Assembly (NCBI GenBank): GCA_050633305.1
Contig: JBOEGF010000021.1
Coordinates: 1-64,000, forward strand
Length of the DNA stretch: 64,000 nucleotides
Direction of reading: 5' to 3'
Source: Nannocystales bacterium
GTDB lineage: Bacteria > Myxococcota_A > Polyangia > Nannocystales > Nannocystaceae
Below the pieces are notes generated by a model. That model was not told where the DNA came from and did not search any database. It saw only the letters and a list, made by a program, of their open reading frames with translations. The stretch's first letter is position 1. Each line of letters begins with the position of its first letter. The position numbers and the translations under genes were made by a program. Shown here piece by piece: positions 1 to 64,000 of the stretch.

Positions 1-213
1 TCCATTGGAACAGAAGGCTGGGCGTCACGCCATATCGTCGCGCCGTTTCGGAGATGGTTCCGCCTGGCTTCGCGGCATCGTCGAGCAAGGCCCGCTTTTG
101 CTCGGCCGTGTAACGGCGCCGTCGGCCGGGTTGGGCTGGTTGTAAGTCTCGGAGTTCGTCTGACATCGGATTCGTCGTCTCGGACGTGTCCGGTTCAAAC
201 GGGGGCTACTACA
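1..213 (-). mobile_element. Left end of an IS3-family (IS2-like) insertion sequence, truncated by the window edge
   Basis: The minus strand from 213 reads TGTAGTAGCCCCCGTTTGAACCGGACA, a 5'-TG terminus resembling IS2-group ends. It lies 47 bp upstream of an OrfA-like reading frame. Confidence 0.8.
2..166 (-). CDS. IS3-family transposase OrfA (HTH), partial
   Basis: Translated by hand (not in the ORF track): MSDELRDLQPAQPGRRRRYTAEQKRALLDDAAKPGGTISETARRYGVTPSLLFQW. This matches the RRRyt.E.K...s.ARryGv..s.Lf.W pattern of HTH_Tnp_1. Confidence 0.88.
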   Translation of the reverse strand, partial: MSDELRDLQPAQPGRRRRYTAEQKRALLDDAAKPGGTISETARRYGVTPSLLFQW

Positions 214-358
214 TCCCGCCCATACCGCCGGGACCGCCGGGGCCTCCCGGTCCGCCGACCGATTTGACTCGGGCCTCAAGCCAGGCTCGCAGCAGGGCGC
301 AGCGGCGGGAACCAAATACAAGGAACTCGCGTCGTTTCTGAAGACGGTCAAGCTGTGA
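214..358 (+). pseudogene. Possible 3' remnant of a gene interrupted by the IS
   Basis: An open frame abuts the IS end (...PAHTAGTAGASRSADRFDSGLKPGSQQGAAAGTKYKELASFLKTVKL*) with plausible codon usage. Its TGA overlaps a GTG at 355. Confidence 0.4.
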
Positions 359-537
359 CCGCGGCGGCCTACTTTCGAAACAGCGGCCAGAGCAGCTCGT
401 GTTTCCACGAGTGCGGAGTCTCGTTCTCGACCCTGTACTCGGCACGGCACCGTGCCGCCTTCGTCAAACTCGCCGCCACCGAGCTCATGGCCGAGGAACG
501 GATCGTCAAGAAAAACCTCGGTCGGCTTTCGCTTAAG

Positions 538-609
538 GGAGCCAGGGGTGGGGCGGATGAGGACAGAGGCGGGCGCGCGGAGGGGTGGATGGGCGTCTGA
601 GGGACGCTC
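538..609 (+). repeat. 72-bp direct repeat, copy 1
   Basis: GGAGCCAGGGGTGGGGCGGATGAGGACAGAGGCGGGCGCGCGGAGGGGTGGATGGGCGTCTGAGGGACGCTC; 71/72 identical to 2254-2325. Confidence 0.97.
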
Positions 610-796
610 ACCTGTACACGATTCAGTGCGGAGTTTGCGTTGTTCGGTATGTGAGCGCTGGACGACGATTTGGGTCGCCGGCGCCTCGGGCTCTGCAGTT
701 AGCTACCGAGGCCGGAGAACGAAACTCCTTTCGCCCCTGTCCTTTCGAAGTCACGTCCCTTGACCGTTCGAGGACCAAGAGTAAGGCTGCTTCGCA

Positions 797-1264
797 ATGG
801 CGAAATTCAATCTCACCACCCTGACAATGGTAACCCTTGGGGCTATCGGGGCCATGTTCCCGCTATTCGATTCGACCGAGTCCGTGGCGAACGCACAAGT
901 TCCACTCGCAAAAACAGCACAAGCGGATGTGATCGCGTTCCAGGAACCCCTGGAGACTCCGGAACCGACCCCTATGATGAGCACCTGCGACCCGGAGGAC
1001 GACCTTTCTCAGTCCTGTTGTGACAACCTCGAAACAGCCGGGAACTTGGAGAGCGCCGAGCGTCTGGCTGGCGCTCTAGAGGGCTGTGACCCGGGTATCA
1101 ACGTATCGACTAGCGACGATTGCATCAACGCCACGTGCAACGGACCGACATCATGCAAGAAATTGAAGAAGGGGTGCGATCATTTTCTCGTTAAAGGAAA
1201 ATGGGGGTGCTCGCAGGAAACGGGCGGCGTTTGTACAAGCGGTACGTGCGACAAATGCTACTAG
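797..1264 (+). CDS. Secreted cysteine-rich protein (signal peptide, acidic region, cationic 8-Cys C-terminal domain)
   Basis: 155 aa with a hydrophobic N-terminus and 12 Cys. The C-terminus is CINATCNGPTSCKKLKKGCDHFLVKGKWGCSQETGGVCTSGTCDKCY. Confidence 0.75.
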   Translation: MAKFNLTTLTMVTLGAIGAMFPLFDSTESVANAQVPLAKTAQADVIAFQEPLETPEPTPMMSTCDPEDDLSQSCCDNLETAGNLESAERLAGALEGCDPGINVSTSDDCINATCNGPTSCKKLKKGCDHFLVKGKWGCSQETGGVCTSGTCDKCY

Positions 1265-1326
1265 TATCTGCGGAACGTGCCGGAGCAGCTCGCCCGGACA
1301 GGTGAGTTGCTGCGGGCTGCGGGGGC

Positions 1327-2115
1327 ATGTACAAGAACGATGTGCGCGCGCCAAGACTGCGAGCGGGTCGTCGGTTGGCCCCATCTCTGGTTGTCGGTCT
1401 ACTTTGCCTAGGCCTCGGTGGCCTTGTCGGGTACGCAACCGGCACGGTGACGGGACGACCTGCGCAGAACCGGCGGGGCACGCCCCCTACCGGTCTTGAA
1501 CGTCACACAAGCCGGCGCCCGAGCAGTCTGGTTTGCGCGCGGCGGGGCACTCTGCCTGCACCCCCGTCCGCGCCAGACTGCGACTGTGAAATGGTGTCGG
1601 CCTGGTCCGACCTCATGGAACGGCAGCTGGCCGAGTGCGAAGCTGGGTCTCGACGAGTTCGAGACCCATGGCCGACGGACCTTCCGCCACAAGAGGACCC
1701 CGAGGCATGGGTCGAAACGGTAGAAGACGCGTTCGCAGAGTGTGAGGTTCCGGGGGCGATTGAGGTTGTCAACTGTGTCGAATACCCATGCGTTGCTGCC
1801 GTGAGGAGCGACGGAACCGCCGACGCGCAGTCCGACGCGGAAGCCCTGCGGTCTCGCCTTGATCGTTGTGCTCCTTTGAGATCCGGGCTATCGATCTCTG
1901 AGCCCGGTACGGATGCAATTCAGGTCCATCCTATCGAGGTGGTATGTGAAGACGGCTCCAAAGAGCGGGCCCAGGTAGTGATCGCTCTGGATCCCGCTGG
2001 CCCGGCTTGGTCAGAGTTTAATCAAACCGACAAGGATATCGATGCGATACTTCGATGGTACTATCGGAGAACCGACGATGTGGTGGCCTCCTGGAAGTGC
2101 GTTGCTGACCAGTAG
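1327..2115 (+). CDS. Membrane-anchored Cys-containing hypothetical protein
   Basis: 262 aa ORF with an N-terminal hydrophobic segment (LVVGLLCLGLGGLVGYA) and an acidic Cys-containing C-terminal domain (CVEYPCV). Confidence 0.65.
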   Translation: MYKNDVRAPRLRAGRRLAPSLVVGLLCLGLGGLVGYATGTVTGRPAQNRRGTPPTGLERHTSRRPSSLVCARRGTLPAPPSAPDCDCEMVSAWSDLMERQLAECEAGSRRVRDPWPTDLPPQEDPEAWVETVEDAFAECEVPGAIEVVNCVEYPCVAAVRSDGTADAQSDAEALRSRLDRCAPLRSGLSISEPGTDAIQVHPIEVVCEDGSKERAQVVIALDPAGPAWSEFNQTDKDIDAILRWYYRRTDDVVASWKCVADQ

Positions 2116-2253
2116 TAGACACTCGTGGTCGGTCGAACTGAAACGGCCAGCTGCACTTGTGTGGGCTTGGATGGTCGTCGACCGTCTAGCTGGCCGCGGC
2201 ATCGGCGCAGATGGCCGGAGAGGAGTGAGAGGGCAACGCGGGCGGTGGCCAGC

Positions 2254-2325
2254 GGAGCCAGGGGTGGGGCGGATGAGGACAGAGGCGGGCGCGCGGAGGG
2301 GCGGATGGGCGTCTGAGGGACGCTC
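2254..2325 (+). repeat. 72-bp direct repeat, copy 2
   Basis: Same as 538-609 with one T>C difference. Confidence 0.97.
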
Positions 2326-2479
2326 GCGGAGTTCCGTGGTGTGCTAATGCGCGTACGGATGGCGAGGCGCTCGCGGTGAGCGAGGGCGTGATAGGGCCCA
2401 GAGCTCAGGCCAGAAACAACATCAGCTGCGCGCGAGATGAGGATCGCGGTGGCGGCCGAGCGGCATGCAGCGCTTCGGC

Positions 2480-2700
2480 TGTTGCGGCGTGCTGTGGCCT
2501 CGACCGCTGCGACGATGCGGACGTCGAGACCGCTGAAGACGGCTCCACGAGCTGCCGCGACGACGTCTCGGGCCAGTTCATCCCGATGGTGTGCTGCGCC
2601 CAGCGCTGCGATGGACCGCAACGGCATCTGCCGCAACGAGGACAGCGGCGAGTTCGCGGACCCTTCCTGCTGCGCCGACCAGTGCTTCGCAGCGCGGAGA
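2480..2700 (+). pseudogene. Frameshifted remnant of a Cys-rich repeat protein
   Basis: Two similar units, CRDDVSGQFIPMVCCAQRC and CRNEDSGEFADPSCCADQC, lie in different frames, joined near 2610. Confidence 0.5.
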
Positions 2701-3338
2701 CGTGGATGCGGTCGATGCTTGCAACGGTACGCAAGAGCGCCCCGAGTCGTCGGGTTTGCGCAGGCGCTCGTGCTTGAACCCCGCGCGAGCGGCATCGGCC
2801 CATGGGGGCGGGCGCCGCTCGTTTGCGTTGGGGCGTCCTTCGCTTCTCGGCGAGACGCTAACCTGCGCGGACACAGTGGGGGAGCAAGCTGGCGATGTTG
2901 CGAGCGTCGTCGATGCCGCGGTGGTGTGTGCCCGTCAAGGGCAGCCCGACCGCACGCAGGGCTGCTGCCATCCCGAACCGTTTTCGAGCTGCATGCCGCC
3001 GATGGAGGCCTGGTCCTCACAGCCCGCGCTGCAATCGAGAGCTCGGTCGCAAGGACGTTGTGGGAGAGGCCGCCGACGATCGCATTGCGACCGGTCGTGA
3101 TGAAGACTCCTCGCGTGTTGGCCACTCCCGTTGCCAGCACGACGTCGTTGTGCAGCCCCAAGTCTCCGGTGCCGCTGTACTCGACACCAATCCGAGGGCC
3201 GCCGGGCCCGATCGTATCGACATGAATCGTGTTTCGGGGAAGAAATCACCACGAACGCGGACCGAGGCCTCGGACCAAGGCTCGTGACAACCGGCCTGCG
3301 GAGCTGCTCGCCACCGAGGCCGTACGGCGCGCGTCATG

Positions 3339-3896
3339 TCACGGCGTGGCAAGCAGTCGCTCGAATGCCGCGCGTCGGTGCGGGAGCACTCCGTCGGCCA
3401 CGAGCGGTCCGCCGACCTCTGGCACAAGCATCGCGGCGAACCCGGGGGCGTCGTCGAGCGTTGCACGCAGGGTGCCGGCGACCTGGGCTTGAGCTGTTCG
3501 CACACGGTCATCCACGACCAGTGCGACAGCGCAGATGAGGCGTGCGGCGGTTCCGACCCCAGCTTGCTCCAACAGCGTACGAGTCGCGGCGGGATATCCC
3601 CCGTGCTCGGCTGCCCAGCGAGCGGTGAGGACTCCCGGCCCACCATTCAAGGCGTCGGCTTCAAACCCCGTGTCGTCGGCAAGCGCGGCCATCCCCGTGG
3701 CTCGCGAAGCGGCTTGGGCTTTGAGGACTGCGTTGCCCACGTAGTCGGGTTCGGTTTCCTCGGGCTCGGCCAACGCAAGGTCGCTGGGCGTGTGCACGCG
3801 GACGCCCAGCGGCTCCAGCAGGAGTCTCCACTCGGCGAGTTTTCCGGGGTTGTGGGTGGCGACAACGAGGGACGCGGGCAGCCACGAGGGAGTCAT
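3339..3896 (-). CDS. Ham1/RdgB-like non-canonical purine NTP pyrophosphatase (divergent)
   Basis: Motifs ATHNPGKLAE, PEET...NAVLKA, ADDTG...ALNGGPGVLTARW and PHR. The ATG at 3896 overlaps the upstream stop (ATGA). Confidence 0.85.
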   Translation of the reverse strand: MTPSWLPASLVVATHNPGKLAEWRLLLEPLGVRVHTPSDLALAEPEETEPDYVGNAVLKAQAASRATGMAALADDTGFEADALNGGPGVLTARWAAEHGGYPAATRTLLEQAGVGTAARLICAVALVVDDRVRTAQAQVAGTLRATLDDAPGFAAMLVPEVGGPLVADGVLPHRRAAFERLLATP

Positions 3897-4558
3897 GGGG
3901 TCTTGGCTGGCTCGGCGGGGGCCTTCTCGCCACGGGCGATGTTGGTGAGCCGGACCTCGACCGAAAAGGTCCCTCGTTCGATATTCACGGGCTCGTTCTT
4001 GCTGGGTGGCTTGGGTGCCAGGATGCCTTCGAAGGTTCCGGTGAGGGTCCGGCCGGTGAGCGATTCGAGGGTGAGCCGCATTGGTGTCTCGCTGTCGATC
4101 TCGCTGGTCCACTGATCGACGCGGCCCATTTCATACTTCGCGACCAGTTTGGGCTCTCCCTTCTTGGTCTCACCCGCGATGAAGGTCGCAGGGAACTCCA
4201 GGGTGTCGAGCTTGAGGGGATCGAGCGAGAAGACGAGCGACGGGGTTCCTTCGTCGGTCAACGCGCCGCGAAGCTTGACCCACGAGACGCCCGTATCCGG
4301 GTAGTGGACCGCAGCGTTGTCCCCACGTGGGAAGAACACGAAGTGCTGCCGCTTCCCGGAGAGGTCGGCCTCCATCGTGCCCTTCATCGTGACTCGGCGC
4401 GGCTTGCCCGGGTCGCTCATCACTTGCGGAGAGTGGTTGGGCACGGGAATGCGGGTCGTGTCGACGCTCTTCTTCACCTTCCGCGGGGGATCCTTCGGGG
4501 CCTCGTCCTTGCAGGCTCCGAGGAGGGACACCGCGATGAGCAGGACGACGCTTCGCAT
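3893..4558 (-). CDS. Hypothetical lipoprotein
   Basis: Lipobox in MRSVVLLIAVSLLGA-C. Confidence 0.75.
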   Translation of the reverse strand: MRSVVLLIAVSLLGACKDEAPKDPPRKVKKSVDTTRIPVPNHSPQVMSDPGKPRRVTMKGTMEADLSGKRQHFVFFPRGDNAAVHYPDTGVSWVKLRGALTDEGTPSLVFSLDPLKLDTLEFPATFIAGETKKGEPKLVAKYEMGRVDQWTSEIDSETPMRLTLESLTGRTLTGTFEGILAPKPPSKNEPVNIERGTFSVEVRLTNIARGEKAPAEPAKTP

Positions 4559-4645
4559 GCGTGGAGGGTAACAACTTGCAGAAGGTCGCAGCGGGGGCAT
4601 GGAGCCCCTGCGCTGGGGTGCTTGGCGCCCGAGCTGGGAATCTCG

Positions 4646-6031
4646 CTAGTCGCGGCCGGTCAGCGACCGCGCCCGGGAGCGCAGATCCGCGAGCCCATGC
4701 TTTGTGACCGAGGCCAACGCGGTGGCCCGGCCTCGCACGCTTCGCCCATAGGCCGCTCTTGCAGCGCTCTCCAGGAAGTCGAACGTGGACGAACGCGCGG
4801 GATACAGCGGGACAGCACGCATGGCGCGTTCGATCTCCTTGGCGTGTGGAGTCGGACCTGGCGGAGGTGCGGGGAGCTGGTCGAGCGTCTCGAAGGGACA
4901 CACAGCCATGACCGGCCCCAACAGGCGCTCCTGGGTGATGAGCATCTGAGAGTCGACGCCTGTCAGGAGCGTGGGCTGGAAGAAGGAGCCCCCGAGATCG
5001 TTGCGCCGCTCTCCCCCCACGCGAAGGGCTGCACCGCGGCGCACGGCGTCGTCGAGGAGTCGCTCGAGTGGTTCGATACGCGAGGGCGTGATGAGGGGCC
5101 CGCAGTCGGTGCTGGCGCTCAGTGGGGTGCCGACCTTGAGGCGCGAGATGACCCGAGTCGCCTGCCGAAGGAACCGGTCGTAGTGCTCTCGGTGCACGTA
5201 GACCAACGGTGCACCGCCGTGAAGCTGGCCGGCGGCGGCGAAGATGCGGCGCATCGCGGGCTGGAGGATGTGCTCGGGGTCGTCGTCCTGGCCCACGATG
5301 ATCGGGCGACAGATCTCGATGCCATACGAGACGGGCGTGAGCGAAGCGGCAGCGGCAGCGGCCACCGACCGGCTCGTCTCAGCGGTCCCGACGAACGTGA
5401 TTCGATCTGGCCCCGCGGACGCGAGCGCCTCTCCACTTTCGACCCTTCCGGTGACGAGCTGAAGCAGCTCTCGGGGGTGCCCCTGCTCGGCCAACACGTC
5501 GCGAACAAGCTCGGCGAACTGGAGGCTGGACCATGCGACACGGTCGGAGACCTTGACCACCACGGCGCTGCCTTCGAGCAGGGCGGGCGCGATGGGGACG
5601 AGAAGGTTGCGAAGCGGCAGGTAGCCGGGCGTAAAGAAACCGAGAATGCCCGGTGTGTTCTGGCGCCCGTCTGCCTGCACCTTCTGTTTCCACGGCAACC
5701 GGGAGGGACGCGCGCGTTCCAATAGGGCGGTCAGGGCACGACCCACCGGGATGATCTCGTGCACCATCGCGTCGAGCATGGTCTCGCCGCTGTCGTGGGC
5801 GGCCACTCGGCACAGCTCGTCTTGGCTGGCGAGGACACGGTCCAAGACGGCCGAGATCACGGCATGTCGTTTGCCGGGGTCGAGCCCACTCCAACGGGGT
5901 TGGAGGAAGCGGGCGCGATGGATCGCGGCGACGACATCGTCCTCGCCCATGCGCGGCACCTCGCCGAGCAGTTCCCCGGTGGCAGGGTCGCGGCAGTCCA
6001 TCACGTCTGTGGTGCGGAGGTACGGGTCCAC
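4646..6031 (-). CDS. Aldehyde dehydrogenase family protein, probably catalytically inactive
   Basis: ALDH-fold motifs DPATGE, PALLEGSAVVVKVS, FVGT, GPLIT and GSFFQPTLL are present. The ELGG and catalytic GQxC motifs are degenerate. Confidence 0.85.
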   Translation of the reverse strand: MDPYLRTTDVMDCRDPATGELLGEVPRMGEDDVVAAIHRARFLQPRWSGLDPGKRHAVISAVLDRVLASQDELCRVAAHDSGETMLDAMVHEIIPVGRALTALLERARPSRLPWKQKVQADGRQNTPGILGFFTPGYLPLRNLLVPIAPALLEGSAVVVKVSDRVAWSSLQFAELVRDVLAEQGHPRELLQLVTGRVESGEALASAGPDRITFVGTAETSRSVAAAAAASLTPVSYGIEICRPIIVGQDDDPEHILQPAMRRIFAAAGQLHGGAPLVYVHREHYDRFLRQATRVISRLKVGTPLSASTDCGPLITPSRIEPLERLLDDAVRRGAALRVGGERRNDLGGSFFQPTLLTGVDSQMLITQERLLGPVMAVCPFETLDQLPAPPPGPTPHAKEIERAMRAVPLYPARSSTFDFLESAARAAYGRSVRGRATALASVTKHGLADLRSRARSLTGRD

Positions 6032-6075
6032 GAGCGGACCACGAGCCTACCCGTTTCGGGGGCTCGTGGTCGATG

Positions 6076-7929
6076 CTAACGACGACGGCGTCGCATCATC
6101 AGGACCGGGATCAGAAGGAACGCGCCGTTCCAGCCCGAGCCGCCCTCGCTACAGCCGCAGCCGTCGTTTCCACCGTCTGAGGGAGCGCCGCCAGAGGAGG
6201 AATCGTCGGTTGCTGTGGTGTCGGCCGTGGTGGCCGGGGCGGTGGTTCCGCTGATGGAGGTCGAGCCTGGTCCTGGGCCTGTTCCACCACCCGTGGAGGA
6301 GGTGGAGCCCCCTCCGGAGCTCGATTCGCTGCCCGGACGGTCAAATCCCTCGATCGGGAGTTGCAGGACTTGCTCCGCCAGTGTGCTCGGCGTGGCGCCT
6401 CCCATCTCGTCGAAGAGGCCTGCGACGTGGGTCCCGGCCTCGCCCCCATTGGACTCGAGGAACGAAATGTACTCCGGCGTGTTGATCAGATACCGGACCC
6501 GAACCGTGAGCTCGAGGACGTCGTCGGTGGTGTCCTCGGGGGTCGCATCCATCAGGCCTTCGACGCCTGAGAAGTTGTACGTGTTGACGTCGAAGTTCGG
6601 CCACGTGCCGTCTGGCAGCAGCGTATAGCGGGTGCCGACAGGGTCGGTTTCGATGTCCGGCTGGGCGCCAAGCGGCGGGATGCGTGTGTCCTCGACCCAG
6701 TGGTTGTTTCGCAGCAGGTGAAACTGCGTGCCGTCGGCATAGTCTTCGCCAATGCCTTCGTAGGTGCGCAGCTGAGGGTCGACCTGCAGCCCGTCGGTGG
6801 GGTTCCATCCGCCGGAGCTAAACAGGACGTCGTCACCATAACGGCCCACAACCTCGACCCACATGACTCGCCCTTCGGAGTACCCGCTGGGAAGCTTGTG
6901 GCCAGTGTTGTTGGTGACCGTGACCTGAAGGTCCGAGAGCCCGTCGTCGACGTCGAACACCTTGGGTCCGCTCACCTCGAGCGATGCTGCGGTGGCGAGG
7001 AATTCGTCCATGCGCTCGATGTTGAGGTCGAAGAAGACGCTCGGCACCTCGCCTTGGCCCGCGTCGCCGTACTCGTTGCGCAACAACTCCAGCATGAAGC
7101 GGTTGGCGCCGTTGAAGTCGTGCCGGCGACCGCCACTTGCGTGGGTGTACTGGTTGAGGTGATCGGAGCAGCCCGGTTTGTCCGGGACCGCGGTCATGTG
7201 GCAGTCCTGGCAGGACGCGAAGTCCTCCCCGGGCTGCGCGTAGGCGCTGCCGAGCCACTCGGAGTAGGTCCGCTGCTCGTTGAAAGACGTGCCCATGCCG
7301 ACCCCGTCGTCGTCGACGCGCTCGGCGGGAGTGGTGACGTCGTGGCAGGTGCCACAGAACCGGGATTCACCGATGTACTCGTCGAAAACCCAGTCGTGGG
7401 GAGGCTCGGGGACACCATCGGTGAAGTCCCACGGTCCTCGACGAGGCACGTTGAACCCGTCGGGACCCAACGCGTCCGCGATGGTGTACTGCGCGTTGCC
7501 GGCCGGGACCCCGGGGTCTTCCATGACCCGGTGGCAAAACTCGCACTCGATCCCCTCCTGCTCCTGAGGGGTCAGCTCGCTCATGCTGATCGCTTCCGCG
7601 TTTCCATCCACGAACGCGCGGGGTGAGTGACAGCGAACGCAGACCTCAGTCTCCCCCGGGAGGTCTTGATCGGCGACCGCAACCCCCGCCCAGAACACAG
7701 GGTCCCGGGCGGAGTTGGCCATCATCGTCCCCTGCCAGGTGTTGAACGGGGAGTAGGGAGGGTCGTCGAGGTCGGCCCCGGCGTTGTTGTAGCCGTGGCA
7801 GAACTCGCACTGTCCTGCCTGAAAGAGGTCGTTGACCAACTCGCCGGGCTGCGTCGGGGCAGCCGCGGCGGAGGAGGAGAGCAGCGCCGTCGCGCCACAG
7901 ACTAGGAGATTCGTAGCGCGTCGCCGCAT
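6076..7929 (-). CDS. Multiheme (5 CxxCH) c-type cytochrome with MYXO-CTERM anchor
   Basis: Signal peptide; CEFCH, CVRCH, CEFCH, CGTCH, CQDCH; Ser/Thr/Gly linker; C-terminal GCGC-hydrophobic-RRRRR. Confidence 0.88.
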   Translation of the reverse strand: MRRRATNLLVCGATALLSSSAAAAPTQPGELVNDLFQAGQCEFCHGYNNAGADLDDPPYSPFNTWQGTMMANSARDPVFWAGVAVADQDLPGETEVCVRCHSPRAFVDGNAEAISMSELTPQEQEGIECEFCHRVMEDPGVPAGNAQYTIADALGPDGFNVPRRGPWDFTDGVPEPPHDWVFDEYIGESRFCGTCHDVTTPAERVDDDGVGMGTSFNEQRTYSEWLGSAYAQPGEDFASCQDCHMTAVPDKPGCSDHLNQYTHASGGRRHDFNGANRFMLELLRNEYGDAGQGEVPSVFFDLNIERMDEFLATAASLEVSGPKVFDVDDGLSDLQVTVTNNTGHKLPSGYSEGRVMWVEVVGRYGDDVLFSSGGWNPTDGLQVDPQLRTYEGIGEDYADGTQFHLLRNNHWVEDTRIPPLGAQPDIETDPVGTRYTLLPDGTWPNFDVNTYNFSGVEGLMDATPEDTTDDVLELTVRVRYLINTPEYISFLESNGGEAGTHVAGLFDEMGGATPSTLAEQVLQLPIEGFDRPGSESSSGGGSTSSTGGGTGPGPGSTSISGTTAPATTADTTATDDSSSGGAPSDGGNDGCGCSEGGSGWNGAFLLIPVLMMRRRRR

Positions 7930-7953
7930 GTGCTGGTCCTTGTTGTAGCGGGT

Positions 7954-9945
7954 TTAGCTGCGTTTACGTCGTCGCGCCAACGGAGCCACGCCCAAGCCCA
8001 GGAGCATCAACAAGAACGTTGCATCGGTCGAGGGGGTGGAGACAGAGCAACCGCCACCGCCACCGTTCGAGCCGGCAGTGTCGTCTGTATCGGTTTCGGA
8101 GTCGCTGTCCGAGCCCGCTGTGGTGGGGTCGACCGGGCCCGTCGTGCTGTCGGAGTCCGTGGTGGGTCCGTCGGTCGTGGAGCCGTCCCCCTGGCTGTCG
8201 CTGCCGCCAGAGCTGCTGCCGGCGTCGCAATCCGCGAGTCCTTCGTCGGCTTCGTCGTTGCAGTTGTTGTCGTTGCCGTCGCAGACCTCGGCGTTGCCGG
8301 GGAAGTTTTCGCCGTCGTCGTCGGCACAGTCGGTCCCGTCAGCCACGCGGCCTTCGGGGGCAATGCACGCAGCCTCTCCGGTCGCGGGGTCGCCGAAGCC
8401 GTCGCCGTCTTCGTCGAGGAAGAACTCGGTGGTGCATCCCTCGGTGACATCGATCGTCTGGTCACCGGTGACGTTTTCGATGTTGTCGACCTGGCCGGAG
8501 GGCCACGTGATGGTGACTGTGGCAGCGGTCTCGTCGGCGCCCAGACCGAAGTGCTCGATGAGGCTGTGGCTGATGCCGTAGCTCTCGCCGCCTCGAACCT
8601 CGCGAGTTTGAGTGCCCCACGACCCGGTGATCTGGATGACCGCACCGATGGCAGCAGCATTGCTCTCAACCCCGGTGAGGTGGACCTTGAGCCAATGGTT
8701 GTCGTTGCCCGGGTTGAGCAGCAGCAGGTCGGAGTTGCTGGAGGGGGCGTTGAAGCCGGAACCGAAGCCAGCCGAGATGTCGAGCGACCCGTCGTTGTTC
8801 AGGTCGCCGATGCCAAAGCTCTGCATGCGACTGCCCGCGGGCAGTGCCCCGTTGTCGGCGGTGAACGTCAGGTCACCGTTGTTCATCAGGAGCTGATGCG
8901 AGCCACCGCCCGATGAGATCAGCAGGTCCTGATATCCATCGTTGTCGAAGTCGGCGAAGTGGGTCTGAATGCCCGTGCCCACAGCATCGAGAGCGCCGCG
9001 GATGCCGGCCGCGTCGGCGATCGCGACGAAGTTGTTGTCGCCGTCGTTGGTGTAGAGGTCGCTCGCTGCATCCGTGGCCACGTAGTCGTGGTTGAGGATG
9101 AACGCATCGAGGTCCCCGTCGTTGTCGATGTCGGCGAAGTCGGACGCCCAGGTCTGACCGCGGGGGAGAAGTCCGCGAGCGTCGGCGACCTCGGAGTAGG
9201 AGCCGTCGCCGTTGTTCTCGAACAACAGGTTGAGGCGCTCGCCACTGTTGGCGTTGTTTACCCCTTGGCGGCACTTGGAGATGTACAGATCGACGTCCCC
9301 GTCGAGGTCGTAGTCGCTCCAGACGTTTCCGTAGTTGCCAGAGTTGTCGGAGGGAACCGTGGAGACGGGGTCGAGGGTCTCGTAGGTGTTGGAGAGGGCT
9401 CCGGTTCCGTCACCGTGGTAGACGAGGGACTTCGAGGTGTCGGCGCAGACGAAGAAGTCGAGGTCGCCGTCGTTGTTGATGTCGGCGAAGCTGGAGCACT
9501 GGACGAAGATTCCGGGCCCGGGAAGACTGGAGCGGGTGTAGTCGGTGCCGTCGTCGTTCGCGAGGTAGACCGCCTTGTCGTTGAAGGCGTCACCCGCGAA
9601 GATGTCGTTGTAGCCGTTGCCGTCGATGTCAGCGACGGCGATCGACCACGAGTTGAGCATCGTGTCGATCCGCTTGCTGATCGTGAACGAACCGTCCTCC
9701 TGCTGGTACTCGATCTCCAAGAAACGGGTGGCGTCGAGTCGAACGATGTCGTCGAGTCCATCCCCGTTCATATCGGCAACGGCCATCGGCGCGCCGCTGT
9801 GGGAGTCCTGGTTGTTCAGCTGTGCGCTCGAGTCCACGAACGGGTCCATCGCTTGGGCGCTGGTCGGTGCCAGGGCAACCAACGCCGCGCCGGCGAGGAC
9901 AGGAGGAACAACTTTGAGCCCAAGGATAGGTTTGATGGTGCGCAT
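7954..9945 (-). CDS. CRTAC1-like FG-GAP/ASPIC-UnbV protein with Cys-rich metal-binding motif and MYXO-CTERM
   Basis: Repeated D(I/F)(D/N)NDGxxD motifs; AIGA...HFGLG...ITWPSG (UnbV); DC...PGNAEVCDGNDNNC; C-terminal GGCS-hydrophobic-RRRKRS. Confidence 0.88.
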   Translation of the reverse strand: MRTIKPILGLKVVPPVLAGAALVALAPTSAQAMDPFVDSSAQLNNQDSHSGAPMAVADMNGDGLDDIVRLDATRFLEIEYQQEDGSFTISKRIDTMLNSWSIAVADIDGNGYNDIFAGDAFNDKAVYLANDDGTDYTRSSLPGPGIFVQCSSFADINNDGDLDFFVCADTSKSLVYHGDGTGALSNTYETLDPVSTVPSDNSGNYGNVWSDYDLDGDVDLYISKCRQGVNNANSGERLNLLFENNGDGSYSEVADARGLLPRGQTWASDFADIDNDGDLDAFILNHDYVATDAASDLYTNDGDNNFVAIADAAGIRGALDAVGTGIQTHFADFDNDGYQDLLISSGGGSHQLLMNNGDLTFTADNGALPAGSRMQSFGIGDLNNDGSLDISAGFGSGFNAPSSNSDLLLLNPGNDNHWLKVHLTGVESNAAAIGAVIQITGSWGTQTREVRGGESYGISHSLIEHFGLGADETAATVTITWPSGQVDNIENVTGDQTIDVTEGCTTEFFLDEDGDGFGDPATGEAACIAPEGRVADGTDCADDDGENFPGNAEVCDGNDNNCNDEADEGLADCDAGSSSGGSDSQGDGSTTDGPTTDSDSTTGPVDPTTAGSDSDSETDTDDTAGSNGGGGGCSVSTPSTDATFLLMLLGLGVAPLARRRKRS

Positions 9946-10075
9946 GATCTCCAACTCGACCGGGCCCAAACGTACCAGGCTTCGAGTGCAGAAGCAGGCG
10001 TGGAACGGCCGCTCTTTCGCACGCTGAATGTCTGAAGGATTTCGAATCCTCGGCCATTAACTCGGCGACGGAGGG

Positions 10076-11653
10076 TCAGCCCCACGCGTCGCGCCACGCG
10101 TTGCGGCCGCGGAGGGCTGGGAGCCCTTCACCATCGAGCAACGCGAGCGCCGCTGGGTATGCCCACGACGGATCGGACGCGATAGCGGCCATGGCCGCGC
10201 GCACGGCCTCGTTTTTTCGCGGCAAGAGCAGCGTGTCGTCGTCTGCGCCGCCTGTGCGTACCGGGCCTGAGCCCTCGCATAACGTGATCTGCGATGGAGC
10301 GCCTCGACCTTCGTTCAGCTGCGCGCGAAGTGCCTGTACGAGACGGTCTTCGTCCGAGGACAGCGCATCGTCGGGAACGGCGCGTGCGCCGAAGGGATGT
10401 CGCACCCTCGCGGCCATTCGGGCGACGGACTCACCCCAGTGATTGGCGGTTCCACGCGCAGAACGACCTCTCTCGCGAGGGTTGGGTGGGCGAAACCTGG
10501 AGTTGAGGACCTCGGTGAGCCCGCTGCGCTCCGTCGCATCGGCGATGAGGGTGAGCCGCTCTCCCAGTGCAAAATCTGCTGGATCTTGTGTGGGGTACAG
10601 CGCGGGGAGCGACTGCCCCTCGGATGCGTCGGACGTGGCGCGGCGTAGGTCGAGGAGACTCGCGAGGCGGGGCTCACCGCGATCGATCACCCGGAAGACC
10701 CTGACTTGGACGACCTTTTCGAGCTCGATACGGCGCCGGGCCGCGCTGAGCAGAAGTCGGGCGAAGCGAGTTCGCTGCTTGGCGTCCAGCGTTGGCGCTC
10801 GTGGCCCGAACGCGCATGCCAGCCGTACTGCACCAGCCACAATGTGGGCGATGTACGGCATTGTAGCCTCGCGGACCCGGGCGGCACTGAGATCGGTCGC
10901 TTCACTTCCCATCTCGATCGCGGCTTCGAACACGGGTGCGTCGGGAACGCTGACATGCCCGGTGATGATGCCGTGCTCGAGAATCCAGACGTGCGCGGTT
11001 TCCCCTTCATAAGGAAGACCGATTCGGCCGGGTGTGGGCGCACCGAGCGGGCCGTGCGCGAGGGTCTCGGACCAACTCGAAGGAACGGGTTCGCCGTCGA
11101 GTTGGATCCGGCCACCATCGAAGCGGGCAACACTTCGCAACCAGGTTCGGACCTGGCGGCGATCGAGCGCGGGGCTGTCGACCCGAACTGTGTTGCGACG
11201 GCGGCCGGTCGGTGGCTTTCGCTCGAGACTCGAGCGACGATCGTCGGCGCGAAGAATGAAATGTGCGTCGGGCGTCTCGACCTCGACCCGCAGCGTCTTC
11301 CTGGCGAGACCGCAGACCGCCAACAACGCGAGTCCACCCGCGTGCTCGAGCGCCGTGAGAGCAGCGTGCCGAGTCTCGTTGCTGGCCTCCGACTGCAGAA
11401 GCGAGGCGGTCGCTTGGAGCACGGTCGTGGAGATCGGGGCGCCGTCGTCGGTGACCTCGATCGAACCGCGCCGGGTACGAATCTCGACCGACGTCGCGCC
11501 ACCACGAAGCCCCCGGCGCGCGATCTCAGCGGGGATCTGCCAAGGTCCTTGCAGCTGAGCAGAAGAGAGCTTTCGAAGCTCGGAGCCGACATCGATCGTC
11601 AGCAGGGCGCCGAGGTCGATCGCATTCTTGCGGGCGGAAGGGTCCTCGGTCAC
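10076..11653 (-). CDS. HSP90/GHKL-like protein with degenerate ATP-binding motifs
   Basis: N-terminal GPWQIPAEIARRGLRGGATSVEI...VTDDGAP parallels the upstream gene's DPWIFVRELLQNSRDAGSTAVTF...CVDDGEG. Starts 4 bp after the upstream stop. Confidence 0.7.
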   Translation of the reverse strand: MTEDPSARKNAIDLGALLTIDVGSELRKLSSAQLQGPWQIPAEIARRGLRGGATSVEIRTRRGSIEVTDDGAPISTTVLQATASLLQSEASNETRHAALTALEHAGGLALLAVCGLARKTLRVEVETPDAHFILRADDRRSSLERKPPTGRRRNTVRVDSPALDRRQVRTWLRSVARFDGGRIQLDGEPVPSSWSETLAHGPLGAPTPGRIGLPYEGETAHVWILEHGIITGHVSVPDAPVFEAAIEMGSEATDLSAARVREATMPYIAHIVAGAVRLACAFGPRAPTLDAKQRTRFARLLLSAARRRIELEKVVQVRVFRVIDRGEPRLASLLDLRRATSDASEGQSLPALYPTQDPADFALGERLTLIADATERSGLTEVLNSRFRPPNPRERGRSARGTANHWGESVARMAARVRHPFGARAVPDDALSSDEDRLVQALRAQLNEGRGAPSQITLCEGSGPVRTGGADDDTLLLPRKNEAVRAAMAAIASDPSWAYPAALALLDGEGLPALRGRNAWRDAWG

Positions 11654-11657
11654 GGGG

Positions 11658-14609
11658 TCACGCTCGGGTGGAGGGGAAGGACTCGGCGAGCGCTTCTTTG
11701 GCGGCGCGACTGAGCAACGCTGCGCGACGTGGACGCTCGAGGTCGAGCCGATCGGCGAGTCGATCCAGCAGCATCAGCGCGCCTCGTTTGGGGCTGCGGG
11801 CGCTGACCGCAAGGGCGCTCTCGATGCCCGGCGCGGCAGGGTCGACGAGAACGATCCTGGAGCTGGGACAGTGCTTGAGCTTTGCCCCAAGTGCGCCGAG
11901 ATCGAGCACGGTGACCGCGGATGGCATCGCGGGGGCCAGGCTGACGCTCCAGTCTTCCCCGCGTCGAGCGAGCGTTGCGTTGACCGCTTTGGTCAGAGGC
12001 GACTGGGTCGCGCGATCGAGCCAGCCGGACCAACGGTCGAGGTCGATGGCGCCCAAGGAGTCCGCGACCGTGCTGCCCTCTGGGGTCGTGGCATCGAGCA
12101 CGACGGCTTTGGCGTCGACGGCCCGGCGCACCAGCGAAGGGCGTGCCGTGGTTGTGTACAGCCGTGATGCCGCCGCGAGCTCGCGCGCACGGTTGACGGA
12201 GATGGCCTTTCCGCCCACGCAAGGGACGATCGCGCGGGTAAACAGGGCGGACATCTGCGCGAATGCTCCGGGCTGCTGCAGCACGCCACGCAGAAGGCGG
12301 GAGAGGTCCGGAGTGTCGTCGAGCTTGACGGCGCGTGAGGTGCGGGCGCCGAGGATGGACCAGCCCGCGAGGACGAACAGAAGGAAGGGGACACCCCGCA
12401 CGATCCAGGGGAATCGAGCATCGAGGCTGGCCACGACATCGAGGAGGGTCTTCTCCCGTGCTGCCGCGGGCTCGTCGACCGCGGTCGCATCGCCGCTGAT
12501 CGGTGCGGCCGGAGGCTCCGCATCGCTCGATGCCGGTGCCGCGTCGGAGGGGAGCGCCGGAGTCGGAGCCGCGGCGGCGCGGGGCTCCGCGGCGGGGGAC
12601 GAGGGCAAGGTGGGAGGAACAGCGGCCGGGGCTCCGTCGCTCGCGTCGGCGATTCGCCAGGTCCCGGAGGTGTCCCGAAACTCGACCCAGGCGTGCAACC
12701 AAGGGTAGGTGGTTCCCGCGCTCCCGATGAAGCCGACCGCGAGTCGAGCTTCGACTCCGGCTGCGTGTAGAAGTCCGACGAGGACCCCGTTTTGGACATC
12801 GCAGTCGCCGGCCCCGATCGAGAGCGTGCGCGCGACGAACCCCGCGTCGAGGGCCTCGGTGTGCTGCTTCGAGACCTCGGCCGTGCGGTCGTAGCGAACG
12901 CGCTCGCGGACCTCTTCGAGCAGGATGGAGACCCGCTCCTCGATCATCTTTGGCTTGAGTGCCCGCGCCAAGTCTCGGAGTTCGTTGGGGAGGGCCAGCG
13001 GCGTGGATGGTGGAACGGCGGGACCAGGGTCTGGACCCGCGACGCTGCGGTAGCGGGCGAGCACCGGGACTGCGTCGCTCAGCACAGCCACGGGGTGCCC
13101 ATCGGCGGTCATGTGGAGGGACTGCCGCTCATCCCCAACGACCAAGGACTGCGACACCAGGCGGTGGCCGGTTGGAACGAGCAGCCGGACGGCGCCCGGT
13201 CCCTGCAGCAGTACCTCGATGTCGGTGCAGTTCCGGTCGCAGGTCAGGGCGCGGTAGGGTTGCACGCGGGTGAGGTCCGACTCCATCAGTGGAGAGCCGT
13301 CATCCGCAAGGGAGGAGGAGACCAATGAGGCGAAGTGCAGGCGCTTGTTCGCTGGCGCGTAGCGAAGCTGGATCGGTTCGGCGGCAGCCGGTTCGAGGAC
13401 GTCGACTCGGGGGCCTCGGTATCGCGCTGCGAGGTCTTGATAGGGTCGGGGGGCCGCGATCGCGGGACCCGCGGCGGGCTCGTTCGATTCGGGCTGTACG
13501 ATCGTCTCCGGACTGGTGCCTTGGGTTTGGCCCCACAGCACCCACCCGACCACCAGCGCTGCGACACCGCCAAGGGCCGAACCCAGCAAGGTGCGGAGCA
13601 TCAACGACTCGCGCAGGCGGTCGGCGAAAAAATCCCACATGCGTCGGGGCAGGGAGCGTGGGCGGACTTGGGCGAGCTGACGGTCGATCAGCCGCTCGAG
13701 TTCCTGCTGCGCGAGCTTCACGAGCCGGGTGAGCGCTCGGTTGTCGCGTGCGTCGGAGCGACTGAGCATGACCTGAAGCTCGTCGCTCTCGAGTAGCGCT
13801 TGCGGAGCGAGTCCTCCGGGAAGCTCGGGAAACTGGACCCGCATTCGAGCGGTGTGGCGTCCCGTCGGTGCGACGAGGTCGTCGAGTGACGCCGCGGCTC
13901 GGACTCGAAGTCCACGGGAGAAAAGCTCGACTCGGGGCGCTGGCCCGAGACCAACGACACCGCGGACCGAGCCTCGGCGGAACGACGAGCTGGGTGCCTC
14001 GAGGGCGAACTCGGCGTTGGCGCGTCGTCCGTTGACCGTGATCGGAAGCGGCGTGCGGCCGTTGTCCCGTCGGTGGAGATAGCGGGCCGCTTGCCACACG
14101 GCGTCGTAGACCCGGTGCTCGAGGCGACCGTCCCCGCCGCGGCGTTCGAGGGTGATCTCGGTCCCCGGCTGTGTGAGGCCGGAGACCCTCTCGGCGTTTT
14201 CGAGCGAGCCATCCAGACGCAGACCCCACGAACCGCCGGCCTTGGTGCAACACCGGATCGTGATGTGGGCGGGGTCGAAGCGCAGGATGGACCAGAACCC
14301 CACGCCGAACTTGCCGGCCTGATTGCTCGAGGTCTCTTTGCTGGAGGCGTAGAGCGCAAACAGGTAGCGCCGCGCATGTTCGAACGACATGCCTTCGCCG
14401 TCGTCGACACAGCGCACCCTTTCCCATCCGTCGCGCTCCTCGACCCGGAACGTCACCGCGGTGGAGCCGGCGTCTCGGGAGTTTTGCAGCAGCTCCCGGA
14501 CGAAGATCCAGGGGTCGGGTCCGTAGCGGTCGGCTTCTTGGCGGGCACGTTCGCGGAAGGCCGCGGAGCGCTGCGGAGAGCCTCCGACCGTCGAGCGAGG
14601 CGTCGACAC
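11658..14609 (-). CDS. GHKL (HSP90-like) ATPase fused to a transglutaminase-like domain between two TM helices
   Basis: ATPase motifs RELLQNSRDA, DDGEGM, GKFGVGF and GTEITL; TM1; GDCDV...G(V)EARL..G...HAWVE...W..AD triad; TM2; C-terminal domain. GTG 14609 is the likely start because further upstream the ORF overlaps another gene. Confidence 0.85.
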   Translation of the reverse strand: MSTPRSTVGGSPQRSAAFRERARQEADRYGPDPWIFVRELLQNSRDAGSTAVTFRVEERDGWERVRCVDDGEGMSFEHARRYLFALYASSKETSSNQAGKFGVGFWSILRFDPAHITIRCCTKAGGSWGLRLDGSLENAERVSGLTQPGTEITLERRGGDGRLEHRVYDAVWQAARYLHRRDNGRTPLPITVNGRRANAEFALEAPSSSFRRGSVRGVVGLGPAPRVELFSRGLRVRAAASLDDLVAPTGRHTARMRVQFPELPGGLAPQALLESDELQVMLSRSDARDNRALTRLVKLAQQELERLIDRQLAQVRPRSLPRRMWDFFADRLRESLMLRTLLGSALGGVAALVVGWVLWGQTQGTSPETIVQPESNEPAAGPAIAAPRPYQDLAARYRGPRVDVLEPAAAEPIQLRYAPANKRLHFASLVSSSLADDGSPLMESDLTRVQPYRALTCDRNCTDIEVLLQGPGAVRLLVPTGHRLVSQSLVVGDERQSLHMTADGHPVAVLSDAVPVLARYRSVAGPDPGPAVPPSTPLALPNELRDLARALKPKMIEERVSILLEEVRERVRYDRTAEVSKQHTEALDAGFVARTLSIGAGDCDVQNGVLVGLLHAAGVEARLAVGFIGSAGTTYPWLHAWVEFRDTSGTWRIADASDGAPAAVPPTLPSSPAAEPRAAAAPTPALPSDAAPASSDAEPPAAPISGDATAVDEPAAAREKTLLDVVASLDARFPWIVRGVPFLLFVLAGWSILGARTSRAVKLDDTPDLSRLLRGVLQQPGAFAQMSALFTRAIVPCVGGKAISVNRARELAAASRLYTTTARPSLVRRAVDAKAVVLDATTPEGSTVADSLGAIDLDRWSGWLDRATQSPLTKAVNATLARRGEDWSVSLAPAMPSAVTVLDLGALGAKLKHCPSSRIVLVDPAAPGIESALAVSARSPKRGALMLLDRLADRLDLERPRRAALLSRAAKEALAESFPSTRA

Positions 14610-14649
14610 CGCGCGTACTATAGCAGTTCTGCGCGGAGTGTCGGCGGGC

Positions 14650-15252
14650 TCACGTGTCGAGCGCATCACCCCAGCGCGCGGCGTACTCGATGCTTCGCCG
14701 TCGAGCATCGACGTGTACGACCTCGACCGTGCCCGGCACGTTCGCGATCTCGAGAAGGGCGGTGAATGTGCCGCACATACCCTCGAGGTACCCAAGGTCC
14801 GCCAGCAAGACCTCTGGGAGCCGTGAAATGACCAATTTGGCGGCGCAGGGCCGGGAGGTATGCGCGACCGAGCCCACGTTACGGTAGACCGCGCCCCAGC
14901 CGGGAGGGACGGCCCGGTACAGCGCGCCGGGCGACATGCCAAACACGCGAAACGCGGCGCGCCAGAGCGGTTCGAGGAGCGGCGTGCGCAGCGACCGAAG
15001 CATGGAGGTCCGGGCCCACTCCACGCGCTCACTGCGGCCGACGACGTTGTCGACCGCCGCCGCGAGTTCGAGGTCGAGCTGGAGGGGGAGCCAGCTGATT
15101 CGACCTGCGCGTTCGATGGATTGAACGACGCGGAGGTCGAGCTGACCGTGGACCTCATCCACGACTTTTGGCCCGAGGCGTTGGAGGTCTGCGAGGTTGC
15201 CCTGGATCACACTGGCCCGCATGAGCGGGATCCGGGGCAAGTCGGACGCCAC
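14650..15252 (-). CDS. Myxobacterial hypothetical protein (TIGR02265/DUF2378-like, V4R/HNOB-like)
   Basis: 200 aa with the SWLP...W..VYRN.G...G...ALL pattern typical of this paralog family, judged by eye. Confidence 0.55.
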   Translation of the reverse strand: MASDLPRIPLMRASVIQGNLADLQRLGPKVVDEVHGQLDLRVVQSIERAGRISWLPLQLDLELAAAVDNVVGRSERVEWARTSMLRSLRTPLLEPLWRAAFRVFGMSPGALYRAVPPGWGAVYRNVGSVAHTSRPCAAKLVISRLPEVLLADLGYLEGMCGTFTALLEIANVPGTVEVVHVDARRRSIEYAARWGDALDT

Positions 15253-15305
15253 GGTATGAATCTAGCAGAACGGCGTCATAGAGCTGCTATAAGCCGGGGC
15301 CTACC

Positions 15306-16052
15306 ATGGAACTGTCGAGTCTCAAGGTCATCGTTACCGGGGCAGCCCGAGGGATGGGAGCCCATTTTGCGACCCAACTCGCCGAGGCGGGTGCGAGTGT
15401 GACCGCAGCCGATGTTGATGAGGGGGGGCTCGCTTCTCTACCGCAAGGCATCCATCGGACGCGTTGCGATGTGAGCAACGAGGACGACTGTGAAGCCCTG
15501 GTGGCGTTCGCCCACGACGCGATGGGGGGCCTCAACGGGCTCATCAACAACGCCGGGATTCTTCGGGACCAGCTTGTCGTCAAGAAAGACCGGGAGACCG
15601 GCGCCATCAAGAAATTCAAGACCGAGGATTGGAACTCGGTTCTCGGGGTGAACTTGAGCGGGGCGTTCTTCATGGTCCGCGAGGTCGTGGCGAAGATGGT
15701 CGAGCAGGGAGACAAGCCTGGTGTCATCGTGAACATGTCTTCGGTGGCGCGGCACGGGAATCGTGGCCAGTCGAACTACGTCAGCGCGAAGGCTGCGTTG
15801 GCCGCGAACACCGTCACGTGGGCTCGCGAGTTCGCGAAGTACGGGGTACGGGTCGGTGCCATTGCGCCGGGCATGGTGGAGACCCCCATGACGCGGGGCA
15901 TGAAACAGTCCGCGCGTGATGCCTTGGTGGCGGCCATTCCTGTGGGTCGTATTGGGCTGCCCGATGACCTCTGGCTCGCGGTGAAGTTCATCATCGAGTG
16001 CGACTACTTCAATGGCCGAACCGTCGACGTTGACGGTGGATTGGTGATGTAA
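15306..16052 (+). CDS. SDR oxidoreductase (FabG-like)
   Basis: Motifs TGAARGMG, NNAG, catalytic YVSAK, IAPG and VDGG. Confidence 0.93.
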   Translation: MELSSLKVIVTGAARGMGAHFATQLAEAGASVTAADVDEGGLASLPQGIHRTRCDVSNEDDCEALVAFAHDAMGGLNGLINNAGILRDQLVVKKDRETGAIKKFKTEDWNSVLGVNLSGAFFMVREVVAKMVEQGDKPGVIVNMSSVARHGNRGQSNYVSAKAALAANTVTWAREFAKYGVRVGAIAPGMVETPMTRGMKQSARDALVAAIPVGRIGLPDDLWLAVKFIIECDYFNGRTVDVDGGLVM

Positions 16053-16054
16053 CG

Positions 16055-16609
16055 GTGCGTTGCTCTACTCTGATATTCGGGCTGCTGCTCGCCGTTGGTT
16101 GCGGTGGCGATGGTGGTGCCAAAGAAACCGAAGGTGCACCTCCGGGACCGCCGGACACCAGCGCTGGCACGACGACCGACACGCCGGGAACGACCACGCC
16201 GGGAACGACGGACGGGGAGCCGGGTGAGCCCTGCTGCGAAGCGGATGGCGACTCGATCACATGCTCACCCTGCTCGGACGATGCGCTGTCCTGCGCGGCG
16301 CGACGCGTCATCGGGGAGACGCCGACTGCCGATGCGTTCACATGCCAGACGACATGTGTTGCGGCGGGGACCGTGGGGCTGTGGTGCGCCGACGATTCGA
16401 GCTGTTGCGATGCGGAGGCGACCTGCGGCGACGAGGGCATCTGCCGGCTACCCGACGTCGGCACGACCTCCAGCGGCGGGTCCGATTCCGGAAGCAGTAG
16501 TTCCAGTAGTGGCACCGGGACCGATGGCGGCGAGAGCACCAGTTCGAGCAGCAGCTCGACCTCCGATACGGGCGACGCCACAACCGGTGGCGCGGGCGAC
16601 ATGGGCTGA
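16055..16609 (+). CDS. Cys-rich lipoprotein
   Basis: Lipobox LAVG-C, Cys-rich core and Ser/Thr/Gly tail. Confidence 0.7.
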   Translation: MRCSTLIFGLLLAVGCGGDGGAKETEGAPPGPPDTSAGTTTDTPGTTTPGTTDGEPGEPCCEADGDSITCSPCSDDALSCAARRVIGETPTADAFTCQTTCVAAGTVGLWCADDSSCCDAEATCGDEGICRLPDVGTTSSGGSDSGSSSSSSGTGTDGGESTSSSSSSTSDTGDATTGGAGDMG

Positions 16610-16625
16610 GTGCCCGTGGCCCTCG

Positions 16626-17486
16626 TCACGAATTGGGGTCTCGCTGATGGACGGCGACCCAGAGGCTCACATCGAGGCTTTCGGATCGTCGTTCGCTGAG
16701 GCGGAAGACCTCGGCGCTCGGGCGGTCGGCCTTGCGAATGGAGTCTGGCGGCTTCCAGGTCTGTGCAAAGTACGAGATCGAATGCCGGACAGACTCACCT
16801 GGTCCGTGGTGGGTGAAGATGGCGTAAAGCCCAGCGGGAAGGGAAGCGTTGACCAGCGCGTCGGGGCCGTCGGCGAGTTTCGCAGTTGAGGCGTCGACCC
16901 CCAAGAAGAAGGTGATGCGACCCCCAGGAAGCATGGCGCCGCCGAGACCTACGGCCTCGACACCCTCGCCAAATCGAGACGCGAGAGTGTCTTGTTGTCG
17001 TGTGAAGTCGTCGATGTTGCCAAGGTCGGCTTCCCCCCAGATGCCGACCAGCGGCCGAGGATCATGCTGCCAATGCAGGCGCGGTGTGGCCTCGAGGTTG
17101 TCGCGATGGCACAACTCGAGGACCGTGGCTGGCCCGACTTCGGCCAGGTTGTGTTCCGCTCCGTCTCGATAGGCGGCCGGCGATGCACCGATGTACTTGG
17201 TGAATGCGCGGGTGAACGCGGCCTGAGACCCGTACTGGCAACGCATCGCGATGCTCAACACCGGCTTGGTCGTCTCGCGGAGCATGCGTGCGGACTCGCT
17301 GATCCGGCGCGCTCGGATGTATGCCGCAACCGAGATCCCATAGACCTCGGTGAACAACCGTTGCAAGTGGAACGGTGAGCCCCCGACCGCGGACGCAACG
17401 TCGTTGACCGCGAGGGGCTCGAACAACCGCGCCTCGACGTAGAGGACGGCTCGGTGCACGCGGTGGATGCGAGAGTCGACGTTCAT
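16626..17486 (-). CDS. AraC-family regulator with GyrI-like effector domain
   Basis: SPFHLQRLF...YIRARRI...IAMRCQYGSQAAFTRAF...SPAAYR; C-terminal LPAGLYAIFTHHG. Confidence 0.92.
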   Translation of the reverse strand: MNVDSRIHRVHRAVLYVEARLFEPLAVNDVASAVGGSPFHLQRLFTEVYGISVAAYIRARRISESARMLRETTKPVLSIAMRCQYGSQAAFTRAFTKYIGASPAAYRDGAEHNLAEVGPATVLELCHRDNLEATPRLHWQHDPRPLVGIWGEADLGNIDDFTRQQDTLASRFGEGVEAVGLGGAMLPGGRITFFLGVDASTAKLADGPDALVNASLPAGLYAIFTHHGPGESVRHSISYFAQTWKPPDSIRKADRPSAEVFRLSERRSESLDVSLWVAVHQRDPNS

Positions 17487-18448
17487 GCAGGGGGGGCCGA
17501 GTCCCGCAGTTCGGCATACGCTTCGAAGAACTGTCTCACGCCTTCGTCGGCCCGAAGCCAGGTATACCGGCCCACATCATCGGGTCGCTCGAGTCGTTGC
17601 GAACGCCACACCGGGTAGTCCTCCAGGCGCTGCAGGAGGCGGTAGTCGAACTGCCCAAACAGCCACGTGAGGATGGTGGTCAGGCCCGGGATTCGCACGG
17701 CGGTCTGAGTGTAGCGGGCAAACAGCCAGGTGTTGTTCTCATCGATCGGCGTCGCGATCGCGGCGAACCGGGCGAGGCCTTCAAAATGCAGGATGCCCAT
17801 CGAGGGCGCGACGAGGTGGGTTGACGCGGCGAACCGTCGCTTCCCGTCGGCCGACGCGAGTTCTCCGTGCACGCGGACATGGGTACCGGTCCGGGTGACT
17901 TCGATGTTTTCCATGCGGCCTGGGACCGGGGCGGTTCGTCGGTGCACATGCGCGACGTGGTGGAAGTCGCTGAGGTTCTCCATGACGCGCAGGTAGTTCA
18001 CTGCGAACGCGTCTTCGAGGTCGAGAAAGGGCCCGCCGTCTGCCTGAAGCTCCGCGTTGAGTTCATCGTCCCAGGGCAGGGGAGGCAGGGTCTCGGTGTC
18101 ATTTCCGTTCCAAACCCAGACGAGGTTGTGTTCGATTCTGCAGGGGAACCGGCGGAGCTGCATACGCTCAGGGATGGGGCCGTCGGGGTGCGGAGGCATG
18201 CACGTGCAACGGCCGTCCTTGTCGAAGCGAAGTCCGTGGTAGGGGCACGCGAGACAGCCGTCCACGCTTCTGCCTCGACTCAGCGCTGCGCCACGGTGAG
18301 GGCAGGCGTCGAAGAAGCACGAGATCGTGCCGTCTGGGGCTCGCCAAAGGACGATCGTGCGGCCAAATCGGGTCAAGCCGAGCGGGCGCTTGCCGACCTG
18401 CGAGGCCCGACACACCGCGTACCACTGCTCCTGGAGGATCGAGTTCAC
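17483..18448 (-). CDS. Rieske non-heme iron oxygenase, alpha subunit
   Basis: Rieske ligands CPHRG and CPYHG; mononuclear-iron motif ENLSDFHHVAHVH; stop overlaps the AraC start. Confidence 0.92.
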   Translation of the reverse strand: MNSILQEQWYAVCRASQVGKRPLGLTRFGRTIVLWRAPDGTISCFFDACPHRGAALSRGRSVDGCLACPYHGLRFDKDGRCTCMPPHPDGPIPERMQLRRFPCRIEHNLVWVWNGNDTETLPPLPWDDELNAELQADGGPFLDLEDAFAVNYLRVMENLSDFHHVAHVHRRTAPVPGRMENIEVTRTGTHVRVHGELASADGKRRFAASTHLVAPSMGILHFEGLARFAAIATPIDENNTWLFARYTQTAVRIPGLTTILTWLFGQFDYRLLQRLEDYPVWRSQRLERPDDVGRYTWLRADEGVRQFFEAYAELRDSAPPA

Positions 18449-18572
18449 CTTCTAGGCCTACGGTTCCCGCCTGGGCTTCGTTTGACCGATCCTGCGCTGA
18501 GGCTTTGGCGCCGCGAAGCGCAGCGCGGGCTGCTAGGATTCCGGCGCACCGGTGGATTCCCGGAGTTCCTCC

Positions 18573-19016
18573 ATGACCTCGGACCGACGATTCGTGATCG
18601 AAGAGCGCCTTGCGGGGCGTCTGCGGCTGAGCCGAGCGGCGACCGGTGGTGAACCGCGCATCGAGGCGGAGGTCGAGGGCGTCGTGCTGGAAGGGGAGTT
18701 GGCGTTGGGCTCAGGAGAGTTTGTCCTGTGGTCGACACAGGACTGCCCGTACGAAGAGACGCTCCACATCACGCTCCTGGGACCTCGCGGCGAGGTCCTA
18801 GACACCCGGGACGTGGGCCGGCCGATGCAGCCGGCAGTGTTTCAGAACCTCGTGACACTTGGTGACGGCGTGGCCGAGTTCGATTTTTTTCCCGAAGAGC
18901 GGCTTCGACTTGAAGTTCAGGACGCTCAGTGTGGTCTACTTACCCACATCCTTCGGCGAAGCCGACTCAAACTCACCCCCACGGATCAGGCCACGACCCA
19001 TGACGAATCCACGTAG
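18573..19016 (+). CDS. Hypothetical protein (candidate immunity protein)
   Basis: Small ORF with the motif TQDCPYEETLHITLL; overlaps the next gene by 17 bp. Confidence 0.65.
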   Translation: MTSDRRFVIEERLAGRLRLSRAATGGEPRIEAEVEGVVLEGELALGSGEFVLWSTQDCPYEETLHITLLGPRGEVLDTRDVGRPMQPAVFQNLVTLGDGVAEFDFFPEERLRLEVQDAQCGLLTHILRRSRLKLTPTDQATTHDEST

Positions 19017-20025
19017 CAACGCCGAACTCGATGCAGCCCTCGAGCAACTGAAGATTCAGGCCCTCAACTTCGGGTCGCGGTTCATCCGCGATTCACGCGT
19101 TCGGCAGGACTACATGACGCGAACGCAGACGATGTCGCGGGAACTCCGCGCCGCGTACGAGAGCGGCCGCATGACGGCGCACGAGGCTGCCACGGCTGCC
19201 AACGGGCTTCGCAACGAGATCATGGAGTTCGCACGGACCCGGTCGAGCGACTTGGGGCGGGCGAAGGCACGGGCGATGAAGGCCAAGGGCCTGGACTTCG
19301 ACGACCTCACCAAGAAGTACGCGAACCGGATGTTCAAACGCGAGTTCGCGACGCTGACCCAGGGCGAGAAGGACCGCGTGCTCATGGAGATCGTCGACTC
19401 TGCGGGCCGCGCCAACCCGAAGGTGAGTGCCCGGGCAGCGCGCCTGGGTGCTGTGGGGCGGGGGCTGTGGGTCCTCTCGGCGGTCGTGGCCATCTACAAC
19501 GTCGGAGTCGCGGACGACAAAACACATGCCGCGGGTCGAGAGGTCGCGGGGATCGCCGGCGGTGTTGGGGGCAGCGCGGCCGCCGGGGCGCTCGCGGGCA
19601 TCTGGTTCGGCCCGGTGGGCGTTGCGGTCGGTGCAGTGATCGGTGGGGTCATGGGCGCCGTCGTGACGGACTCCGTGTACATCGAGCTCACAGGTCCCCG
19701 CGAGGCCAGCGTCCGCAAGTTCCTGCCGCGGTTCACGGGGGTCCTGGGCACCGACGAGACGGGAATCGCAAACGCGCTGGTCGACGAGTACGGAATCGAC
19801 ATGGACAGCTCGGCCGCGGTGTTTCGCGAGCTGATCAACAGCTACAGCAGCGATGCGGACGACGTGGCGCGCGACTACCTGACGCGCGTCAAGAGTACGG
19901 GGGGGTCGCTCGAGCATGCGCTACGGGTCCACCCGACGCTCAAGGATCTTCTTCATGAGATTCTGGACGGCGGTTGGACGACCGGCAGCGAGTACCAGCA
20001 GATGGCGTACTTGCGGGGCTTGTAG
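19000..20025 (+). CDS. Glycine-zipper membrane protein, candidate toxin
   Basis: Basic helical N-terminus, GRANPKV, then hydrophobic Gly-zipper helices (GIAGGVGGSAAAGALAGIWFGPVGVAVGAVIGGVMG). Confidence 0.7.
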   Translation: MTNPRSNAELDAALEQLKIQALNFGSRFIRDSRVRQDYMTRTQTMSRELRAAYESGRMTAHEAATAANGLRNEIMEFARTRSSDLGRAKARAMKAKGLDFDDLTKKYANRMFKREFATLTQGEKDRVLMEIVDSAGRANPKVSARAARLGAVGRGLWVLSAVVAIYNVGVADDKTHAAGREVAGIAGGVGGSAAAGALAGIWFGPVGVAVGAVIGGVMGAVVTDSVYIELTGPREASVRKFLPRFTGVLGTDETGIANALVDEYGIDMDSSAAVFRELINSYSSDADDVARDYLTRVKSTGGSLEHALRVHPTLKDLLHEILDGGWTTGSEYQQMAYLRGL

Positions 20026-20152
20026 ACCGGCCGTGGTGGAGGCCGCGGCAGCGATCCGCAACGACGTCGTTGCAGCCTGCAACGGCGGCCGGGCAAGGAC
20101 CTGGCTCGTGGTCTCTTGAGGATTGGCACGCTTCATGCTCAACCACTCGCGC

Positions 20153-20974
20153 ATGGGGATGCTCGAGCAGACACTGAGACTGGGCCTGGGATTGGGGATC
20201 GCAACCGGAGCGGCAACGGGGTGCGACTTCGGGGATCAGGCAAGCGGCGCACAGGTTCGTCAGGCGATGGACGAGATCGCGCTGACCGGTCAGGCCGCTG
20301 GCTTGGAGAACGGAATCGTGGAGATCACCACGAGCTTCACGCTCGGTGATGGCTTGGAGGCGATGCTCCAAGAGGTTCGCAACTTCGCCGAAAGCCAGGT
20401 CGCCTGCTCGAGCGTCGAGTCGCCCGAACCGGGAATGCTCGTCATCGACTTCGGTGAACTCGGGGATGCGTGTCAGTACCGAGGCAAGACCTACGCGGGT
20501 GTGGTCACCGTGACGTGGGAGCTCAGCGACGACGCGGTCATCGTCGAGCACGACTACGACGGCATCACGGACGGCATCGTGACACTTCAAGGGCAGGCTA
20601 CCGTGACGTGGGCCGAGGCGAGTCGACGGGTGGAGACCGACGTCTCCTTCGAGAATGACCGGACCGCGATCGAGGTTGAGTCCGACCGAACCCAGACACT
20701 GTTGGGTGGGGTGGGCGATGGCATCAAGGTCGTGGGGACACGAGATTGGACGAGTCCCCGGGGCGTGTGGTCCCTGGACATCGACGACGTCGAGATGCGA
20801 GCCGTCGACCCGGTTCCGCAAGCGGGCTCCTACACGTTGACCACCCCCGAGGAGCACGAGCTCTCCTTGGGTTTCAAGCGCCTCGACGAGACGACCATCG
20901 AGGTCTCGATCTCGGGAGGCCGCGACGACTTCACCTTCCAAGTCACCTCGGCAGGCGAGGTCGAAGAGGGGTAG
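20153..20974 (+). CDS. Hypothetical beta-rich lipoprotein
   Basis: Lipobox-like ATG-C; acidic beta-strand-rich body; start uncertain (20123/20153/20159). Confidence 0.7.
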   Translation: MGMLEQTLRLGLGLGIATGAATGCDFGDQASGAQVRQAMDEIALTGQAAGLENGIVEITTSFTLGDGLEAMLQEVRNFAESQVACSSVESPEPGMLVIDFGELGDACQYRGKTYAGVVTVTWELSDDAVIVEHDYDGITDGIVTLQGQATVTWAEASRRVETDVSFENDRTAIEVESDRTQTLLGGVGDGIKVVGTRDWTSPRGVWSLDIDDVEMRAVDPVPQAGSYTLTTPEEHELSLGFKRLDETTIEVSISGGRDDFTFQVTSAGEVEEG

Positions 20975-21021
20975 CGGCTCCGAGCTCAAGGCGAGGCAAT
21001 GAGCAGCGCTCTCAAGCGGTG

Positions 21022-22083
21022 TCAGCCCTCGGGGGGTGGCAGCGCGTCGCAGGAGGACTGGATCAGCTCGAGCGCCTGGGCGAGGGAGTCGGCCAGGTCT
21101 CCCTCGCAGATGTTGCCGAAGTAGCCGGCTGGAACCAGGTCGGTGAACTCTTGCAACACCGCCGCTTCGTCCGCGCTGCCGAACGCGGATTCGCAGTCCA
21201 CGGGTCCAGCGATGGTCACCGCGACGTACCGTTCTTCGCCGCCCGCGAAGGCATCGAGGGCCGCCTTGGTCTGGGCTGGGCTGGTGTCGGTGTAGGTCGA
21301 GTCTTCGTCCTCGTCGGTGAGGTTGATGACCACGAGCAGCGACTCTTCGCCCCGGTAGAATCCGTCGTTGTCCGCACCCGGCGCGACCTTGTCGATGAAG
21401 CGTTCCATGGTCCCAAGCGGTCGCTCTGCGCCGCAGTCGCTGAGCGTGTTGGCCATGGGGATCGGGTTCTCCGCCAAGCAGCTGAAGTTCTCCGACAATC
21501 CGGCGGCGGGTCCGTCGAGCCAGGGCGTACCGCCGGTTCCGCAGTCGCCCATCTCGAACAATCCACCGCCCCAAGAGACGAGCGTGCCATCGAGTCCCAT
21601 GGTGGTGTCGCAACTGCCGTAGGTACCGTTGATGCTTGAGTTGGTGACGCCGACCCGATATCCGAGCGCGCCGTTGTTCTCGACGTAGTCATCGAGCACC
21701 GAGACGAAACCGGGGAAGTTGGCCGCCAAGTTGGCTCGTTCTTGGGACATTGATGCGGAGATGTCCACGACGAAGAGAACGTCGATGAACTCGCAGCCGA
21801 GGTCGCTGCCCGTCCCGGTCTTGGGACCGGGGCCATCCGGTGCGCCGACATCGAGCAGGGGGTCCTCATCGCCCGCGCCAGATTCGCCCGAGCTTCCGTC
21901 GGTGGACGTGGTGTCGGCGTCATCAGGAGCATCCGGGTCGGTCGGGCTCGGCGAAGTGGGGCCGGTGCCGATGCTCCCGGTCCCGCCGGCGGTGGTCTGC
22001 TGGGTCTCCTCACGGACTTCGCCGGCGCAGCCAAGCTGCCCGAGGAGGAGAGCGGCGATGCAGACGGCTTTGCATTGGGTCAC
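21022..22083 (-). CDS. vWA-domain lipoprotein
   Basis: Lipobox QLG-C; MIDAS motif DVLFVVDISASM; LTDEDE. Confidence 0.8.
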   Translation of the reverse strand: MTQCKAVCIAALLLGQLGCAGEVREETQQTTAGGTGSIGTGPTSPSPTDPDAPDDADTTSTDGSSGESGAGDEDPLLDVGAPDGPGPKTGTGSDLGCEFIDVLFVVDISASMSQERANLAANFPGFVSVLDDYVENNGALGYRVGVTNSSINGTYGSCDTTMGLDGTLVSWGGGLFEMGDCGTGGTPWLDGPAAGLSENFSCLAENPIPMANTLSDCGAERPLGTMERFIDKVAPGADNDGFYRGEESLLVVINLTDEDEDSTYTDTSPAQTKAALDAFAGGEERYVAVTIAGPVDCESAFGSADEAAVLQEFTDLVPAGYFGNICEGDLADSLAQALELIQSSCDALPPPEG

Positions 22084-22146
22084 GCACGGAGCGTGGACGC
22101 GGCTTTGCCCGACGGGTCATTTTTTCTTTGGGCCCGCCGGTCGCAT

Positions 22147-23643
22147 TCAGGAACGCTTGTTCTGTGCGCGCGACAACGCCTCGGAAACCGCTGAGATGAG
22201 GGCGGCTCTTCCCACCGGTTTGGGCACCATGGCATCCACGAGCGCCATCTCGGCGGCACCCACTGGGTCGCCGGAGAAGAACAGGACCTGGGCGCCCGGG
22301 GAGTTGGCGCGCACGTCCGGCAACAGCTCGATGCCGCGCTCATGTCCGAGCGTTCGGTCCAAGAGCACGACGTCGTAGCGGGAGTCGAGTGCGGTACGAG
22401 CCGATGCGAGGTCGCCGACCGTGGTCACACTCGCCCCGGCCTGCTGCAGGATTCGTTTGACCAGGCGCTGGATGATCGGCTCGTCGTCCACGAGCAAGAC
22501 CTGCCGCCCACAGAGGTCTCCATCGGCTGTCTTGTGCGTCTGCTTGGGTGGCTTCATCGCTGGTCTTGTTTCAGATTCGGACGTCTCGGGTGGGGAGGAG
22601 AGGGGAAGCAGGACCACGAACTCCGCGCCGCCCCCCTCGCGCGCTCGGTATGCGATCTGGCCGTTCACCTGGCGTAGCGACTCTGCCGATGTCGCAAGGC
22701 CGAGTCCGGTCCCGTCCTTCCCTTTTGAAGTGACAAAGGGCTGGAACAAGACCGGCTCGATATCCGCGGGAACACCCTCACCGTTGTCGCTGACGATGAG
22801 CTCCAACGTGGGTACACCGAGGACTTCTTCGCCTGTCCCTCGGAGCCAGATTGTGGGGCTCTTGCGCCCCGCGACAGCGTGGTTGGCGTTGACGAGCAGG
22901 TTGCTGAGAACCTGCTCCAGCATTCCTGGGCTTTGCCGTACCCACAGCCCCGCTGGAACGGAGTGCATGAACTCCAGGCCGTCGACGGCCACGCGGCGCA
23001 ACCCCTCGACGGCCTCCTCGCAGAGTTTGTGGACCTCGCAGAGCTCCGAACGCTCGTTGTCATAGGAGTGGGCGAGGCCGCGGAGGTCGCCCACGACGAC
23101 CTTGGCTCGGTGGGCGGCCTGCTGCGCATCTATGATGTCGCGAAGCACTCCGTCGTCGCCGTGGGCCTGGTGGGTGAGTCGTGTCTGTGCATCTTCCAGA
23201 CACGCAACGATGATCGTCAGCATGTTGTTGAAGTTGTGCGCGACCCCAGCGCTGAAGCGGCCGATCGCTTCCAAGCGTTCCGCGGCCGCGAGCCGCAGGC
23301 GGAGCATTCGCTCGTGGGTGACGTCCAACATCGCCCCTTGCCACACGTGTCCTTCTCGTCGGCCTGCGAAACGCAGGTAGCGGCGGCCTTCGGGACCCGA
23401 GAAACGGATCGGCCCTGAGGCCCACGTTTCGTCCTCGGACCACGCCGGGAGTTCGCCGTCTTCAAGGCCAGCTTCGAGTTTGGAAACGAACGTGCGGGTA
23501 GGCTCGGGGCTGGCGCATTGGAGCAACTCTGTGGCCACGGGGTTCCACGACGCGACGTCGGCGGAGAAATCCAATCTCCACACCCCCACCTCGAGTGCGC
23601 GTGTGGCGGCTTCGAGCGAGGGGCCCCAGTGGTCTCCGCTCAT
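22147..23643 (-). CDS. Hybrid histidine kinase / response regulator
   Basis: H-box GVAHNFNN, N-box SNLLVNA, DNGEG, FQPFVTSK, GTGLGL; REC domain VLLVDDE...LLD...KP. Confidence 0.93.
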   Translation of the reverse strand: MSGDHWGPSLEAATRALEVGVWRLDFSADVASWNPVATELLQCASPEPTRTFVSKLEAGLEDGELPAWSEDETWASGPIRFSGPEGRRYLRFAGRREGHVWQGAMLDVTHERMLRLRLAAAERLEAIGRFSAGVAHNFNNMLTIIVACLEDAQTRLTHQAHGDDGVLRDIIDAQQAAHRAKVVVGDLRGLAHSYDNERSELCEVHKLCEEAVEGLRRVAVDGLEFMHSVPAGLWVRQSPGMLEQVLSNLLVNANHAVAGRKSPTIWLRGTGEEVLGVPTLELIVSDNGEGVPADIEPVLFQPFVTSKGKDGTGLGLATSAESLRQVNGQIAYRAREGGGAEFVVLLPLSSPPETSESETRPAMKPPKQTHKTADGDLCGRQVLLVDDEPIIQRLVKRILQQAGASVTTVGDLASARTALDSRYDVVLLDRTLGHERGIELLPDVRANSPGAQVLFFSGDPVGAAEMALVDAMVPKPVGRAALISAVSEALSRAQNKRS

Positions 23644-24044
23644 CGTGCGTCCTCCTGGAGTCGAGCGAACAGCCAGTCGTCGGCCTCGGCGGAGGTCTGC
23701 TTCGCAACGGTCGAGAAGGATGGTCTCGCAGCCCACATCATGGCTTGGGTCGCGAGCCGGACCGCGGGTGACTCGACGACGACCGACACCGCGACCACGT
23801 GGCGGGTGAGGATGGGTTCGTGTCGCTTCATCCAGGCCACGGACTTCCTCACGTAGCGAGGTGGGTACGCGGTCAAGGGCCCTGCGTGGAGCCGGAGCAA
23901 CACCCGTTCGCGAAGCTGCAGCGCAGCCAGCAGGGAGTCGAGGTAGTCGTCGAAACCGCGGTCGGTGATCGGCCCGACAACATGCACACCCACGAGGGGG
24001 AGGTTGGAGACATCCACCTCGGCATAGACATCATCGGCGCCCAT
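23640..24044 (-). CDS. STAS/SEC14 (SpoIIAA-like) small protein
   Basis: 134 aa with a PLV.V...G...AVSVVVESPAVR...A..WL pattern; ATGA overlap with the kinase. Confidence 0.6.
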   Translation of the reverse strand: MGADDVYAEVDVSNLPLVGVHVVGPITDRGFDDYLDSLLAALQLRERVLLRLHAGPLTAYPPRYVRKSVAWMKRHEPILTRHVVAVSVVVESPAVRLATQAMMWAARPSFSTVAKQTSAEADDWLFARLQEDAR

Positions 24045-24537
24045 CTTCCGCTTCTCGCACGCTGGCTCACGCGCTCTGCTGAGATGGTAGCAGGCCGTGT
24101 AGGACCGAAACCGGCGGAGCAAGTCTGGACGGCGAACCGGCGGTCCCCGAGAAACCGGCGCTGCCGCTCAGCCGGACCGGGGCGTCCCCGACGGGCCGAG
24201 TGTCACCCGCTTCAAGAGCCGGCCGAGAACGGGCAGCGAAATCCGGCCCGCCCACGAGGCCGGCGCAGAACATGGTTCTACGCCGAGTTGGTTTCGTTTC
24301 AGTCCGCACGGGACCCGAGTGTCGGGCCGCGCGTGAGACAAGCTGAGCCATTCGGGCGCCCCGGGGACGCGGACGCCCGGGGTTTTGCCGCGTCCCGGCT
24401 GGACGGAAGCGTTGCGTCGAGCCACTGGGGCCGGAGCTGCGACGGGGCCGCGGGTCCCCAAGGAGGGGCGCGCGACGTCGAGGCTTTGTCCAGCGTCGAG
24501 CGCATGTGTTGTGGGCGGGTTGCTTGCGCCGTTTGGG

Positions 24538-24699
24538 TCAGGTCTCGGGCGGCCGAACACCGTCGTCGTCGTGAAGGATCCGCATCGCCGGAGTCTCCAG
24601 GTCGTCGAGCTGGCCCTCCTTGACCGTTCGGGCGAACGCCCACAGGGCGAGACCTGCGATCCCCAGCGCGACTGGGATTGCGATGTAGAGCACGCTCAT
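24538..24699 (-). CDS. ccoS: cbb3-type oxidase maturation protein CcoS
   Basis: Hand-translated [46 protein letters not shown]...; located after ccoI. Confidence 0.92.
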
Positions 24700-24736
24700 G
24701 ATTCGTCCGACGCAAGCATACCCGCTCGCAGGCTGC

Positions 24737-27145
24737 TCAGGGTTGTGCGCTCGGGGCGAAGCGTCGGGACACCGCGACGGCGATGACGGTCAGCGAACTC
24801 GCTGGCATCAAGAGCGCGGCGACGAGCGGGCTCATCGTTCCCAGCCCCGCCAGCGTCACGGCGATTGCGTTGTAGGCCAGCGAGATGCCAAGCGTGATGC
24901 GAATGGTCTTGACCGTGTTCCGGGCACCGTCGAGCAGCTCGAGCAGCGCGCCCAGGTCGGGGCGGCCGAGGTAGACGGGGGCGGCACGCATACTGGCCTC
25001 CGCGCCATTGCGGACGGCGACCCCCACTGTGGCGGCCATCAACGCGCCGCTGTCGTTGACCCCGTCACCCACCATCACGGTGGGCCCGGGACCGTCACGT
25101 GTCTCGACGATGCGAACCTTGTCCTGTGGAAGCAGACCTCCGCGGCAGTCTTCGGGTTCGAGCCCAAGTTGAATGCCGACGCTGCGAACGACGCTGGGGT
25201 GGTCACCGGAGAGGATCCCAACCGACCATCCGCGCTTCTGCAGGGCCACGACGGTTGAACGCGCATCGTCGCGAATGGGGTCGCCCAACGCACAGACGCC
25301 GACGACCTGGCCGTCGCGCGCGATGAACAAGGGGCTGTGTCCCTCATGAACCCACTCGGTCGCGGGCTTCATGAATCGGGCGGGGATGGGGGCGTCGCAT
25401 GCATCGGCGACGAAGCCCGCGTGTCCGGCGACGATTCGGTGTCCGCCCGCCATGCCCGTGACACCACCGGCTCCCGCCTCGGCCTTCGCAGGAGGAAGGG
25501 CCAAGCCCAGGCTCTCGGCGTGTTGCACGACCGCCGTTGCGATCGGATGCACGACCTGGGCCTCGAGCGCGGCGAGGCTCGCGAGGTCGGCGTCGGCCCC
25601 TTGCCAGTGCACGACGGTCATCTTGCCTTGGGTGATCGTGCCGGTCTTGTCGAGCCACAGCTGACCCGGCTTGCTCAGATGTTGCAGCGCCTCGCCGCCC
25701 TTGACCAAGATCTTGCGTCGCGCCGCTCGGCCCAGCGCGACGCTGATCGCCAGAGGCGTGGCGAGTCCCAGCGCGCAGGGGCAAGCGACGATCAGCAGCG
25801 CGACCGTGTGATCGACGGCGACCGACCCGTCGAGGGTCATCCACATGCCAAATGTGACGACTGCGGCCAGCAGGACGTACGCGACGAACCATCCCGCGAT
25901 GCGGTCGGCGAATCGAACGATCGGAGCCCGCTGGGTGGATGCCCGTTCGACGTCCTCGAGCACGCTACCGATGCGCGTCGCGGCACCCACCGCCCGAACC
26001 CGGAGGCGAATGACCGCCCCCAGGTTGGTGGTGCCCGCGGCAGCGTCATCTCCGACCCGAAGCGTCACGGGCACCGACTCTCCGGTGAGGACGCTTTGGT
26101 CGCAGGTCGTCTCGCCACCGATGATCTCGCCGTCCGCGGGAACGACGTCACCAACGCGAACCTCGACACGGTCGCCCACGACCAGAACGTCGCCCGGTAC
26201 GTCGTGCACACCGTCGTCGTCGACCCTGTGGGCGATGCGGGGGGTAACCCGGTAGAGCACGTCGAGCGCCGACGCGGCGCTGTTCTGCTGACGGACCTGC
26301 ATCCAGCGGCCCAGAAGCAACAGGAAGACCAGGACGCTGAGCGTGTCGAAGTAGATCTCACCCCGGCCCAGGACTGTGTTGATGAGGCCGGCGATACCGC
26401 CGATGGCCAACCCGAGCGCGACGGGGAGGTCCATGTGGGGGCTGCGGCTGCGGAGGGCGGCCAGGGCTCCTCGGAAGAAGGTGCGGCCAGGACCCAGCAG
26501 CGAGAACACACCCACGATGCAGCTCGCCCACCGCAACAGCCCGAGCATGCCGTCGCTCATGTGGGAGAACGCGCCAAGGTAGAGCCCCGTGGCGATCAGC
26601 ATGTTGTTGCCGGCGGCCGCGAACGCGAGCGCCAGTTGAACGATGCGGCTGCGGTTGCCGGCCTGGTCTCCTCGGGCGCTCGTCTCTGAGACGAGGGGAA
26701 ACGGGCGATAGCCGAGCTTCGCCACCCGGTCGGCGATGGAGGAGAGCTGAGCTTGGCCCGGGGTCCAGTGGACGGTCAGCGTGGCCCGTCGCCAGTTGAC
26801 GCGGGCCTCGGAGACGCCGGGCACGACCTGTGGAAGACGTTCGAGCAGCCAGACACATGCGGCACAGTGCATGCCGTCGATGCCCAACGTGACGACGCGG
26901 TCTCCACTAGGCTCGAGCGTGCTGTGCGTCTCGAGGAAGTCTTCCCGATCGAACTCGGCGTAGCGAAGCTGCTTGCCCTGGACCGCTCGGGTGTCTTCGG
27001 CGAACCCGTAGAACGCCTCGAGCCCGCACGAGTGGATCAGTGCGTACGCGGTCGCGCACCCGGAGCAGCAGAATGTACCCTCGGAGTCCTCGGTGGCCCT
27101 CGCAGGGGCTGGGAGGCCGCAGTGGTCGCAGGGGCTCAGTGACAT
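24737..27145 (-). CDS. ccoI: P1B-type heavy-metal (Cu) ATPase CcoI/FixI
   Basis: Motifs CDHCG, CCSGC, GMHCAAC, TGES, CPC, DKTGT, HP and GDGVND. Confidence 0.95.
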
Positions 27146-27870
27146 GACGGCGGGGGCGCGGACTCGTGTGTCGAGGTCGCGGGACCGGCGGTCGCCTGGT
27201 TCCAGACCATGCGGCCGCGGGTTGTGAGGGTGAGGCCACCGGCGACGAGCATGAGGAGGGGCACAGCCCAGCGAAGGTGTGTGCCCGCGCGGCGGCCCAG
27301 CTTGCCGAGCGCAACGCCGACGACCGCCAGGGCTGGCACCGTACCCAGCCAGAACGTGGCCATGACCAGGGCGCCGTCCGAAATGGACCCGGTTCCTGCG
27401 GCCACGACGACGTAGGCCCACAACCATCCGCATGGCATCAGGCCGGTCAAGATGCCCAGCAACGCCGGGAACGACCGTTTGCCTCGCAGTCGTGCGGCCC
27501 ATCGCACGGGCCCCGTCGCGACGACCGCGGAACTCGTACCCCGGGCCCATTGCCACAGCCCGCGGATGCCGATGCCGACCAGCGCGACCCCAGCGAGCAG
27601 GAGGGCGACGCCTTGCACACCAACCATCGCACCGCCGAGGTCGACGAGGGCGCCCATCGCCCCGGCGCCGAGCCCCAGCGCCACGTACGCGGCGAGTCGG
27701 CCGAGGTTGTAGTGAACCGCCGAGGTGGGCTGCTTCGTCTGAACGACAGGCAAGTGGGTGCGGCTCGGGGCACTCGCGACGGCAGCGAGCGGACCGCACA
27801 TCCCGGCGCAGTGCAGACTGCCGAGTAGGCTGGCGCCCAGCACCGTGCCCAGGGCCGCAAGCTCGATCAT
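27136..27870 (-). CDS. DsbD_2 / TauE-SafE-like membrane protein (cbb3 assembly)
   Basis: Motifs GSLHCAGMCGP, YNLGR, GLMPCGW and FWLGT. Confidence 0.9.
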   Translation of the reverse strand: MIELAALGTVLGASLLGSLHCAGMCGPLAAVASAPSRTHLPVVQTKQPTSAVHYNLGRLAAYVALGLGAGAMGALVDLGGAMVGVQGVALLLAGVALVGIGIRGLWQWARGTSSAVVATGPVRWAARLRGKRSFPALLGILTGLMPCGWLWAYVVVAAGTGSISDGALVMATFWLGTVPALAVVGVALGKLGRRAGTHLRWAVPLLMLVAGGLTLTTRGRMVWNQATAGPATSTHESAPPPSCH

Positions 27871-28355
27871 CGTCGGGCCACCTGTCCGATGGCGATGTCC
27901 TGGATGTCTGTGAAGGTGTCGTCGCCGCGGGTGGCGGTGAGACGCACGCGCCACATGCCGCTGCGCTGCAGATCGAGCTCGGTTACCAGGAGGCCAGGCT
28001 CGGTGGTCGTGAACGCGACCTCTTGCTTCTCGGCGGCGCGTGCTTTGTGGAAGACTTTCGCGGTGACGTCGGCGTCCACCGGTCGGCCCAACGCGTCGGT
28101 CAGCTTGACGACAAGCCGCTCACTGTCGGCCGAGAGTTGCGCCTGCCAGCCGAGGGCCGCGTTGACCGAGCGCTCGGCTTGGGCTGCATCCCAACGGTTT
28201 TCGTAGTCGTCGTACTGCTCGACAACCGCGTGCGAGGGATCGTTGAGGACCTTGTCCAGCGCGAACGTCCACAACACCCCCTGCCCGACGAAGAACATGA
28301 GGATGAACGAGATCCAGAAGCGGCGGGCTCGGCGTTCTTGGGTTGGGGCAGTCAT
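27867..28355 (-). CDS. ccoH: FixH/CcoH family protein
   Basis: One N-terminal TM helix followed by a soluble domain (ALGW, G.WRV); position in the cco cluster. Confidence 0.82.
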   Translation of the reverse strand: MTAPTQERRARRFWISFILMFFVGQGVLWTFALDKVLNDPSHAVVEQYDDYENRWDAAQAERSVNAALGWQAQLSADSERLVVKLTDALGRPVDADVTAKVFHKARAAEKQEVAFTTTEPGLLVTELDLQRSGMWRVRLTATRGDDTFTDIQDIAIGQVARR

Positions 28356-29833
28356 GGTTGTGGGCTTTCGGGTGCGGGGGGTGCAGGCCTGAGCACTGCG
28401 GGAAGCTCGGTGTCGGGGCCGAGCATCTGCCCCTGAATGTCGGAGCGGTCTCCGGACGCGCTGGTGACCTGCAGGGTCACTTCGAGTTGTCCTCGGTTCT
28501 TCAGGAACTCCACCGCCGGGGCGACCGACAGGACGGTGAAGGTCTTCATCTCGCCGGGGGCCAGCGTGGCCTCGAGTGTTTCGAGGACGGTGCCTTCAGG
28601 GGCGCCAGGGCCCAACTCGACCGTGAGCGTTTGCTCCTCGTCGGCTCGGTTGGTGAGCTTGATCTTCAGCGCGTTGCGGATCGATCCATCGTCGAGCACG
28701 GAAAACGGCTGGCCCTTGCTGCGCAATAGGACCGCGTCGAAGTCGGACTTGGTCCCCAACACGAAGGCGAAGAGTCCGGCGATCACCGCGAGGACCGCGG
28801 GGTAGATGATCGTACGCGGTCGCAGCAGCTTGCTCGGCGCACCGGCGTCGGCGGCCTGTGAGCTGTAGCGAATCAGGCCTGGCGCACGGTCGAGCTTCTT
28901 CATGACCGCGTCGCAGGCGTCCATGCATTGGGTGCAGTTGACGCACTCCATCTGCAGTCCTTTACGGATGTCGATACCCGTGGGGCACGTGGTCACGCAG
29001 AGCTTGCAGTCCACACAGTCGCCAATGGGGGGCTGGCCCGCGACCGGCAGGCTCTTCTTGCGCTTGCCGCGAGGCTCTCCTCGCTTGGCGTCGTAGGCGA
29101 CGATGCGGGAGTGGTCGTCGAGCAAGGCGGACTGCAGTCGCCCGTAGGGGCAGGCGATGATGCACAGCTGCTCTCGGAAGTAGCTGAAGTGGAACATCAT
29201 GGCGCCGGTGACGACGGCGACGATGATGAACCCCGCGGGGTGGTCGAACGGTGAGCCGAACACCCAGTCGTTGACCACGTCTGCGCCGACGAAGTAGGCG
29301 AGGAACGTGTTGGACAGGTGCAGCGAGATGAGGAAGTACGTGACGTACTTTCCCGCCTGGCGGAAGCCTGACGGCTTCTTTCGGGGGGCGCCGCCGCGAC
29401 CGACCGTCCCTTCGAAGAAGCGTTCGATCGGCCGGAAGAGGTACTCCATGTAGACGGTGTGCGGGCAAGCCCAGCCGCACCACACCCGACCGATCAACGC
29501 CGTGGCGAGCACCCCCGCGAGCAGGACGCCCACCATGAACAGTGCGAGCAGGAGGGTATCAGTCGGCAGAAACACGTACCCCAGGATGGAGAACCGACGA
29601 TGCGCCACATCGAGGAGCATCATCGGCCGACCCGCGATGCTCAGGTGCGGCAACAGGGCGTACAGAGCGATGAGCCCGTAGGCGACGATCCGGCGCTTTT
29701 GCCAGAACGCGCCCTTGCTGACCTTGGGCTTCAGCCATCGACGAGACCCGTCGTGCTCCAGGGTCGAGAGCACGTGTTCTTCGGGCGCCAGCAGGGCCGG
29801 CGCGTGGTCTTCGGGTTCGTGTGGCTGAGTCAT
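28352..29833 (-). CDS. ccoG: cbb3 accessory ferredoxin-like protein CcoG/FixG
   Basis: Motifs GRVWCGWACP, CIIACPYGR, CVDCKLCVTTCPTGIDIR and CVNCTQCMDAC. Confidence 0.95.
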   Translation of the reverse strand: MTQPHEPEDHAPALLAPEEHVLSTLEHDGSRRWLKPKVSKGAFWQKRRIVAYGLIALYALLPHLSIAGRPMMLLDVAHRRFSILGYVFLPTDTLLLALFMVGVLLAGVLATALIGRVWCGWACPHTVYMEYLFRPIERFFEGTVGRGGAPRKKPSGFRQAGKYVTYFLISLHLSNTFLAYFVGADVVNDWVFGSPFDHPAGFIIVAVVTGAMMFHFSYFREQLCIIACPYGRLQSALLDDHSRIVAYDAKRGEPRGKRKKSLPVAGQPPIGDCVDCKLCVTTCPTGIDIRKGLQMECVNCTQCMDACDAVMKKLDRAPGLIRYSSQAADAGAPSKLLRPRTIIYPAVLAVIAGLFAFVLGTKSDFDAVLLRSKGQPFSVLDDGSIRNALKIKLTNRADEEQTLTVELGPGAPEGTVLETLEATLAPGEMKTFTVLSVAPAVEFLKNRGQLEVTLQVTSASGDRSDIQGQMLGPDTELPAVLRPAPPAPESPQP

Positions 29834-29864
29834 CGTTCCGAACTCCGCATCATCGGGTCGGTCG

Positions 29865-30446
29865 CTACCGCGCCGCGTCCCAGGCGGGAATCGGCTTGCC
29901 CTCGGCGGCCTTACCACCTGGGGCGTTGGTGCCGCGTAGCGAGGCGACGTAGGCCGCGGTGAGGACGAGCTGGTTCACGTTGGTGATCCTGTTCTTCCAA
30001 GCGGGCATAGCACCGCCAGCGGCACCGTCCTCAATCACCTTCACAATGTCTTCGATATTGGTGATGTGCTTGTAGTGGTCGTCGGTGAGGTTGACACCGA
30101 CGAGTCCGCCGCCTTCCTTGCCATGGCAAGAGACGCAGTGAACCTGGAACGCGGCCCGACCTGCTGCGAGCCACTTCTTGTCGTCCTTGTACTTGAGCAA
30201 CGTCGCTCGGTCGGGCGTCAGCGTGCCGAGTTGGCCGAAGCGAAGCTCCATGACCTCGGCGGCTTCGGCGTCGTATTGGGAGATGTCGTCGAGTCCCTCG
30301 TCTCCCATGTGGAAGTAGACGACGTAGAAGACGGCGAAGACTGCCGACAGGGCGAAGACCGTGCTCCACCACCCTGGCAGAGGGTTGTCGTACTCCTCGA
30401 TGCCGTCGTACTCGTGGCCGGTGAGTTCGTTTTGAGGGGCGCTCAT
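29865..30446 (-). CDS. ccoP: cbb3 oxidase subunit III (monoheme)
   Basis: HEYDGIEEYDNPLPGWW, CVSCHG, MPAW. Confidence 0.93.
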   Translation of the reverse strand: MSAPQNELTGHEYDGIEEYDNPLPGWWSTVFALSAVFAVFYVVYFHMGDEGLDDISQYDAEAAEVMELRFGQLGTLTPDRATLLKYKDDKKWLAAGRAAFQVHCVSCHGKEGGGLVGVNLTDDHYKHITNIEDIVKVIEDGAAGGAMPAWKNRITNVNQLVLTAAYVASLRGTNAPGGKAAEGKPIPAWDAAR

Positions 30447-30615
30447 CGTTCGGGGCTCGTCTCGTCGTCGAGGACCAGGCGCGCTTGGTCGCGGGTCATT
30501 GCGTTGGATTGAAAAAGGGTGCGGATGGAGACCGCGATGAAGACTCCCGCGAAGATCAGCAGTGAGAGCTGTGCCCACTGGCTGAGGTCCACGAGGGTGA
30601 TGACTTCTTTGACCA

Positions 30616-30616
<1 letters not shown>
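30443..30616 (-). CDS. ccoQ: cbb3 oxidase subunit CcoQ-like
   Basis: Hand-translated 57 aa with one TM helix (MVKEVITLVDLSQWAQLSLLIFAGVFIAVSIRTLFQ...); overlaps the ccoNO stop and the ccoP start. Confidence 0.78.
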
Positions 30617-32967
<2,351 letters not shown>

Positions 32968-33057
32968 GGCGAGCGCTCGGGAGCTGCGTCCGTCCCCTCT
33001 ATAGACCGGTCTCGCGGGCCGGGATGCGCAAGAAAATCGGGGAGGTGGCGCACGCCA

Positions 33058-33072
33058 CTGCAGGATTTGCTG
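33058..33072. promoter_or_regulatory. Candidate operator GCA-N5-TGC upstream of ccoNO
   Basis: CTGCAGGATTTGCTG; one of five copies in this cluster. Confidence 0.45.
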
Positions 33073-33076
33073 GGGC

Positions 33077-33601
33077 TCAATGTGGGACGACGACGACCGG
33101 GCACGGTGCCTGCCGAACCAGCTTGTCGACGGTGCTTCCGATCACGAATCGAGTGATTCGGTTGCGTCCACTGGCAGCGGTCACGAGTGCATCCGCGGTG
33201 ACTTCGCGGACGTACTCGAGGACGACGTCGACGGGCCGACCGGGTGCCGAGTGGAACACCGGGTCGAGGCCAGGGCAGAAGCGTTGTGCAATGGTGCTGA
33301 GGACCGCGTGGGCCTGCTTCTTGGAGGCGGTGTGCAGCTGGTCGATGTCGGTCGGGATCAACATGCTTCCCGGGCCATGGATGGCGGCCGTTGGGCTCAG
33401 GTCCAGCGTGGCGTGCAACAGATGCACTTTTCCATCCTCTGCGACCATCTTGCAGGCCATGGCGAGGGCCGAGACGGTTGCTTCGTTGACGATGACCCAG
33501 TGGTCGTCGCGCACTTGGATGGCACGGTCGACGTTGAGCTCGTTGGGGCTGTCGGGCTCGAAGGTGACGGGAACGACGACGGTCTGAAGAGCGAGGCTCA
33601 T
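33077..33601 (-). CDS. Universal stress protein
   Basis: LLHA...G.P...ADALV...FVIGSTVDKLVRQAPCPVVVVP. Confidence 0.92.
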   Translation of the reverse strand: MSLALQTVVVPVTFEPDSPNELNVDRAIQVRDDHWVIVNEATVSALAMACKMVAEDGKVHLLHATLDLSPTAAIHGPGSMLIPTDIDQLHTASKKQAHAVLSTIAQRFCPGLDPVFHSAPGRPVDVVLEYVREVTADALVTAASGRNRITRFVIGSTVDKLVRQAPCPVVVVPH

Positions 33602-33635
33602 GCTCTGTGTATGCCTGCGGTGCACCGTCCCAGAA

Positions 33636-33650
33636 CGGCAAAACCTGCGC
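33636..33650. promoter_or_regulatory. Candidate operator GCA-N5-TGC upstream of the first usp gene
   Basis: CGGCAAAACCTGCGC. Confidence 0.5.
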
Positions 33651-33694
33651 GGTCGGCAGCTGCTTCGGCCGTTTCCGTAGAGGTCGCTCAATTG

Positions 33695-33732
33695 CCTATC
33701 GACGCAAACGGCGGAGCGGTCGCGTCGATAGG
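33695..33732. terminator. Inverted repeat downstream of the CBS gene (possible terminator or hairpin)
   Basis: CCTATCGACGC-N16-GCGTCGATAGG with perfect 11-bp arms; no strong U-tract. Confidence 0.45.
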
Positions 33733-33774
33733 AAGGAACGCCGAGCGGGTCGGCTGCGCGGGGGTTGAGGACGC

Positions 33775-34302
33775 TCAGACCCCGACGTGGCCGGTCAAAC
33801 CCGACGCGGCGCGCACGCTGTCGCTGACGCGGACATTGTGCCGTGCGATGGGGCCGGCCTCGTCGTGGGGGACGATGTGGGTCGGTGGCGAGAGCGGCTC
33901 GGCAAGCTTTCCTTGGAGCAGTGACCGCACCGCTCGCAACGCGTCGATCGTCGTGAAAATGCCGACTGCGCGGTCTCCATCGCGGACAATGGTGCAGCCG
34001 ATCTTCTTGGCTTCCATCGACGAGACAACCTCTTCGAGGCTGGTGGTGGGCTCGCAGCTGAAGACGTCGGTGTGCATCGCGTCGGCGATCGTCGTGACCT
34101 CTCGCTTCCGGGCGCTGGCCTCAGCGACGTCGATGTCGCGCTGACTCAGAACGCCCACAACCATGGGGCCGCGGGTGATGAGCAAGTGGCGGATCTTGTT
34201 GGCCGACATGCGGTCCCGGGCGTCCGCGAGCGACAGGTCCACGTCGGCGCAGCAGACAACCGGGGTCATGAAGTCCGAGATGGTCCAGGTGGGAGCGTTC
34301 AT
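33775..34302 (-). CDS. CBS domain pair protein
   Basis: DFMT...IRHLLI...VGVLSQRD and AM...KKIGC...VGIFTTIDAL. Confidence 0.9.
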   Translation of the reverse strand: MNAPTWTISDFMTPVVCCADVDLSLADARDRMSANKIRHLLITRGPMVVGVLSQRDIDVAEASARKREVTTIADAMHTDVFSCEPTTSLEEVVSSMEAKKIGCTIVRDGDRAVGIFTTIDALRAVRSLLQGKLAEPLSPPTHIVPHDEAGPIARHNVRVSDSVRAASGLTGHVGV

Positions 34303-34367
34303 GCCCCTACCTTGCGACAAGTGCCCGTGCGGCCCAGCGCATTCATCGCGGCGGCTCCGCTCCGAGA

Positions 34368-34407
34368 GCGCAAGAATTGCCGGCTGGATATGACGCACCA
34401 ATTGCCG
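34368..34407. promoter_or_regulatory. Tandem candidate operators in the divergent CBS/usp promoter
   Basis: GCGCAAGAATTGCCG and ACGCACCAATTGCCG, starting 25 bp apart. Confidence 0.55.
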
Positions 34408-34446
34408 GCGTCTGTGAGGCGGGGATGTCCACAGTTGAGGTGCCGC

Positions 34447-34983
34447 ATGAACCTTCTGTCTTCCATCGACTCCATTCTCGTGCCCATCGCGTTCGAGTCG
34501 CCGCTCGCGGCAACGCCGGAGTCCGCCCTTGCGGTCGACTTCGAGGCTGGAGAGCACGTCACGATCACCAAGTCCGCCGCCCGAGCGCTGCAGGTCGCGG
34601 AAAACCTGGTGGGCGACGGTGTGCTCCACCTCGTGCACGCGACACCTGGGCTCGGAGGAATGTCGAGGTACGGGGGCATGCAGGGCGCGTGGTTGTCGGT
34701 CTCCGCGGCGGCGGAGGTGGACAAGGCGGCGCATGAGTATGCTTCTCGGGTGCTTGCGGGGCTGGCCAAGGGGCTGTGCCCGGAGGCGAAGGTCGAAGTC
34801 CACGCAGGACCGGGCCGGCCCTCGGATGTGATCCTCAACGTAGCCTCCCGTGTTCAGCCGGACTTGATCGTGCTCGCTGCGAGCGATCACGGCCGTGTTC
34901 GGCGCGCGTTCGGAAGCACGGCGGACCGCCTCGTGCACGAGGCCCGAGGAATGGTCCTCGTCGTCCCACCAGATCCGGGCTGA
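34447..34983 (+). CDS. Universal stress protein
   Basis: ILVPI...LHLVHA...GRPSDVIL...DLIVL...FGSTADRLV...VLVVP. Confidence 0.9.
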   Translation: MNLLSSIDSILVPIAFESPLAATPESALAVDFEAGEHVTITKSAARALQVAENLVGDGVLHLVHATPGLGGMSRYGGMQGAWLSVSAAAEVDKAAHEYASRVLAGLAKGLCPEAKVEVHAGPGRPSDVILNVASRVQPDLIVLAASDHGRVRRAFGSTADRLVHEARGMVLVVPPDPG

Positions 34984-35011
34984 GCTCGGTGCGGACTCTC
35001 GCCGAGAGACC

Positions 35012-35992
35012 CTACTCGGGATGCGGTGCGCTGATCTGCCGAGGCTCGAAGGGAGCCAACGCCGTGAAGGCCTCGCTACGCCGCTCGCACGCCTTCACCG
35101 CACACTCCCGACAGCAGCGGGGCACGCAGGGTTCGAGTTGAACCTGGACCTCGCTCGGAACCGTGAACACCGACGCGATCCGGGCTTCGGTCTGCTCCTG
35201 GAGTGCGCGCCCGCGCTCCAGCGTCCACATCCAGGGAGCCCGCGCGTGCAGTAGGACGACGACGTTCGACGTCGCGTCCAAGACCCTGAGGTCGTGTGGC
35301 TCGAGCAGCCCCTCGAGCGGTGGCTGGCGGAGCGCGGCCGCGATACGCTCGGTGTACTCGGGGCTGCGGGTGTCGAGGAGGCCTCGTGCAGCTCCCGAGA
35401 CCACGCTTGTCCCCGTGTAGGCGATCCAGAGTGCGAGGAGGCAGGCCGCAGCGGGATCGATCCAAACGAGCCCGGTGAGTTCGACGAGTCCGACTGCCGC
35501 CAGGACCCCAACCGTGCTGACGGCATCGGTCAGCAGGTGTCGGCCGTCCGCGACAAGTGCGGGGGACCCGGTACGACCGCCGGTGCGGATCAAGAGGCCA
35601 CCAAACACTCCGTTGCCTACCGCAGTGAGCCCGACGAGCAGAGTTCCCCACCCGAGGTGTTCGATCGGCTGGGGTGCGAACACGGCGGGGATGGCGTTCC
35701 AGGCGATGATGAACGCCGCAGCGAGCAGGAGCGCGCCCTCAAACGCGGCGGCGAGGAGCTCTGCCTTGCCGTGACCGAAGGGGTGCTCCGCATCGGCGGG
35801 TTCGGCCGCGCTGCGGACCGCCAACAGCATCACGCTCGCGGCCACCACGTTGACCACCGACTCGGCGGCATCGGAGAGCACGGCGCTGGACCCGGTGAGC
35901 CACGCCGCGACCATCTTTAACGCAAGCAGACCCAGCGCCACGGCGACGGCAAGCCGGGCCCAACGCAAGGAGGCCTGGTGCGTTTGGGTCAC
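35012..35992 (-). CDS. Cation diffusion facilitator (FieF-like)
   Basis: Motifs SDAAES, PADAEHPFGHGKAE, ADGRHLLTD and WIDP; Cys-rich tail. Confidence 0.93.
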   Translation of the reverse strand: MTQTHQASLRWARLAVAVALGLLALKMVAAWLTGSSAVLSDAAESVVNVVAASVMLLAVRSAAEPADAEHPFGHGKAELLAAAFEGALLLAAAFIIAWNAIPAVFAPQPIEHLGWGTLLVGLTAVGNGVFGGLLIRTGGRTGSPALVADGRHLLTDAVSTVGVLAAVGLVELTGLVWIDPAAACLLALWIAYTGTSVVSGAARGLLDTRSPEYTERIAAALRQPPLEGLLEPHDLRVLDATSNVVVLLHARAPWMWTLERGRALQEQTEARIASVFTVPSEVQVQLEPCVPRCCRECAVKACERRSEAFTALAPFEPRQISAPHPE

Positions 35993-36873
35993 TGGGCGGG
36001 TCCGAAGTCGGGGGGCACGACCGCGACCGGGACCGGAGCGAACGAGGCGAGTTCTCCTCCGACGCTGGCGGTGAAGATGCGCTCGGTCCGGGAGAGCCTT
36101 CGCGATCCGCAAACGATCATGGCAGCTTGGACGTCGTCTGCGACCTCCAGGAGTGCAGGGACGGTCGCGCCGACCTCGGAGCGGGGGGTCAGCGAGGCGC
36201 GTCCGTGTTCGGCCAGGAACGAGACCAGCTTGTCGGCTTCCTCTCGTCGGTATCGTTCACGCAGCGCGACGTAGTCCGCGTCGGGGAGCGTTGCCCACCC
36301 CAGGCCCCCGGGTCCTTGGAGGGCCTGCACGGCGAGAAGGGGGCGACCGACGGAGGTCGCGAGTGCTTCGCCGAAGCTCAATGCGGCGAGGGACGCTTCT
36401 GTGGCGTCTACCGCGACCATGACGGGGCCCACGCCAGCGGTGGCGGCCGTCCAGTCGGTGGGGACGACGACGGTGGGGCTGTGAAGTTGTCGTAGGGTTC
36501 GCCGGGCGATCCGTCCCAGTCGGACGAGGCTCCTGTTTTCGCGCGGAGCCTTGCGGCCCAAGAGCAGCGTGGCCCCCTCGTGTCCGGCGGTTTGGGACAG
36601 CGTCCTTGCGACGTCGGTCGAGAGCTCCGCGCGGACACCTCCGATGGCGGCGGATGCCGGGGAGCGCTCGACGAAGGCTTGCGTGGCCTGCTCGACGCGG
36701 CCGAGCATGTCGGCGGGGTCCGGTCCCGCGAACATGCCGGCGCGGTCGCGCAGAACCGCGAGCGCGGTCGCTGGGTTCGCACCTGGTTCGTGGGCATGCT
36801 CGCCAAGCCACGCCGCGAACTCCAGGGCGCCCAGGCAATCGTCTCGCAGGTTCGTGGCAACGATCCACTTCAT
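35989..36873 (-). CDS. Tandem-domain universal stress protein
   Basis: Two USP units: LGRIARRTLR...PTVVVP and SVGGELASFAPVPVAVVP. Confidence 0.88.
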   Translation of the reverse strand: MKWIVATNLRDDCLGALEFAAWLGEHAHEPGANPATALAVLRDRAGMFAGPDPADMLGRVEQATQAFVERSPASAAIGGVRAELSTDVARTLSQTAGHEGATLLLGRKAPRENRSLVRLGRIARRTLRQLHSPTVVVPTDWTAATAGVGPVMVAVDATEASLAALSFGEALATSVGRPLLAVQALQGPGGLGWATLPDADYVALRERYRREEADKLVSFLAEHGRASLTPRSEVGATVPALLEVADDVQAAMIVCGSRRLSRTERIFTASVGGELASFAPVPVAVVPPDFGPAQ

Positions 36874-36907
36874 CCGCTCAATATGAGCCCGGGCGCGCAT
36901 CGCCGGC

Positions 36908-36922
36908 GCGCAAGCTCTGCGC
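36908..36922. promoter_or_regulatory. Candidate operator GCA-N5-TGC upstream of the usp-CDF genes
   Basis: GCGCAAGCTCTGCGC (arms are palindromic). Confidence 0.5.
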
Positions 36923-36924
36923 CC

Positions 36925-37401
36925 TCAGGTCCGGGCCGACATCAGAGCTTCAACAGATTCGGCCAGTGTTTCGGGGGTCCAAGCGCCCTCTGGCAGGAAT
37001 GGGGGCAGCCAGGCTGCAGCCTCCTCGATCGAGGCCAGCATGCGCGTGGGACGTGGAGGTCTGCCGAGCAGCAAGAAGGTGTTGATGAAGGACCGAACCG
37101 CGATACCGGCGAATCCGGTCATCAAGATCACGTGGGCGCGTGCGACCTGGAACAGCATGGGGTCCCGCGTCAGTTCCACGGAGATCCGGCGGACGTCGTC
37201 GGAGAAGCTGGGCGTGCCGTCTGCCGCGATGTTGACCAAGGCGGCGGGCCCATGACTCGACTCGAACGCTCGGCCATGCTCGGCCATCGCCTCCATCTGC
37301 GAGAGCTGCGGGGCGCCGTCCCACACCGCGACGAACAGGTGGTCGAGCCCAAAGAATGTGACGCGCTCATCCCGAAACAACGGCGCGGGGCTGCGGCTCA
37401 C
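36925..37401 (-). CDS. Myxobacterial STAS/SpoIIAA-like hypothetical protein
   Basis: 158 aa with a GF...AVRS...EAAAWL pattern. Confidence 0.6.
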   Translation of the reverse strand: MSRSPAPLFRDERVTFFGLDHLFVAVWDGAPQLSQMEAMAEHGRAFESSHGPAALVNIAADGTPSFSDDVRRISVELTRDPMLFQVARAHVILMTGFAGIAVRSFINTFLLLGRPPRPTRMLASIEEAAAWLPPFLPEGAWTPETLAESVEALMSART

Positions 37402-37507
37402 GAGGTTGAGGGTACCCGGCTCGTGGGGAAGGCGGAGGGCCGACCTGCGCCTGACTCGACTGCTTTTTTGGGCCGTATCTGCGCGGGTGTCGTGGTACGC
37501 GGCTCGG

Positions 37508-38917
37508 CTAGCTGGATGAACTGACTCGTCGGATTCGAACCGTGACGTCGTGAGCGGGGGGGTAGATCCCCAACCCAGCCCGGCTGAACTCGAACGACGG
37601 GTCGGGGTCGGATCCCAGCTCGATGTCCCAGTGGGTCAGGACCGTCGTCATGAAGAGCTTGATCTCGTTGATCGCGAAGAATCGACCCGGGCACATGCTC
37701 GACCCGGCTCCGAAAGGCATCAGCGGCAGGGGGACGCGTTGGCCGTTCTTGTAGAATTGCTTGCGTCCTCCCTCGCCATGGAACCGGTCGTACTTGTACG
37801 TGAGCGGATCCTCGAACACGTCGGGGTCGCGGTGGGTGATGAAGGGAGCCAGACACACCCGGTCGCCTTTGCGGAGCGAGTACGTGCCGCCTTCGGTCTC
37901 GAGTGAGAAATCCTCGAGGGCTTCACGAACGGTGAGCGAGCCGCTGCTCAGTCGGAGCGCTTCTCGGATGGCGCTGTCGAGGATCTTGAGCGCATCCAGG
38001 TCGCAGGCTTTCGGGCCCCCTTGCGCGCTGCTGTGTTCCTTGACCTCCGCAAGCACCGCGGCGAGGCCTTCCGGGTTGCGCAGCAGCCAGTACAGCGTCC
38101 AGAACGTGGACGGAATGGTGTTGGCATGAATCGCCCACAGGGCAGGTAGTCGCATGTGGCCGCGCTGGGCAGGTGGAAGCGCATCGATGAATGGCTGCCG
38201 ATCGCGGATCCAATGGCTGGGATCCTTTCCCGGCAGCTTTGCCTGCCCGAGTCGTCCGAGTGCCTCGTGTCCGGCCCGTACCAGCGGACGCGGAAGCCCT
38301 GCGACCAACATCGGAAACTGCCGATCGAAGACTTCGAAGTCAGCTCGAAGCTCTTCGGTGACGATCCCTCCACCAAACAGCGCCTCGGTCCCAGCCCGAA
38401 ACATGATGTCCCAGATCATGTCGTACAGCTGGGCGTCCTTCCATGAGTCGGAGACAGCCTGTGGAATCAGGTCTTCGAGCCTGTCTCCCATGTTCGAGGA
38501 GAGTTCCTCGAGTCGCTCGCCCCGCAGCCGGGTTCGGCCGATGGTCTCGATCTCCTCCATGTCGAGCTTGTCGCGCGCATCGGGGAGGTTGAACGCTCGT
38601 GCGAGGATCCCGTCGCTGACCGGGTGAAAGCTCAGCTGCTTGGCCTTGAGTACAGCCGGCGTGCTCAACGGGTCGAGGACGAATGTCATCCGATCGCCAG
38701 CGATGAACAATGTGAAGACATCGCCATGTGCGGCTTGGCATCGCTGCACGAATGAGGTGGCGTCTTTCCCGAACGCAACTGCGACACCCATGTAGGGGAT
38801 CACACCGCGTACCAAGGGGGGCTCACCGTCGCGGCGGCGTCCGTTGGCGGCCTGCAGAGCGGCCCAGTAGCCCAAAGGGGCGAGCATCGAAGCCCCGATC
38901 GCGAGCAACGCGGACAC
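37508..38917 (-). CDS. Cytochrome P450, CYP7-like
   Basis: GEPP hinge, I-helix WAIHANTIPSTFW, EALR, heme motif PFGAGSSMCPGRFFA. Confidence 0.95.
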   Translation of the reverse strand: MSALLAIGASMLAPLGYWAALQAANGRRRDGEPPLVRGVIPYMGVAVAFGKDATSFVQRCQAAHGDVFTLFIAGDRMTFVLDPLSTPAVLKAKQLSFHPVSDGILARAFNLPDARDKLDMEEIETIGRTRLRGERLEELSSNMGDRLEDLIPQAVSDSWKDAQLYDMIWDIMFRAGTEALFGGGIVTEELRADFEVFDRQFPMLVAGLPRPLVRAGHEALGRLGQAKLPGKDPSHWIRDRQPFIDALPPAQRGHMRLPALWAIHANTIPSTFWTLYWLLRNPEGLAAVLAEVKEHSSAQGGPKACDLDALKILDSAIREALRLSSGSLTVREALEDFSLETEGGTYSLRKGDRVCLAPFITHRDPDVFEDPLTYKYDRFHGEGGRKQFYKNGQRVPLPLMPFGAGSSMCPGRFFAINEIKLFMTTVLTHWDIELGSDPDPSFEFSRAGLGIYPPAHDVTVRIRRVSSSS

Positions 38918-38951
38918 AAGCTTCGAATAGCACAGAGCGCTCGCGCTCGCC

Positions 38952-40313
38952 TCAACCTGCCGGTGGGTTCACTACGAGGTTGAGTCCAAACCCGGTCATG
39001 TCCGAGTATGTATAGGGATCGTCGAGGTCGTCGACGACAAGCTCAGTCGCGAATGTATCCGGGTTGATCTTGAACGCCGAGTCCACCGTCTGATCGACGA
39101 CCCAGATGAAGCCCTCGACGTCGATCGAGATGCCCACCGGTGTTGCGCAGCCGGGAAGCTCGATCGCCTCGGCCATGACATCGCCGGTGACCGTGTCGAT
39201 GAGGCCTAGGCCGCAACCGTTGGACGGACCGGTGTCGTCGACGGCGATCCAGGCCCGGTTGTCCCGATCGATCATCATGCCGCGCATCAGCTGGTTGCCG
39301 GTCTCGATCGTCTGCCACTGGGTCGTGCCGACGTCGTACTTCATCGCGACGCCGCGAGAGGTGAGCCACGGGTTTCCGAGCTGGTCGAGCGCCATTCCGT
39401 ACGAGAGCATCGGGTCCTTGCCCGGCTGGGGGGGAAGCTCGATGCGCTCGACCTCGAGGGTTTCGGAGTCGATTCGAATGAGGGGGCCCAGCTGCCAGCC
39501 GAGCACCCAGAAGTCTCCGTCGCGGTTCACCGCACCGCCGTAGGGGCCGTAGTCCAGGGCGTTCCACGGGATGTCGACCGTGTCTTGTATCTGCCCCGTG
39601 GCGCCGTCGAGTCGGTGGACACGCGCGACGTTGTCTTCGAATGCGTACCAGCCGACCCACAGTCGCGGGTTGGGGTCGGGGTCGCCGTTCTTCGTGAGCG
39701 TTCCTTCCCAGGCCGTGGGGCGCGGGCCGTGCTCGAAGATGTCGCTGGGGATCAGCAGGTTCCACGCGACGCACTCGTCCTCGCCCCAGGCCAACACATT
39801 GTCGGGTCCGTTCGAGGTCTCGATGCTGCCGTTGCCATTGCGGTCCTCGCAGTCTTCGACGCGTGTCACGATTTTTGTGACACCGCCGAACCCACCGATT
39901 TCACTGCCACGGTTGGAGACCGCTACATCGCCGAGCAGGTTGACCGAAGTTCGGGAGGGCTCCGCCTGGTCGTTGGGCCCCGTCTCGTAGCGTGCGACCT
40001 CTTCGCCGGTTTGCGTATCGATCTTCGAGACGGTCCCTGGATCCGAGTTGGCGATCCAGATGTAGCTGAACTCCACCTCGAGCGGAGGCTCGGGACCGGT
40101 GTCGGTATCCTCGCCGACGTCGAGTTTGTCTCCCGTGTCATCGCCGAGGGTGGGGTCCGTGCTGGTCGAAGGGGTGGAGGAACTCGTCGGGTTGTTGGTG
40201 GGGTTGGTCTGGGACTCCGCGACCTCGTCTTCACGCGGAGGCTCCGCGCAGCCCGCCAGCGCCGCTGCCATCAAAACCGCCCCTATTCGCACCCTTCCGT
40301 TCAAATCCTGCAT
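38952..40313 (-). CDS. Beta-propeller lipoprotein (Vgb-like)
   Basis: Lipobox LAG-C; IWIANS.GTVSKIDT, PSRTSV, YG.A.D repeats, PYTYSDMTG. Confidence 0.8.
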   Translation of the reverse strand: MQDLNGRVRIGAVLMAAALAGCAEPPREDEVAESQTNPTNNPTSSSTPSTSTDPTLGDDTGDKLDVGEDTDTGPEPPLEVEFSYIWIANSDPGTVSKIDTQTGEEVARYETGPNDQAEPSRTSVNLLGDVAVSNRGSEIGGFGGVTKIVTRVEDCEDRNGNGSIETSNGPDNVLAWGEDECVAWNLLIPSDIFEHGPRPTAWEGTLTKNGDPDPNPRLWVGWYAFEDNVARVHRLDGATGQIQDTVDIPWNALDYGPYGGAVNRDGDFWVLGWQLGPLIRIDSETLEVERIELPPQPGKDPMLSYGMALDQLGNPWLTSRGVAMKYDVGTTQWQTIETGNQLMRGMMIDRDNRAWIAVDDTGPSNGCGLGLIDTVTGDVMAEAIELPGCATPVGISIDVEGFIWVVDQTVDSAFKINPDTFATELVVDDLDDPYTYSDMTGFGLNLVVNPPAG

Positions 40314-40573
40314 CTAAGGTCCCGGCGAGCATGGTGCCTAGCGGGGGCGCGGCTGTCGAGGTGGACCGCGCCAGCGCGGAGTGGCTCCTCTTCGCGAACG
40401 TTTTCGCTTCGTGAGGGAGGCCCCGGTTGAAAGACGTGGGAGCGTCTGCTCGTGTCCCTGTCCAGTCGAACGTGGTGCAATGACGGACCTTGGGGGCGGC
40501 GCAAAACTCGCGAGTGCAACGCAACGCCGTTGCGGCCGACCCCTCGTTCGTGTTTCGGTGTGCCAGCTTCGCA

Positions 40574-42478
40574 GTGCCTGACGCTTCTTCCTTAGTGGAC
40601 CTGGATGCAGGTCTCGAACGGTTCGGTCACACGCAGTTTCGTCCTGGGCAGCGTGAGGCCATGGAGACGCTGCTCGAGCGTCGCCGTCTGCTGCTCGTCG
40701 CCCCGACCGGCGGCGGCAAGAGCCTGACGTACCAGCTTCCCGCGACCCTGCTGGGGGGGACGACGATCGTGATCTCACCGCTGGTCGCGTTGATGGCGGA
40801 TCAGGTCGCGTCCATGACGGCCATGGGCGTGCGGGCCACGTACCTGGCGGCCACCCTTCCCGGCGACGAGGTCCGCGCTCGTATGGGAGACATCGCGCGC
40901 GGGCTGTTCGACATCGTCTACGTCGCCCCCGAGCGTCTGGCCTTCGGGGGCTTTCGTGGCATCGCGCAGCAGCTCAACGTCCCGCTGGTCGCGGTCGACG
41001 AGGCCCACTGCATCAGCGAGTGGGGCCACGACTTTCGCCCCGAGTACATGCAGATCGGCGACTTCGTGCAGTCGCTTCCCTCGGCGCGGTTGCTCGCGTG
41101 CACGGCCACCGCCACGCCGATCGTGCGCGACGAGATTCTCTCGCGGCTCGGTCTCCCCGATGACACGCCGCAGATCGTCAAGGGCTTCGCGCGCCCCAAC
41201 CTCGCGCTGCGGGTCAAGGAGCTGCGGTACGCGAAAGAGCGCGACCCGCATGTCGATGACGCGCTCAAGGACGCCTTGGGAACGCCGGCCGGCGAGCGCA
41301 TGGGCACCGCCATCGTCTACGCGCCCACGCGCAAGGCCACGCAGGAACAAGCCAGCCGCCTCGAGCGGTTGGGCTGGGCCGCGGCCGCCTACCACGCGGG
41401 CATGACGGGCACCCACCGCGAGGAGGTGCAGATGCGCTTCATCGGCGGCGAACTCGATGTCGTCGTGGCGACCAATGCGTTCGGTATGGGCATCGATCGC
41501 GGCGATGTTCGGGTGGTCGTACACCTCGCGCCCCCGAGCTCCATCGAGGCCTACTATCAGGAGGTCGGCCGCGCCGGTCGAGATGGCGATCCGGCGACGG
41601 GTTTGCTCATGTACACGCCCTCCGACGTGCAGCTACGCCGGCGGTTGCTCGAGCGTGGCATGGACGGTGAGCCCACGCCCAAGGCGGTCTTCGAGCACAA
41701 GTGGAACCTGTTCCTCGAGCTGATGCGATGGGCCGAGGGGGGCAGCTGCCGCCACGACGCCATCCTTCGGTACTTCAGCGATGAAGCCGAGACCCTGGCC
41801 GGCTGCGGCATGTGTGACGCCTGCGAGCACATGGGCGAGGAGGCCCACGACCCCGAAGAGGTCACGCTCATCGTTCGCAAGGCGCTCTCGGGCATCGCAC
41901 GGGTACACGGCCGCTACGGCCTCACCGCCGCAGCCAAACTTCTCAAGGGCAACAAAGACCCTCGTATCGAGCGAGCGGGACTGGAGAACACCCGCACGCA
42001 TGGTGCGTTGTCCGAGCACTCCGAGGCTTGGATTACCAAGCTGCTTCGACGCTGCGTGACCGCCGGGTGGGCCGACTTCATGGGAGACCCGCACCCGGTC
42101 GTCTACCTCACCGACGACGGCAAGGATGTCATGGCCGGGCGCAGGCCTGCGCGGCTCGTATTGCCACGCGCGGTCGAGGTCGCGAAATCATCCTCGCCGC
42201 GCAGTCGCGGTGCCAAGCGCGGCTCGGTCGATGCTCCCGAACTCGACCAGGCGGCACTGGCCGTGTTCGAAGCACTCCGAGTCTACCGGCGGGAGCGGGC
42301 CAAGGACGACGGGGTGCCGCCGTACGTCGTGGCCAGCGACCGAACGCTGCGGGATGTTGCCATGCTGCGGCCGCGCACGGCGGACGAGCTGATGCTGGCG
42401 CATGGGATCGGCCCGTCCAAGCTCGAGAAGTACGGCGAGGGGCTGTTGGCCTGCGTCGCACAAACGCACCCGGGCTGA
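40574..42478 (+). CDS. recQ: ATP-dependent DNA helicase RecQ
   Basis: PTGGGKSL, DEAHCISEWGHDFRPEY, TATA, ATNAFGMGID, QEVGRAGRDG, Zn-binding Cys, RQC and HRDC domains; start uncertain. Confidence 0.96.
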   Translation: MPDASSLVDLDAGLERFGHTQFRPGQREAMETLLERRRLLLVAPTGGGKSLTYQLPATLLGGTTIVISPLVALMADQVASMTAMGVRATYLAATLPGDEVRARMGDIARGLFDIVYVAPERLAFGGFRGIAQQLNVPLVAVDEAHCISEWGHDFRPEYMQIGDFVQSLPSARLLACTATATPIVRDEILSRLGLPDDTPQIVKGFARPNLALRVKELRYAKERDPHVDDALKDALGTPAGERMGTAIVYAPTRKATQEQASRLERLGWAAAAYHAGMTGTHREEVQMRFIGGELDVVVATNAFGMGIDRGDVRVVVHLAPPSSIEAYYQEVGRAGRDGDPATGLLMYTPSDVQLRRRLLERGMDGEPTPKAVFEHKWNLFLELMRWAEGGSCRHDAILRYFSDEAETLAGCGMCDACEHMGEEAHDPEEVTLIVRKALSGIARVHGRYGLTAAAKLLKGNKDPRIERAGLENTRTHGALSEHSEAWITKLLRRCVTAGWADFMGDPHPVVYLTDDGKDVMAGRRPARLVLPRAVEVAKSSSPRSRGAKRGSVDAPELDQAALAVFEALRVYRRERAKDDGVPPYVVASDRTLRDVAMLRPRTADELMLAHGIGPSKLEKYGEGLLACVAQTHPG

Positions 42479-42560
42479 GCGAAGCAACGGGGCGTGGCGT
42501 TTTCGAGTGTTCGAATTCGTGCTTCTGTTGTCCGGTAGGCGGCTTGATATCGACTTTCGG

Positions 42561-42586
42561 CAAATACGACAGTGCTGTCGTATTTG
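42561..42586. other. 26-bp palindrome between convergent recQ and hipA
   Basis: CAAATACGACAG-TG-CTGTCGTATTTG. Confidence 0.8.
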
Positions 42587-42604
42587 TGCGTTGAGCAGCA
42601 CGCG

Positions 42605-43909
42605 CTACGAGCTGCGTAGCCCCAGGCGGAAGGTCTTCGCAACTCGGCTGACGTCTGAGGGCTCGACGCCCGCTTGCTCTGCGTGCTCGTTCCACCGCTC
42701 GACGGAGCTCACGACGTGCTCGATCGCCTGCTTCGCTCGCGCGGGTTTGAGCCCCGAGGTGGAGGCGAAGGTCATGAGGTCGTCGCGAGTGAAGTCGTTT
42801 CTCTTCCCCGCCAAGCTCATCTGGTGATCCCGTGTCCAGGCACCCTGAGGGCTGTACGAGTAGGCCACGTCGTATGCAGGGGAGAGTCTCCACGAGCCAG
42901 CACGGTCCATGAGGAACGAGATGTTTTTGACGTGGTCGTTTTGGTTGCGAGCCACGACGTTGAAGACGGCGCGCTTGTACTGTTGTTCGACGACCCCCAT
43001 TCCCTGCCGCAGGGATTGGAGAGTTCGGACCGCCTGCTCGTACGAGTACGAGACGGGGTCGTTGAAGTCGAAGTGCTGCATCGCTCCGAGCGACTGCATG
43101 TGAATCTTGCGCCCCCGGTTGTCCCGATCGAATCGACGGGTCATGAAGTGACTGCGGCCGCCCTCGTGGTGAAGTCTGCACTCCGACATCTCGATCCCCG
43201 CGGCCACAGCCATCAAGTGATACGCGTACTCGATCTTGCCGAAGCCCTGTGGGTCCGCGAGTTCTTTGTCGCGGTTGTTCGAGACGCCGTCGAACTTCAG
43301 GAGCCAGTGCTCGTAGCCTTCGTCGAGTTCCACTTGTCCGGACTTGAACTCTCCGGTTTCTCGATTCCACGCGAGGACGGCCTTGGCACGGGCCCCGCCG
43401 GCCGAAGTCCCCACGCTCAGGATGTCTTCGAGAGCCTCCCCATCGTTGGCACCCCCGAGCGTTCCGACAAGGTCTTCACGTTCTTGCATGACCCTGTTGG
43501 CCAGGTCCACCAACTGGGTCACTTCCAGCGTCTTCGAACGCGATGTCTTGCGGATGGTGGGCTGAAACTCGAGTGCCCCGATGCCTCGGTTGCCGATGTA
43601 GCAGAGGCGGTCGACCGGGCTGAACTGGCCCTCGTTTCGGCCCGTTTCGGCGAGCCACGCGTCGATGAGTCGGTTCCCGAACTTGTCTGGCAACGCGTCG
43701 GCGAGCATCCCAGGAAGTCCCTTGAAGGTCTCCTTGGGCAGGGCCGAAAACTCGTAGGGTGCCTCCCGTACCGGCATCTTCACAGGGGCGACTTCGATGC
43801 CCGCGCCCACGAACTTCGGGTCGTACTGAAACACGCCGAGGGCACGGGCTTCGTCCCAGCTGACAGCGCCGATACGGCGCCCCCACAACATCACGCTTGC
43901 GTCAGTCAT
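42605..43909 (-). CDS. hipA: HipA-family toxin kinase
   Basis: HipA N-terminal domain; SAGGARAKA, WLLKFD, RFDR, RNQNDHVKN, LSPAYD. Confidence 0.93.
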   Translation of the reverse strand: MTDASVMLWGRRIGAVSWDEARALGVFQYDPKFVGAGIEVAPVKMPVREAPYEFSALPKETFKGLPGMLADALPDKFGNRLIDAWLAETGRNEGQFSPVDRLCYIGNRGIGALEFQPTIRKTSRSKTLEVTQLVDLANRVMQEREDLVGTLGGANDGEALEDILSVGTSAGGARAKAVLAWNRETGEFKSGQVELDEGYEHWLLKFDGVSNNRDKELADPQGFGKIEYAYHLMAVAAGIEMSECRLHHEGGRSHFMTRRFDRDNRGRKIHMQSLGAMQHFDFNDPVSYSYEQAVRTLQSLRQGMGVVEQQYKRAVFNVVARNQNDHVKNISFLMDRAGSWRLSPAYDVAYSYSPQGAWTRDHQMSLAGKRNDFTRDDLMTFASTSGLKPARAKQAIEHVVSSVERWNEHAEQAGVEPSDVSRVAKTFRLGLRSS

Positions 43910-44240
43910 CGGTCTCGTCACCCCATGTCCAGGTTGATGGCGCCGGTCGTGCCGATGCCGGGCTTGCCCGTCTGCGCTCGGTGCCCTTCTTTGATACGCG
44001 CTCGATGGGCCCGACATCCCCTTTGGGCAGGGCGGAGAGGAGGGCGTCTGTCAGGTCGAGTGCGGCGGCGACCCGAAGGAAGGTGTCGAAGCTCGAGCGT
44101 TCCCCCGCCTCGAGCCGTCGAAGCGTACGCACTCCGATCCCCGCCTTCTCGGCGAGAGCGGCTTGCGTCACGTTTCGTGACAACCGTGCTCGCGCGATGC
44201 GTCGTCCGATTTCCTGTTCGACTTGAGTTGGGGTCGCCAT
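43902..44240 (-). CDS. XRE-family HTH antitoxin (HipB-like)
   Basis: IARARLSRNVTQAALAEKAGIGVRTLRRLEAG; overlaps the hipA start. Confidence 0.9.
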   Translation of the reverse strand: MATPTQVEQEIGRRIARARLSRNVTQAALAEKAGIGVRTLRRLEAGERSSFDTFLRVAAALDLTDALLSALPKGDVGPIERVSKKGTERRRASPASARPAPSTWTWGDETDD

Positions 44241-44290
44241 GAGAACCTCAAGAGGCCGGATGATGCCGGTTCGTCCGATTTTTCCATCTT

Positions 44291-44382
44291 ATCGGCCGGA
44301 TATGGCCGATTGATAGCCCACTTCTGCAATGGGGCATATGTGGCCTGTTTACACGAAAATACCGATGAAAAGGCCACATATG
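44291..44382. promoter_or_regulatory. Inverted repeats upstream of the antitoxin (candidate operators)
   Basis: ATCGGCC-N6-GGCCGAT (44291-44310) and CATATGTGGCCT-N24-AGGCCACATATG (44335-44382), in an AT-richer stretch. Confidence 0.55.
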
Positions 44383-44556
44383 ACCTCTTGACACCTTCAT
44401 TCCTCCTGGTGTGCTTATGCAGCTGCGCGTTTTCCGCAGTGGAGAGTTTGAAGAAAGAGAGGAAAACCGAAGAAAAGACGCCGACGGTTAATGGCGATGG
44501 GGAGGTCGCGAGACTCAACGTTGGTGAGGCCGGCTGATGCGGTCGGAGACCTAACG

Positions 44557-45567
44557 ATGATGAACTTGAAAAACTTGGCGTATCTCTCCCTGATCACCGT
44601 CGTCGCGGGAGCGTGCGACGTCAAACAGGATCTCGGCGACACCGCGACGACGGGGGAGTCGTCCGGTGAGACCACCGGGGAAACTTCGGGCGGGACGACA
44701 GGCGGGGCGGATACGGGCGTGTTGGATACCGGGCCTTGGGACGACACAGGCGTGGTGACCGAGGGCACCTCGACAGGCTCCGCCGAGACGGGGGTCCTCG
44801 ACACAGGCCCTTGGTGGGAGACGGGCGAGGAGACGGGCGAGACGCCGACATGCGACGCTCGGGAGGTCTCGGTTCGGTGGGATTCGTCGGGACTGTCTCC
44901 GGAGGCGCTGGGGTTTGGTGGGACGTTTGTCGGCATCGGAGCGTGCCAGCCAGAGGTTCAGTCGGAAGGCGGCTCGGCTGTCACGCTGTCGCTCGCCTGC
45001 ACGCTCAGCGGAACCCGAGATGGCACCGACTTCGCCGACGAGGAGATTGCGATCGCTCTCGACTTCACGATCGAGGGCGCATCGGCGGACATTCTCCCCT
45101 CCTTCTCGGACTCGCTGTCCGCCCAGATCGTTGTTTCGTCGGCGGGCCTGGCTCAAGGTGCCGCGCGTTACATCGTGCTCGAGCAGCCCATGTTGCCGAC
45201 CGACGGCGATGCTCCGGTGCTGATCGCTGTGGATGCTCCTTCACTGGAACCATCGTCTGCGACCTACGCCGAGTGGTACGAGCAGGACTGGTACGTCGGT
45301 CCATCGTTCGCGACCGCTGACGCGACGTGTGAGACCGGTGATGCGCCTGCATGCGGGTACGACGTTGCCCTCGAGGCGGGTTGGCTCGATCGGTCGCCTG
45401 TCGCCGTTCATGGTGGCGGCGCGGAGACCTTCGGAGCGCCAACCGAGGGCGGGACTTACGACCTCTTCGTCGAGACGGCTTGGGAAGCGCCGCAAAGCCC
45501 CGATTGCGGCGTCGACTTCCCCACCGCGGAGTTCAGCTTCGTCGCTCTGGGCGCGACGGCTTCGTAG
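44557..45567 (+). CDS. Hypothetical lipoprotein
   Basis: Lipobox VAGA-C; acidic Thr/Gly linker with duplicated TGVLDTGPW. Confidence 0.78.
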   Translation: MMNLKNLAYLSLITVVAGACDVKQDLGDTATTGESSGETTGETSGGTTGGADTGVLDTGPWDDTGVVTEGTSTGSAETGVLDTGPWWETGEETGETPTCDAREVSVRWDSSGLSPEALGFGGTFVGIGACQPEVQSEGGSAVTLSLACTLSGTRDGTDFADEEIAIALDFTIEGASADILPSFSDSLSAQIVVSSAGLAQGAARYIVLEQPMLPTDGDAPVLIAVDAPSLEPSSATYAEWYEQDWYVGPSFATADATCETGDAPACGYDVALEAGWLDRSPVAVHGGGAETFGAPTEGGTYDLFVETAWEAPQSPDCGVDFPTAEFSFVALGATAS

Positions 45568-45599
45568 CACGGGAGTGGGGGGGCACGGTATGGTTGAGC

Positions 45600-46535
45600 A
45601 TGCTCTTCGGTCTGCTGGCGATGGCGCTGTACGCCGCGCCTGCACAACCCTCGGTGGAGGTACGTTGGGTCGGCCCGGTGCAGTGCGTGGATCCGGTCGA
45701 GCTGGAAGCTCTGGTAGTGGAGCTGGCCGGGGTTCCTCCATCGCCCATCGTGCTGTCGGTCTCTGCTACGCCTGCGACGCAGTGGAGCGTGGAAATCGAG
45801 TACGAGGATACGCAGCGGGTGGTGGCGTCAGACGACTGCGCGCTGCTCACCGAGGCGGTTGCCCTGATCGTCGCAGTTCGTATCGATCCGCTTCGCACGG
45901 CCTCGCAGGTCGAGCCGGAGCCGGAGCCGGAGCCCGGACCCACGCCCGAACCCGAACCCGAACTCGAACCCAAGCCGGCGCCGCGACCCCGACCTCTCGA
46001 ACCCGAGCGTCCGCGACCCGCTCGCGGTCCGCTCGCTCCCTCCGCGGCGGTTGGGGTGGCGGGCAGCTTGGGGTCACTGCCTCGCGGAGGTGTGGCGCTG
46101 CGAGCCGATGTCGGAGTCCGTCGCAACGCCCTCGAAGTCGATATCGGGGCAGTGGCGACGCTGGGCCCCGAGTCCCGTGCACAACAGGGGGTGGCCTCAG
46201 CGTTTCGTCTGTTCGCGGGGCTGGCACAAGCTTGCTGGGTCCTCGAATCGGGGGCCGTTGCCGCCCCGCTGTGCGGGCGCGCGGAGGTTGGGCTGTTCCA
46301 GGCTCGACCGCGAGGGCTACAGAGGCCCAACGACATCAACGCGCTGTGGCTCGCCCCGGCGCTACGAGCCGGACTTGCCCCTGCGCGTGGTCGCTTCGCC
46401 CCCGAGGGCTTCCTCGAGGTCGCGGCTCCACTGCGTCGGCACCGGTTCGAGGTGACCGGCGTGGGTCGGCTTCATCGCCTGCCGCCCGTCGCGTTGCGGC
46501 TGGGGGTCGCACTGCGCTTCAGGGGTCGAAGCTGA
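45600..46535 (+). CDS. Secreted protein with PE-repeat linker and probable C-terminal beta-barrel
   Basis: Signal peptide; small Cys-pair domain; EPEPEP linker; amphipathic strands ending LRLGVALRF. Confidence 0.65.
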   Translation: MLFGLLAMALYAAPAQPSVEVRWVGPVQCVDPVELEALVVELAGVPPSPIVLSVSATPATQWSVEIEYEDTQRVVASDDCALLTEAVALIVAVRIDPLRTASQVEPEPEPEPGPTPEPEPELEPKPAPRPRPLEPERPRPARGPLAPSAAVGVAGSLGSLPRGGVALRADVGVRRNALEVDIGAVATLGPESRAQQGVASAFRLFAGLAQACWVLESGAVAAPLCGRAEVGLFQARPRGLQRPNDINALWLAPALRAGLAPARGRFAPEGFLEVAAPLRRHRFEVTGVGRLHRLPPVALRLGVALRFRGRS

Positions 46536-46536
46536 G

Positions 46537-47700
46537 ATGAACGCCCCTGTGCAGCCGGCCACGGCAGGTCCCATCGGCGAGTTGTTCTCGGAGCACGGCG
46601 ACTTCGTGTTTCGGACACTGCAGTATCTTGGAGTTCCGGGGCCCTCTCTCGATGATGGCCTTCAGGACGTCTTCGTCACGGCGTACCGTCGCTGGGGCAC
46701 GTTCGAAGGTCGGTCGGCTCCGCGGACCTGGCTGTACGGCATCGCTCGGCGGGTGGCGTTTCGATACCGTCGCAAGGACGAGAACCATCGTCGTCGGTTT
46801 GTGTTGACCGAGCGCATCGTGGAGGGGGTGGATGCTCCGTTCGAACAAGCCCATGCCCGACGCTCGGTCCAGGCCCTGCTCGAAGGGCTCGACGAGGACA
46901 AGCGCGCGGCGTTCGTGCTGGTGGAGGTCGAAGGCTTCACAGCAGCGGAGGCCGCCGAGCTCCTCGAGATCCCACTGGGCACCGTCTACTCGCGAGTGCG
47001 CGCCGCATGGGGGCGTCTACGGGATGCTGCGCGTCAAGACGTGCACGTGTCCTCGATGCAGGTCGAGATGGAGTCCGAGCGGCGGGTGGGTCTGCAGCGT
47101 GCACTGATGGCGGCGTGCCTTCCCGCCTCCGCTGGCGCCGTTGGGACCGCGACCACGGGGCTTGGCGCGATGGGTTGGGTCTGGGCCGTTGCAGCGGCGG
47201 GCGTGCTCGCTGTTGGCATCGGCGTGGCAGCGGACTCAGGACCTCCGGAGCCCGCGCCGGTCGTCGAACAGCCCGAGACTCGCGCGCCGGCCGGGGTTGC
47301 CGAGCTGAAGCCAGTGCCGGTTGCACCCGCAGTCGCCCCACCCTCGCCCGTCTCGCCGGAGCCCCAGGCGCATGCGGCCCTCGAAAGCATCGGTGCTGTC
47401 GACCCCGAACCGGGGGTCGCAACGCCCAAACCGGAGGTCGCAACACCGATTCGAACTCAGAGTCCCAGGGGGAAGCCGGCGGCAGAGGGGACGAACGCAG
47501 AGCCTCCGCCCAGCCGCCTTGTCGAGGAGCTGGCGCTGATCCGCAAGGCGAAGGAACTGGTCCGGGACGGAAAGCCCGACGAGGCTGAGAAGGTGCTCGA
47601 CGAGCACGCCCGAGCGTTCGCGGACGGACAACTCTCCGACGAGCGGCGTGAGGTTCGGCGCTCGTTGGCGTCCTCTGCTCAGGACGCGGCCGCGCCGTAG
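46537..47700 (+). CDS. ECF sigma factor with fused TM / Pro-rich / helical C-terminal extension
   Basis: DDGLQDVF, RTWLYGIARR, LEIPLGTVYSRV; TM helix WVWAVAAAGVLAVGIGVA; C-terminal LVEELALI...LDEHARAF..GQL..ER. Confidence 0.9.
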   Translation: MNAPVQPATAGPIGELFSEHGDFVFRTLQYLGVPGPSLDDGLQDVFVTAYRRWGTFEGRSAPRTWLYGIARRVAFRYRRKDENHRRRFVLTERIVEGVDAPFEQAHARRSVQALLEGLDEDKRAAFVLVEVEGFTAAEAAELLEIPLGTVYSRVRAAWGRLRDAARQDVHVSSMQVEMESERRVGLQRALMAACLPASAGAVGTATTGLGAMGWVWAVAAAGVLAVGIGVAADSGPPEPAPVVEQPETRAPAGVAELKPVPVAPAVAPPSPVSPEPQAHAALESIGAVDPEPGVATPKPEVATPIRTQSPRGKPAAEGTNAEPPPSRLVEELALIRKAKELVRDGKPDEAEKVLDEHARAFADGQLSDERREVRRSLASSAQDAAAP

Positions 47701-47920
47701 CGGCGCCGTCGCACGCTGGCCGGAGGGCGTTTCTTGGGAACGCCGGGTGGCTTCCACGGAGACTGTGACGGCCATTCAGGCGGACCCGCGTCGATGCAAT
47801 CGGGTGGTCCCTCGGGGAGCGAGGAGAACCCATGGTTGCTCACCGACCCAGGGGTCCGAAGGGTGGAAATCGAGGCCTGCTACGGTTCTCTCGACCGCCG
47901 GATGGTAATCTGACTCTGGG

Positions 47921-49561
47921 GTGGGGGGATCGAACACGACGTCGGATGAACCGACCCGGCATTTCATTGGTCTTCTTCGCGGGTTGCCCCACCGGGTGTT
48001 TCGACGCCGCACTGGGCGAGGGCGGGTGCTCCTGCTCGCCGCTGCTGCACCGGTCTTGGCGTGCGGGGCGAATACGTACTCGTGCACCGACGGTGCGCAG
48101 TGCGGTGACGGGTTTTGCGAGGAGACGGGCCTGTGCTCGTTCGCGGATGATGGGTGTGAGAGCGGCCGACGCTATGCCGAATACGCGGGGGCACTCTCCG
48201 GTCTCTGCGTGCCCCCCACCTCCAACGGGTCCTCGGGCGTCGGCACCGAGTCCACGGCGACGGAGGCGATGACCCTGACCAGCGGAGACCTGTCGTCCTC
48301 GTCCTCGGCGAGTGGCTCGGGGAGCGACACCGGAGTCTCGGCATCCGCAGGCGAGACAGCCCGCGATCCAGAGCCCATCTGCGGAGACGGGTCCCTGGAC
48401 GAAGGGGAGGCCTGCGACGACGGCAACGACATCGAAGGGGACGGATGCAGCACCGAGTGCATTCGTTCGGGGATGGTTCTGTGGTCTCACGTTCGGAGCA
48501 GTGAGGCGAGCACGCTCGAGCAGTTCTCCGGCGTCGCGGTGCTGGGTGAAGACCCGGTCGTCGCGGGCTTGGGCGTTGCTGGTGGTCCGACACAGGACAT
48601 CCTCGTGCAACGGTGGACGCCCGAGGGGGAGAGCGTCTGGGACGTCGCGCATGATGTGGACGGCGACGCCGATCGGGGGGCGGGACTCGTGGTGGGTGCA
48701 GACGCGGTCACCGTGTTCGGAACCGCCACGGTTGCGCAGTCTGACGCGTCGACGACACTCGAGCGCTGGGTGGGCCAGTTCTCCTCCAACGAGGGGTCTT
48801 TGGTGCGTGAGGCCACCTTGGGCGAGGGGGAGCTGTTCGGTGGCGTGGTCTCGGACGATGGCGTTGTACTGGTGGGGACCGACGGCACCGGGGACTCCAG
48901 CGAGCGGGGGTGGGCGGGCAACATCACCGCTGAGCTGGCTGTGGCTTCCGCAGTCGTGGACCCCGGAGACGAGGCGAGTCAGTACAACGACGTCGCTGTG
49001 CTCCCCGGTGGCGAGACATTCGTCGCCGGGATGCGGGGGGCGAGTACCGAGACTGAGGCCGACTTCATCGTGGATGCGGTGAGCCCCATGTCGGTCTCGC
49101 CCGTGCAGCGCATCGCAGCCGAGTTCAGCCTCACCCAGGCCCAGGGGATTGCGGCCGCTGCCAGGGGGGAGCTGTTCGTCGGCGGGCACGCGCGACAGGA
49201 ACTCGGCGGACGTCAACTCTACTTGGAGCGCTTCTCCTTGGCTGATGGAGTCCAGTGGTCCAGCACAGAGTCGAGCGCCGATTCCGAGTCTGACGAGATC
49301 GAAGCCGTCGCAGTTGCGCCCAACGGCGATGTCTTGGTGACCGGTCTGTACTGGGGCGGTCTTCGACGAGAGACCGACGTCCTGCTGCGGCGCTTCGATG
49401 CAAACGGAGAGCTTCGGTGGGCCGCTGAGATCGACTTCGCTGGGGACCGGGATCTCGGTCGCGGAATCGTTGTCAGCTCAGAGGGGGCCGTATATGTCGC
49501 AGGACGGGTGACGACAGCCGCAGGAGACGTTCGGGCCTACGTTGCGCGTGTGGTTCCGTAG
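47921..49561 (+). CDS. Cys-rich lipoprotein with Myxococcus Cys-rich repeat (DUF4215-like) and beta-propeller
   Basis: PVLA-C; CGDGSLDEGEACDDGNDIEGDGCSTEC; propeller-like repeats. The true start may be near 48026. Confidence 0.75.
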   Translation: MGGSNTTSDEPTRHFIGLLRGLPHRVFRRRTGRGRVLLLAAAAPVLACGANTYSCTDGAQCGDGFCEETGLCSFADDGCESGRRYAEYAGALSGLCVPPTSNGSSGVGTESTATEAMTLTSGDLSSSSSASGSGSDTGVSASAGETARDPEPICGDGSLDEGEACDDGNDIEGDGCSTECIRSGMVLWSHVRSSEASTLEQFSGVAVLGEDPVVAGLGVAGGPTQDILVQRWTPEGESVWDVAHDVDGDADRGAGLVVGADAVTVFGTATVAQSDASTTLERWVGQFSSNEGSLVREATLGEGELFGGVVSDDGVVLVGTDGTGDSSERGWAGNITAELAVASAVVDPGDEASQYNDVAVLPGGETFVAGMRGASTETEADFIVDAVSPMSVSPVQRIAAEFSLTQAQGIAAAARGELFVGGHARQELGGRQLYLERFSLADGVQWSSTESSADSESDEIEAVAVAPNGDVLVTGLYWGGLRRETDVLLRRFDANGELRWAAEIDFAGDRDLGRGIVVSSEGAVYVAGRVTTAAGDVRAYVARVVP

Positions 49562-49691
49562 GCCCTCGACTCTCGCCGTCGCGGCGATGGGGGGCGGCTC
49601 AACTTCTTCAGCACTGGGGGCTGCCGCAGTGGGCTACCGCCCCCGATAAGAACCGTTGTGACCGGACCGCAGACGCCCGAACATTGTCGCC

Positions 49692-50489
49692 ATGGCCGGG
49701 CGAGGATGGTTGTTGCTGGGAGCTTCTCTGGTGGTCGGCGGGTGCTCGTCCGCTGGGTCGAGCGAGGAGGGCGCGACCGAGTCCGAGATGGCCTCCAGCG
49801 GTGACGCAGAGCCTACGACGTCGGCGACGGAGGACGGTTCCTCCAGCGGCGAGCCGGACGCTCCGGACACGCGGCGCTGCATCCCGCCATCGGACGTCTC
49901 AGCGTCACCACGGACGATCGAAGAGGCGGTGACTCTGCTCAACGCCCTGCCAGCGCCGGTCGACATCGCGTGCTTCCTCGAGAGCTTGGAGCGACCGCTC
50001 AAGGTCGTTGCCACCTCCAGCACGTTCAGCGCTCAACCTGCGTCGGGAGCCGAGAACCCCAGGGTCTTCCTTTTTGCTGGTGACCTCGTCATGTCGGTCG
50101 CCCCCGCGGGCGAGGGGGTGAAGCTGCTCGAGTTCGGCGAGTTCATCGACGACTTTCAGACGATCAAGGGCGAGGTCGAGCTCCCGCTCGAGGGGCAGTT
50201 GGCACCGTCAGATCCATACAGCCGGGTCCTCTTCGAGGAAGGGACCGGATGCGGGTTGTGTCACCGCAACGAGCACGAGGTCGGCACGGTCGGCGACGTC
50301 CCTCAGTACGCCTCACTCGCGTATCAGCCCGCGTTGCACCACGCGCTTGCCGAGGAGGATGTTCGGGACGCGTACGAAGCCTGCGCGGGCGAGGACACCG
50401 AGCGATGCCTGATCCTGTCGGCCCTGTTTGACCACGGGCCGGTGTTGTTCACGACCTTCTCTGAAGACTTGCCGACGTTCGGCGGCTGA
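49692..50489 (+). CDS. Lipoprotein with a single CxxCH motif
   Basis: Lipobox VGG-C; GCGLCHR. Confidence 0.7.
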   Translation: MAGRGWLLLGASLVVGGCSSAGSSEEGATESEMASSGDAEPTTSATEDGSSSGEPDAPDTRRCIPPSDVSASPRTIEEAVTLLNALPAPVDIACFLESLERPLKVVATSSTFSAQPASGAENPRVFLFAGDLVMSVAPAGEGVKLLEFGEFIDDFQTIKGEVELPLEGQLAPSDPYSRVLFEEGTGCGLCHRNEHEVGTVGDVPQYASLAYQPALHHALAEEDVRDAYEACAGEDTERCLILSALFDHGPVLFTTFSEDLPTFGG

Positions 50490-50495
50490 GTCCGC

Positions 50496-51650
50496 CTACG
50501 GGCGGTCAGGCCAGGCGAGGTGGAGGGCGCCGTCCTGAGTCGACAGCTCGATGTCGTGGCGGTCGGCGAGGCCTCGAAGTGCTTCCATCCGCGCTGTTTC
50601 GTCGCCGCGCCTCGGGCTCGGGGGCGTGGTGCTGATCCGGACGACCAAGTTGGGTTCTCTGCCCAGCCATACTTCCACGCTGCCGCCGTCACGCTCGACT
50701 CTGTCGACGGCGTCGTCGACACCGAGCTGGATCAGGCTCTGGAAGACCCCTTCGGGGATGAGCTCGGTCCCGACCCCAGCTCCGTTTCGCACCCGTAGCA
50801 GCACCCGGTTTGGAGTCCATTGCTCGACATCTCGGACGATGTCTCGCGCGACGGTGACCACCTCGGTCTCTGTCGCCGCCTCGTCCCCGTCGAGGGTCGC
50901 GGCTTTGAGGCGATTCGCCAGCCCGACACAACGCCATGCGGCGCGTTCGAGTTCCGTTCCCCCTCCGGATGAAGATGCCAGCGTTGCCTGCCCCAGCAGT
51001 CCCGCGAGTGCCTTGTCGAGGTCCGAGCTGACTGCAAGCGCCACATCGCGACCGTCGACCCCAGCCTGCACCTCGCGATGGATTCCAAAGGCTCTTTGAG
51101 GACGGCCGTCCTTGTCCCGGGCTACAATGCGTCCGCAGTCGACCACGTGGGCCCAGCCGCCCTCCTTGCGACGCAACCGGACGTGAACGCGGTAGTGATC
51201 GGTGCGTCCTTCGAGGTAGTCGTCCAACGCTTTGCGGGCTCGGGGGAGGTCGTCTTTATGGACCAGCGTGCCCCACTGCGAGAGTGTTGAGGTGATCTCG
51301 CCCTCGTCGTAGCCAAGCATGGTGGCGCACGCGGTGTCGTAGACGAGGTTTCCCGAGCGAAGGTCGTAGTCCCAGACGCCATCGCCCGATTCTCCGATGA
51401 GTTCCGCGACATCTCGCTGGGCCAGAACGTCGGTCTCCTCGGTTGTGGAACCGCGTAGCGGGTGGGTCGCGAATCCGGCAGCGGCAGCGGTGAGCAGCGA
51501 GGAGCCGACGAGAACGACGCTCGACCAACCCGCCGCTCCACCCGGCGCCGCGAACAACCCCGCCGCAGCGAGGCCCAGAGCACAAGCGCCAAGACCCACG
51601 ACCGTCGTGTGTCGCGGCGGCGAAATGACTCGGGTCAAACTCCGTTCCAT
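50496..51650 (-). CDS. Membrane PAS-domain protein with degenerate kinase-like C-terminus
   Basis: Two TM helices; PAS_3 (DGVWDYD...MLGY...VHKDD...RLRRKEGGW); no phosphoacceptor His. Confidence 0.8.
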   Translation of the reverse strand: MERSLTRVISPPRHTTVVGLGACALGLAAAGLFAAPGGAAGWSSVVLVGSSLLTAAAAGFATHPLRGSTTEETDVLAQRDVAELIGESGDGVWDYDLRSGNLVYDTACATMLGYDEGEITSTLSQWGTLVHKDDLPRARKALDDYLEGRTDHYRVHVRLRRKEGGWAHVVDCGRIVARDKDGRPQRAFGIHREVQAGVDGRDVALAVSSDLDKALAGLLGQATLASSSGGGTELERAAWRCVGLANRLKAATLDGDEAATETEVVTVARDIVRDVEQWTPNRVLLRVRNGAGVGTELIPEGVFQSLIQLGVDDAVDRVERDGGSVEVWLGREPNLVVRISTTPPSPRRGDETARMEALRGLADRHDIELSTQDGALHLAWPDRP

Positions 51651-52240
51651 CGAGGGAGAACCTATCAGCTAGGTGCAATGCACATGCCGCTCTTCCGCAC
51701 TTGTCCCTGTTTGGAACCATCAGCGCGCGCGATTCGACGCAGCTGACTTCTGTGTATGCGCGGTAACGTCCGTGCGGGACAGGGATCGGGGCTTCCGAAC
51801 AGGGCCGTGGCGGTGAACGAGGAGCGGCTCACGGGCCGCCCCCTCGCGAGCTTGCCCGCCGCGACCGCAGCGTCGACGAGCTGTTCCGCCGTTGCGATCT
51901 TCTTGGCGTTGCGGCGCACCTTGGGCACATGGTCGCGCCAGCGTAGCGGCATGTCCTCCGCGGTCACGTTGTCGAGCCAGTTCGCAGGCGCACGAGCCTC
52001 CTGCACGCGACCCGCGCTGGAGGCGTCGCCGGGGTGCCGAGGTTTTTGCACGCGCCGGCCCGCCCGATGAAGGAGCAGACCCTGCGGCGGACCGGGCGCC
52101 CCTGGGCACGGCGAGAGGTGGGACCAACGACAGCAACCGTCCCTCGCTCGGCGTCGCACCTGCTTCCGAAGTGGCGTGCCCCGTGTGACTCTTCGAGCCC
52201 CGCCGCACACGAACCCCAGCGGGAGCTCCAAGGACCAGAC

Positions 52241-52849
52241 ATGAACAAGCCCAAGCTCATCTACTTCGATTTCCCTGGCGGTCGAGGCGAAGACTGCCGC
52301 CTCGCGCTTCATGTGGCGGGCGTCGACTTCGAGGATGATCGGGTTGCGTTCGCGGCGTGGAAGGGCCGCAAAGCGAGTGCCCCCTTCGGTGCCCTCCCTG
52401 TGTTCGAGCTTCCGGGGAAGGGGATGGTTGGAGGGTCGAACGCGATTCTCCGGTTGATCGGCTCCGGCCACGACTTACACCCGACGGACCCGGTGACCGC
52501 GGCACAGCACGAGGCCGTCATGAGCTCCGTCGAGGACGTCCGTGCACGGGTGAATCCCAACCCGGCCATCGAGGATGAGGCGGAGAAGAAGGCGTTCCGA
52601 GAAGCGCTCGCCGACGGGTATCTCCGTACGTGGGCGGCCAACGTGGAGGCCCAGATCCAGGGTCCGTTCCTCGGCGGGGACAAGCTTCAGGTCGTGGACC
52701 TCAAGCTGCGGACGTTGGTCACCTGGTTTTGCCGTGGTGGCGTTGACCACGTCTCCAAGGACGTCTTCTCCGAGTTCCCCAAACTCACCGCGTTGGTCGA
52801 AGCGGTTCAGAACCACCCCCGCGTGGTCGACTGGTACTCCCGCGGCTAA
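52241..52849 (+). CDS. Glutathione S-transferase (sigma-like)
   Basis: LIYFDFPGGRGEDCRLAL, PFGALPV, SNAILR, FLGGDKL..VDL. Confidence 0.92.
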   Translation: MNKPKLIYFDFPGGRGEDCRLALHVAGVDFEDDRVAFAAWKGRKASAPFGALPVFELPGKGMVGGSNAILRLIGSGHDLHPTDPVTAAQHEAVMSSVEDVRARVNPNPAIEDEAEKKAFREALADGYLRTWAANVEAQIQGPFLGGDKLQVVDLKLRTLVTWFCRGGVDHVSKDVFSEFPKLTALVEAVQNHPRVVDWYSRG

Positions 52850-52869
52850 AGCGGCGCGCCGAAGCGCTC

Positions 52870-53664
52870 CTACACCGTCGGTGGCTTGATGAGCGGGGCA
52901 GAGCTCGCGCCGGGGAGCGGAGCCCCGAACCCCGCTTGAGTCTGTAACGCGCCACTGGCCAGTGCTCGTCGGACCGCCGCCTCGACCACGGGCGCGTGGT
53001 CAGCGTCCAGGGCGTAGATACTCACCTCGATCGTGTTTCGCTCTCGCCGTTCGACCTTCGGCTCATGCACGACCGAGGCCCAGTGGCACCGCATCGCGGA
53101 GCGTACGACGTGGCGCTTGAGGGCGACGAAGTCGACACCCTGAGGTTGCTCGACGGCGAATGCGTGCACGTGCGCGCCGGAGACGCTCTGGGTCCGCCGC
53201 AGGGTCTCGCGGCTGATCTTGCCGTACGGGATCACGGCTTCGTCCCCCTCGGGCGTTTGCACGACCAAAGAACGGGCCCCGACATCCAGCACCCGGCCTT
53301 CGACATCACCGACACGCACGTGATCACCAACGCGGCACAGCCGCCCGAAGCGAAAGGCGACGCCGTTGATCAGGTCGTACAACGAGGACCACGAGAACAC
53401 GACGAGCGTCCCGATCAGCGAGACCAGGACCGCTGCGAAAGCGGGCTCTCGGGCGAGGAGGGCAGCGAGGCCTGAGGCGATGTACGCCACGAGGAGCGTG
53501 AGCCCCAGGACCGGCGCAAAACGCTGCAGGCCGTCGCGGACCCGCGCAGGCGCTGGCACCACCCGAAACAGGAAGGCGATCAGCTGCAGCACGGCGATGA
53601 GCGCCACCGCGCCCAGCGTCAAGAAGGTGAGGTCTACGATCGACCGGAAGAGATACTCCGTCAT
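52870..53664 (-). CDS. MscS-family mechanosensitive channel-like protein
   Basis: Three TM helices, then VGDHVRVGDVEGRVLDVGARS...G....IPY; ATGA overlap with the upstream gene. Confidence 0.82.
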   Translation of the reverse strand: MTEYLFRSIVDLTFLTLGAVALIAVLQLIAFLFRVVPAPARVRDGLQRFAPVLGLTLLVAYIASGLAALLAREPAFAAVLVSLIGTLVVFSWSSLYDLINGVAFRFGRLCRVGDHVRVGDVEGRVLDVGARSLVVQTPEGDEAVIPYGKISRETLRRTQSVSGAHVHAFAVEQPQGVDFVALKRHVVRSAMRCHWASVVHEPKVERRERNTIEVSIYALDADHAPVVEAAVRRALASGALQTQAGFGAPLPGASSAPLIKPPTV

Positions 53665-56600
53665 CCCAACATCCCCTGACTGCGGAGGCTATCCGTCACC
53701 AAGTGAGCAACGAATCGGTCCACGTGAAGAACGTCCCTGGCATCGCGGCGAACCAGACCCATCCGTGACAAGGCGGATATGTCCACCTCGAGGTCGTCTG
53801 AGGAAACCGAGGTAATGCGCTGGAGTCGGCGCATCGTCACCTGCTTGTGCACCACGAGCTGGACCAGCAGCGCACTGAGCTCCACCCGAAGCTGTTCGAT
53901 CGTCTCTGCACGCGGTCGAGTTGGCCAGCGCATGATCAGCGTGTTGGCGTCCACCTTGTCGATGTGGGAGAGCCACGCCCGGAGTGCGACTGCGACAAGC
54001 CCGCCCGAAAAGTCGAAGTAGCGGGTGAACAGTCTCGCCTGTCGCCAGGGGGCGAGTTCCTCTTCGGGGGTGCCCGCGAGCTCGAAGTTGATCCCCGTGG
54101 ATCCGTGTCGCAGGGAGATGATCGACTTGAGGGTTTCGGCCGGCAACGGGTCACACTCGACCACCGCCAACGCGGACTCGCTGAGGCGGGCAAAGCTGCT
54201 CATGAAGCGCCACGCGTGCACGTTGAGGTTTGCGACAAACAGGCAGCGGTCGCCGTGTTTTCCGAGCAGGCGGATGAACTCCTCCATCAAGGCCATGCCT
54301 CGGGGGCTGCGCTCCCACCACATCTCCAGGTCGTCGAACACGAACACCGAGCCATCGGGCACCTTGCTCAGTAGCTCATCGGGTTTGCCGCGGTCTCCAA
54401 CCTCCGCTTCGAGCGCAACGCGCAAGGCCGCGGGCTCGATGGCGCCCCCAGGAGGTGGGCTCACACGGAAGACCTTGCGGCGCGCGAGGAACTTGGTGGT
54501 GAGAACGTGGCACAGCGCGGTCTTTCCTGCGCCCGTCTCGCCCACGACGAACAATGCTCCCTGTCCGCCGTTCTCGTGACGCTTGATCGCGGCCTTGATG
54601 CGGGCGAGTTCGGCTTGGCGTCCGACCCAGAAGGTCTCGCTGATGGTGGCCTGGCCCGAGAACAACTGCCGATAGTAGAAGGGGAGCGCGCGCAGCAAGT
54701 CCCGGCGAGGGGTCAGGTTCTGAGCGAGCTCCGCGATGCGGTCGACGACGGTGGTGCCGGTTCCGGTTGCGGTGCGCCGGAGCCGACGCGCCAGCAAGAC
54801 CCCGGTGCTGCGTCGATACAGCAACGCGACGAAGGTCTGGCGGGCATAACCCGCCGCGCTGGAGACGACGCGCCGCACCCGAGAGACAGCCTTGTGGCTC
54901 TCTCGGCTTCGGATGTAGTGCGAGAGGCTGTCGGAGCGGTTGGTCAACGCATATGGAGCCGTCTCGTCCCGCAGCGTCCCCAGTTGTTCCGCGACTCGGG
55001 ACGAGAACGTCTCAGACGCGTTACGCAGCACTCCCAGCTCGGTGTCGAGACGTCGGGCGCCTTCCCTGGCCACGGCGACCACCTGCTTGCGGAAGTCTTG
55101 GTTCTCCCACCCGCCGGCGGCTTCCATGTCGCCGATCGTGAAACTCAGCAGGCGTGTCACATCTCGAGCCACCCCAACCGTGCGTTGCTCTTGTAGTGGC
55201 AGACCCGAGATCTCCTGGTTCACCACGTCGAGAAACTCGGTCTCGATCAGATACTTGACCAGAGGCCGCACCGAGACGGTGACTTCGTCCGCTTCCATCG
55301 AGACGCCGCTCTCCAGCGCGGCGATCGACTCGTCGCTGAGCGTGGTGGCGGACTCCGGGAGGTCCTCGATGCAGCCGTCGATGTCGCGCGCGATGGTCTC
55401 GAGTACGGCCTGTCCATCGAAGGACGCACGCAGCTCTCGCTCCTGCGGAAGCTTCGGGGCTCGTCCCGCTTGGGCTTCGCGAATGAACGCGCCGATGGTC
55501 TCGTGGATGTGGACGCCGTCGTTGAGGACGGACGACTTGATGCCCTGTGTGACCTCCGTGCGGGCGCGATGCGCCAGCGCAGAGAACCGGTGCTGGAAGG
55601 CGGCGATCTGCAGGCCCAGATGCGCGCGCTGCAGGAGAAGCCGCTGGTGATCCTCCCACGGTTCGGCGCTGAGGCGGAGCGACGCCAGCTGAGCAGGAGC
55701 CTTTCGGGTACGGCGACGCTCGGTGCGAACCAGGTGCTTTACGTCGACCCGCTTGAGGTCGTCGGCGAAGGCTTGGCTCATGTTGTGGACGCGCCTCGCG
55801 AGGCGGACCCCGGTACCCTCTGCCAGATCCTGCGCCAACGTGATGGCGGCATCGACATGCGAGAGGAGCCGTTGCTTGCGAGCCTCGATCAGAGCGGGAT
55901 CGGCCTCGCGACGTTCGATCTTCGCGGCGAGGGCACTGAGCTCGGTCGCCGCTTCGTTGAGGATCTTGCCCAGCTGGACGGCCAGGCGGTGGCTGCTGGA
56001 CTGCACGCTGCGTAGCCACTGTTCCAGCAGGTCGGCGGCACTGACGTAGACGTACCAGGACTGCAGGGACGCCAGAGGCACGGTGTAGCTGGGTGCGCCG
56101 CGACGAACGGCGGCCCAGAAGCGGCGGCGACGCTTGAATGCTCGCACCGGACGGGAATCCCGAGAGGTTGGTGCGAACGCGTCGGGCTCGGCGGTGATGT
56201 CGAGTCGCGCGGGGGCGTCGGAGGCGAGTTTCCCCAGCCCCTCGACAAAGGCGTTGAGTGTGGACTGCAGGCTCTTGGCTTGGCTTGGAAGCGTCTCCTC
56301 TTCGTACGCGGCTACGAGCTTCCGCGCCTGAAACAGGAACCCGCCTTGGGCCCGCCCGGCGGGCTTCCGTGCGCGCGCGGGGTCAGCCTCTTCCAGCCCC
56401 TTCCGCACGATCTCAAACTGACGCTCGAGCAGGTTGCGAACGTCTCCCAGCAACGATTCGTGCCGCGCGAGCACGGGGGCGAATCCCTCCTGGAACAGGT
56501 CGTCGGAGAGCTTGGTGTACGACTCCGCGAACGCGGCCGCGGGGGCCTCGAGTGCGGGGTTCTCTGGCAGCTTGAGGACACGGAGCTCGGTGAGACTGGC

Positions 56601-58784
56601 TTGCGCTCGCTCCTGGGCTCCCGCCGCCGCGCCCCCGTGGCCTGCGACCGGGAGAACCTCGACGAAGAGCGACGAGCCCTGGACGAGGAGCGTCGTCCCC
56701 AGTCCAGCGAGCAGCTCGTCGAGGTGGGTGAGTGCCTTGCTGTCGAAGCGCCGCAGCGGCGGCAACCCGAGAACAACCAAATCCGCGTCGCCCGACTCTT
56801 GGCGGATCGTGCTCTCGAACCCGTGCGCTTGCGAGGGGCTCGCAACAACCTTCACCTTGGCTTCGACCCGGGCGTCTGCCAGCACCCCGCGCATGGCGTG
56901 CAGCAAGTCGTCGCTCAACGAGGTGTCCTCGGAGACGAGCAGGAAGCGGAGCTTGGCGCCCTGCCATTGCTCGAACCTGGTTAGGAAGCGCATCAGCGAG
57001 AGGCTGAGCGCGACGTTGCCCTGTTGCGGACGCCACCAGATGTCGACGCGTTCTCGCTTGCCCCACGACCGTTCTCGGTCGTAGTGCAACATGACCAGGT
57101 TGAAGTCCTGCTTGACCGTGTCCTTGACCAGGTCGACGAATCGGTCGGTGTTTTTGCGGTCGACGTCCCAGTCCAGGAGGACCGTGTTCGGGTCGAGTCC
57201 GGTGAAACCGTGGTGCCGACACGCTGCGGATACCGTGTCGTAGAAGTCGGTGCTGACGGTGCGACGCCGGAACACGCCCACCTGAGCTTCATCCTCATCG
57301 ATGGAGGCTGCGGCCTCTTGTTTCGTGTTGACGAGCTCGAAGTCCGTGAGCAGGCCGCTTCCGGTGATCAGCGCCCGGGAGAGGTCGAGCAGCTCGGGGC
57401 GCGACTCGCTCCCCATCTGGCTGAACAGCAGCACGTTGGGTCGCCAGTTTCGGCGCTGCCCTCGTCCTTGGCTGAGGCGATGCAGACCCGCCCGCACGAT
57501 CGATGACCAGATGCCCTCCCAGGTGTCGCCTGCGTCGAGCGTGAGCTGCCTCCGCTTCAAGAACAGGAACAGCCCCGAGAGTAGAATCGTCGCCCCCGCC
57601 ATCGCGGCGAAGTCGAGCTGGATCATCACGATGATGCAGGTGACCGCACCGAGCACGCTCACCAGCCGCGGGATTCTGAACTGGGGGCGGAAGTCGGGGC
57701 TTGCCCAGCTCTCGATCGCCGAGCTGATGTTGAGGAAACCGTATGTCGCCAGGAAGACCATCGACACGATGCGCGCGATCGCGTCGAGTTCGGCGATGAG
57801 AATGCCGCCCTCCGCGATCGCGAACGCCAGCAGGAGGGCGTTGCGCGGTTCGTTGTTCTTCCCGTGCCCCTTGCCGAACCACCGAGGTGTGATCGAGTCG
57901 ATCGAAAGCGCTTGGAGAATGCGCGGCGCCCCGAGAATGCTGCCCAGCGCTGAGGACAGCGTCGCGCCCCAGATCCCCGCGGTGACGAAGGCGGGGACCA
58001 AGGAAATCTCCGCGAGGACGTTCGTGTTCGCAAGCTGGGCCGGGTCGACGCGGTAGGCGAGGAAGACCGCCAGCGCGACGTAGACGATGAGTCCGACCGC
58101 GATCGCGGCCAGCGTTCCGCCGGGGATCGAGCGCTTGGGATCCTTGAGGTCGCCCGACATGTTCACCCCGGCGGTGAAGCCTGTGACCGCCGGGAAGAAG
58201 ATTCCGAAGATTACGCCAAGGCTTGGGGCGTTGGGGGCGACGTCGAAGTGACCGGAGGCAGGCACGGGGGAGGAGCCCCCCAGGAACACCGAGACCAGCG
58301 ACAGCGCGATGAGTACCAAGATGAGGTACTGCGTCTTGATCGCGAAGGACGTCGAGATCAGGGTCACGAGCGTCAACGCAATGACCGTGACCGTTCCCGC
58401 AACGCGAACGTTCGCGGGAGTGACGTCCATGTCGATGAACGCCAGGAAGCTTTCGCAGAAGCCGATCACGTAGAGGCTGATCGAGAACGCCAACCCGACG
58501 AACAGCGCCAGGCCCAACGTGCCGCCGATCGGCAGTCCTAGGCTGCGAGAGACGATGTAGTAGGGCCCGCCAGCGCCGACGTTTTTGTCCGTCGCGATCG
58601 AGGAAATGCTCAGCCCCGTGGTGACCGAGATGACGTGAGCCACCGCGATGACGCCCAGCGCCATCCAGAGCCCGCCGTTCCCCACGACCCACGGCAAGCG
58701 CAGGTACATGATCACGCCAAGGATGGTGAGGATCGATGGCGTGAAGACGCCGCCGAACGTTCCGAACTTGCCGTCTTTGCTCAT
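53661..58784 (-). CDS. SLC12/CCC-like permease fused to a helical region and a P-loop ATPase
   Basis: KFGTFGGVFTPSILTILGVIMYLRLPWVVG, GGPYYIVSRSLG, FFPAVTG, GAPRIL, NWRPNVL, IDIWW-like VDIWW; then WVGR..EL, GETGAGKT, VFVFDDLE. Confidence 0.9.
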   Translation of the reverse strand: MSKDGKFGTFGGVFTPSILTILGVIMYLRLPWVVGNGGLWMALGVIAVAHVISVTTGLSISSIATDKNVGAGGPYYIVSRSLGLPIGGTLGLALFVGLAFSISLYVIGFCESFLAFIDMDVTPANVRVAGTVTVIALTLVTLISTSFAIKTQYLILVLIALSLVSVFLGGSSPVPASGHFDVAPNAPSLGVIFGIFFPAVTGFTAGVNMSGDLKDPKRSIPGGTLAAIAVGLIVYVALAVFLAYRVDPAQLANTNVLAEISLVPAFVTAGIWGATLSSALGSILGAPRILQALSIDSITPRWFGKGHGKNNEPRNALLLAFAIAEGGILIAELDAIARIVSMVFLATYGFLNISSAIESWASPDFRPQFRIPRLVSVLGAVTCIIVMIQLDFAAMAGATILLSGLFLFLKRRQLTLDAGDTWEGIWSSIVRAGLHRLSQGRGQRRNWRPNVLLFSQMGSESRPELLDLSRALITGSGLLTDFELVNTKQEAAASIDEDEAQVGVFRRRTVSTDFYDTVSAACRHHGFTGLDPNTVLLDWDVDRKNTDRFVDLVKDTVKQDFNLVMLHYDRERSWGKRERVDIWWRPQQGNVALSLSLMRFLTRFEQWQGAKLRFLLVSEDTSLSDDLLHAMRGVLADARVEAKVKVVASPSQAHGFESTIRQESGDADLVVLGLPPLRRFDSKALTHLDELLAGLGTTLLVQGSSLFVEVLPVAGHGGAAAGAQERAQASLTELRVLKLPENPALEAPAAAFAESYTKLSDDLFQEGFAPVLARHESLLGDVRNLLERQFEIVRKGLEEADPARARKPAGRAQGGFLFQARKLVAAYEEETLPSQAKSLQSTLNAFVEGLGKLASDAPARLDITAEPDAFAPTSRDSRPVRAFKRRRRFWAAVRRGAPSYTVPLASLQSWYVYVSAADLLEQWLRSVQSSSHRLAVQLGKILNEAATELSALAAKIERREADPALIEARKQRLLSHVDAAITLAQDLAEGTGVRLARRVHNMSQAFADDLKRVDVKHLVRTERRRTRKAPAQLASLRLSAEPWEDHQRLLLQRAHLGLQIAAFQHRFSALAHRARTEVTQGIKSSVLNDGVHIHETIGAFIREAQAGRAPKLPQERELRASFDGQAVLETIARDIDGCIEDLPESATTLSDESIAALESGVSMEADEVTVSVRPLVKYLIETEFLDVVNQEISGLPLQEQRTVGVARDVTRLLSFTIGDMEAAGGWENQDFRKQVVAVAREGARRLDTELGVLRNASETFSSRVAEQLGTLRDETAPYALTNRSDSLSHYIRSRESHKAVSRVRRVVSSAAGYARQTFVALLYRRSTGVLLARRLRRTATGTGTTVVDRIAELAQNLTPRRDLLRALPFYYRQLFSGQATISETFWVGRQAELARIKAAIKRHENGGQGALFVVGETGAGKTALCHVLTTKFLARRKVFRVSPPPGGAIEPAALRVALEAEVGDRGKPDELLSKVPDGSVFVFDDLEMWWERSPRGMALMEEFIRLLGKHGDRCLFVANLNVHAWRFMSSFARLSESALAVVECDPLPAETLKSIISLRHGSTGINFELAGTPEEELAPWRQARLFTRYFDFSGGLVAVALRAWLSHIDKVDANTLIMRWPTRPRAETIEQLRVELSALLVQLVVHKQVTMRRLQRITSVSSDDLEVDISALSRMGLVRRDARDVLHVDRFVAHLVTDSLRSQGMLG

Positions 58785-59042
58785 GAGCGCCCGGGCTCCC
58801 GGGGCCCTAGAAGTGTGCCTCAGAGGGCGTGTAGGCGGGGGGAGGACCACCGCCGCCTGGGCAGTCGCTCAGCATGCGCAGGTGTGACCAACCCCCCGAC
58901 CAGAACTGATGGCTCCGTGCTGGCGACTACGATGAGTACGCTCCAGCGACACGCCGACCGTTCCCATTGGAGCCGGTGGCCGGTTCCCCGCGAACCGCTC
59001 TCGACCGGACGACGTGCGAGTGGGCTTGCGTCGGCGCGGGGC

Positions 59043-61211
59043 TTACTCGAGTTCCCAATGATAGACGCCGCCGAGGGCCGTCGAGACGGCGACGGTGTGG
59101 CTCTTCGTGAGGTCGACGGACCTCACCGGGTAGGCGGTCGGCTCGAACGATACGAGTTGCGGCATGGACGGGTCGCTGATGTCCACGATGTCGAGTCCAT
59201 AGCCGTGGCCTAGGTAGGCTCGGTCGCCATCGATGGCGGCATCGTGCGTCAGGTAGATCTCCCCGTTCTCGAAGGTTGAGAGCAGTGTGGGGGCGGTCGG
59301 GTCGTCAACGTCGACGACGTGGAAACTGCTCGAACACGCGACGATGGCGGTGCCTTGCTCGATGGCGACGCCCGAGGCGTGGGAACAGTCGGGGTGGGTG
59401 TAGTGACCGATGATGGTCGGCGTGTTTGGGTCGCTGATGTCGACGATCCGCATGCCGCCGACGCCGAACGTGGAGCCGTCGGCGAGGAACGCGAGGTCGC
59501 CATGGATCTCAATGTCGAAGGTCTGGCTGGTTGCGAGGGTGGAGACGAGCTGCGGTGAGGTCGGGTCGGAGATGTCGACAACCCGCAGCGCGCCTCCGTT
59601 GGTGGACTCGGCAACGTAGGCGTAGTCTCCGGCGACGGCCACCGCTGACGGAAAGCCTCCGGTGCTGACGAACCCTGCATGCGCGGGCACGGAAGGGTTG
59701 CTGATGTCGTAGACGTGCAGGCCGGAACTCCAGTCCGCGAGGTAGGCGTAGTCTCCCGAGACAGCGACGCCTTCGACCCCGGGTTGGTCTCCGGGCACCT
59801 CCATGCGACCGATGACCTCGAGGGTTGCAGCATCGAGGATGCGCCCGCCGAAGTAGAAGTCTGCGACCAACACGTGCTCGCCCGACACGACAGCGTCGGT
59901 ACAGTCGACACACCCCGGCGTTTCGAGCTCGTCGTCCACCGACGCGTCGCCAGAGACGTCGATGGCGAGCAGCCGGCCCAGCTCGGTCATCAGTACCAAC
60001 TCTCCGGAGCCGACGCCGGCGGCGGTTGTTCTTCCGGTTGGGAGGGGGACGACGGCGGACATCGTCACGGCGTCCGTGTCCGACCAGTCGAGCATCGAGA
60101 GGCCGTCTTCGTGGGGGAGGAATCCGCGCGAACCGTCGACAGCGACCTCGCGGGAGTAGGTCTTGTCCGTGAACAGCGAGGTCGGCAGGTTGATCTCCGA
60201 GACATCGTAGAGAGTGGTTCCGAACCCGCCGCTGGTCACCAGTTGGTCGTCCTGCGTGAACTCCATTCCGATCGGCGTCGAGACGCTCGACAGGCCCAGG
60301 AATGCCAGCGCGTTCGTTCGGTCGAGAGCGCCGACCGAGGTGCCGATGAAGCCGCCCAGCGCGAAGTAGAGTCGGTCTCCGACTGGTTGAATGTGATAGA
60401 TGCCGAACTCTCCGAGCTGGTTGAGGACCACCGGAGCGGTGGGGTCGGTGAGGTCGAACTCAAACACGCCGGCTTCGGTGTCCGACAAGAAGAGACGATC
60501 GCCGTCGATGGCGACGTCTTCGGGGCGACGGTACGCGCTCGCCGTGTAGGTGATCGTGTCGACCACTGAAGGGGCGCTGGGATCGGAGACGTCGACAACA
60601 TGCAGGCGGCCGTCGAGGTCTTGGTATTCCACCACGTAGGCCAACTCGCCTTGGACGGCGACGGCGTTCACCACCCCGACAAACGGGTCGGTCTCGCCGA
60701 GTTTGGTGACGTTGCTGGGGTCGCTGAGGTCCCAGAGTGTGAGGCGGGGGCCCTGCGCTGCAAACGCGATGCTGCCCTCGACCTGCATGTCGCGAGGTTG
60801 GCCGCCCGCATGTTCGACCTCGACGACCCAGTCGGGTTCCCCCCCCGTGCCGTCGGTGTCGCCGCCCGTCGTACTCTCGTCTCCGCCAGAGGTCGTGTCG
60901 TCGGCGCCGCCCGTAGAGGTCGTGTCGTCAGCGCCACTCCCTGACGTCGTGGTCTCTCCGCCAGTGCCGGAGGTGGTCCCGTCTGTGGTGCCACCTGCCG
61001 TGCTTCCCGATACGCTTCCGCTGGCCGCTGTGGGGTCACCGGTGCCTGTTTCCGCCGCGCCGCCGGACGTTTCACCGTCCGTCTCCCCCATACCCGCCGT
61101 GGCTTCGTCGTCGCCACATGCTGCCAGTGAGGTGGCGAGCGGCGCCGCAATCAGGAGCTGTCCGAGGAGGAGGTTGGGATTGGGGAACGGATTCAAGCGA
61201 TTGCGCAACAT
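59043..61211 (-). CDS. LVIVD-repeat lipoprotein
   Basis: Lipobox LAA-C; many V.G.YAY...GL.VVDISDP..P repeats. Confidence 0.88.
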   Translation of the reverse strand: MLRNRLNPFPNPNLLLGQLLIAAPLATSLAACGDDEATAGMGETDGETSGGAAETGTGDPTAASGSVSGSTAGGTTDGTTSGTGGETTTSGSGADDTTSTGGADDTTSGGDESTTGGDTDGTGGEPDWVVEVEHAGGQPRDMQVEGSIAFAAQGPRLTLWDLSDPSNVTKLGETDPFVGVVNAVAVQGELAYVVEYQDLDGRLHVVDVSDPSAPSVVDTITYTASAYRRPEDVAIDGDRLFLSDTEAGVFEFDLTDPTAPVVLNQLGEFGIYHIQPVGDRLYFALGGFIGTSVGALDRTNALAFLGLSSVSTPIGMEFTQDDQLVTSGGFGTTLYDVSEINLPTSLFTDKTYSREVAVDGSRGFLPHEDGLSMLDWSDTDAVTMSAVVPLPTGRTTAAGVGSGELVLMTELGRLLAIDVSGDASVDDELETPGCVDCTDAVVSGEHVLVADFYFGGRILDAATLEVIGRMEVPGDQPGVEGVAVSGDYAYLADWSSGLHVYDISNPSVPAHAGFVSTGGFPSAVAVAGDYAYVAESTNGGALRVVDISDPTSPQLVSTLATSQTFDIEIHGDLAFLADGSTFGVGGMRIVDISDPNTPTIIGHYTHPDCSHASGVAIEQGTAIVACSSSFHVVDVDDPTAPTLLSTFENGEIYLTHDAAIDGDRAYLGHGYGLDIVDISDPSMPQLVSFEPTAYPVRSVDLTKSHTVAVSTALGGVYHWELE

Positions 61212-61414
61212 GGGGAGACCCTCGTTTGTCGAGAAGACGAAGGCTGAGGCGGTTCGATCACTCCCGTCGCCAGAAAAAAGAAAGAGTGCGCGATTTGCAC
61301 CCCCCAGCAGTGATCGGTTCCTGTTGTTGAGCGTCATCTCCGGCGATGGATGTCGGTGATCCACGCCCCAGCCCCCCGGGCTACACTGCTTGCGAGCCAG
61401 AGTTTCCCGTCTCT

Positions 61415-64000
61415 ATGGAGGAGCGAGCCGCAAACGCATCCGATCTCGACCGCGGTGACGTTCTTCCGCTGCGGAAGATGCTCGAGCAGAGGGCCCGCGA
61501 TCAATCTGAACTCGCCCTGGCCGAGGCGACACTTGCTCGCGAGTCGGTCCGCAATCGGCTGTTCAACACCGACGCGTCGAACAAGATCGACCGGTACTCG
61601 GTGATCAAGCGTATCGGTCGTGGTGCGATGGGCTCGGTCTACCTCGCCTACGACGGTCATCTCGACCGCAAGGTCGCGCTGAAGATCATCCGCCGGGCTT
61701 CCGAGGACGACAACGCGTCGCGGAACCTGCTCGAGGCACGGGCGATGGCCCGCGTCAAACACCCGGCCGTTGTCGGGATCTTTGACGTGGGGCGATTCGA
61801 CCGGTGGCTGTTCTTGGCGATGGAGTATGTCGGCGGCCTGAGCGTCCGGCAGTGGCTCTCCGAAGCTCGACGTGACTGGAGGGAGATCGCGGAACACTTC
61901 GCGTTCGTCGGCGACGGACTCGCAGCCGCGCACCGGGCAGGAATGTCCCACGGGGACATTAAACTCGATAACCTGCGTTTCAGCAGCGCAGGCAAACTTC
62001 GTGTGTTGGACTTTGGGCTGGCGCGTTTCGCCGAGCAGTCCGACGGTGAGGCTGGTACGGCAGGGGGGACGTTGGGCTACATGGCCCCCGAGTTGCTTGC
62101 GGGGCAGCGCCCGGGTGGGTTGAGCGACCAGTTTGCGTTCTGTGTGAGCCTTTGGGAGGCGCTCTCGGGCGAGCGACCGTTTCCCGGTCGAAGTGTCGCG
62201 GAGCAGCGAGTGTTTCATCGCGCCAAGCTTCCGGAGCTGCGTGTGTCCGGTGTGGGCAGCTCCGCACTACGAAACTGCCTGCGGCGTGGCTTGGCCAGGT
62301 CTCCGGAGTCTCGTTATCCCAACATGGACCAGCTGCTCGAAGTACTCGGTGCGTCGATTCGTCAGCAGCGGCGGGTCCGACGTACCGCGTCTGTGGCGGC
62401 TGTCGTGGGGGCCTCGATCGGGGTGACCTCGCTCGTTGTGGCGAGGGACGAGCGCCCCTCGTGCGAAGATGTCGCGTCGCTCGAGCACCAGCTTTGGACT
62501 GCCGACGAACGCTCGGCCGTGGCGGGGGCGTTTCTCGGGGATGCCGAACGTCGGACCGACGGTCGTGGTCGGCGGTTGCTGGCGGCACTCGACACGTACG
62601 CACATCGCTGGGCCGTCCGCTCGAATGAGAGTTGCGAGGCTCGCGATGGGGATGAGGACGCGGCCTCCGCCGAGCTCCTTCAGCTGCGCGTCTCGTGTCT
62701 GGAGGGCGCGAGGACCGGATTCCGGGCGCTGGTCGGGGCGCTCGGCGAGTTGGAGCCCGACGGTGGCCGGCAGATGCTGATGCGCAGCGGTGACGTGACC
62801 GGGGCGCTCGCGGACCCTGCGGCGTGCAGCGACGCGAGCGTGGTCATGTCGCTCGGGGCACCCGCTTCGGACGCTCAGCGAGACGACGTGATCAGCGTGA
62901 GCACCGACCTCACGCTGGCGGAGGTGTACCGGCGCTTGGGCAATCTCGAGCTCGCATCGGAGTTGACCGCGACCGCGCTCGAAGAGGCGGACGCGCTCCG
63001 TCACCCCCCGCTGCAGGCCGCGGGATATTTGGCGCGGGGCCTGCTCCTCGCAGATACCGGAGACATCGAAGCATCGGCGTCTCACCTCCGAATCTCGTTG
63101 GGCCACGCCCTGCGCGGGCAGGACAACGAGACGGCGGCAAAGGCGGCCGAGCAGTTGGCTCACATCGTCGGTTACGAACTCGCGCGGCCGACCGAAGGCG
63201 AACACTGGCTCTGGATCGCAGAGGAGATTCGCTTGGGTCTTCCCGCAGAGGCTCGGGACACGGCTGCGATCAACTCCATCCGGGCGGCGATCCAGGTTCG
63301 CGCCGGTGACTATGAGGACGCGGTCGTCTCGTACACGCAAGCGATCGCCGACACGAGACGGACGAACGAAGCCAAGCAGCAGGACTCGAGTAGCGATCCT
63401 CTCCTGGCAACACTGCACAACAACCTTGGCAGTGCGCTGAGTCTGTTGGGCCGAGAAGGGCGAGCGCGACGCCACTTCGCGAGCGCGCTCGATATCCGGC
63501 TTCGGGCGTTGGGCAATGACCACCCGCTGGTCGGGTCCGCGTTACGAAACCTGGGGACCGCAGAGATGGAGGCAGGAGAAACCTCCGCCGCGCAGGAACA
63601 CCTCGAGCAGGCGCTGGCCATCCAGGAGCGCGCCTATGGACCGGACAGCCTGCGCACGGTCTATACGTTGACCTCGCTCTCGCGTCTGCACTGCCGCGCG
63701 GAGGAGTTCGAGGTGGGCTTGTCACTCGCGTCTCGGGGGTTGGCGTTGCAGCGCCGTGAGCTCGGCGGTGACCATCCCGTCACCGGAGAGTGTCTGGCTG
63801 TCCTCGCGCATTGCCAGATCGGCGCGGGCCGGCTCGACCTCGCGCGGACCGTACTGGTCGAGCTTTCGGGCGTGACCGAGGCCCACCCGGACGATTGGCA
63901 TCTGCAGATTCGTTCGCTCGACCTGCGGGCAGCGGTGAGCATGGCCGAGGGGAGCTACGCCGCGGCCGCGGAGACCTACGATTCCGTCGCCGCACGGTGG
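61415..64000 (+). CDS. Ser/Thr protein kinase with TM segment and TPR repeats, 3' truncated by the window
   Basis: Hand-translated: IGRGAMGSVY, VALK, HGDIKLDN, DFG, GTLGYMAPE, SDQFAFC; later HNNLG...ALDIR..ALG.DHP TPR repeats. Alternative start at 61346. Confidence 0.92.
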   Translation, partial: MEERAANASDLDRGDVLPLRKMLEQRARDQSELALAEATLARESVRNRLFNTDASNKIDRYSVIKRIGRGAMGSVYLAYDGHLDRKVALKIIRRASEDDNASRNLLEARAMARVKHPAVVGIFDVGRFDRWLFLAMEYVGGLSVRQWLSEARRDWREIAEHFAFVGDGLAAAHRAGMSHGDIKLDNLRFSSAGKLRVLDFGLARFAEQSDGEAGTAGGTLGYMAPELLAGQRPGGLSDQFAFCVSLWEALSGERPFPGRSVAEQRVFHRAKLPELRVSGVGSSALRNCLRRGLARSPESRYPNMDQLLEVLGASIRQQRRVRRTASVAAVVGASIGVTSLVVARDERPSCEDVASLEHQLWTADERSAVAGAFLGDAERRTDGRGRRLLAALDTYAHRWAVRSNESCEARDGDEDAASAELLQLRVSCLEGARTGFRALVGALGELEPDGGRQMLMRSGDVTGALADPAACSDASVVMSLGAPASDAQRDDVISVSTDLTLAEVYRRLGNLELASELTATALEEADALRHPPLQAAGYLARGLLLADTGDIEASASHLRISLGHALRGQDNETAAKAAEQLAHIVGYELARPTEGEHWLWIAEEIRLGLPAEARDTAAINSIRAAIQVRAGDYEDAVVSYTQAIADTRRTNEAKQQDSSSDPLLATLHNNLGSALSLLGREGRARRHFASALDIRLRALGNDHPLVGSALRNLGTAEMEAGETSAAQEHLEQALAIQERAYGPDSLRTVYTLTSLSRLHCRAEEFEVGLSLASRGLALQRRELGGDHPVTGECLAVLAHCQIGAGRLDLARTVLVELSGVTEAHPDDWHLQIRSLDLRAAVSMAEGSYAAAAETYDSVAARW

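What the first reader, a model, noticed from the sequence alone, without database searches (positions are those of the whole stretch)
10076..14609. Two-gene HSP90-like unit: membrane-spanning ATPase-transglutaminase plus a degenerate HSP90-like partner
Seen: gene 1 has all four GHKL motifs, a TM helix (~13530-13605), a Cys-His-Asp transglutaminase-like triad (Cys 12801, His 12693, Asp 12645), a second TM helix (~12350-12410) and a further soluble domain. Gene 2 starts 4 bp downstream and lacks the Asn of ExxxN and both glycine motifs (AEIARRG, DDGAP). The two proteins have similar ends (IVLVDPAAPGI vs LLLPRKNEAV, loosely like HtpG LElNp.Hp). Known: GHKL ATPases act as dimers, and many bacterial transglutaminase-like domains are cysteine proteases or amide-bond enzymes. 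Inference: an extracytoplasmic catalytic domain has been inserted as a membrane loop into an HSP90-like protein. An active/inactive heterodimer could then couple cytoplasmic ATP to periplasmic proteolysis or cross-linking, for envelope remodelling or defence. I know of no description of this architecture.
Basis: partly seen in the sequence, partly recalled or inferred. Interest (0 to 1): 0.82.

Follow-up and report, generated by a model that had tools for sequence, protein, structure and literature searches.

The report
Membrane Hsp90-like ATPase carrying periplasmic transglutaminase
Two coupled genes encode an Hsp90-shaped ATPase with a TgpA-like transglutaminase domain looped through the membrane into the periplasm, and a soluble Hsp90-shaped partner with a dead ATP site; this conserved, unstudied pair may use cytoplasmic ATP to control an enzyme outside the cell membrane.

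Summary
Gene 1 (11658..14609, minus strand, 983 aa) has an intact GHKL ATP site, two membrane helices, an invariant Cys603-His639-Asp655 triad and a further cytoplasmic domain. Gene 2 (10076..11653, 525 aa) starts 4 nt after gene 1's stop. It has no family hit, and Arg replaces the Mg-binding Asn.

- Gene 1's cytoplasmic parts (1-335 and 756-983) together align along full-length TRAP1/HtpG (Z 17-18).
- The segment between the two helices matches the periplasmic domain of Pseudomonas aeruginosa TgpA (Z 17-18, about 250 of 278-288 residues).
- Gene 2 is a complete three-domain Hsp90 fold.

The pair is strictly linked. Gene 1 lies directly upstream of gene 2 in 55 of 55 assessable species genomes, mostly Nannocystaceae and other Myxococcota, with two MAGs labelled Acidobacteriota. 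No other flanking gene is conserved.

Heterodimer formation and ATP-to-periplasm coupling remain inference, because the complex predictor was unavailable. Five literature searches found no description. Earlier notes of this scan describe the same module on other DNA, so it is not new to the scan. It is an undescribed variant of TgpA-type membrane transglutaminase systems, with an Hsp90-fold ATPase pair in place of MoxR-DUF58.

The parts
11658..14609 (-). Gene 1, 983 aa: membrane Hsp90-fold ATPase with an inserted periplasmic TgpA-like transglutaminase domain
   Evidence: ORF; 983-aa record P0003; Pfam HATPase_c_3 and Transglut_core; AF2 model, pLDDT 79; fold matches
13890..14609 (-). Gene 1 residues 1-240: GHKL (Bergerat-fold) ATP-binding domain with E39, N43, D69-G71-G73, G99-G102-G104 and T150
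   Evidence: Pfam E 6.8e-11; residues invariant in 77 of 77 and 40 of 40; fold match to GRP94, TRAP1 and HtpG N-domains, Z 16-17, rmsd 2.3-3
13605..13889 (-). Gene 1 residues 241-335: first part of the Hsp90-like middle region. It holds a highly conserved but poorly modelled loop (G250...R284, R288, R291, containing 'LSRSDAR') and helices leading into TM1
   Evidence: Invariant columns; pLDDT<50 for 248-288; aligns to the soluble paralogue up to residue 298, E 1.2e-16; model 5..318 aligns to human TRAP1 84..436
13530..13604 (-). TM helix 1 (residues 336-360)
   Evidence: Hydropathy; model helix 336-359; K+R mean 3.17 before and 0.86 after
12606..13460 (-). Periplasmic TgpA-like domain (residues 384-668): beta-sandwich plus transglutaminase core, with C603 (12801..12803), H639 (12693..12695), D655 (12645..12647) and the conserved C457/C461 pair
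   Evidence: VIA Z 17.4-18.1, 250-253 aligned of 278-288, to PDB 6g4h/6g49; Pfam Transglut_core; triad invariant
12450..12605 (-). Pro/Ala-rich disordered linker (residues 669-720), of variable length in the family
   Evidence: pLDDT<50; length 35-112, median 81, over 77 members for columns 660-730
12345..12410 (-). TM helix 2 (residues 734-755)
   Evidence: Hydropathy; model helix 734-754; K+R mean 1.83 before and 3.49 after
11661..12344 (-). Gene 1 residues 756-983: cytoplasmic C-terminal region that continues the Hsp90 fold (rest of the middle domain to about 861, C-terminal domain 871-976)
   Evidence: Model 4..789 aligns to zebrafish TRAP1 99..482, 5..858 to 100..566 and 4..975 to 99..717; 871..976 aligns to HtpG CTD 1sf8, Z 6.2; no sequence-level match
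11654..11657 (-). 4-nt spacer (CCCC) between gene 1's stop and gene 2's GTG start
   Evidence: In relatives, a start codon overlapping gene 1's stop (the -4 offset) is available in most of the 55 loci, and 46 of 55 have a start within -11..+30 nt
10076..11653 (-). Gene 2, 525 aa: soluble full-length Hsp90-fold paralogue with a degenerate ATP site
   Evidence: ORF; AF2 pLDDT 88.4; Foldseek TRAP1/GRP94/Hsp90 E 4e-16; VIA 1..525 aligns to TRAP1 92..719; no TM segment
10904..11653 (-). Gene 2 residues 1-250: degenerate GHKL domain. E43 (11525..11527) is kept, the Asn position is R47 (11513..11515) and the Asp position is R50
   Evidence: hhalign to the gene 1 N-domain, prob 94-96%, E 1.2e-7 / 8.5e-9; PDB profile hit to the MutL N-domain, E 3.7e-4; column counts
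10079..10903 (-). Gene 2 residues 251-525: Hsp90-like middle (to about 391) and C-terminal (392-525) domains
   Evidence: VIA: 19..391 aligns to human TRAP1 91..552; 1..525 aligns to zebrafish TRAP1 92..719
14617..14644 (-). Sigma-70-like promoter match just upstream of gene 1's GTG start (consensus match only)
   Evidence: 1 site found against 0.3 expected

Best explanation
The unit is a two-gene, translationally coupled module.

Gene 1 is an Hsp90-fold clamp ATPase with a cassette inserted in its middle domain: TM helix, TgpA-like transglutaminase domain, Pro/Ala linker, TM helix. The ATPase N-domain, both halves of the middle domain and the C-terminal domain stay in the cytoplasm. The Cys-His-Asp enzyme domain sits in the periplasm. 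Gene 2 is a soluble paralogue with the same Hsp90 fold, whose ATP site has been replaced by conserved arginines.

Shown here: the domain architecture, the topology prediction, conservation of the catalytic residues, degeneracy of the partner's ATP site, and strict gene linkage.

Inferred: the two proteins pair through their Hsp90-like C-terminal and N-terminal domains into a permanently asymmetric dimer with one live and one dead ATP site. ATP-driven closure of this clamp moves the two membrane helices that leave its middle domain. That movement switches or positions the periplasmic transglutaminase or thiol-protease domain on an unknown envelope substrate. In this reading the Hsp90-like pair does for this TgpA-like domain what the co-operonic MoxR ATPase and DUF58 protein are presumed to do for canonical TgpA.
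For: Architecture:
- Pfam HATPase_c_3 and Transglut_core.
- Gene 1 model 391..668 aligns to the TgpA periplasmic domain, Z 17.4-18.1.
- Gene 1 model 4..975 aligns to full-length TRAP1 99..717 (422 aligned, Z 17.8) and to HtpG 2..626 (431 aligned, Z 16.0), with the break at TRAP1 residues ~447-482.
- Gene 2 aligns along full-length TRAP1, GRP94 and Hsp90.
- Gene 1 without the insert is 563 aa, against 525 aa for gene 2.

Paralogy: gene 2 residues 36-229 align to gene 1 residues 32-234, hhalign prob 94%, E 1.2e-7.

Live and dead sites: gene 1's motif residues are invariant in 77 of 77 and 40 of 40. Gene 2 has Arg at the Asn position in 71 of 72 and no Asn in 53 readable further sequences. E43, R46, Q39, H96 and E103 remain (near-)invariant, which points to selection rather than decay.

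Topology: 76 of 77 members carry more K+R on the predicted cytoplasmic flanks; there is a conserved Cys pair in the loop.

Linkage: gene 1 is directly upstream on the same strand in 55 of 55 assessable of 56 loci. The pair is adjacent in G210, G270, G040 and G264. A start within -11..+30 nt of gene 1's stop exists in 46 of 55 loci. No other flanking family occurs in more than 17 of 57 loci.

Parallel: the same genome carries a canonical MoxR(AAA_3)-DUF58-TgpA(TgpA_N+Transglut_core+DUF4129) operon. The TgpA periplasmic domain has transglutaminase activity in vitro (PMC3507681, abstract and section 13).
Against: The Hsp90-like nature of the middle and C-terminal parts rests on predicted structures only. 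Profile searches with gene 1 residues 185-335 and 756-983 against PDB sequences found nothing relevant. hhalign between the C-terminal halves of the two proteins gives E 0.37-0.57. The match of the isolated C-terminal domain to the HtpG CTD is only Z 6.2.

Region 248-288 of gene 1, where a catalytic-loop Arg would lie, is modelled at pLDDT<50. No Hsp90, HtpG or sacsin sequence model reaches its curated cut-off.

A gene 1 homodimer is equally compatible with the fold. The direction of signalling (inside-out or outside-in) is not addressed by any result. The substrate and the chemistry (cross-linking, proteolysis or deamidation) are unknown.
Confidence: 0.55

Rival explanations
1. Gene 1 works as a homodimer, as Hsp90 does, with four TM helices and two periplasmic domains. 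Gene 2 is not a subunit of the clamp. It is a regulator or adaptor, for example a pseudo-enzyme that caps or competes for gene 1's dimer interfaces, or that delivers clients.
For: GHKL clamps and Hsp90 are typically homodimers (established knowledge, recalled). Gene 1 has its own complete Hsp90-like C-terminal region. In Nannocystis species the two genes are 50-350 nt apart rather than overlapping. No sequence similarity is detectable between the two C-terminal halves.
Against: Linkage is strict (55 of 55) and overlapping stop/start codons are frequent, which suits stoichiometric co-assembly. Gene 2 keeps the whole three-domain fold, including a C-terminal domain, and conserved surface-like residues in the dead site. 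None of this excludes the rival.
Confidence: 0.2
2. The module is a membrane-tethered chaperone or an outside-in sensor. The periplasmic TgpA-like domain anchors the protein or senses the state of the envelope. The cytoplasmic Hsp90-like clamp then acts on cytoplasmic or membrane-protein clients, so information flows inward rather than outward.
For: The Hsp90 fold is that of a client-binding chaperone. GHKL domains in histidine kinases are driven by periplasmic sensors (established knowledge). The insert leaves the middle domain, which in Hsp90 takes part in client binding (recalled).
Against: The Cys-His-Asp triad is invariant in 117 of 117 sequences examined, which argues for catalysis and not only binding. 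The canonical TgpA partner genes are also cytoplasmic ATPase machinery, suggesting that energy is supplied to the periplasmic enzyme.
Confidence: 0.15
3. The module is an anti-phage or conflict system related to Tiamat (TmtA) or other GHKL-containing defence genes, with the transglutaminase-like domain as effector.
For: PADLOC TmtA model PDLC03968 matches gene 1 at E 5.9e-13.
Against: The match covers only residues 13-132 (the shared GHKL N-domain) of a 1486-position model. The pair is single-copy. It is syntenic with an SDR gene within the family and present across cultured and uncultured Nannocystaceae, which looks like vertical inheritance. GC content resembles the surroundings. No mobile or defence genes were seen among the neighbours scanned.
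Confidence: 0.05

Closest known systems
TgpA (PA2873) of Pseudomonas aeruginosa and the MoxR-DUF58-TgpA operon
   Same: The periplasmic domain has the same fold over almost its whole length (Z 17.4-18.1, 250-253 of 278-288 residues). It has the same Cys-His-Asp triad and is likewise held between membrane helices with cytoplasmic parts on both sides. TgpA is also encoded with a cytoplasmic chaperone-like ATPase; this genome's own copy is at G000:C9. The PA2875-2874-2873 co-transcription is described in PMC3507681 section 13.
   Different: There is no TgpA_N (DUF3488) five-helix membrane domain and no DUF4129 (no Pfam hit). The ATPase is an Hsp90-fold GHKL protein fused in cis, not a separate AAA+ MoxR, and the second gene is a pseudo-Hsp90, not DUF58. 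Sequence similarity to this genome's own TgpA is weak (hhalign E 8.8e-5, core only).
Hsp90 family (HtpG, TRAP1, GRP94, Hsp82)
   Same: Both proteins have the N-domain, middle-domain, C-terminal-domain fold order. Gene 1 has a Bergerat ATP site. Its conserved 'LSR' loop resembles the Hsp90 catalytic-loop motif, but that resemblance is from the sequence and my recall and was not tested.
   Different: No Hsp90 or HtpG sequence model reaches its cut-off (best 26 bits against 455). Gene 1 is an integral membrane protein with an about 420-residue insert in the middle domain. The partner has a dead ATP site. Both are shorter than HtpG (563 and 525 aa of Hsp90-like sequence).
Soluble sacsin-like / HATPase_c_3 proteins of Myxococcota (three paralogues in this genome)
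   Same: They are the closest sequence relatives of gene 1's N-terminal 300 residues (hhalign E 1.2e-16; the genome search E ~1e-19). They have similar Pfam and NCBIfam near-hits and a similar size (532-575 aa) to gene 1 without its insert.
   Different: They have no membrane helices, no transglutaminase domain and no linked pseudo-ATPase gene. The one adjacent ORF tested is unrelated. They were found in 59 further genomes of the 301 sampled, where the full architecture was not.
Asymmetric GHL-type dimers (TRAP1 asymmetric closed state; MutL-alpha type heterodimers with unequal ATPases) - recalled, not tested here
   Same: The idea that one clamp with two non-equivalent ATP sites can work, here fixed genetically as a live and a dead subunit.
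   Different: Those are soluble machines acting on proteins or DNA in the same compartment. Heterodimer formation is not shown here.
Tiamat defence protein TmtA (PADLOC)
   Same: Shares the GHKL N-domain (E 5.9e-13).
   Different: Only about 120 of 1486 profile positions match. The rest of the architecture and the genomic behaviour differ.

Membership tests
Hsp90 / HtpG family | Sequence model over its curated cut-off (Pfam HSP90 PF00183; NCBIfam HtpG NF003555 / HSP90 family NF010683) | tested here: not met
   Gene 1: no PF00183 hit at E<=1; NF010683 26.2 bits against a cut-off of 455. Gene 2: no hit.
Hsp90 / HtpG family | Bergerat-fold N-domain with ExxxN, DxGxG, GxxGxG and a Thr motif | tested here: met
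   Gene 1: all invariant in 77 of 77 and 40 of 40. Gene 2: not met; the Asn position is Arg and the Gly motifs are degenerate.
Hsp90 / HtpG family | Three-domain N-M-C fold along the whole chain | tested here: met
   Predicted models only. Gene 1 4..975 aligns to TRAP1 99..717, Z 17.8, 422 aligned. Gene 2 1..525 aligns to TRAP1 92..719, Z 15.5-16; Foldseek E 4e-16.
Hsp90 / HtpG family | Middle-domain catalytic-loop arginine contacting ATP | tested here: inconclusive
   Invariant R284 lies in a conserved 'MLSRSDAR' stretch, but the region is modelled at pLDDT<50 and the profile search of 185-335 against PDB found nothing. The equivalence is my inference from a recalled Hsp90 motif.
Hsp90 / HtpG family | Dimerisation through the C-terminal domain | not testable with these tools
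The only evidence is fold resemblance of 871..976 to the HtpG CTD, Z 6.2.
TgpA-type membrane transglutaminase | Periplasmic beta-sandwich plus transglutaminase-core fold with a Cys-His-Asp triad | tested here: met
   Z 17.4-18.1 to 6g4h/6g49; Pfam PF01841 44 bits against a cut-off of 23; triad invariant.
TgpA-type membrane transglutaminase | N-terminal TgpA_N (DUF3488) multi-helix membrane domain and C-terminal DUF4129 | tested here: not met
   Neither family hits gene 1 at E<=1. Both hit this genome's canonical TgpA.
TgpA-type membrane transglutaminase | Operon with MoxR (AAA_3) and DUF58 | tested here: not met
   Neighbours here are an SDR, an FG-GAP/ASPIC protein and a multihaem cytochrome. 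The MoxR-DUF58-TgpA operon is elsewhere, on C9.
Sacsin-like N-terminal ATP-binding domain (NF047352 / Pfam SACS) | Score over the curated cut-off | tested here: not met
   NF047352 45.5 bits against 50; PF25794 24.5 against 32.8. These are near misses, so it is a relative rather than a member.
MutL | Full-length MutL model and a C-terminal endonuclease/dimerisation domain | tested here: not met
   TIGR00585 28.5 bits against 180, N-domain only. The gene 2 profile hits the MutL N-domain only, at E 3.7e-4.
Tiamat TmtA (PADLOC) | Match along the TmtA profile | tested here: not met
   Only profile positions 36-152 of 1486 match.

The most novel reading that the evidence does not exclude
An Hsp90-type molecular clamp has been built into the cytoplasmic membrane. 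A fixed live/dead heterodimer hydrolyses ATP in the cytoplasm and transmits the clamp's closing motion through two helices that leave its middle domain. This mechanically gates a transglutaminase or thiol-protease domain in the periplasm, a compartment without ATP. It would be a new principle of inside-out energy coupling for envelope enzymes, and a natural, genetically fixed version of the asymmetric Hsp90 cycle.
Probability: 0.3. Interest if true: 0.88.

Novelty: new variant of a known kind. Interest (0 to 1): 0.7.

Why it matters
Hsp90-fold ATPases are known as soluble clamps, and I know of no integral-membrane version. The periplasm has no ATP, so ways of powering or controlling periplasmic enzymes from inside the cell are of general interest.

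TgpA is critical for the viability of P. aeruginosa (PMC3507681, abstract), but its role and its link to its ATPase partners are unknown. A variant in which the ATPase is fused in cis gives a direct handle on that question.

The obligate pseudo-ATPase partner would be a natural test case for the idea that an Hsp90-type clamp needs only one active site.

The pair occurs in cultured strains: Nannocystis exedens, N. pusilla, N. punicea, Plesiocystis pacifica, Enhygromyxa salina and Paraliomyxa miuraensis. Genetics and biochemistry are therefore feasible.

Tried and rejected
- Complex prediction (gene 1 756-983 with gene 2) was not available, so binding is untested.
- Sequence similarity between the C-terminal halves of the two proteins: hhalign E 0.37 and 0.57, not significant.
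- Profile searches of gene 1 185-335 (A4) and 756-983 (A3) against PDB sequences found no hit and one chance hit at E 0.88.
- ESM Atlas on residues 756-983: best scores 0.87 or lower. A cluster with 12% PF00183 scored 0.83, which is a lead only.
- No RNA holder is listed for the locus.
- The 477-aa ORF beside a soluble paralogue was tested as a possible second 'dead partner'. It is unrelated (E 0.91 and 0.57).
- A conserved third gene: none. The best flanking family is an SDR in 17 of 57 loci, on either side.
- The downstream FG-GAP/ASPIC protein and multihaem cytochrome are not conserved with the pair.
- Fused gene 1-gene 2 forms: none among the best 120 of 476 gene 1 hits (lengths 849-1205), and none among the best 150 of 571 gene 2 representatives (lengths 220-574). 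Lower-ranked hits were not seen.
- Literature: five full-text searches found no description of an Hsp90/GHKL-transglutaminase membrane protein. The searches were Hsp90+transglutaminase+transmembrane+Myxococc, GHKL+transglutaminase+bacterial, HATPase_c_3+transglutaminase, Hsp90-like+transmembrane+periplasmic+pseudo-ATPase, and Hsp90+membrane-anchored+bacterial+paralog+HtpG. Subscription journals are not covered.
- The TgpA paper does not mention MoxR, ATPase or DUF58 (0 occurrences). The operon content was therefore tested on this genome instead.
- The first phylum-wide genome search failed and was repeated with fewer genomes. That run used a stricter first look, so its tallies are a floor.
- The search of earlier findings by place and by sequence returned nothing.
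Full report
WHAT IS THERE

The window is the first 64 kb of contig C21 of an 11.0-Mb genome in 90 contigs. Its relatives are Nannocystaceae (names).

On the minus strand, gene 1 runs 14609..11658. The database record is 983 aa and starts at GTG 14609 (P0003); a longer frame is open upstream. Gene 2 runs 11653..10076 (525 aa). Gene 1's TGA is followed by CCCC and then gene 2's GTG.

Upstream lies a divergent short-chain dehydrogenase (15306..16052 +). Downstream lie an FG-GAP/ASPIC protein (7954..9969 -) and a multihaem cytochrome (6076..7929 -).

GENE 1 BY SEQUENCE

Pfam finds HATPase_c_3 (E 6.8e-11) and Transglut_core (E 2.6e-11). NCBIfam gives only sub-threshold hits: sacsin-like ATP-binding domain 45.5 bits against 50, MutL, and 'HSP90 family protein' 26 bits against 455. 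PADLOC's TmtA (Tiamat) model matches the N-terminal ~120 residues only.

In an alignment of 77 homologues (A2) the following are invariant:
- the ATP-site residues E39, N43, D46, D69, G71, G73, G99, G102, G104 and T150;
- the triad C603, H639, D655;
- several residues after the second membrane helix: R759, D768, D839, E844, D856, D858, W860, R918 and R962.

Hydropathy gives two membrane segments, 335-360 and 735-755. In 76 of 77 members, K+R are enriched on the N-terminal side of TM1 and the C-terminal side of TM2. The means are 3.17 and 3.49, against 0.86 and 1.83 on the loop side. This predicts N-in, loop-out, C-in. A Cys457/Cys461 pair in the loop is kept in 73 and 74 of 77, which suits an oxidising compartment.

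GENE 2 BY SEQUENCE

No Pfam, NCBIfam or PADLOC family matches, and there is no membrane segment.

A 72-sequence alignment (A1) shows a conserved N-terminal block, 'GPWQIPAELVRRALRxGA ... DDGxGI'. Profile-profile comparison aligns gene 2 residues 36-229 with gene 1 residues 32-234 in register (prob 94%, E 1.2e-7; 96%, E 8.5e-9 on sub-alignments). A profile search of PDB sequences finds MutL N-domains (E 3.7e-4). Gene 2's N-domain is therefore a GHKL domain.

Its ATP site is not intact. The Glu is kept (71 of 72). The Mg-binding Asn position is Arg (71 of 72, plus 1 Ser). The following Asp position is Arg (69 of 72). The second Gly of DxGxG is G in 49 and P in 21 of 72.

In 54 further species genomes the Asn position reads R 47, Q 3, F 1, L 1, C 1 and one gap, and D69 is lost in 14. 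Q39, R46, H96 and E103 stay (near-)invariant. The site looks remodelled under selection, not decaying.

PREDICTED STRUCTURES

Gene 2 folds confidently (pLDDT 88.4). Foldseek's best matches are full-length TRAP1, GRP94 and Hsp90 (E 4e-16 and weaker, ~630 alignment columns). VIA-align maps model 19..391 onto human TRAP1 91..552 (N plus middle domains, Z 17) and 1..525 onto zebrafish TRAP1 92..719 (441-457 residues, Z 15.5-16). Gene 2 is thus a compact but complete three-domain Hsp90 fold.

Gene 1 (pLDDT 79) has these confident regions:
- an N-domain;
- helices leading into TM1 (336-359);
- a loop domain at 384-660;
- TM2 (734-754);
- a C-terminal region at 758-977.

Its low-confidence regions are the ATP lid (86-103), residues 232-288, and the Pro/Ala-rich linker (669-717).

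Without using Foldseek, the search of 48,161 representative chains puts the periplasmic domain of P. aeruginosa TgpA first. Model 391..666 aligns to 6g4h with Z 17.4 and 250 of 278 residues. It also finds GRP94, TRAP1 and HtpG at Z 15-17 with model ranges running from residue ~4 to ~861, that is, across the insert. The isolated HtpG C-terminal domain matches 871..976 at Z 6.2.

The second look at Foldseek's top 1000 chains sharpens this:
- model 5..318 aligns to human TRAP1 84..436;
- 4..789 aligns to zebrafish TRAP1 99..482;
- 5..858 aligns to 100..566;
- 4..975 aligns to 99..717 (422 of 601 residues, Z 17.8);
- 5..975 aligns to an HtpG model 2..626 (431 residues, Z 16.0).

The TM-TgpA-linker-TM cassette (about residues 336-755) therefore sits inside the Hsp90-like middle domain, at a point aligned to zebrafish TRAP1 ~447-482. 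Without it, gene 1 has 563 Hsp90-like residues, close to gene 2's 525.

Caveat: this is fold-level evidence from predicted models. Sequence profiles of 185-335 and 756-983 find nothing in the PDB. The two C-terminal halves show no significant profile similarity (E 0.37-0.57). The isolated C-terminal-domain match is weak.

The invariant stretch 'MLSRSDAR' (R284), and 'TLSRET' in a soluble paralogue, recalls the Hsp90 catalytic loop as I remember it. That region is poorly modelled and I could not test the equivalence.

DISTRIBUTION AND LINKAGE

Gene 1 has 476 hits among the 8000 scored candidates. Of the best 120, 114 carry both Pfam domains; 6 shorter calls carry only PF01841. Gene 2 has 76 hits by the word-indexed search. 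In the exhaustive search it has 571 representatives at 50% identity (271 at E<=1e-30), and all of the best 150 are 220-574 aa long.

The genome has one copy of each. It also has three soluble 532-575-aa paralogues of the N-terminal ~300 residues.

In a sample of 301 Myxococcota genomes, 65 matched at E<=1e-10. Only 6 held the long architecture: G000, two of three other genomes of the same family, and three genomes of a family in another class. The other 59 matched the N-domain only. This run used a stricter first look, so the counts are a floor.

Gene 2 is adjacent in G210, G270 and G040. In G264 the search missed it, but the 502-aa ORF overlapping gene 1's end is a gene 2 homologue (hhalign prob 99.5%, E 2.7e-23). 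In G279 the two genes lie on separate short contigs.

A pattern scan of 185,579 species genomes with gene 2 returned 56 loci. In 55 of them gene 1 lies directly upstream on the same strand. In the remaining one, gene 2 starts 118 nt from the contig end. Of the 55:
- 40 are single near-full-length matches;
- 8 are cut by contig ends;
- 7 are split into pieces, mostly at the variable linkers.

The titles name cultured Nannocystis, Enhygromyxa, Plesiocystis and Paraliomyxa strains and many MAGs. Two MAGs are labelled Acidobacteriota/Thermoanaerobaculales.

A start codon for gene 2 lies within -11..+30 nt of gene 1's stop in 46 of 55 loci, most often overlapping it by 4 nt. Nannocystis species have spacers of 50-350 nt.

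No other flanking gene family is shared by more than 17 of 57 loci. The upstream SDR is kept only within the family, and in the other class the upstream gene is a PLD-like protein. The conserved unit is exactly two genes.

COMPARISON WITH KNOWN SYSTEMS

TgpA (PA2873) is an inner-membrane protein. Its periplasmic domain (residues 180-544) lies between membrane helices, has transglutaminase activity in vitro, and is co-transcribed with PA2875-PA2874 (PMC3507681: abstract; section 13). That paper does not name the partner families.

I therefore looked in this genome. It has a canonical operon of MoxR-type AAA_3 ATPase, DUF58 and TgpA (TgpA_N + Transglut_core + DUF4129) with overlapping gene ends on contig C9. 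The window's gene 1 lacks TgpA_N and DUF4129 and is only weakly similar to that TgpA (E 8.8e-5, core only).

The new module therefore works like a TgpA system in one respect: a periplasmic thiol enzyme is tied to cytoplasmic chaperone-type ATPase machinery. It is not a member of the TgpA family as defined by its membrane and C-terminal domains. It has the Hsp90 fold without belonging to the Hsp90/HtpG sequence family.

MECHANISM

Shown: the architecture, the predicted topology, a live ATP site in gene 1, a dead and remodelled site in gene 2, an intact triad, and obligate linkage with frequent stop/start overlap.

Inferred: a 1:1 asymmetric clamp whose ATP-driven closure moves the two helices leaving the middle domain and so controls the periplasmic domain.

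Rivals:
- a gene 1 homodimer regulated by gene 2;
- an inward-signalling or membrane-tethered chaperone;
- a defence system, which I consider unlikely because the TmtA match covers the N-domain only and inheritance looks vertical and single-copy.

The chemistry (cross-linking, proteolysis or deamidation) and the substrate are unknown.

NOVELTY

Five full-text searches found no description. Subscription literature is not covered.

Earlier notes of this scan describe the same two-gene module on other genomes (e1-1246724, e1-1393173, e1-1122274) and related Hsp90-like/TgpA-like fusions in other phyla (e1-1318463, e1-2176372). They reached the same reading. They are AI notes, not independent evidence, but they mean the module is not new to the scan.

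- the mapping of the insert to a point inside the Hsp90-like middle domain;
- the continuation of the fold after TM2 to a C-terminal domain;
- the full three-domain fold of the partner;
- the residue-level pattern of the dead site across 126 sequences;
- the co-existence of a canonical MoxR-DUF58-TgpA operon in the same genome.

Noticed in passing
G000 contig C9, locus L029 4742-9038 (-): A canonical MoxR (AAA_3) - DUF58 - TgpA (TgpA_N + Transglut_core + DUF4129) operon with overlapping gene ends lies in the same genome, so the organism has both kinds of TgpA-type system.
   Followed up: partly
L003 1447-3045 (+), L004 1435-3162 (+), L005 469-2085 (-) (G000 contigs C18, C14, C8): Three soluble 532-575-aa sacsin/Hsp90-like GHKL paralogues with intact motifs. 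Such proteins were the only match in 59 of the 301 Myxococcota genomes sampled. Their function is unknown.
   Followed up: partly
window 6076-9969 (-): An FG-GAP/ASPIC (UnbV) repeat protein with a MopE-like metal-binding motif is followed by a 617-aa multihaem cytochrome, directly downstream of the pair. They are not conserved with it.
   Followed up: partly
L067 and L081: Two MAG contigs labelled Acidobacteriota / Thermoanaerobaculales (534 kb and 70 kb) carry the complete pair. In their gene 2 the Asn position is Cys or Leu. This could be true presence in a second phylum or a labelling issue.
   Followed up: no
L082 (Nannocystaceae STL-MYX3) and L085 (Nannocystis pusilla Na p29): Matches to both genes are broken into several pieces. 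This could be frameshifts from long-read assembly errors or decay of the pair in these genomes.
   Followed up: no
L070, L074, L077, L078, L083, L085 (Nannocystis species): Gene 1's stop is 50-350 nt from gene 2's start, instead of the usual 4-nt overlap, so coupling may differ in this genus.
   Followed up: no
window 14617-14644 (-): A sigma-70-like promoter match ends 8 nt before gene 1's GTG. If real, the mRNA would be nearly leaderless and the upstream in-frame ATG (14666) would not be used.
   Followed up: no
L025 5309-7309 (+) (G040): In the other Myxococcota class, a PLD-like (two HKD motifs) protein sits directly upstream of gene 1 on the same strand.
   Followed up: no
window 22147-23736 (-) and 24737-27799 (-): A hybrid histidine kinase/receiver protein, and a 1020-aa ORF that I did not examine.
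   Followed up: no
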